IMG/VR virus record: IMGVR_UViG_3300045241_000137
DNA length: 20,000 nucleotides
Source: an uncultured virus (IMG/VR IMGVR_UViG_3300045241_000137)
Taxonomy: Duplodnaviria; Heunggongvirae; Uroviricota; Caudoviricetes
Strand: one strand, 5' to 3'
A program made the position numbers and the translations under genes. The notes under the pieces were generated by a model, which saw nothing but the letters and a program-made list of their open reading frames with translations, did not search any database and had not been told where the DNA came from. Positions 1 to 20,000 of this stretch are shown here, one piece after another (position 1 is the first letter of the stretch; each line of letters begins with the position of its first letter).

Positions 1-540
1 GCACTGCATCGTCTTGCGCATGAACTGCGTCATCCCGAAATAGCGCTCGTGCTGCGACGGGCGCCGGCGCGTGAAGCAGCGGGTCTTGAACAGGCCTTGC
101 CCGCCGATGTGCGCGGCGACCTTGAACGCTCGTTTGACGCGAGCCGGCGCGACGGGTTCGGCGAAGCCGGGCTCGAACCCGAGCGCGTCGAGGTGCTGAT
201 GTTCGTCCATCACGGTGAGCATGATTCCGAGCCAGCCGGGCGGGACGATCGTGTCGGAGTCGATCTTGGCGAGGATCTCGGACTTGCAGTGACTGAGGGC
301 GTCGTTCATGGAGGCGACGGGCCCGCCGAACTGGGCGCGGACGATCTTCGTCTTGACAGGAAGTCCCGCTTCGAGCTGCTCGAGCAGCCACTCGTAGCAT
401 CCGTCTGTCGAGTTGTCGTCGCGGATGTGGAGGGTGCCGACGAGGTTCCAGTCGGTGTTGGCGAGCAGCGTCGAGAACGAGGCCTCGGTGAAGGCTCTAC
501 GGTTGTGCGAGCAAAAGAGGATGTCGCAGGCGGTCATCAC
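1..540 (-). CDS. GT2-family glycosyltransferase, 3' end runs off the window
   Basis: Not in the ORF track; manual translation MMTACDILFCSHNRR...HIRDDNSTDG...GGPVASMNDAL...LAKIDSDTIV shows the GT2 DDxSTDG and DxD motifs. GTG at 540 overlaps the upstream stop (GTGA). Confidence 0.85.
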   Translation of the reverse strand, partial: MMTACDILFCSHNRRAFTEASFSTLLANTDWNLVGTLHIRDDNSTDGCYEWLLEQLEAGLPVKTKIVRAQFGGPVASMNDALSHCKSEILAKIDSDTIVPPGWLGIMLTVMDEHQHLDALGFEPGFAEPVAPARVKRAFKVAAHIGGQGLFKTRCFTRRRPSQHERYFGMTQFMRKTMQC

Positions 541-1100
541 TTCACCTGCTTCGCCAGTTCGAGCATCTGCCTGCGTTCAAGAGAGTGATTTTTCGCGCGG
601 TACATGCGGTTGTCGGCCCAGGTGTGCGGCAAATACGTGAACGGCAGATCCACCAGGGAGCGCGGCGTGAGCGCGGTGAAGACGACGTCGCAGGTGCGGC
701 GGAAGAACTGCTCGTCGGTGTGCGGGTGGCGTGCGCGGAAGCGTGCGAACGCTTTGGCCGGCAGGTCGGCATCGAAGATGGCGCCGAAGCCGACCAAACA
801 GTTGTCGGTGTAGCGGTCGCGGTATTCGCGCGGCATGTTGGCCGTGACGTGGCCGGGCACGTAGGCCTTGAGCAGAGATTGGATGGAGTCGACCGGAAGT
901 TGCGCGTCGTCGTCGCAGACGAGCGCGACCGGAGTAACGATTCTCTCGATGGCCTCGTAGCGTCCGTAGACACTCAGGTCTTCTCCGACCGAGTTGTCCC
1001 AGATTCCGACTTCGTCGAACGGGAGGTGCCCGACGACCGGCTCTAGGTCGACGTCTCCTCTCGTCACGACGATCGCTGTCACGTCGCGTGCGTCGATCAT
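537..1100 (-). CDS. GT-A fold glycosyltransferase-like protein (187 aa)
   Basis: MIDARDVTAIVVTRGD...IWDNS...ALVCDDDAQL with a DxD-like motif after a beta strand. ATGA overlap supports the 1100 start. Confidence 0.6.
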   Translation of the reverse strand: MIDARDVTAIVVTRGDVDLEPVVGHLPFDEVGIWDNSVGEDLSVYGRYEAIERIVTPVALVCDDDAQLPVDSIQSLLKAYVPGHVTANMPREYRDRYTDNCLVGFGAIFDADLPAKAFARFRARHPHTDEQFFRRTCDVVFTALTPRSLVDLPFTYLPHTWADNRMYRAKNHSLERRQMLELAKQVK

Positions 1101-1357
1101 CTCTGCCCGCCGTACAGTCCGTGGGGCGCATAGCCCGTGGAGAGGTACGAGAGTCTTTCGTCGTCGGTCATCACAGGTGGCGCGTCCTCTTTCCGCGACC
1201 GATCTCCTACCTGCGGAACGTCTCCTTCGAGGACAAGCTCGCATTCTCCGCAGTAGCGGATGACCGGCCCGACGATCATGCCGACCTGGGGCTGAACGCA
1301 GAGGACGTAGTCGAGCATCACGCGATGCCGGCCAAGCAGGCAGCGCAGACGCTTCAT
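1097..1357 (-). CDS. Hypothetical protein (86 aa)
   Basis: MKRLRCLLGRH...YCGECE; ATGA overlaps at both ends. Confidence 0.6.
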   Translation of the reverse strand: MKRLRCLLGRHRVMLDYVLCVQPQVGMIVGPVIRYCGECELVLEGDVPQVGDRSRKEDAPPVMTDDERLSYLSTGYAPHGLYGGQR

Positions 1358-1935
1358 CCGAGCAGCTCGCTCACGGTCACGAACCTGTAGTCGCCGCTCA
1401 TCGTTTGGAGAATCTCCTCGACGGCGCGGACGGTGTTGTTCCGATGCGGCGTCTCCTGGTTCCCGTTCGATGCGACCCCGTCGTGCAGACCGACAATGCT
1501 CCCGTCCGCGACCTCGTCGTAGACGGTGTCGGCGATCATCCGGGCGGACCGGTTCACATCGTAGGTCTCGACGGTCGATCGGCAGTACGACAACCCGAGC
1601 GTTTCGGCGGCCTGCGCTGCCTGGCGGGTGACGCGATGCCACGGCGGCCGCCACCAGCGAATGATCGTGTGGCCGTTCAGCATGATCTGCTCGACGGTGT
1701 CGGCGAGCTGCTGCTGGATCTCGGTGGCGCCGAGTTCTTCGACGAGGCGGTGGTCCCAGCCGTGCACGCCGAGCTCGTGGCCTTCGTTGATCGTCCGGCG
1801 GATGACGTGGTCGTAGCCGCAGTTGACGCCGAGGACGAAGAATGTGGCGTGCGCGTTGTGGACGGCGAGCGCGTCGAGGATCGGCGCTGTCCAGCGGCTA
1901 GGGCCGTCGTCCAGAGTTAACGCGATTCGTTTCAC
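1354..1935 (-). CDS. Polysaccharide deacetylase, NodB/CE4 family (193 aa)
   Basis: IALTLDDGP, ATFFVLG, GHELGVHGWDH, WRPPW and IVGLHDG match the CE4 motifs. GTG start at 1935 with GTGA overlap. Confidence 0.92.
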   Translation of the reverse strand: MKRIALTLDDGPSRWTAPILDALAVHNAHATFFVLGVNCGYDHVIRRTINEGHELGVHGWDHRLVEELGATEIQQQLADTVEQIMLNGHTIIRWWRPPWHRVTRQAAQAAETLGLSYCRSTVETYDVNRSARMIADTVYDEVADGSIVGLHDGVASNGNQETPHRNNTVRAVEEILQTMSGDYRFVTVSELLG

Positions 1936-2606
1936 GGGGCGCGCTCCGCGATGATCGCGCGCATCTCCGTCGCATTCCCCTGCGCTCCTAGATACCGGGC
2001 GGTCAGCTCGGGGTTGCAGTCTGTCGCGCTCTCGCGCTCGTGGTGCAGATGGAAAACGCTGCCGGGGAACCGTTCGTGCGGCCGGTACAGGGTGTCGAGG
2101 GCGGCGACGGTTGCCTTGTCGATCCAGCCCCATCCTTGCCAGCGCTCGTCGAAGCCGACGATCGTGTCGAGCGCCACCCGTGGCAGCACCCAGATCGGAC
2201 TGAGCGAGGTGCGGTGAAAGAGCCGGTCGGGGGCGGCGGGCTGGCTGATCTCGACTTTCGGCGTGTCGACGCTTAACAGGTTCATGGTGTGCCTGGGGTT
2301 GAGTTGGTAGTAGCGGAGCGGGATGAACCATTGGCCGTACTGGGAGAGCTTGATCGCGTCCGCGACGGGCCGGTGGTTGAACGCGACCTCGCTCTCGGTG
2401 ACGACGATCGTGTCGCCGATCGCTTGCTCGAGACACAGGTTCCAGGCGCGTCCTTCGTTGAATGGCTCGCCGGTCTTGCCGCCGTCGTCTGAGACGACGA
2501 TCTGGGCGTCGGGGAACGCGTGCGTCCAGCGCTGGCGCATCCACGCCCAGATGCGGTCGCGCTCGCCGCCGTCGGAGCGGAACGGGACGAGGATCGAGAT
2601 GCTCAC
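1932..2606 (-). CDS. GT2/GT7-like glycosyltransferase (224 aa)
   Basis: ISILVPFR, FNEGRAWN, GFDERWQGWGWID and FHLHH resemble the galactosyltransferase C-terminal motif GFDExFxGWGxED. The usual DxD position reads ESE. Confidence 0.8.
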   Translation of the reverse strand: MSISILVPFRSDGGERDRIWAWMRQRWTHAFPDAQIVVSDDGGKTGEPFNEGRAWNLCLEQAIGDTIVVTESEVAFNHRPVADAIKLSQYGQWFIPLRYYQLNPRHTMNLLSVDTPKVEISQPAAPDRLFHRTSLSPIWVLPRVALDTIVGFDERWQGWGWIDKATVAALDTLYRPHERFPGSVFHLHHERESATDCNPELTARYLGAQGNATEMRAIIAERAP

Positions 2607-3049
2607 AGCTTCAGCCCCTCGATCGCGAACACCTTTGGAGGCGCCCCGTGCCACTGCTGGATCAGGCTGTCGTCACGGAAATGCGAGAACCCCGGTGCGA
2701 CATCCTCGACGGTTAGGTCGACCATTTCCAGGTGCACTCGGACGAGCGACCTTGACGTCAACGTGACCGCGTCGTGGAAGCCGCCGTAGCGGGAGCTGCG
2801 CCGGTCGTCGGTGGCGTCTTCGGTGATCCTGATCACGCCTCCCGGCTTGAGGACACGCGCGAACTCCTCGAACACGTCGGGCCAGTCGGGCAGCGGGACC
2901 ATCATCAGTGCGTGCGACACGGTGATCGCTTCGACAGTCGCGTCCGGCGCGAACGGCAGGCCGTCCGTGAACGTCCATCCGTCGTAGGTGGGGTCGAGGT
3001 TCTCGAACCCGTCCAACGGGTGCGCGCCGGCGCCGAGGTTGAGCTTCAC
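2603..3049 (-). CDS. Class I SAM-dependent methyltransferase (Methyltransf_11-like, 148 aa)
   Basis: KLNLGAG motif I, LPFAPDATVEAI, and EFARVLKPGGVIRI. Confidence 0.88.
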   Translation of the reverse strand: MKLNLGAGAHPLDGFENLDPTYDGWTFTDGLPFAPDATVEAITVSHALMMVPLPDWPDVFEEFARVLKPGGVIRITEDATDDRRSSRYGGFHDAVTLTSRSLVRVHLEMVDLTVEDVAPGFSHFRDDSLIQQWHGAPPKVFAIEGLKL

Positions 3050-3123
3050 CTGAGCACCCAGGCCATGATGTGCCAGACAGCGACGATGTAGACCGCGGCC
3101 GCGAACGAGGCCACAATGGTCAC
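3046..3123 (-). CDS. Small hydrophobic single-TM peptide (25 aa)
   Basis: MTIVASFAAAVYIVAVWHIMAWVLR fills the gap exactly, with GTGA overlaps on both sides. Confidence 0.55.
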   Translation of the reverse strand: MTIVASFAAAVYIVAVWHIMAWVLR

Positions 3124-3881
3124 CTTCGCGGCCAGTTCCCGATCGGCCGCACCCGCGGCCGCGTCGCGCCCGGTGTCTCCTTCGCCAGAGGCCAGGCAGC
3201 GGTCGGGTTCCACATCCGGCGCCGCGACAAAAAAAGGTGCCGGTCGTGGCCGGCGTAGCGCATCCCTTTCTGGTAGGTGAGGTCGCGCTTGATGCTCCGG
3301 TCGAACGTCGGATGACGGTGCTCGACGAGCGAGTCCGGTGCTGCGACGAACTGGCCGCGCGAGATCGCCGTCTCGCAGAACTCCACGTCGACCGAGTTGT
3401 GCATGTACGCGTGGTGCAGCACCTCGTTCGGGTTGTCGATCGTCCCGAACGGGACGTAGTTGCGGTGCAGCAGCGGGTGCGTGGCGTGCTTGCCCGCCTT
3501 CACAAGCGGGTTCACCATGTCGTTCGTTCCGACCACCAGACAGCCGGTGCGGATGTGGGCGTTCAGGGCGGCGCGGAACCAGCCGGGATGAAACGACAGG
3601 TCGTCTGCGGCCAGCAGGATCCAGTCGCTCGAGGTCGTGCGGATGCCGCGGTTCATCTTGCGGGTGTAGTCGCGCGGACTGTTCGGCCACGGAACGATCT
3701 CGTGCCAGAGGCCGCGCGCGGCCAGTTCCGCGATCTCGCCGGCGTCCTCGGGGTTAACCAGGAACAGCATCGACGCCTCCACGTTCTCGCCGGCCAGCGA
3801 CGCCTCGAACGACGCGACCAAAGGCCCAATGTTCTGCGGACGGGCGAGGACCGGGACGAGCGCGACGAGCGTTGGTGTCAC
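3120..3881 (-). CDS. GT-A fold (GT2-like) glycosyltransferase (about 253 aa)
   Basis: LVPVLARP, YTRKMNRG, WILLAADDL, NSVDVEF and VEHRHP. The start is uncertain (GTG 3881 chosen). Confidence 0.75.
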   Translation of the reverse strand: MTPTLVALVPVLARPQNIGPLVASFEASLAGENVEASMLFLVNPEDAGEIAELAARGLWHEIVPWPNSPRDYTRKMNRGIRTTSSDWILLAADDLSFHPGWFRAALNAHIRTGCLVVGTNDMVNPLVKAGKHATHPLLHRNYVPFGTIDNPNEVLHHAYMHNSVDVEFCETAISRGQFVAAPDSLVEHRHPTFDRSIKRDLTYQKGMRYAGHDRHLFLSRRRMWNPTAAWPLAKETPGATRPRVRPIGNWPRR

Positions 3882-3892
3882 GGACGGTGACG

Positions 3893-4951
3893 TTAGGAAC
3901 TCGCTCGGACGAGCGGCAAACCGACAGGGACGAGAGCGTTGTGGCGGAACGGCGTGTAGTCGACGTGGTGTTGCGGGCGCCCCCACTTCTCACTGACGGT
4001 CACGACATCCGGGTGCTGCGCGAGCAGCGACTCCGCCATCGCAAGGCGACCGTCATCGGCGTACAGCTCATCGGTGTTGCCGCCGCTCATGTGCATCGTC
4101 TCGACCTTGTGGGCCTGATAGGCGTTGAGCAAGACGGTCACCCACCCGGCCTTCAACACTCGCAACGAAAGGTCGGTGTCCTCGTTGTAGCGTCCGCGCC
4201 AGCGGAATGGCAACGCGTGATTGATCAGGATGCACGAGTAGACCCGCGTGTTCAGACGATAGGGCGGAAGATCCGGGTGGGCACCATCCGCGAATCCCCG
4301 GTACTGCAAACCAGCCAATCCGACATTCTCATACCGATCGACGAAGTTCTCACAGGGAATGAAAGGGTTTTCGTCCTTGATGATGCTCGTGCGGTTGTGG
4401 TTCAATCGAGCGAAGTCCTCGATGTTGTCGTCGAGAATCCAGTGGCGCGCTGCACCCGACTCGACCGCGTGGTCCCAGACCCAGTTCCGCGCCGGGATCG
4501 AACCTTGTCCGAGATCGCCGAACGGGAGTAAAAGAATCTTCTCCTCGTCCACGTGCTCCGCATACAGATCGCGCTCCTGCGGCTCGACAACAATCCGGTA
4601 AGCGATCCCCAACTTGTCTAGGGCAACGTACGTCAGCCGATTCCAGAAACCAGCCGGCCTGCCCTTCGAGATGATGTAAATCGGGTAACGATTCGGCAAA
4701 ACCTTCTCCGGTTCAAACTCACGAACCCACCCGTCCGTCGGTGTCTTCTTGAACGGATACCACAATCCACGCTGCCTGCCAGGGTTATGACAGCCAACGA
4801 GCTCAAGAAACGCGTGCCGATCCTCAACGGTCCGAAAATAGACGCGAAGCGAACCGCCATGCGGTCGCTCATCACCCTGAACGAACTCGGGCATGCCCTC
4901 CCAGTGCTCGACCCACGAAGGATCGACATCGAAAAGGCGACTCTCGCTCAC
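3893..4951 (-). CDS. TET-associated (TAGT)/GREB1-like circularly permuted glycosyltransferase with an N-terminal WEGMPEF domain (352 aa)
   Basis: YPIYIISKGR, ARNWVWDH, HWILDDNI, NTRVYSCILI, WRGRYNEDTDLSLRVLKAG and GGNT are motifs I recognise from this phage family. Confidence 0.8.
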   Translation of the reverse strand: MSESRLFDVDPSWVEHWEGMPEFVQGDERPHGGSLRVYFRTVEDRHAFLELVGCHNPGRQRGLWYPFKKTPTDGWVREFEPEKVLPNRYPIYIISKGRPAGFWNRLTYVALDKLGIAYRIVVEPQERDLYAEHVDEEKILLLPFGDLGQGSIPARNWVWDHAVESGAARHWILDDNIEDFARLNHNRTSIIKDENPFIPCENFVDRYENVGLAGLQYRGFADGAHPDLPPYRLNTRVYSCILINHALPFRWRGRYNEDTDLSLRVLKAGWVTVLLNAYQAHKVETMHMSGGNTDELYADDGRLAMAESLLAQHPDVVTVSEKWGRPQHHVDYTPFRHNALVPVGLPLVRASS

Positions 4952-5163
4952 ACGTCCCCGTCAAGAACACGGCGTGCATACGCAGCCATCTGCTCCGCGT
5001 CCCGTCCGTTCGCGCGCGCCGAGCGATTCGGCGAGGCTAGATGTTCCAGGGCGTCACGCAACGCCAGGTAATCCTGGGCCATGAGCGAGACGGCGCCCGG
5101 CGCTTGCGTGTCGGCCCACTCCTCCGCGAGCTCGACGATCTGCTGCCTGGTCTTCTCGCTCAC
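4948..5163 (-). CDS. Hypothetical protein (71 aa)
   Basis: GTGA overlaps with terL and with the TAGT-like gene. Confidence 0.65.
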   Translation of the reverse strand: MSEKTRQQIVELAEEWADTQAPGAVSLMAQDYLALRDALEHLASPNRSARANGRDAEQMAAYARRVLDGDV

Positions 5164-6791
5164 CGGATCGCCTGCAACGAGCCCTGCTCCACAGACCCGC
5201 CCCTTGCCCTGCCCAACCTGGCGTGTGCCTTCCGTCCGGCGCCGCGCGACCAGATCACCGCCTGCGTGAACGCATCGACGTCGTCGTCATGCTCCGCGTT
5301 CGGGAACGCCGCCGCCTGGTCGATCAACTGCTGCGTGAAATCAGGGGTGCCCATCGGGTCGTAAAACGAAGGAAGCGACGGGTTCGCCATGCCCGGCACC
5401 CACACGTTCTTCCCCTCCAGCGCCGGCTCCGCAGCCTCCGCGCGCGCGACCTTGGAGGCGTCGCTGTTGAACGGGATGATCCCCCTGAGTTCGCGTTGCA
5501 GTTCGAGGATGATGTCGGGGCCGTTCGTCTTGTTCTCGATCAGGATCGAGTGCGGAGTGTGCTGCCATTCCTTGTCGACCCATCCGGACAGGTCACGGAT
5601 CGCCTGCTTCGTCTTCGACAGGCTCATCCGTTCTTTCCTGACCGCGAGCAGATACATGTTCGGTCCCGACAACCCCCAGAGCTGGCCGACGACGAAGTCG
5701 TTGACCGACCGGTCCTTGAACGCCGTGTCCCACGACTGCACAAGCCGGTGAAACCTGGGCAGGTGCTGGCGTTGCCCATCATCAAGCCACCAGCGCGGAA
5801 AGAACTGCCAGTGCGAGCGCTTCAGGATCGCGCCCTCCCGCGCCGAAGGCCGCTGCTGCAACTGTCCCGCAGCCCTGAACGACGCCAACGTCTTCGCCAA
5901 CGCGTCCGACGACCGGGCCGACCGGCGTGCCGGACACAGCAGTTCGCCCTCCTGCTCGCGCGCGTCCCCCAGGATCACCCGTCCCGAAGGCAACCGCACC
6001 TTCGGCGGCGTGACCAACGGATGCCTGGCCTCGTACCGCTCCGGCAAACACAGCACCTCCCACTCGTCCGGCGACTTCTCCAACACATGCCCGATCAAGT
6101 CCTTTTCGTGCAAGCGCTGCGCGATGATCACCTCGCAACCCGCCTCCGGGTCCTTGTAACGGTGCGGCAGAGACCCGTCATGGAACTCGATCACCTGCTC
6201 ACGATCCTTGTTCGACAAAATCTCCGCCGCGTCGTGCGGATCGTCGATCACGATCACATCCGCATGCTGGCCCGTCGCGCCAGACATCGGGGTCGCCATC
6301 CGCGACCCGCCCCGGTTGTTCGAGAAACGATTGCGCGCGTTCTCGTCCTCGCGCAACACAAACTTCTTGCCCCACCGCTGCTGAAACCACGACGACAAAA
6401 TCAGCATCCGCGACAGCGCCGCGAACTTCTCCGCCAGCTCCCGCTTGTACGAACACGTCAAATGCCCCCTAGACGGCCTGGACGTCCACTCCCACGCCGG
6501 AAAACACACCGACGCCACCGTCGACTTCGTCATCCCAGGCGGAAGACAGATCACCAGCCGTCGGATCTCGCCCGACGACACCGCCTCCAGATGCTCGCAG
6601 ACAGCGTCGATATGCCAGCCCGCCGTCAGCGGCTTCCCATCGTCGTAGAGCGGCACCCCCGACCACGCGTTCTGCACGAACAACCGCAGCGACCCCGACC
6701 ACTCCAGCGCCTGCTCCTCAAACGCCTGCCCACGCTGCATCCGCTCCACCGCCGCAACCGCCTCCGCAGCCGTCAAAATCCCCGCGGCCAT
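5160..6791 (-). CDS. terL: Terminase large subunit (543 aa from ATG 6791)
   Basis: Walker A-like ICLPPGMTKST, Walker B VIVIDDPHD, coupling motif IAQRLH, nuclease QSWDTAFK and HDDDVDAFTQA. TGATG overlap at 6791. Confidence 0.95.
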   Translation of the reverse strand: MAAGILTAAEAVAAVERMQRGQAFEEQALEWSGSLRLFVQNAWSGVPLYDDGKPLTAGWHIDAVCEHLEAVSSGEIRRLVICLPPGMTKSTVASVCFPAWEWTSRPSRGHLTCSYKRELAEKFAALSRMLILSSWFQQRWGKKFVLREDENARNRFSNNRGGSRMATPMSGATGQHADVIVIDDPHDAAEILSNKDREQVIEFHDGSLPHRYKDPEAGCEVIIAQRLHEKDLIGHVLEKSPDEWEVLCLPERYEARHPLVTPPKVRLPSGRVILGDAREQEGELLCPARRSARSSDALAKTLASFRAAGQLQQRPSAREGAILKRSHWQFFPRWWLDDGQRQHLPRFHRLVQSWDTAFKDRSVNDFVVGQLWGLSGPNMYLLAVRKERMSLSKTKQAIRDLSGWVDKEWQHTPHSILIENKTNGPDIILELQRELRGIIPFNSDASKVARAEAAEPALEGKNVWVPGMANPSLPSFYDPMGTPDFTQQLIDQAAAFPNAEHDDDVDAFTQAVIWSRGAGRKAHARLGRARGGSVEQGSLQAIR

Positions 6792-6919
6792 CAGCCGACC
6801 AGCCTCGAACAAGGGTTCGAGTCCGCGCGGCTCTCGTAGAACTCACGGACGTCTTCGTAGACCACCCACGGCGCGATCCAGATCGCCAGTCGTTCGCGCA
6901 GCCGCTCGACCCACCTCAT
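6791..6919 (-). CDS. Small hypothetical protein (42 aa; may extend in frame to ATG 7102)
   Basis: GAGG 8 nt before ATG 6919; stop overlaps the terL start. Confidence 0.45.
   Translation of the reverse strand: MRWVERLRERLAIWIAPWVVYEDVREFYESRADSNPCSRLVG
6805..6820. promoter_or_regulatory. Perfect actinobacterial-type LexA (SOS) box
   Basis: TCGAAC-AAGG-GTTCGA equals the TCGAAC-N4-GTTCGA consensus and lies 14 nt upstream of the terL ATG. Confidence 0.55.
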
Positions 6920-7098
6920 GTCTTCGGCCTCGTAGACCAAGTTCGAGACCGGGCGACACAAAACGCCCGTTGCCGGTGCGGTACTAGATGTGAGAGTAGA
7001 ACTCTCAAAGCGCGAGGTTCGTCTACTCGTCGCGGCACTCGAACAGCCGTCGTGTTGCGACCCGGCGGCGGCGAGGCTGTACGAGAAACTCGCCGCGC

Positions 7099-7305
7099 TC
7101 ATCCGTTCGGCCTCGTAGACCAGTTCGAATCCGAACGGCTGGTCGACTCCGCCAGGAATCGGTGCTGCCACCATTCCGGCGAGTGGTAGTGCGTGAAGTC
7201 GCCCTGGGTCATGGCGCCACAGATCGGCCCCCACAAAGCGCGGGGCTGGCTGCACCCGTTACACCACTGCTGGGCGAGTGCCGCGTTCAACTGGTCGGCT
7301 GTCAC
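7099..7305 (-). CDS. Hypothetical protein (68 aa, CxxC)
   Basis: GAGG 8 nt before GTG 7305; stop overlaps ATG 7102 (ATGA). Confidence 0.55.
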   Translation of the reverse strand: MTADQLNAALAQQWCNGCSQPRALWGPICGAMTQGDFTHYHSPEWWQHRFLAESTSRSDSNWSTRPNG

Positions 7306-7433
7306 GCGTCACGCCTCGTAGACCAGATCGAAACCGGGCGGCGAGTCAGCGAGCCGGGCGAAACAGTCCGAAGGGGATCCGCTGTCCCGTCACCCGCCTC
7401 TGCCCGCATCCGCGGGTCACCCAGCTCGCTCAC
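7302..7433 (-). CDS. Possible small protein (43 aa)
   Basis: Manual translation MSELGDPRMRAE...IWSTRRDA; GTGA overlap with the next gene. Confidence 0.3.
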   Translation of the reverse strand: MSELGDPRMRAEAGDGTADPLRTVSPGSLTRRPVSIWSTRRDA

Positions 7434-7465
7434 CCGCCTCGAAGACCAGTACGAGACCAAACAAC

Positions 7466-7651
7466 TCAACGCTTCTCCGGCACAAACCGAAGCCCACCCA
7501 CACGCACCTCCGGCACCCCAAACGCCAACGACGCACGCTCCACCGCAACCTCCACCGCACCGCTACGAGACACACCCTCACTCCTGGCGAGCTTGTCCAA
7601 CGACCTAATCGTCCGCTCACTCAACGACACACCAATCGAACGCTTCGTCAT
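7466..7651 (-). CDS. Ribbon-helix-helix (CopG-like) DNA-binding protein (61 aa)
   Basis: MTKRSIGVSLSERTIRSLDKLARSEGVSRSGAVEVAV has the alternating beta strand, helix and GxSRS turn of RHH proteins. Confidence 0.82.
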   Translation of the reverse strand: MTKRSIGVSLSERTIRSLDKLARSEGVSRSGAVEVAVERASLAFGVPEVRVGGLRFVPEKR

Positions 7652-8040
7652 ACCGGAGAGTCCTGCAAAGCCTTCAACCCCTGAACAATGTGCAGGCCCA
7701 ACATCCGATACTCCGCCGCCTGCTCCTCCGACGGCGGATCGCCCTCATAACCGCCGATCGCCTGCAACGTATCGCAACCCGAACACGAGCCGTACCACAC
7801 CTTCACATACCAGTAATCAGACGGCTGATAGCCCGTCGCGCCGACCACGAACAGCAACGTCCCCTGATAGTGCCCATCGTCGATTGTATGGACACGCTGC
7901 GGATCCGGCCCATCACCCAAATCGGGATTGACAACCTCCGCCACCGTCCGCACAACCTCCTCATAGCTCACAGGATGCTTCTCCGCAAACAAAGACGCCT
8001 GCGCAGCGATGTACCGATCAACGAACTCCTGAATCACCAC
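7648..8040 (-). CDS. Conserved phage hypothetical protein with YGSCSGCD motif (about 130 aa)
   Basis: IDDGHYQGTLLF...WYGSCSGCDTLQAI; ATGA overlap with the RHH gene. GTG 8037 is an alternative, leaderless start. Confidence 0.8.
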   Translation of the reverse strand: MVIQEFVDRYIAAQASLFAEKHPVSYEEVVRTVAEVVNPDLGDGPDPQRVHTIDDGHYQGTLLFVVGATGYQPSDYWYVKVWYGSCSGCDTLQAIGGYEGDPPSEEQAAEYRMLGLHIVQGLKALQDSPV

Positions 8041-8043
8041 ACC

Positions 8044-8073
8044 ACCCTACACACCATCACAGAAACCTGTCAA
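8044..8073 (-). promoter_or_regulatory. Sigma70/SigA-type promoter of the leftward operon, probably leaderless
   Basis: TTGACA (8073-8068), 18 nt spacer, TAGGGT (8049-8044). The predicted +1 falls on GTG 8037. Confidence 0.7.
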
Positions 8074-8099
8074 GCAAAAAACTGCTAGAAAAAGTTTGT

Positions 8100-8130
8100 G
8101 GCAGGAAGGGGGTCGCGCCCCCTTCCTGCC
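8100..8130. other. Perfect 13-bp inverted repeat
   Basis: GGCAGGAAGGGGG-TCGCG-CCCCCTTCCTGCC. Confidence 0.85.
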
Positions 8131-8260
8131 GCCTCCGGCGTCGAACGGCGCACGGTCTCGGGCGTCGACGTCGCGCCGGTCTCGCCGATCGCGCGGCGCC
8201 GGCCGTGCACGGCGCGCGCTCGAGCTGCTAGCGAAAGTAACCCGCACGGCCTAGCAGGTT

Positions 8261-8302
8261 TATGCTACGCTCGCGCGGTCAAGTGTTCCCAACCGTTAGG
8301 GG
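8261..8302 (+). promoter_or_regulatory. -10 box and leader/RBS motif
   Basis: TATGCT at 8261 and ACCGTTAGGGG at 8292-8302; same layout as 12737/12766. Confidence 0.5.
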
Positions 8303-8309
8303 ATGAGTC

Positions 8310-8396
8310 ATGTTCGGTTTGTGTTTGCTCGTGCTCGTGGTGTTGGCACCACTCGTGCTAGTGGTGTTCGGGATGTGGCGAGCGGTGTCGTCGTGA
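8310..8396 (+). CDS. Small single-TM peptide (28 aa)
   Basis: Not in the ORF track; MFGLCLLVLVVLAPLVLVVFGMWRAVSS, AGGGG 7 nt upstream, GTGA overlap with the next ORF. Confidence 0.6.
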   Translation: MFGLCLLVLVVLAPLVLVVFGMWRAVSS

Positions 8397-8554
8397 ACTG
8401 CGCGCGTTGCGGCTATCCGCCCGATTGGCATTCTGAGGATAACGGCGCGTGCCCGGACGACGATTGCCCGCGTCCGGATAGTGCAGCGGCGCCGGTTAGG
8501 TGGTCGCCGATGGTAAAGCCGGACCTAGACGATTACGACGGATTCGTCCGATGA
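8393..8554 (+). CDS. Small Cys/His Zn-binding-like protein (53 aa)
   Basis: MNCARCGYPPDWH...C...C; overlaps at both ends. Confidence 0.55.
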   Translation: MNCARCGYPPDWHSEDNGACPDDDCPRPDSAAAPVRWSPMVKPDLDDYDGFVR

Positions 8555-10188
8555 GTGATTCCGTATATGAGCGGGACGCGCGCAGGATCGGCGATGCGAT
8601 CGCGGCTATGCGCAGGGGTGAGACGTCAACGGCGGGTATCTACGATTACTCTCGCACGCTCGTGGACATCGATATGCGGCGCCGTGAAGCGTATAGCTAC
8701 GGCCGGCATTTTCCTTTGTTTCGCTACGTGCCCGCGAGCGGGCGTCGTAAAGAGCTCTTTGTGGTCAATGGTGACGAGTCGCCGCGGTCCGGCCGCGGCT
8801 GGGGTGGTTCGCGGACACCGGACCATATGAGCGATACGCGCCGGCTTATCGCGGCAACGGGCGCCGATAGTGTCGTTATCCCGTTTAGCGCGCTCGAGGG
8901 GGCAGGCATTGACATTGACTCGGTTCGCCCGGTTCACGTTCGCCCGGATGAGAACTGGACAGAGACGCGCCGCGCGGCATCCATTGACGATTTGCCCGAT
9001 AGCCTGCGCAGGTCTCTAGGAGAGTCTTGGTCTAGCGTCACAGGTCCGGATGCGAGCGGCGCGTATAGCTGGGATGTTCGGCGCCATCGGCTAGGCGATT
9101 GTTTGTTTTCGGCCGTGCGCGAGGGTAAGCGGTCCCGTTTTCTGTCCTCATTTGATTATGAGGAACCCGCGCCTATGTATTTTCTGGTTCAGGTCCCGCG
9201 CGGTGCAGGGGATACCGTTGAAACTGCGATTGACAGTTTGGCACCGCGCGCGGTTTGGGCCGCGCGGGCACGCAATATCCCGGTTTACCGTCAGGGCGAC
9301 ATCTTCTTTATAGAGACGCGTATGACGGACCTAGACCTAGAGCTGCGCGTGATAACTGCGCGTGCACGGTTGACGATGTTGGACCGCGATGCGCGGCCAC
9401 GGAGGGGTGAGACAGGCTATGTTCGCCCGTTGACCGCGGCGGAAACGCGCCGGATGCGGGCGATGGTACGCGCCGAATATTTGCGTATCACTCGGGACGC
9501 GCGGACCCAGCTCGAGCATAGAGACGCGCCGCGCGCCGGTCCTAAGACTGAGAAAGGTTCACGCGCGCGATGGGCAAAGGTTCGCGCCGGCGACGCGCGA
9601 GACCTAGAAGTAGCGCGGGCGAATCTTCGGCGCGCGACTCTAGGCGGACGGCCGGAACGGTATTCGCACTACGGAGAAATGGATCGATACGCGCCGGTGC
9701 AGCGCTACACGAGGATGAGTCCGCTGCAGTATGAGCGGGCTACGATTGCGGCGCGCGTGAAGCGTGCCCGCGAAGCGCTCGAGACCGTGCAGGATCGCGC
9801 GGCGCGTAATGCGATGGGACGCGCCGCGGCGCGCGACGTCTATAGGGCGCCGCTCACGGCGGGACCGGCCGCGATTGTTGCTATGCGTATGGCACGGTCC
9901 GCGGCGCGCGCAAAGTTCTACCCGCAAGAGACCGGCGCCGGCTATGACGCGCACCGGCGCGCCGTTCGCAACGTCCTATCCATTTACGGGACCGCTCATA
10001 CCGCGCGTGAAGTTGCGCGCGTAAGAGGGGGCGCCGTTTATGTTCGCGGCAAGGTCTCGCACCGGCCCGAACTAGACGACGGCCGGCCCAGCCGTTGGGA
10101 TACACGGCCGGAACATAGGCCGCTCGAGTTGCGCGACGATTGTTGGTATCTCGCGGTTCGCAATCGTGTCCCGAGGTCCCGCGCGTGA
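8551..10188 (+). CDS. Large phage hypothetical protein with RQGDIFF motif and Arg-rich insert (545 aa)
   Basis: Long ORF with YSYGRHFPL, HRLGDCLF, RQGDIFFIE, HTAREV, YVRGKVSH and EHRPL...WYLAVRN; ATGA overlap. Confidence 0.85.
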   Translation: MSDSVYERDARRIGDAIAAMRRGETSTAGIYDYSRTLVDIDMRRREAYSYGRHFPLFRYVPASGRRKELFVVNGDESPRSGRGWGGSRTPDHMSDTRRLIAATGADSVVIPFSALEGAGIDIDSVRPVHVRPDENWTETRRAASIDDLPDSLRRSLGESWSSVTGPDASGAYSWDVRRHRLGDCLFSAVREGKRSRFLSSFDYEEPAPMYFLVQVPRGAGDTVETAIDSLAPRAVWAARARNIPVYRQGDIFFIETRMTDLDLELRVITARARLTMLDRDARPRRGETGYVRPLTAAETRRMRAMVRAEYLRITRDARTQLEHRDAPRAGPKTEKGSRARWAKVRAGDARDLEVARANLRRATLGGRPERYSHYGEMDRYAPVQRYTRMSPLQYERATIAARVKRAREALETVQDRAARNAMGRAAARDVYRAPLTAGPAAIVAMRMARSAARAKFYPQETGAGYDAHRRAVRNVLSIYGTAHTAREVARVRGGAVYVRGKVSHRPELDDGRPSRWDTRPEHRPLELRDDCWYLAVRNRVPRSRA

Positions 10189-10328
10189 GACTCGTGCTAG
10201 ACGTTTTCGCGGCAGTTGTCGCGGTGTTGTATGCGCGCCGTGAGGTTTGCGGCGCGCTCGAGGTTTGGGCCGATCGGCCCAACGGTTGCGGGACCGTTGC
10301 CCGCGCGAAAGGAAAGGAAGGGTCCTAA
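10185..10328 (+). CDS. Hypothetical protein (47 aa)
   Basis: GTGA and TAATG overlaps. Confidence 0.4.
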   Translation: MRLVLDVFAAVVAVLYARREVCGALEVWADRPNGCGTVARAKGKEGS

Positions 10329-10546
10329 TGGACACTTTCACGCTTACCATCGTCGACGAGGATGAGGTAATCCTGGCCGATACCGTTACGGCGCCGATGT
10401 GCACGAGCTGCGGCGCGATCGCTGCACCGGATGGGACCTGTCTCGAGATTGGCGCGTGCGAGCGGGCGGACCGCGCCGCAACGCGCGGCGCGACAGGACC
10501 GGCCGCGAAGTTTCGCGCGTGGACAGCTCGCGGGACCGTGGACTGA
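10328..10546 (+). CDS. Hypothetical Zn-ribbon-like protein (72 aa)
   Basis: AAGGAAGG upstream; CTSC...C...C. Confidence 0.65.
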   Translation: MDTFTLTIVDEDEVILADTVTAPMCTSCGAIAAPDGTCLEIGACERADRAATRGATGPAAKFRAWTARGTVD

Positions 10547-10625
10547 GCTAACCCGCTTCGGCGCGCGTAGGCGCGCATAACCGAGTCCTGCACGCGTCGA
10601 CGGACGCGGGAACATCGCAGGAAAC

Positions 10626-10654
10626 AAAGACCGGCGCCGGCCGGTCTTTTCTTT
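10626..10654 (+). terminator. Intrinsic terminator
   Basis: AAAGACCGGC-GCCG-GCCGGTCTTT followed by TCTTT, downstream of the plus-strand operon. Confidence 0.8.
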
Positions 10655-11093
10655 GCCCGCATACAGGCGCGCGCGTGAGCGCGCCAGGAGGGATAGCCGA
10701 TTACCCTGCCCGATTGCCCGCACGACGTTAGAGCTGCTTACGCGCGGCCGGTCCCGCCCGGTTTAGGATCCTGCGCGCCGATTGGCGCCGCGCGCGCGCC
10801 GGCCGTGAACGTTGACGCGCCGGCGCCGGTCCCGTTCGGGCACGCGCGCGAGCTCGTGGCACGCGCCGTGCACGGCGCCGGCGCCGCGGTTAGACGTCTA
10901 GCCGGCGCCGTGCTCGAGCGCTGCAGCAGGCGCCGCGCGCCGGCCGGCGCGCCGTGGCACGAGCATTGCCGCGGCGCGCCGCGCGCGATCGGCGAGACCT
11001 GCCCGATGCGAGCGGCCGCAGGCATCGATAGGTCCCCGTCTATCGCTCGGCCGATCGATAGGTCCGAGCCTCATAGTTGCGACCGCAAGCAAC

Positions 11094-11121
11094 CCGGGCG
11101 CCGGGCGCCGGGCGCCGGGCA
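11094..11121 (+). repeat. 7-bp tandem repeat (CCGGGCG)x4
   Basis: CCGGGCG CCGGGCG CCGGGCG CCGGGCA. Confidence 0.7.
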
Positions 11122-11190
11122 TCCTGCCGCCGGGGCACCCCTGCCGGCGCCGGAGGGTGACGTCACCTAGTGCCGGTGCTTTCGGTCCCC

Positions 11191-11976
11191 CTAGTGCTCG
11201 GGCTTTTCATCTAGTGCCGGGGCTTCTAGTGCCGGGGCTTCTGCCTCAGTCCATTCGCCGTCATCGACCAGTTCGAGCACGTCCGCCGGCACCGCTTCGA
11301 TCGCAGGCCGGGCCGTCCTCGTCACCGCCGGATCGTCGAGACCGGGCGAATACTCCTGTAGGAGCTGAGCTAGTAGCCGGGCTTTCTCCATCGGCATGCG
11401 CTCCCAGTCCACGAGCGGCTGGAACCGAACGGACACGTCGACCGTCGAACGGGCGACCGGCGCGAACTGCTCCGGATCCAGCATCTTCAGCAGCGTCTTG
11501 TAATCCCCTTTGCGCCGGGCTTCTTGAATCAGCTCGTGATTAAACTCCGCGCGCGCCTGCTCCAACGCCGCCACTAGATCCGCGTGCAGGCCGCCCTTGT
11601 CGGCGTCCCTGTCCTCGCGGCCGCGCTTCTCCCAGCGCTTCGCCGTAGCCTCCACGACTCCGCACCGCCGATACGCGTCCGCCTTCGTCATCCCCTCCCG
11701 CACCAGCGAAGCAACGTCGTCGACCAGCTCGCCGGTCAGCTTGCGAGCTCGGGCACGCTCGCGCGCGAACGGAATCGTCGGCTCCGCCATGACAGCCTCT
11801 AGAACGGCGCCGGCGTGAAGATCGATCAGACGGCAGATAGCCGTGGAGCGGGTGACACCGAGACCGCGCGACATCTCCTCGAGCGCGTCGTAGCGGTCTC
11901 GGTCGACCGTCGCTCCGATCGTGATGTTCCTGACCCCGCGATGACGCTCGGGAGGTTTGCGCTCGACGACTGACAT
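11191..11976 (-). CDS. Probable terminase small subunit with an extra N-terminal RHH-like domain (261 aa)
   Basis: ITIGATVDRDRYDALEEMSRGLGVTRS is RHH-like. KLTGELVDDVASLVREGMTKADAYRRCGVVEATAKRWEKRG...ALEQARAEF resembles the TerS HTH plus oligomerisation helix. Same strand as terL. Confidence 0.6.
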   Translation of the reverse strand: MSVVERKPPERHRGVRNITIGATVDRDRYDALEEMSRGLGVTRSTAICRLIDLHAGAVLEAVMAEPTIPFARERARARKLTGELVDDVASLVREGMTKADAYRRCGVVEATAKRWEKRGREDRDADKGGLHADLVAALEQARAEFNHELIQEARRKGDYKTLLKMLDPEQFAPVARSTVDVSVRFQPLVDWERMPMEKARLLAQLLQEYSPGLDDPAVTRTARPAIEAVPADVLELVDDGEWTEAEAPALEAPALDEKPEH

Positions 11977-12733
11977 CTCCGTGAAGCCTACGGGAGAGTC
12001 ACGACATCCCCGAGATACAACGGAATCGGACTATCTCGGCCGAGACGCGGCGCGCGCCTCATCCGCCAAGTCATTCTGCCGCGTTCGCGTTATCGACCGT
12101 TTCGGCACCTTTCCCGTTGTTCGTTTAGGGCGGAAAACCGTGGCATTCGCGTTAGGTAGGAGCGGGTTGCGCGAGTTGCCGCCGGCTCAACGCGGCTTCG
12201 CGCAATCCTACCCGCGCATACCCGCCCGGTCAAGGTATTGGGGCTGGTATAGGCTTGGTTTTGGCTCTATAGCTGGGTTTGCGGGGTGTTTTCTTAACAA
12301 TCAGGTGCGGTTCGGCACGAGTATATTTGGTTCGTTCGTGAGTTGCAGGGGTTTTTCGGTGTCGGCGGCGGTTCTCACATTTGCGGTAGACGATGTTGTG
12401 TCGGCTGTTCCGGACGTGTGCTGTTCTATGACTTGGTTTGTGCTCGGTGTTCCGGTGGTGTTCCGGATATTGGGCGAGATGTCTTGTTCGTTTGTGCGCA
12501 AGTGACACTTGCAGCACACAAGGTTTGCATTCGGCTTGGTTGACCGGCACATTCTGAGCACACTCAGCACACGCTCGGGATCGTGTTGTCGGTCTAGGCG
12601 ACGGTCGTGTTTCTATATCTGGCAACGCCGGCGGGGGTTGGTTGGGCCGTAGCGTGCGTGTTGTTTATGGCTCGGCTGCGTTGCATCAGTTTTTCTTTGG
12701 TCGTCCTGATGTCTACACAAACCGCTCTTTATC

Positions 12734-12777
12734 TGGTATGCTGCACAGTGACGCACAAGACTTCTACCGTTAGGAGG
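12734..12777 (+). promoter_or_regulatory. Extended -10 promoter and leader/RBS of the rightward operon
   Basis: TGG-TATGCT at 12734-12742, then TCTACCGTTAGGAGG at 12763-12777 and ATG 12785. Confidence 0.65.
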
Positions 12778-12784
12778 TCGTGAG

Positions 12785-13210
12785 ATGAGTGGTACGACTG
12801 GCAGCATCGAGGCGGCGGGCGCGCATTTGGAGGCGGCTCGCGCTGAGTTCGAGGCGTATTCGGAGGATGGGCAGATGACGTCGCTCATCGCGGACGCGTG
12901 GGATTTGACGGCCGCGGCGCTCGGGAGGATCGCGGCGCTAGAGACTGAGCAGCAGGCGGGGGTGTCGGCCGCGTCCCGTGGTCAGGTGCACGTCGTCGCG
13001 TATGACGACGTGGTAGTCGTTCGGCTTTACGACCAGACGAGGGACAATCCGGTTGAGCTGAACGTGGCGAAGCGCGGTGATGGTCTGGTGGCGGTCGGAA
13101 TGGAGGATCGCGACTCGGGCAACGTCGAGCTTTGGACGGCCGTAAATGCGGACGCGTTGCGTGCAGCGCTCGCGCTCGTGTGTGTCGGTTCCGTCTCGGT
13201 GGAGGTGTAG
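12785..13210 (+). CDS. Hypothetical protein (141 aa)
   Basis: Strong AGGAGG RBS. Confidence 0.8.
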   Translation: MSGTTGSIEAAGAHLEAARAEFEAYSEDGQMTSLIADAWDLTAAALGRIAALETEQQAGVSAASRGQVHVVAYDDVVVVRLYDQTRDNPVELNVAKRGDGLVAVGMEDRDSGNVELWTAVNADALRAALALVCVGSVSVEV

Positions 13211-13212
13211 CG

Positions 13213-13878
13213 ATGGAGGCTTTCGAGACGTTCGAGCATGCGGGCTTCGTGTGCGAGCTGCACTACGACGAGGCTGCTCCGTCGCCGGCCGACTGGGACC
13301 AGCTTGGGACGGTCTACCAGTTCGGCCGCGCCTGGCTGCAGGGAGCGGAGAGCGCGTCCGGAGACATCGAGGAGGCGCACGAGCGCAACCGCCCCGGGCT
13401 TGTCGTTCGGGCTTTGCGCATGGCGGGCGAGACGGCGGTGTTGTTCCAGTTTCAGGACTACGGGTCGGGCGGTTCGCGGATCCTGGCGTTGGACGACGGC
13501 GAGGACGATCGGGCGACGGGCTATATCTCGACGACGGATGCGCGCGGCCGGGAGCTCGGGATTCCCGAGAAGGATGGGGAGGCGGAGAGGCAGTTGCGCG
13601 GCGAGCTGAAGGACTGGGACGCGTGGGTGTGCGGCGAGGTTGTCGGCTATGTGGTGCGCGAGGACGTGAAGACGTCGAACGGAGCGGACGTCGGCGAGGT
13701 CGTTCACTCGGTTTGGGGCTTCTACCCGGAGCGGGACGTCGACGGGAGCGACGGCTACGAGTACGTTCGTCAGGAGGCGCGGGACGCGGCCGAGTCGGAG
13801 CGGGACTCGCGGGCGGAGCGTGCCAGGGTGGCGGCGGCGGGGTGGGCGATGGCGCACGGTCAGACGGTGACGGCATGA
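13213..13878 (+). CDS. Acidic phage hypothetical protein (221 aa)
   Basis: GGAGG RBS; GEVVGYVV...HSVWGFY resembles a recurrent uncharacterised phage family. Confidence 0.82.
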   Translation: MEAFETFEHAGFVCELHYDEAAPSPADWDQLGTVYQFGRAWLQGAESASGDIEEAHERNRPGLVVRALRMAGETAVLFQFQDYGSGGSRILALDDGEDDRATGYISTTDARGRELGIPEKDGEAERQLRGELKDWDAWVCGEVVGYVVREDVKTSNGADVGEVVHSVWGFYPERDVDGSDGYEYVRQEARDAAESERDSRAERARVAAAGWAMAHGQTVTA

Positions 13879-14060
13879 CCGCCGGGTGGCCTTGGATCGT
13901 GCTCAAGGAGGACCCGCACGACCAGAGCATTACCGCGCACGGGCCTTTCGTTCGGGAGGCGGACGCGTGGGAGCGGGCGCAAGCGCTCGCGGACGAGTCG
14001 GGCGACGATGACGTGCACGAGCATTTCGTGTGCGTGCAGCTTGTGCCGGTGACAGCATGA
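13875..14060 (+). CDS. Hypothetical protein (61 aa)
   Basis: MTAGWPWIVLKED...HGPF; ATGA overlaps. Confidence 0.7.
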   Translation: MTAGWPWIVLKEDPHDQSITAHGPFVREADAWERAQALADESGDDDVHEHFVCVQLVPVTA

Positions 14061-14329
14061 TCGTCCAGGCCCGTCTATGCACGGTCGAGGGTAAGGGGAT
14101 CGGTTGGTGGCGCAACTACTTCACGGATTGCGAGGACCTGCGCGATGCGTCCTGGTTCGCGCGCGATCTTGTGCCGAAGTGTCAGGTCCGCGTGAAGGAC
14201 GGGCGCGAGGTTGTGTTCGGTCCGTGTCGTGCGGAGGAGCTGCAGGCCGTCCGCGGGGACTGGCCGAACGGTTCGCGGTCGACGGTCGGCGCCACTAACG
14301 GCGCGGACGGGGGTGGGCTCGACACCTAA
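14057..14329 (+). CDS. Hypothetical protein (90 aa)
   Basis: ATGA overlap; stop lies 7 nt before the ribozyme. Confidence 0.65.
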   Translation: MIVQARLCTVEGKGIGWWRNYFTDCEDLRDASWFARDLVPKCQVRVKDGREVVFGPCRAEELQAVRGDWPNGSRSTVGATNGADGGGLDT

Positions 14330-14336
14330 CCCTGTT

Positions 14337-14410
14337 TCGCGGGTGCCGTCTGATGAGACCGCGACGAAACCCCCGCCCTGGCTTTACCCCCCTCGGGCGG
14401 GGGTCACGGC
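14337..14410 (+). ncRNA. Type I hammerhead self-cleaving ribozyme with loop II pseudoknot
   Basis: Stem I GCCGU(14345-49)/ACGGC(14406-10); core CUGAUGA(14350-56); G14357-C14365 closing loop ACCGCGA; GAA(14366-68); 10-bp stem III 14369-78/14395-14404; GUC(14403-05) cleavage triplet; UCGCGG(14337-42) pairs with CCGCGA(14359-64). Confidence 0.93.
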
Positions 14411-14443
14411 TAAATGTTCACTCTCTACCGTTAGGAGCGTTCG

Positions 14444-14731
14444 ATGACTACCGCAACAACGCAGGTGCTTACACAAGTGGAATGGGAAGGGGAAGACTTC
14501 GCGAAAGGCGAAGCGATCGCGCGGGCGCTCGGATATGAGCAGTTCGCCTACACGTCGACGTCCGCGCTCTGGGGCCTGTTCTGTCTGCCGGAGAATCCGC
14601 GGACGTGGCGGGGGAATCGTCAGGCTTTGCAGGGCGGTTGCATCGTGAAGACGCGCGAGCTCGGATTCCTGTTTGTGCAGGACGGCGAGGACCGCGATCC
14701 CGAATCAGTATGGGGCGAGGTTCAGCTATGA
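14444..14731 (+). CDS. Hypothetical protein (95 aa)
   Basis: AGGAG RBS within TCTACCGTTAGGAG. Confidence 0.8.
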   Translation: MTTATTQVLTQVEWEGEDFAKGEAIARALGYEQFAYTSTSALWGLFCLPENPRTWRGNRQALQGGCIVKTRELGFLFVQDGEDRDPESVWGEVQL

Positions 14732-15417
14732 CTTATCGCGAGCGGAGAGAAGCCCGCGCGGAACGGTTGCGCGAGTGGGCCGAGAAGCGCGAACGGGACG
14801 CCGGCGCGGTGCTCCAGTCGCACGAGCGCTACCGAGGCGACCACGCGTTCAACTTTCAGCCGGGCCATATTCCGGAGCGCGCACGCGTGATCGCGCAGGC
14901 CGACAGGGCGTTCGAGTCGCTGGACAAGGCCGCGGGGATGGCGAGCCGCGCGGCGGGGATCGAGGCGCAGGACGCGCACGCGATCTACTCCGACGACGAC
15001 GACGCGATCGAACGGCTCGAGCAGCGGATCGCGGAGCTCGAAGCGGAGCGGTCTAGGTACAAGGTTTTCAATGCGTCGTGTCGCAAGGTCGACGGCGGCG
15101 ACCCTTCCCTGCTGGACGAGAAGCAGCGCGATAACCTCGCGACGATCCTGCGCGTGTGCCCGTACCAGCTCGGCAAGCGCGGCGAGCTGATCTACACAAA
15201 CCTGACGGCGAACATCGCTCGCAACCGCAAGCGGCTCGAGGAGTTGCGCCGGAACGCGGCAACGGTCGAGGCGGGTAGCCGCGGCAACGGCCGCCCGATG
15301 GTCTCGAGGTTTGCGTCCGAGTGTGCAGGGTGCGGCGAGACGATCGACAAGGGGGCCGAGATTGTCTACTACCGCGTGACGCGCGAGGCTCTGCACGCGT
15401 CCTGCGTGGCCGAATGA
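14728..15417 (+). CDS. DUF3560-like protein with C-terminal CxxC...HxxC Zn finger (229 aa)
   Basis: MTYRERREARAERLREWAEKR, QPGH, IYSDDDDAIERLEQRIAELE, TNLTANIARNRKRLEEL and ECAGCGETIDKG...LHASC. Confidence 0.8.
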   Translation: MTYRERREARAERLREWAEKRERDAGAVLQSHERYRGDHAFNFQPGHIPERARVIAQADRAFESLDKAAGMASRAAGIEAQDAHAIYSDDDDAIERLEQRIAELEAERSRYKVFNASCRKVDGGDPSLLDEKQRDNLATILRVCPYQLGKRGELIYTNLTANIARNRKRLEELRRNAATVEAGSRGNGRPMVSRFASECAGCGETIDKGAEIVYYRVTREALHASCVAE

Positions 15418-15740
15418 TGGCCGGCGGGTTCGACGTCGTTATGGGCGGCGATCCGTCGCCGGAGGATCTTTCGTGGTGCCGCCAACAGCTCGACATCGTT
15501 CGCGACGGCGGCATCTGGGGGGTGCCGCGTTCCGGGCTTCTGTTCACGCGCCGCGGCGACGGCTTCGTGCTGACCGCCCGGATGCCGTGGATCGAGGAGA
15601 TGGAGCAGGCCTACCTGGAGGGTCGGGACGTGCCATCTAGCGCCGATGCTTTGCGCGCCTACCAGGACGCCGACTACGAGCTGATTCGGTCGCGGTTCGC
15701 CGCGGCCGGCATCGAAGTGACGGACGGCACAGGTGGGTAA
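15414..15740 (+). CDS. Hypothetical protein (108 aa)
   Basis: DGGIWGVPRSG...IRSRFAAAGIEV; ATGA overlap. Confidence 0.75.
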   Translation: MMAGGFDVVMGGDPSPEDLSWCRQQLDIVRDGGIWGVPRSGLLFTRRGDGFVLTARMPWIEEMEQAYLEGRDVPSSADALRAYQDADYELIRSRFAAAGIEVTDGTGG

Positions 15741-15891
15741 AACGACTGGTCCTGTCTACAGGTGCGGGAACTGCGATCGGCAGTTGAGGGGACGCGCGTG
15801 GGTGTTCTCGAGGTTCACGCACGCGCGTTTCTGCCCCGACGTCGAGGCCTGCATCGTCAGGGGCCGTAAGCGCAGGAAGGCGAAGCGGTGA
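15733..15891 (+). CDS. Small basic Zn-finger-like protein (52 aa)
   Basis: Not in the ORF track; MGKTTGPVYRCGNCDRQLRGRAWVFSRFTHARFCPDVEACIVRGRKRRKAKR fills the gap with a GTGA overlap. Confidence 0.65.
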   Translation: MGKTTGPVYRCGNCDRQLRGRAWVFSRFTHARFCPDVEACIVRGRKRRKAKR

Positions 15892-16151
15892 CGTTCGAGC
15901 AGCGCTACCACGTACCCCGCTCGCAAGTGTGGGCCGGCTCGCGCGGCCGCCAGTCGGGCCGCGTGCATCTGCACGTCATCGAGCGTTTCGACGTCGGCCG
16001 GATCCACCGCGACGCGGGACAAGCGCTTTGCGGCCGCACCGGCTGGTACGAGCGCGCGGCCGACGCGGACGACCTGGCGAGCTCCGGGGTGTGCGCGCGG
16101 TGCGCTGACATCGCGGCGCGGGCCGGTGCCCTAGCGCTGGGGCTTTCGTGA
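15888..16151 (+). CDS. Hypothetical protein with H...C...CxxC motif (87 aa)
   Basis: RVHL...ALCGR...CARC; GTGA overlaps. Confidence 0.7.
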   Translation: MTFEQRYHVPRSQVWAGSRGRQSGRVHLHVIERFDVGRIHRDAGQALCGRTGWYERAADADDLASSGVCARCADIAARAGALALGLS

Positions 16152-16444
16152 GCTACACCACGGTCTACGACGTGACCTGCGCCGAGTGTGGCGCCGAGTC
16201 GGTCGCGGCCGTGACCGTATGGCCCGGCACCCGCTGGGACCCACCGGATGGCGAGACGACGCCGGAGGAGTGCCCGCAGTGCGGCAAGCCGTTCGACGAC
16301 ACCGACGCAATGGGCGGAGTGCGAGCCGCCCGAACCCGACCGCAAGGGGGACGAATGACCCATCTAGCAGCGAGGCTTTTCTATCGTCGCCGTTTGTCGA
16401 GGCGCATGCACCGGCTGATGTTCTTCTACCGGACAACCTACTAG
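16148..16444 (+). CDS. Zn-ribbon protein (CAEC...CPQC), possibly two genes joined by a frameshift
   Basis: 98-aa ORF with an internal RBS and ATG at 16355. Confidence 0.6.
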   Translation: MSYTTVYDVTCAECGAESVAAVTVWPGTRWDPPDGETTPEECPQCGKPFDDTDAMGGVRAARTRPQGGRMTHLAARLFYRRRLSRRMHRLMFFYRTTY

Positions 16445-16459
16445 GAAGGAGGCTTTTCA

Positions 16460-16744
16460 ATGTCATACGTTCACGATGTCGAAGGCGTCGATCAGGAGAC
16501 CGTCGAGATTCGCGTTCGGCTCGGTCGCGCGGGCTTCGAGAAGTTGCGCACCGGCTCGGTGCCTGTCTCGGAGATCTGGCTCACGGAGCAGCCGGACGGC
16601 TCGTTCGCGCTCGGCGTGGTCACGCCGACGAGGCCGGAGGATCTCGGCTACCAGGCGCGCAAGGTCGAGCGCGACGACCGGCGCGAGCGGTTCCCTAGCG
16701 CCGGTGCTTCTGGCGCAATCGACATGCGTCATCTTCAGCCATGA
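16460..16744 (+). CDS. Hypothetical protein (94 aa)
   Basis: AAGGAGG RBS embedded in a CTAG-N7-GCTTT copy. Confidence 0.75.
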   Translation: MSYVHDVEGVDQETVEIRVRLGRAGFEKLRTGSVPVSEIWLTEQPDGSFALGVVTPTRPEDLGYQARKVERDDRRERFPSAGASGAIDMRHLQP

Positions 16745-17253
16745 GCGAGCCCACCCGTCTCATCCCCAGGGACCTGCCGATCGAGCAGGGCCGCAAACTG
16801 ATGTTCACGTTCACCGTCGCGTTCGACCTGACCGTCGACGAGGACCTGACCGGAGACACTGACCCGCCGACGCTCGACGACATCGAATACTGGCTCGGCG
16901 GAGACTACCGCTCGAGCGAGCAGATATTCAAGGCGCTCGCCGGCCATCAGGAGCGCGAGATCATCGAGCACGAGGTCAGCCTCGACGACCGCTATGAGGG
17001 CGCCGACGACGGGCCCGTCAGGTTCGAGAGCACCTGGGAGGCGAAGGAGCGCGAGCGCGGCCGTGCTGGGGAGTGGCCGATGTCGCGGGCGTGGCTCGAT
17101 CATGTTCCTAGCGCCGGGGCTTTGCCGTTGGGGCCGGAGTCGAACCCGGCGATCCTCGCGCCTAGTGCTGGGGCTTTGCGGAGAGGCAACGGCGATCTAG
17201 TCGCCGAGGTCGCCTACCCGACCGCCGAGGATGTGATGAACCGTGACGGGTAA
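16741..17253 (+). CDS. Acidic hypothetical protein (170 aa)
   Basis: ATGA overlap; the two PSAGAL repeats in the tail are encoded by the DNA motif. Confidence 0.7.
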   Translation: MSEPTRLIPRDLPIEQGRKLMFTFTVAFDLTVDEDLTGDTDPPTLDDIEYWLGGDYRSSEQIFKALAGHQEREIIEHEVSLDDRYEGADDGPVRFESTWEAKERERGRAGEWPMSRAWLDHVPSAGALPLGPESNPAILAPSAGALRRGNGDLVAEVAYPTAEDVMNRDG

Positions 17254-17437
17254 CGCGCCCGCGCTCGTCCGTCACCGCGGCCCGCTGCTCGTCCTGCTGA
17301 TCGTCGCCGCGGTCTTCGCCGGCTCGTCGCTGCTGATGAGCGTGAACCTCGGCATGTGGGTGAGCGCGGCCGCGGAGCTCGTGTTGTTCTGCGGGTTCGT
17401 GGTGGCGTTCGTTGTCGTCAGGAGGTATCGGCCGTGA
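17243..17437 (+). CDS. Small two-TM membrane protein (64 aa)
   Basis: Two hydrophobic segments and a basic tail. Confidence 0.65.
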   Translation: MTGNAPALVRHRGPLLVLLIVAAVFAGSSLLMSVNLGMWVSAAAELVLFCGFVVAFVVVRRYRP

Positions 17438-17697
17438 GCAGAATCAAGATCGCCGACAACCCCGAATATGCCGGGAAAACTCCGCGCCCGCTGAAGGCGA
17501 CGTGCCACGACGGGACGCCGTTCCTGACCGTCGTCTGCGCAGCGGGCCACGAGAACCATGTCCACGAGTCGCAGTTGCCGCCGCTGCCGGAGCCGATAAG
17601 TATGCGCTGCGCAGTGTGCCGCCGCACGATCGAGTTCGACGGCGGCGAGATCGAGGCGGCGTTCCAGAAGATGCGCGACGACGGGTGGATCGAATGA
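17434..17697 (+). CDS. Zn-ribbon-like protein (87 aa)
   Basis: AGGAGG RBS; CAAGH...CAVC. Confidence 0.72.
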   Translation: MSRIKIADNPEYAGKTPRPLKATCHDGTPFLTVVCAAGHENHVHESQLPPLPEPISMRCAVCRRTIEFDGGEIEAAFQKMRDDGWIE

Positions 17698-17822
17698 CCT
17701 GCGTGTGGTGTGGCGAGACCGCAACCTGGGTGCGCGACGACGACGTGACGTTCTGCGACTCCTGCAAGGACGACGACGACACGCAGCTCGTCTGGTGGCC
17801 GATCCCCGCGGAGAAGCCATGA
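17694..17822 (+). CDS. Zn-ribbon microprotein (42 aa)
   Basis: MTCVWCG...FCDSC; ATGA overlaps. Confidence 0.65.
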   Translation: MTCVWCGETATWVRDDDVTFCDSCKDDDDTQLVWWPIPAEKP

Positions 17823-18052
17823 CCATCAACGTCGTCTGTGTCCGTTGCGGCGCCGACATCGCGGAGCACGCCTCGACGTTCGGACGCTGCACCGACGGGC
17901 AAAGCCACGGCTCGATGCTGCTCGACTCGCACGCCCTAGACGACCTGCCGCCGGCGCGGCGCGCGCTCGAGCGGGCCAGGCTCGCTCAGATGCAACACGA
18001 CCGCCGAGTGGACGTGCAGCTTGGCCTCTCTAGCGACGGGGCTTTCGGATGA
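17819..18052 (+). CDS. Hypothetical CxxC protein (77 aa)
   Basis: CVRCG...H...C; ATGA overlaps. Confidence 0.62.
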   Translation: MTINVVCVRCGADIAEHASTFGRCTDGQSHGSMLLDSHALDDLPPARRALERARLAQMQHDRRVDVQLGLSSDGAFG

Positions 18053-18255
18053 CCGTCACTGCCGCCCCCGGCCTGAAGGGCACCCTCGAGTTCTGCACCC
18101 GCCCCGACCACGGGCAGCGGATCATGCACCGCGGCCACGCACTGCTGCTGCGTGCGGCGAACGGCGTGTTCGTGTTCCTCGACGTCGAGACGAGGATGGA
18201 GGTCTGCTTGTACGCGGACGAGATCGTCGAGTTCGTCTCTAGGCCCGAGCCGTGA
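18049..18255 (+). CDS. Hypothetical protein (68 aa)
   Basis: Overlapping start and stop codons on both sides. Confidence 0.62.
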   Translation: MTVTAAPGLKGTLEFCTRPDHGQRIMHRGHALLLRAANGVFVFLDVETRMEVCLYADEIVEFVSRPEP

Positions 18256-18776
18256 CCGCGCACTCCGACCCCGAGTACCTGACCACCCGCCAGGTCGCCG
18301 AACGGATCGGCGTCCGGCCGAGGTCGATCACGCAGGCGCTCTGGCGCGGCCACATGCCCGAACCCGACCTGACGCTCCTCGACCATCACCCGCTCTGGCT
18401 CGTCGACACGATCGACAAATGGCAGGCCGCCCGCCAGAAGTACGGGCGCCGCTGGAAGACGAAAGGCAAGCGCGCGAAGCGCGGCGAGCGGAAGACACGC
18501 AAGCAGCGGATCCGCACCGTGCCCGTCGCGAACGTCCCCAGGAACGCACCGCTCTCTAAGGCCGAGGCTTCACCGAACGAGCCGCTCCCGGTGTCGACGA
18601 TCACCGCCGAGAGCGCAGCAGTGATCGCAGCGGCGATGCGTTTGGACGGGCATTTCTGCACGACGCGCGACGTGCAAGAGCTCGCCGCCGCCGACCCCGA
18701 CAGCCTGGACTGGGAACGGCAGAAGCTGCAGGTGCGGGTGCGCCGCAAGATCCGCGGCCTCGCCGAGCGCAAGTAG
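18252..18776 (+). CDS. AlpA/excisionase-like HTH DNA-binding protein with basic linker (174 aa)
   Basis: YLTTRQVAERIGVRPRSI...MPEPD...PLWLVDTIDKW. Confidence 0.8.
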   Translation: MTAHSDPEYLTTRQVAERIGVRPRSITQALWRGHMPEPDLTLLDHHPLWLVDTIDKWQAARQKYGRRWKTKGKRAKRGERKTRKQRIRTVPVANVPRNAPLSKAEASPNEPLPVSTITAESAAVIAAAMRLDGHFCTTRDVQELAAADPDSLDWERQKLQVRVRRKIRGLAERK

Positions 18777-18806
18777 CCGTCGTCCTGGCGCAGTAGAGTC
18801 CGGGCG

Positions 18807-19094
18807 GTGTGGTGGAAACCTCGTCCGTTCAGACAACTCGACGAGATCCAACAGGCCTTGTCCACGATCAGCAGGAGGCTCGACAAGATGGGCACCGATA
18901 TTCACGCGCTCGACACCGCTCTCGCAACGCTGACGAGTGACGTCGCAACGCTCAAGACCGCCGTGGAGGCGCTGATCGCCGCGATCCCTCCGGGCGACTT
19001 CACCACCGAGATCGAGGCCGTGCAGGCCGCGTTCGGCAGCGTCGAGCAGACGACACAGGAGGCGCAGGGCGCGACTCCTCCCCCGCCCGCCTAG
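18807..19094 (+). CDS. Coiled-coil hypothetical protein (95 aa)
   Basis: Heptad pattern; TAGAGT at 18794-18799 suggests a leaderless start. Confidence 0.7.
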   Translation: MWWKPRPFRQLDEIQQALSTISRRLDKMGTDIHALDTALATLTSDVATLKTAVEALIAAIPPGDFTTEIEAVQAAFGSVEQTTQEAQGATPPPPA

Positions 19095-19112
19095 GGACGG
19101 GGCTTCGCTTCG

Positions 19113-19143
19113 GGCTGCGCGGCACAGTGTCGGCCGCGCGGCC
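19113..19143. terminator. GC-rich hairpin between convergent genes
   Basis: GGCTGCGCGGC-N9-GCCGCGCGGCC, 11 bp with one G-U pair and no U-tract. Confidence 0.45.
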
Positions 19144-20000
19144 TAGCCGAGCAGCGACATCTGGCCGGCGTCCTCGACGGCCTTGCGGATCGCCGCCGCC
19201 GCGTCGCGCTCGGCGCAGATGCGTAGACCATCCGCTCCGTGCTCTTTCCAGAAGCGGATGCGCGCCTCGGCGATCTTCATGTAGTCAGCCTCGCGCTCGA
19301 TCCCCACAAAGTTGAAGCCTTCTAGTGCTGAGGCGACGCCGGTCGTTCCCGATCCGAGGAACGGATCGAGTACGGTTCCGTTCGGTGGTGTGACCAAGCG
19401 GACGAGCCAGCGCATCAGCGCGATCGGCTTCACGGTCGGATGATGGTTGCGTGCGACGAAGCTGCCGCGGTTTCCGTCACGCGCCATCGCCGACGTCGGA
19501 TCCATTTTGAGGCTCGGGAGTTCATCGAACCCTTCGAGTCCGGCGTTCCGTTCGGCGCGCGACACCTTCGCGCAGTAGAAAAACCGAGACGCGCCGCCGC
19601 TGTCGCCGAATAGCGATCCAGCGGCTTGCTCGTCCTTCCAGAGTCCTTTGCCACCGCCATAGATTCCTTCCCGCGCGGCGGGTTCGTGCGGCACGAACCC
19701 GCCGCGCGGTTCTTTGCCACTCGTCAGCCTGCCGCTCTGCTCGTCCAGCATGCGCACCGGGCAACCCTCAACGCACTCCCACACCGGCACCTGCTCGTCA
19801 CCGTACACGGGCGCGTTCGGCTCAGAGTCACCGAGTTCGCTTCCGACGTCGGCGAAACCACCAGGCCACGTTCCGTTACCCGTCTCGCGCTGATCACCAA
19901 GCAGGACCGTCGTTCCGACCTCGACGCAGTCCTCGTGGTGGACGAGCACAACATTCGCGGGCCAGCGGCCACCGGAAGCCTGCTGAGCTTCAGACCCGTC
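19143..20000 (-). CDS. N6-adenine/N4-cytosine DNA methyltransferase (beta class), N-terminus outside the window
   Basis: GRWPANV, GGASRFFYCAK, HPTVKPIALMRWLVRLVTPP and VLDPFLGSGTTG; frame open to 20000. Confidence 0.93.
   Translation of the reverse strand, partial: DGSEAQQASGGRWPANVVLVHHEDCVEVGTTVLLGDQRETGNGTWPGGFADVGSELGDSEPNAPVYGDEQVPVWECVEGCPVRMLDEQSGRLTSGKEPRGGFVPHEPAAREGIYGGGKGLWKDEQAAGSLFGDSGGASRFFYCAKVSRAERNAGLEGFDELPSLKMDPTSAMARDGNRGSFVARNHHPTVKPIALMRWLVRLVTPPNGTVLDPFLGSGTTGVASALEGFNFVGIEREADYMKIAEARIRFWKEHGADGLRICAERDAAAAIRKAVEDAGQMSLLG

Follow-up and report, generated by a model that had tools for sequence, protein, structure and literature searches.

A bipartite, one-strand motif with a tandem array at the end of a small-terminase-like gene in an uncultured soil phage

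A bipartite motif confined to one strand

The window, by which we mean the whole 20,000-nt stretch of DNA analysed here, comes from an uncultured soil phage, and our motif scans covered these 20 kb, part of a contig whose reported length is 68,895 nt. Four features frame the analysis:

5160..6812, minus strand: large terminase (TerL) gene, the packaging context (Terminase_6C; phrog_38, 8e-76)
11007..11166, no strand: repeat-rich non-coding block (ATCGATAGGTCC twice, CCGGGCG 3.9 times, palindrome GGTGACGTCACC) adjoining the tandem array of motif copies
11191..11976, minus strand: 261-aa RHH + HTH small-terminase-like protein (P0001/P0002), candidate reader of the motif from profile and fold matches
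18252..18776, plus strand: alternative candidate reader, with an excisionase-like winged-HTH N-terminus (phrog_597, 4e-18; phrog_66, 2.6e-6)

The window holds 46 CTAG tetramers, 22 up to position 10898 and 24 from 11167 onward, and we reproduced the counts of an earlier sequence-only reading, in which GCTT follows 7 nt after CTAG in 14 of the 24 on the right and in none of the 22 on the left. The resulting word, CTAG-N7-GCTT (CTAGNNNNNNNGCTT), thus has 14 matches, all on the plus strand and all right of 11160, against a mean of 0.16 and a maximum of 2 in 200 dinucleotide-preserving shuffles, an enrichment of roughly 90-fold that is strictly one-stranded. Codon-preserving shuffling led to the same result: 2558 codons from 21 genes, shuffled synonymously 1000 times, gave a mean of 2.7 forward (maximum 5, the leftover forward copies lying in unshuffled sequence) and 0.007 reverse copies, compared with the 14 forward and 0 reverse observed. 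When both strands were scanned with a 17-nt weight matrix at a threshold of at least 8 bits, the plus strand returned 16 matches, namely the 14 strict copies, one at 18556 (16.3 bits) and one at 19322 (10.5 bits), while the minus strand returned a single weak match at 14194 (8.6 bits), where block shuffles gave about 1.1-1.25 per strand. As in the earlier reading, no credible reverse-orientation copy emerged, and of its three proposed near-matches 18556 is a good one, 19322 scores lower, and 15053 falls below 8 bits. We count about 15 copies on the single strand, the 14 strict ones and the degenerate 18556.

The copies share the consensus yCTAGyGCyGGGGCTTy, whose 16-nt core has two invariant blocks spaced by about 11 bp; information content is limited to positions 1-16, peaks at 1-4 and 12-16 and is weaker in the centre, with no conservation in the flanks of the copies. 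Selection on the copies acts at the nucleotide level, because they are read in three sense frames, in two antisense frames and in non-coding DNA: the same word spells P-S-A-G-A-L, L-A-L-G-L or a stop in sense and E-A-P-A-L or K-P-E-H-stop in antisense. The codons of the E-A-P-A-L tail are also rare ones (GAA, 67 of 362 Glu; GCA, 50 of 564 Ala; CTA, 31 of 396 Leu). Enrichment, polarity and the several reading frames bear out the proposal of a strand-polar signal at the nucleotide level; the further proposal, that polarity follows the DNA strand and not transcription, depends on a single minus-strand gene, 11191-11976.

Such one-strand placement makes programmed single-strand nicks in virion DNA, cut by a phage nickase or terminase as in T5, phiKMV-like and tf-like phages, a rival worth weighing, as the sequence-only reading had suggested. 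In the available excerpts, phage tf has 14 nick sites, which span two convergent sets of genes yet all lie on the top strand; 11 of the 14 lie in one half, and site positions in relatives are similar. The phiKMV-type consensus has two parts with a 5-nt spacer between them (PMC3517423); for Rembedalsseter, 13 motif-linked breaks are described, with the motif enriched on one strand in 60 relatives (PMC11780129). As far as these partial sources go, the nick motifs of tf and Rembedalsseter (9 nt), of phiKMV-like phages and of T5 resemble ours in numbering about 4-14 copies on one strand whatever the gene direction, in their uneven spread and in being kept in relatives, of which there are signs here too. 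Those motifs, however, are known from physical nicks, whereas ours is known from sequence, and nicking at four sites within 75 nt of one strand would release pieces of 15-24 nt and leave a gap. Neither such a tandem cluster nor a gene-end bias is described in the portions of those reports available (PMC3517423; PMC11780129); the bias is not expected of nick sites, though tolerant protein tails could account for it. We recognised no nickase or HNH gene in the window, and no phage record matches its TerL at more than 37% identity, which places this phage in a lineage separate from the nick-motif phages. On balance we regard nicking as unlikely.

The tandem array and its conservation

Four copies fall within 11167-11241, as the sequence-only reading had stated; they occupy the disordered C-terminal tail of the minus-strand RHH-HTH gene and the sequence immediately after it, and a fifth lies further inside that gene:

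11167..11182, plus strand: copy 1, CTAGTGCCGGTGCTTT, 25.7 bits; non-coding, just past the minus gene's stop and adjoining a 12-bp palindrome (11155-11166)
11191..11206, plus strand: copy 2, 23.4 bits; antisense K-P-E-H-stop, its CTA being the minus gene's TAG stop
11211..11226, plus strand: copy 3; antisense E-A-P-A-L, in a frame different from copy 2
11226..11241, plus strand: copy 4; antisense E-A-P-A-L, abutting copy 3 with a 15-nt period and forming with it an exact tandem duplication
11370..11385, plus strand: copy 5, 18.8 bits; within the minus gene, antisense E-K-A-R-L-L-A

Protein sequences suggest that relatives keep the tandem array, an indirect indication that we draw from tail peptides that fit the motif in two frames in 22 of 25 family members. 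Among these 25 proteins, which include the window's own, 22 carry at least one E-A-x-x-L block followed by a residue with a G-initial codon, 17 carry two abutting E-A-x-x-L blocks, and K-P-x-x-stop, which is what the motif spells in another frame, closes 22 of them; the last residue is H in most and R in two, both of which fit T or C at motif position 5. The K-A-R-L-L-[A/V] peptide of copy 5, read from alignment blocks, occurs in five of the 25, again including the window's own. Alternatively, the tail may be conserved as a protein motif, such as one that binds TerL.

Bound by the RHH protein, four direct repeats within the gene of a DNA-binding protein might also serve as iterons of a replication origin or as a centromere for partition, and the dispersed copies would then be auxiliary sites. 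RHH proteins are known to bind tandem direct repeats, and origins are known inside initiator genes, both of which count for this view. Yet the DNA adjoining the array is 66-82% G+C and not easily melted, beside it we recognised neither a replication initiator nor ParA nor a helicase, and ten copies spread over 3.5 kb are unlike an auxiliary origin region, so that we think an origin or centromere very unlikely.

Least of all do we expect the copies to be decoys or targets of a bipartite host reader such as a type I restriction-modification system, or functionless products of chance or local duplication, which we hold to be highly improbable. Type I recognition sequences resemble the 4+N7+4 format, and nothing beyond that format supports the sponge for such a reader that had been proposed; the duplication of copies 3 and 4 would likewise suit a local origin. 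Against these views stand the size and strict strandedness of the enrichment and the apparent retention of the array in relatives, as judged from protein tails. Phages would be expected to shed restriction targets rather than gather them, and duplication leaves the same words in five reading frames at unlinked sites unexplained.

Copies in the right arm and their relation to transcription

The remaining copies lie at 15.6-19.1 kb, all on the plus strand:

15637..15652, plus strand: within plus gene 15414-15740 (S-S-A-D-A-L); next start 96 nt on
16131..16146, plus strand: final codons of gene 15888-16151 (L-A-L-G-L-S-stop), with 2 nt from the end of GCTT to the GTG start at 16148 and the G-run in a ribosome-binding-site-like position
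16364..16379, plus strand: 6 nt past the probable true stop (16355-16357) of a zinc-ribbon gene, at the left edge of a spacer of about 100 nt
16441..16456, plus strand: 17.2 bits; covers the GGAGG ribosome-binding site of gene 16460-16744; its centre diverges most among the copies
16695..16710, plus strand: C-terminal tail of gene 16460-16744 (P-S-A-G-A-S); next start 46 nt on
17108..17123, plus strand: gene 16741-17253 (P-S-A-G-A-L); peptide kept in 10 of 13 relatives
17162..17177, plus strand: gene 16741-17253 (P-S-A-G-A-L); peptide kept in 0 of 13 relatives
18030..18045, plus strand: final codons of gene 17819-18052, with 4 nt from the end of GCTT to ATG 18049
18556..18571, plus strand: degenerate copy (CTAA for CTAG), within the Xis-like HTH gene
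19091..19106, plus strand: its TAG serves as stop of the last plus gene (18807-19094); the methyltransferase gene converges on it and ends at 19143

Conservation is less uniform in this arm. The tail of gene 15888-16151 is motif-compatible in 3 of 30 aligned proteins including itself, and the relatives concerned are the two that share contigs (lengths 9736 and 11836) with P0001 homologs. Part of the conservation in gene 16741-17253 acts at the protein level, because the conserved block, with an invariant P-L-G-P-E-S-N-P, runs beyond the motif and the Ser that CTAG requires is replaced in 3 of 13 relatives.

Seven of the nine strict right-arm copies have the next start at most 100 nt downstream (p 0.004 over the whole operon and 0.012 over the sub-region, with a threshold chosen after the data were seen), and both convergent gene junctions bear a copy, at 11167-11241 and at 19091. 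The premise of random placement in this arm thus does not hold, and a tie between the copies and rightward transcription is possible because of this proximity to starts and the occupied junctions. Such a tie would suit polar, stoperator-like roadblocks used by another regulator, either the Xis-like HTH protein 18252-18776 or a repressor encoded outside the window: every copy would face rightward RNA polymerase, attenuating the distal early operon and stopping read-through at the convergent junctions, before the minus gene 11191 and the methyltransferase gene 19143. The excerpts at hand describe the stoperators of L5 and TipsytheTRex as asymmetric, numerous, placed at short intergenic spaces and functional in one orientation, with a monomeric reader whose two different DNA-binding domains contact adjacent major grooves (PMC9283540), and similar repeat arrays have been proposed in Rhodococcus cluster CA phages. 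From these partial accounts, cluster A stoperators and cluster CA repeats share with our motif a short asymmetric word in many copies of one orientation, often at gene ends. They differ in that stoperators are 13 nt long, whereas the present word is 16 nt and clearly two-part; here the copies are restricted to part of the visible genome, five are antisense in a minus gene, four form a tandem block, and no repressor, gp71-like or otherwise, was recognised among the window genes. In contrast to stoperators, no copy occupies a promoter or main intergenic region: plausible early promoters lack an overlapping copy, and the weight matrix found none in the 800-bp non-coding region between divergent gene starts (11977-12784), in the operon's first 2.8 kb, in the leftward genes of 1-8040 or in the plus ORF 8500-10188. 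Eight of the 15 copies sit in coding sequence, and rightward transcription into 11167 is an assumption. We accordingly give the roadblock explanation a minor share of our belief.

The copies might alternatively act in RNA, the 3' end of the leftward mRNA from gene 11191-11976, with its four to five antisense copies, pairing with sense copies in the early operon so that early and late transcripts silence each other, or an RNA-binding protein might read the sense copies. This would explain why the copies are sense in plus genes and antisense in the sole minus gene, and it gains from the G-run 5-7 nt before the starts 16148, 16460 and 18049, where three copies overlie ribosome-binding sites, and from a hammerhead-like core at 14328-14410, another RNA-level feature of the operon. 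Conservation in two separated blocks around a variable centre, however, offers no contiguous pairing seed; position 5 is T in all five cluster copies but C in six of the nine strict right-arm copies, which would give an A-C mismatch; and the ribosome-binding-site copy 16441 would pair over 4+4 nt only. Local RNA structure gave no signal at the copies either (mean MFE -16.1, controls -15.9), and we judge an RNA-level role quite unlikely.

Other phage repeats resemble the motif in part. Start-associated sequences of Cluster K mycobacteriophages are reportedly conserved words just upstream of starts, ribosome-binding purines included, mainly in non-structural genes; here, by comparison, 3 of 15 copies lie 2-4 nt before a start and the rest lie inside genes, at stop codons or in antisense. 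The direct repeats of T1-like TLS and the motifs of Nostoc cyanophage A-1/N-1, for which the authors weigh promoter, stoperator and enhancer roles in the available text, are likewise over-represented and asymmetric, but differ in sequence, host and placement, being mostly intergenic and, in A-1/N-1, not all in one direction.

A candidate reader and a possible pac-like array

Among the readers proposed earlier, the RHH-HTH protein is the best candidate: the array stands at the end of its own gene, and the tails of its relatives stay compatible with the motif in two frames. It matches the terminase small subunit profile phrog_4102 (5.9e-12), and in Foldseek its best row is Sf6 TerS (3hef_B, E 0.34, prob 0.77), with the RHH proteins 3ft7 and 2k9i also matched. 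The family's Pfam matches (RHH_1 in 9, HTH_23 in 11, Mu_Gp27 in 3 and Sf6_terminase in 1 of 25 members) are all weak and below cut-off, and the window's protein has no match in the PDB by sequence; with that Foldseek E-value, these results make its assignment as TerS weak. The C-terminal tail written by copies 2-4 is disordered in the model (pLDDT below 50). For the alternative reader at 18252-18776, Xis_Gifsy_1 (0.0045) is below cut-off.

We tentatively favour the reading, which we hold at less than even confidence, that a phage DNA-binding protein, likeliest this RHH-HTH protein, binds the motif copies as oriented sites, with a pac-like array as primary site and the scattered copies as secondary ones. 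Two invariant blocks one helical turn apart and a semi-conserved centre fit the idea of a protein-read site: the palindromic CTAG and GCTT(T), about 11 bp apart, would lie on the same side of the helix, an arrangement suited to a reader that combines two different DNA-reading modules, as the RHH-HTH protein does. One parallel is the pac of P22, a 22-bp asymmetric sequence inside the TerS gene (PMC9611059), which, as far as the accessible part of the source shows, likewise lets site and reader travel together; it is one mid-gene site, whereas here four tandem copies lie at the extreme 3' end and ten more elsewhere, and the gene's identity as terS is weakly supported. Several observations argue against the favoured reading. 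Some 4.4 kb with intervening plus-strand ORFs separate gene 11191-11976 from TerL. To our knowledge, pac sites are unique per genome and do not come with ten extra copies at a distance of 4-8 kb. The copy-free divergent region 11977-12784 is where a regulator's operator would be expected. RHH proteins act as dimers, so that the second HTH would lack a conserved partner block upstream.

If the RHH-HTH protein does read the motif, the four head-to-tail copies at the 3' end of its gene would form a high-occupancy primary site that keeps protein and site linked, like pac inside terS, and would mark the place of packaging recognition; were the array pac-like, the adjoining block 11007-11166 may be the cleavage or assembly region. 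The single copies in the distal early operon (15.6-19.1 kb) would then be secondary sites for this protein, whose action there would be directional: late in infection it might, for instance, block or pause rightward transcription.

A one-strand word in the right half of the window

The asymmetric word CTAG-N7-GCTT occurs 14 times in the window, always on the plus strand and always to the right of 11160, against an expectation of 0.16, and its enrichment is about 90-fold. The counts of the sequence-only reading held throughout: GCTT follows at a distance of 7 nt in 14 of the 24 CTAG tetramers right of 11160 and in none of the 22 to the left, and four copies are indeed packed into 11167-11241, a tandem block that we refer to as the array. 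That reading had also reported no copy in the reverse orientation, and we found none that is credible, the sole reverse match to a weight matrix built from the copies scoring 8.6 bits, which is the level of shuffled sequence. At a threshold of at least 8 bits the same matrix gave 16 forward matches, comprising the 14 strict copies, a degenerate copy at 18556 (16.3 bits) and a match at 19322 (10.5 bits); the asymmetric 16-mer is counted here as 14 strict copies and one degenerate copy. Codon-preserving shuffles of 21 genes, the check proposed with the original claim of strand polarity, left on average 2.7 forward and 0.007 reverse copies, compared with 14 and 0 observed, the forward copies that remain after synonymous-codon shuffling being those in unshuffled sequence. 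Beside these counts, we regard a decoy or a chance origin of the copies as scarcely credible.

Conservation is limited to 16 positions, in which CTAG and GCTT are invariant, the next T is frequent and the centre is a semi-conserved YGCYGGG, with no conservation in the flanks (45 nt upstream and 44 nt downstream). The word is translated in all three frames of the rightward genes, where its sense peptides are of the S/P-S-A-G-A-L type (five copies), L-A-L-G-L or L-A-A-R-L (two) or a TAG stop (two); in the leftward gene that carries it, it is read antisense in two frames, giving E-A-P-A-L twice, from codons rare in this genome, and K-P-E-H-stop once, with one copy past the stop. The motif is a nucleotide-level signal. 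Promoters, those of two-block -35/-10 form included, were rejected as its function, as no conserved flank extends outside the 16 nt and no consensus promoter lies at any copy, and spacings of 15-77 nt make the copies too dense for promoters; sigma-70-like sites numbered 1 in 12 kb, compared with 1.3 in shuffles, and the one site is not at a copy. A structured RNA or terminator was also rejected, folding energies around the copies being equal to those of controls, and Rfam and tRNA scans returned nothing at the copies.

Placement of the copies and layout of the window

The window, at 65% G+C, derives from a soil metagenome, and one 31.9-kb assembly contig spans it entirely; a protein table lists the window's own proteins on a contig of 68,895 nt. 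Among sequencing runs, one DNA run, possibly the source, contains the window, and no RNA run is listed for it.

Layout of the window
1-8040, minus strand: leftward genes, including the large terminase (5160-6812) and a run of glycosyltransferases
8100-11166: weak coding signal, plus-strand ORFs and a very G+C-rich repeat block
11191-11976, minus strand (leftward): gene of P0001, 261 aa, a small-terminase-like protein with ribbon-helix-helix (RHH) and HTH parts
11977-12784: non-coding, T-rich, 800 bp, flanked by the RHH-HTH gene and the rightward operon, whose starts diverge from it
12785-19094, plus strand: rightward operon of about 19 small genes, tightly packed, most joined by ATGA or GTGA overlaps
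19949 to 19143, minus strand: methyltransferase gene, convergent on the rightward operon

A gene boundary is touched by 7 of the 15 copies (11167, 11191, 16131, 16364, 16441, 18030 and 19091), and both convergent junctions of rightward and leftward genes have copies (11167-11241 and 19091). At 16131, 16441 and 18030 only 2-4 nt separate the copy from a start codon, and its G-run has the position expected of a ribosome-binding site; start-associated sequences of the Cluster K kind were rejected because only these 3 of 15 are so positioned. Among the copies of the right arm, 7 of 9 lie at most 100 nt upstream of the next start (p = 0.004 and 0.012, with a cut-off picked post hoc), and median tests on the same distance gave 0.04-0.08. 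Copies are absent from the first 2.8 kb of the operon, from the plus-strand ORF 8500-10188 and from the leftward genes at 1-8040. All of them lie on one DNA strand irrespective of gene direction, ten being sense in plus-strand genes, five antisense in or next to one minus-strand gene and none in other minus-strand genes, and their orientation equals the direction of transcription only under the assumption that rightward transcription enters 11167.

The zinc-ribbon gene at 16148-16444 (plus strand) shows an apparent break near 16305-16320, beyond which the longer ORF encodes a basic tail with poor coding signal. The acidic tail with which its relatives close, E-P-P-E-P-D, is found here in the +1 frame, with a stop at 16357, and the ORF running to 16444 therefore probably reflects either a frameshift artefact or a genuine frameshift; the break itself may be an assembly indel or a true shift of frame. 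With such a frameshift, 16358-16459 would become a spacer with a motif copy at each edge, and the 16364 copy is probably intergenic.

The gene-end bias and the two convergent junctions fit a stoperator-like system with another protein as reader, and such a system would match the orientation dependence of L5-type sites in the account of PMC9283540. We consider this possible, if unlikely: the window offers no operator copy and no recognisable repressor. No matrix match of at least 8 bits falls in 11977-12784 or upstream of 12785, where an operator at the early promoter was sought; a promoter scan gave nothing useful for an early lytic promoter; and Pfam, PHROG and NCBIfam scans of the window ORFs named no repressor. 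Somewhat less likely still are programmed nicks. With the nick sites of tf-like phages, as portrayed in PMC3517423 and PMC11780129, the copies share a strict one-strand rule and an uneven spread, and peptides of relatives hint at the conservation seen there, but four sites packed into 75 nt sit poorly with nicking. NCBIfam named neither a reader nor a nickase among the window ORFs.

Several other features of the window were recorded. The large terminase is followed by a sugar-handling cluster (1-4951, minus strand) with a TET-associated glycosyltransferase (PF20691, 3.6e-39), two or three family-2 or galactosyl transferases and a polysaccharide deacetylase, which points to hypermodified DNA or to some other role of glycans. 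On the upstream side of the large terminase, small minus-strand ORFs hold a second repeat family at 6855, 6930, 7113 and 7316 (plus-strand coordinates), in which the minus-strand word TGGTCTACGA at the latter three positions is followed by a near-identical 3' end running into an overlapping stop/start (ATGA or GTGA) and the copy at 6855 has only the 10-mer in common with them; these repeats look like paralogous C-termini (F-E-L-V-Y-E-A-E) of tandem small genes. A 35-nt inverted repeat (8171-8205 and 10972-11006; 83% complementary, the perfectly paired core measuring about 18 nt when the arms are read by eye) brackets a 2.8-kb block with the plus-strand ORFs 8500-10188 (phrog_29643) and 10247-10546, positioned between the terminase-like gene and the remainder of the leftward module, and this block may be an inserted or invertible element. 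The T-rich region at 11977-12784, in which G+C falls to about 0.59 and AT skew reaches -0.28 on the T-rich top strand, has short tandem repeats at 12446-12466 and no motif copy, and is likely a control region or origin; GC skew across the window tracks gene direction, with no origin signal. Within the operon, the 114-nt gap between genes 14057-14329 and 14444-14731 contains a hammerhead-ribozyme-like element (14328-14410, plus strand) that scores 35.6 bits against RAGATH-1-hammerhead (gathering score 56.3; E 0.011 for the window and 1.4e-4 for a 251-nt stretch), its alignment showing the core CUGAUGAG...GACGAAAC...GUC, and this element, if active, would cleave the early polycistronic RNA. The 5' portion of the presumed methyltransferase ORF contains an 18-bp G+C-rich hairpin with a T-rich tail (19671-19709, plus strand), and the true start of that gene may accordingly be downstream of the hairpin.

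P0001, its relatives and the array

Residues 72-156 of P0001 match phrog_4102, a small terminase subunit, at 5.9e-12, and its family gives weak matches to RHH_1 and HTH_23, to Mu_Gp27 in 3 of 25 members and to Sf6_terminase in 1 of 25. In an AlphaFold model from 25 sequences (mean pLDDT 74), the N-terminus is RHH-like and is followed by a three-helix HTH and a long helix, and pLDDT drops below 50 in the tail. The best Foldseek row for this model is the Sf6 small terminase, at an E value of only 0.34, with small RHH proteins among the rows, and a PDB sequence search with the P0001 family alignment returned nothing meaningful. We read P0001 as a DNA-binding protein that has two different reading modules and is probably, though not certainly, a small terminase; copies 2-5 of the asymmetric word (11191, 11211, 11226 and 11370) lie inside this candidate small-terminase gene (11191-11976).

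Beside the array, the non-coding stretch 11024-11166 holds ATCGATAGGTCC twice (30 nt apart), a palindrome at about 11040-11061 and 3.9 units of CCGGGCG (11094-11120); the unique 12-bp palindrome GGTGACGTCACC abuts motif copy 1, and the palindrome GTGACGTCAC has a single occurrence in the window. An origin or centromere, for which an array of iterons beside readily melted A+T-rich DNA and replication genes would be the expected sign, is very improbable here: the array is present, but its flanks are 66-82% G+C and no initiator is named in the window.

Protein searches yielded 24 homologues of P0001 on environmental contigs, at 33-75% identity. Counting P0001 itself, the tails of 22 of 25 family members fit the motif through one or more E-A-x-x-L blocks with a G-initial codon behind them; 17 of 25 have two abutting blocks, and in 22 of 25 the terminal K-P-x-x-stop corresponds to the motif in a second reading frame. 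The variable residue of these tails is the one encoded by the degenerate spacer, and the choice between H and R at the last residue fits T or C at motif position 5. A trans-antisense RNA, which would account for the sense orientation of copies in the early genes and the antisense orientation of those in the single leftward gene, is quite improbable, since both the conservation in two blocks and the division between T and C at position 5 contradict it; an RNA-RNA seed was rejected because the two-block pattern is unlike one.

Dispersed copies were compared in two genes of the operon. In gene 16741-17253, the peptide of the first copy, P-S-A-G-A-L, is present in 10 of 13 relatives (11 of 14 overall) and that of the second in none of the 13, although the conservation of the first is partly at the protein level, since the block exceeds the motif and three relatives lack the Ser required by CTAG. 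In the large family of gene 15888-16151, L-x-x-G-L tails occur in 3 of 30 aligned members, the window's own included; the other two, with motif-compatible L-V-P-G-L or L-V-M-G-L ends, are the only members on contigs shared with P0001 homologues. Read through these peptides, the comparison suggests an array characteristic of the lineage and a turnover of the single copies.

Nucleotide-level relatives were sought widely. Against phage records, a megablast of 10500-19500 and a tblastn of P0001 gave no match, and identity in a tblastn of the large terminase did not exceed 37%. IMG/VR scanned with the large terminase, the P0001 family alignment and a second protein-family alignment returned no relatives; the exact tandem 30-mer had 0 matches there, and the degenerate 16-mer had 79 loci, 78 of them single-copy and one with two overlapping opposite-strand matches, which is chance level. 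Metagenome contigs gave 0 matches to the array pattern and, for the large terminase, only relatives of 30-38% identity on short contigs, and the P0001 family alignment found 2 marginal partial matches in 401 sampled genomes of one phylum. A scan of a genome collection located one array, in Terrabacter carboxydivorans (contig L080, 10001-10053, minus strand), where the 15-mer CTAGCGCCGGGGCTT recurs exactly in three tandem copies, one every 19 nt. It occupies a chromosomal spacer whose two neighbours, a DUF2786/DUF7168 gene and a TfoX_N gene, converge, and a 9-nt tandem repeat lies about 100 nt upstream. This layout resembles that of the phage block, in which a 7-nt tandem repeat precedes the motif array. 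The loose pattern occurs 7 times in that genome, compared with 173 and 179 for the reversed control, and the strict pattern in 3 of 151 genomes of its family; the Terrabacter carboxydivorans array is probably a chance VNTR.

A candidate reader and its implications

The reading that we place first, and hold tentatively, is that the copies are oriented binding sites of P0001, the array being a pac-like (packaging recognition) primary site and the dispersed copies secondary polar sites. It ranks first because of the form of the word, the location of the tandem block in the gene of its putative reader and a parallel in P22. A pair of invariant blocks, one palindromic, spaced by one helical turn with a variable middle, is typical of a protein that reads two neighbouring major grooves, and a tandem block inside the gene of a DNA-binding protein would keep site and reader linked. 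In P22, as PMC9611059 presents it, an asymmetric pac sequence lies within terS, the small-terminase gene. The P22-type site, however, is essentially unique, whereas here 10 further copies lie at 15.6-19.1 kb.

A bolder form of the P0001 reading, which we consider rather improbable, is that a small-terminase-like protein which acquired an RHH module reads one 16-bp word in two roles, in the tandem block for packaging and in the early-operon copies as polar shut-off or nick sites. The array, encoded in two reading frames in the disordered tail of the P0001 gene, would then be the packaging recognition site, and P0001, perhaps with a recruited terminase nuclease, would shut off early transcription or nick one strand. 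If this is true, a single protein-site pair would tie packaging to the late shut-off of early genes and would give localized nicks a mechanistic origin.

Strand-polar repeated words are known in phages as stoperators, nick motifs and pac sites, but what the nicks do is largely unexplained, and recognition by small terminases is poorly understood. Oriented repeated words are thus a known kind of phage feature, but in literature searches aimed at the known systems we have not seen described the combination of a bipartite 16-nt word, a two-frame array in an RHH-terminase-like gene tail and dispersed copies confined to the distal early operon, and none of the papers listed there names both a small terminase and a ribbon-helix-helix. 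The interest of the case lies in a word that is unusually clear at its roughly 90-fold enrichment, in a candidate reader encoded exactly at the tandem array, and in about two dozen uncultured relatives that seem to keep the array via a protein tail read in two frames. For pac phages, specific DNA reading by the small terminase is described in PMC9611059 as hard to demonstrate in vitro. Should P0001 prove not to bind the word, the array would be one more lineage-specific regulatory repeat; should it bind, the phage would offer a tractable system in which to study specific DNA reading by a small terminase, and packaging proteins might be linked to transcription control or nicking.

Follow-up and report, generated by a model that had tools for sequence, protein, structure and literature searches.

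Whether two small genes of an uncultured soil phage are separated by a self-cutting RNA, and what this RNA would do to the transcript containing it, is the question raised by a gap of 114 nt between the stop codon TAA of one gene (14327-14329) and the start codon ATG of the next (14444). The window, that is, the whole 20,000-nt stretch of DNA that was analysed and to which all positions refer, is a phage contig with 65% GC; among sequencing runs its DNA was traced to a single soil-metagenome DNA run, probably the source, and to no RNA run. An original prediction made from its letters had placed in this gap a hammerhead ribozyme with a one-pair stem II and a 5' pseudoknot, splitting an early-type operon.

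Genomic setting

The large terminase is encoded on the minus strand (5160-6812; phrog_38, E 8e-76), while a plus-strand block of small genes, mostly without a family match, extends from about 7.3 kb to 19.1 kb. The ribozyme lies on the same strand as both of its neighbours. The upstream ORF (14030-14329, +) encodes 99 amino acids without a family match, and its stop codon is placed 7 nt before the first ribozyme element, the pseudoknot strand. The downstream ORF (14444-14731, +) encodes 95 amino acids, also without a family match, with homologues of 58% identity in the contigs L125 and L126, and is followed by the gene of a DUF3560 protein (14605-15417, +). Both flanking ORFs are backed by third-position GC and share one common frame, and the predicted cut falls 38 nt before the ATG. 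Neither a sigma-70-like promoter nor an intrinsic terminator was found in 13000-15500, which fits read-through transcription of this region. The label of early-type operon, which rests on the gene layout, is plausible for the locus.

Two other features of the contig deserve mention. A run of sugar enzymes adjoins the terminase on the minus strand of 1-4951, including a TET-associated glycosyltransferase (3893-4951, -; PF20691, E 3.6e-39), family 2 and galactosyl-type glycosyltransferases (1-540, 1932-2654 and 3120-3986, -) and a polysaccharide deacetylase domain (1354-2544, -), and this run could represent a DNA hypermodification or a cell-surface module. On the plus strand, a 562-aa protein of unknown function (8500-10188, +; phrog_29643, E 1.6e-31) found its sole relatives within the phage GenBank collection among hypothetical Gordonia phage proteins, at 30-34% identity, which hints at an actinobacterial host.

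Architecture of the ribozyme

Read from the sequence, the element (14337-14410, +) begins with the 5' strand of the pseudoknot, UCGCGG (14337-14342), separated by a 2-nt spacer, GU (14343-14344), from stem I, in which GCCGU (14345-14349) pairs with ACGGC (14406-14410) over 5 bp, an assignment common to the sequence, the alignment to the Rfam family RF03152 and the R2 model described below. The sequence and the RF03152 alignment likewise agree on the core segment CUGAUGA (C3-A9, 14350-14356), on a stem II consisting of the single pair G10.1 (14357) with C11.1 (14365), and on the second core segment GAAA (G12, A13, A14 and A15.1, 14366-14369). The pair of stem II closes a 7-nt loop II, ACCGCGA (14358-14364), of the A-N5-A form of the RF03152 consensus. 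Stem III has 10 bp and a 16-nt loop (14369-14378 with 14395-14404), being formed by the pair A14369-U14404 and nine G-C pairs, CCCCCGCCC (14370-14378) with GGGCGGGGG (14395-14403). U16.1 (14404) and C17 (14405) follow, and the consensus position of hammerhead cleavage sets the predicted scissile bond at 14405/14406. The rest of the 38-nt leader (14411-14443, +) carries AGGAG at 14433-14437 and is predicted to be unstructured, the fold of 14406-14450 having a z of +0.63 against shuffles.

The hammerhead core is therefore complete (C3 U4 G5 A6 N7 G8 A9, G12 A13 A14, the pair A15.1-U16.1, and C at H17), and no core mismatch appeared in the alignment either to RF03152 or to the R2 model. Three helices surround it, the one-pair stem II being prolonged by the pseudoknot, whose six Watson-Crick pairs (14337-14342 with 14359-14364) provide the tertiary contact that joins the stem I side to that of stem II. 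On base-by-base rereading, everything that the original prediction had stated about the sequence (core, stems, pseudoknot, gap, ribosome-binding site and 38-nt leader) was found to be correct.

Covariance model searches and folding energies

A search with the Rfam hammerhead models had been proposed in the original prediction as a check. At curated thresholds Rfam gave no match in the window; below threshold, RF03152 (RAGATH-1 / pseudoknot hammerhead) matched with 35.6 bits where the cut-off requires 56.3, at an E of 0.011 for the 20 kb searched. This match spans the full model (1-77), its E becoming 1.4e-4 when the search comprised 251 nt, and RF03152 was the sole Rfam family with E <= 0.5 across the 20-kb window. 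The type I, type II, type III, HH9 and HH10 hammerhead families gave no match even at E <= 10 in the Rfam search of the 251 nt.

A second covariance model, R2, was built from an alignment (A5) of 14 compact-build ribozymes of other contigs, the window being excluded. It matched the window over its full length (1-65) with 43.6 bits and an E of 2.3e-10 (rough calibration), the next best match reaching 10.8 bits. Both the RF03152 and the R2 scores leave the pseudoknot uncounted. With the composition of the window, a perfect 6-bp partner of loop II is expected by chance in 0.6% of 8-nt flanks and in 1.4% of 12-nt flanks.

As regards folding, nearest-neighbour energies amount to -27.0 kcal/mol for the nested hammerhead and to about -9.3 kcal/mol for the pseudoknot duplex. 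A competing nested fold, which pairs part of the core, reaches -37.9 kcal/mol, so that the active fold is disfavoured by nearest-neighbour models, which leave out tertiary contacts.

Relation to known pseudoknotted hammerheads

The crystal structure and kinetics of the pseudoknotted (PK) hammerhead were described by Zhan et al. (2024), who credit its discovery to Weinberg et al. (2015) (PMC11300833). In the crystal, loop II is base-paired with the loop of a 5-bp hairpin, helix IV, and the 6-bp pseudoknot helix so formed replaces helix II, while an A-rich linker occupies the minor groove of helix IV; cleavage is more than ten times faster than in an extended hammerhead (PMC11300833). The RF03152 consensus combines the same core, the one-pair stem II and the A-N5-A loop with a 5' hairpin that is followed by an AUAAAAU linker.

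The window ribozyme resembles this family in its type I topology, its identical core, the G-C stem II closing a 7-nt A-N5-A loop, the 5-bp stem I, the replacement of helix II by a pseudoknot helix that loop II makes with sequence on the 5' side of stem I, and its site between small phage genes. Nevertheless, its score falls short of the gathering cut-off of the family, and two elements set it apart. Whereas in the classical PK form the pseudoknot strand is held in the loop of the 5-bp helix IV hairpin, the window has no helix IV; and the 7-nt A-rich linker (AUAAAA) of the classical form, with its minor-groove triplex, is deleted in the window, where the 2-nt GU stands instead. A remnant of helix IV was considered and rejected, since the only candidate, CCC (14330-14332) with GGG (14341-14343), has 3 bp, competes with two of the six pseudoknot pairs, leaves a 1-nt linker and has no counterpart in the compact relatives.

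The two forms differ as well in where they occur. A pattern scan for the classical loop II retrieved 44 loci in IMG/VR and 14 in genome contigs (some five of these being apparent chance matches), nearly all of them low-GC crAss-like contigs with hairpin and linker, in which loop II and the hairpin loop covary plainly, whereas the window ribozyme belongs to a soil phage of 65% GC. Among the crAss-like RAGATH-1 loci of IMG/VR, nine (L009, L013, L015, L017, L024, L036, L040, L042 and L044) carry a different hairpin at the usual position of the 5' hairpin, and the complement of loop II lies 46-49 nt upstream in them, as against the usual 9-15 nt.

Pseudoknots had previously been reported to stabilise hammerheads of all three types, and the dependence of a one-pair stem II on a 6-bp pseudoknot had been demonstrated by mutation and compensation (Perreault et al. 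2011, PMC3088659). The metagenome hammerhead in which this was found is like that of the window in that a pseudoknot replaces the loop-loop contact and a 6-bp pseudoknot rescues a one-pair stem II; the tested example was, however, of type II, with loop I pairing to the 3' tail, while the window has a type I hammerhead in which loop II pairs to the 5' tail. Ribozyme class, pseudoknot, one-pair stem II and phage intercistronic setting are all, then, already known, and the ribozyme is less unusual than the heading of the original prediction suggested, because its design is essentially that of the RAGATH-1 / PK hammerhead. Where it differs from both the catalogued RF03152 and the crystallised PK hammerhead is, to judge by the sequence, in the lack of helix IV and of the triplex linker.

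Compact relatives and covariation of the pseudoknot

Compact relatives were gathered by wider pattern scans and model searches of viral and metagenome contigs, and the hairpin-less build was found again in further contigs of high GC, from phages and metagenomes, its pseudoknot showing compensatory changes. Hairpin-less copies occur in L005 (one copy in the IMG/VR record behind it), L063, L087/L103, L081 (three in 1.4 kb), L106 (two) and a large group composed of L077/L078 and L079-L120, where a conserved leader, containing a 5-bp hairpin and AGGAG, comes after every copy. In total, the form without hairpin and linker is represented by about 20 unique sequences from at least five lineages. Its pseudoknot strand lies 0-3 nt from stem I, stem II has a single pair and stem I has 5-6 bp. 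When scanned on RF03152, the compact copies obtained 26-36 bits, all below the cut-off of 56.3, as compared with 69.2 bits for the classical L003 and 59.7 for the classical L010.

The relatives (L005, L063, L077/L078, L081, L087, L106, L108-L111, L120 and others) share with the window both the build and the location directly upstream of a gene start, the distance from the cut site to the next start being 8-40 nt; the intergenic, same-strand site just before a gene start is typical of them too. Several of the relatives occur as arrays (2-5 copies, with a conserved leader) or have a stem I whose 3' strand serves as ribosome-binding site; the window, in contrast, has a single copy, its AGGAG is separate, and its stem III is much longer (10 bp with a 16-nt loop). 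A Pfam search on the genes downstream of the relatives' ribozymes revealed no family in common.

The pairing of loop II with an upstream partner was assessed on the unique hammerheads with a 7-nt A-N5-A loop II and acceptable stems. A Watson-Crick partner of at least 5 bp, no more than 30 nt upstream, was present in 59 of the 71, the mismatched controls averaging 15% and not exceeding 28%. In 19 of the 59 the partner stood within 4 nt of stem I, with two more cases when one G-U pair was admitted.

Eight sequences share the register of the window: the window itself, L005, the three copies of L081, the two of L106, and L087. In this set 95.8% of the cells of the six pseudoknot pairs are paired and the observed covariation score was reached by none of 500 shuffles, values to be read in the light of a small set, of a search pattern that fixed part of loop II and of a tested structure derived from the same sequences. 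Double-sided changes affect three of the six pseudoknot pairs (U-A to G-C, C-G to G-C and G-C to A-U), one double-sided change being the window's own G10-C34 as against C-G in the other seven sequences. Stem I covaries at four of its five pairs, and between the end of the pseudoknot strand and the core there are always 7 nt, made up of spacer and stem I. The central claim of the original prediction, a hammerhead whose stem II has one pair and whose loop II forms a pseudoknot with the 5' flank, is in this way backed both by the two model searches and by the covariation of the pseudoknot among the relatives.

The relatives also bear on a different role for the ribozyme, namely, instead of an effect on mRNA stability, a translation switch in which its fold would block ribosomes at gene 14444 until the cut and the release of the 5' fragment turned translation on. 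In L005, in the three copies of L081, in the two of L106 and in L087, the 3' strand of stem I is rich in purines and resembles a Shine-Dalgarno sequence (GGGAGG or GGGGU), and in these same four contigs the start codon is located 8-12 nt past the cut, so that a ribosome-binding site could be exposed once the 5' fragment is cut off and released; furthermore, ribozyme self-cleavage has been reported to enable translation initiation in eukaryotic RNA viruses (PMC13725137). In the window, however, the AGGAG is found 23 nt past stem I, outside every ribozyme helix, and the leader is unstructured whether cleaved or uncleaved, while even for the relatives the switch would be an idea drawn from their sequences. 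For the window we regard this role as distinctly unlikely. The copies with a stem I resembling a ribosome-binding site are L005:125-191(-), L081:1481-1545, 2128-2195 and 2819-2884, L106:686-750 and 1481-1545, and L087:1480-1541(-).

Arrays and altered copies

Several observations concern the arrays themselves. The IMG/VR record behind L077/L078 (G002), a 59-kb provirus, contains five copies in 4.1 kb (37229-41356), all on one strand. In these arrays, as well as in L079, L086, L092, L098, L099, L108-L111, L116, L119 and L120, each leader precedes a different gene, the leaders consisting of a 5-bp GCCGC/GCGGC hairpin and then AGGAG. In several array copies the upstream ORF appears to stop at the UGA within the CUGAUGA core.

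Four array copies are altered, namely L111:2960-3021, L086:630-691(-), L086:1222-1295(-) and L079:977-1038. The first is short of one base in its CUGAUGA core and is probably dead; one of the four has a stem I mismatch, and in two of them GUA or GUU replaces GUC at the cut site. In L081 (1440-1560), a direct repeat of about 13 nt over the start codon region flanks the first hammerhead of the contig, which probably reflects repeated units of ribozyme plus gene start. Finally, L065 and L073, both from IMG/VR, have in common the 5' half of a hammerhead (stem I strand, core, loop II with its upstream complement, and GAAAC), after which they diverge directly into AGGAG and different genes, without a stem III; this arrangement may represent a copy that was broken or a joint left by recombination.

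Distribution among related phages

No near copy of the window ribozyme was found among 61 viral loci (retrieved with two patterns) and 14 genome loci. The sequence of its loop II occurred once elsewhere in the metagenomes, in L080, in a non-hammerhead context; this locus has neither stem I nor stem III and was taken as chance. A megablast of 13000-16000 against the phage GenBank collection, and a tblastn of the DUF3560 protein against the same collection, returned nothing, and no relatives of the two upstream ORFs were found. There was no hammerhead in the relatives of the DUF3560 protein (L059-L061), in L125/L126, which hold the relatives of the 95-aa protein, or in the whole records G003 (complete, 78 kb) and G004. 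Since the phages nearest by protein similarity do not carry the ribozyme, its presence is sporadic; Perreault et al. described a sporadic presence for the neighbouring genes of hammerheads (PMC3088659). The idea that the related phages have a promoter in place of the ribozyme was dropped, as neither a promoter nor a terminator was found upstream of the L126 homologue either.

This sporadic presence could be that of an inactive relic or of a chance look-alike without a role, a reading consistent also with the score below the Rfam cut-off, with the single copy of the motif in the 20-kb window, with the competing nested fold and with the existence of decayed copies among the relatives, such as L111:2960 without one of its core bases. 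Such a relic is nevertheless hard to reconcile with a core unchanged at every position and an R2 match of this E value, or with a perfect 6-bp pseudoknot that goes unscored in both models and lies in the register of the relatives. Moreover, stem I, stem III and pseudoknot are all intact, and a decaying copy would soon lose them. We therefore consider it quite improbable that the element is a relic, and the stretch is, on the evidence of its sequence and that of its relatives, very probably a real self-cutting hammerhead RNA.

The distribution could also be understood if the ribozyme marked the boundary of a gene cassette that is mobile or exchangeable, or served RNA ligation or circularisation, rather than simple mRNA processing. 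Compact hammerheads repeated before successive genes with a conserved leader, five of them in 4.1 kb of G002, would be in line with such a cassette, as would the sporadic occurrence of the ribozyme among related phages and the shared 5' half of L065 and L073 with its diverging continuation. Splicing or circular products were raised for hammerheads by Perreault et al., who detected none (PMC3088659). In the window, though, a single ribozyme leaves no unit that could be excised, visual inspection revealed no repeat of more than 4 nt on its flanks, and no ligase or RtcB-like gene was present among the window ORFs scanned. A cassette edge or a ligation function thus appears very improbable here, the least probable of the readings considered.

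Proposed role in the phage transcript

The reading that we favour, and hold to be likely, is that of a compact type I PK hammerhead which cuts a plus-strand multi-gene phage RNA and gives the two halves of the operon separate fates. The ribozyme would be transcribed within this RNA, which would fold with the 6-bp pseudoknot standing in for helix II and would then cleave itself between C14405 and A14406. The upstream RNA, with the genes up to 14329, would be left with a 2',3'-cyclic phosphate end right after the 10-bp, G+C-rich stem III, while the downstream RNA, from gene 14444 and the DUF3560 gene onward, would receive a 5'-OH and an unstructured 38-nt leader that begins with the stem I strand ACGGC and contains the ribosome-binding site. 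The halves of the operon would subsequently differ in decay and in translation, and the direction of any effect on stability is not to be inferred from sequence.

Related proposals exist in the literature. Clustered hammerheads were reported to flank prophage genes, and the processing of long phage transcripts was proposed as their function (PMC3088659), while the review by Weinberg, Weinberg and Hammann (2019) still calls the purpose of phage hammerheads undefined (PMC6765202). The uncoupling of the 14444/DUF3560 block from the upstream genes in stability or translation, put forward in the original prediction, would be an instance of the standing hypothesis for phage hammerheads (PMC3088659, PMC6765202).

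Implications

A broader proposition is that the hairpin-less PK hammerhead constitutes a distinct, minimal and widespread subclass of high-GC soil phages, missed by the catalogues and acting as a gene start module. We put this forward tentatively and think it rather unlikely to hold in full. If it were true, the ribozyme would be wired to the start of the next gene, and in some lineages the 3' strand of stem I would be the ribosome-binding site, freed by self-cleavage. In the window, cleavage would give gene 14444 a defined, unstructured 5'-OH leader. Such a module would be independent of promoters, and phages would gain and lose it gene by gene.

Other consequences concern the ribozyme class as such. 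That nature can dispense with helix IV and the triplex module is suggested by the compact form, which offers a smaller natural scaffold, of about 70 nt, for structural work and engineering. In addition, the curated Rfam thresholds miss the window as well as all the compact relatives scanned, and self-cleaving RNAs are consequently undercounted when the phages of high-GC soil viromes are annotated. For the old question of the role of hammerheads in phages, the locus adds one more clean intercistronic example.
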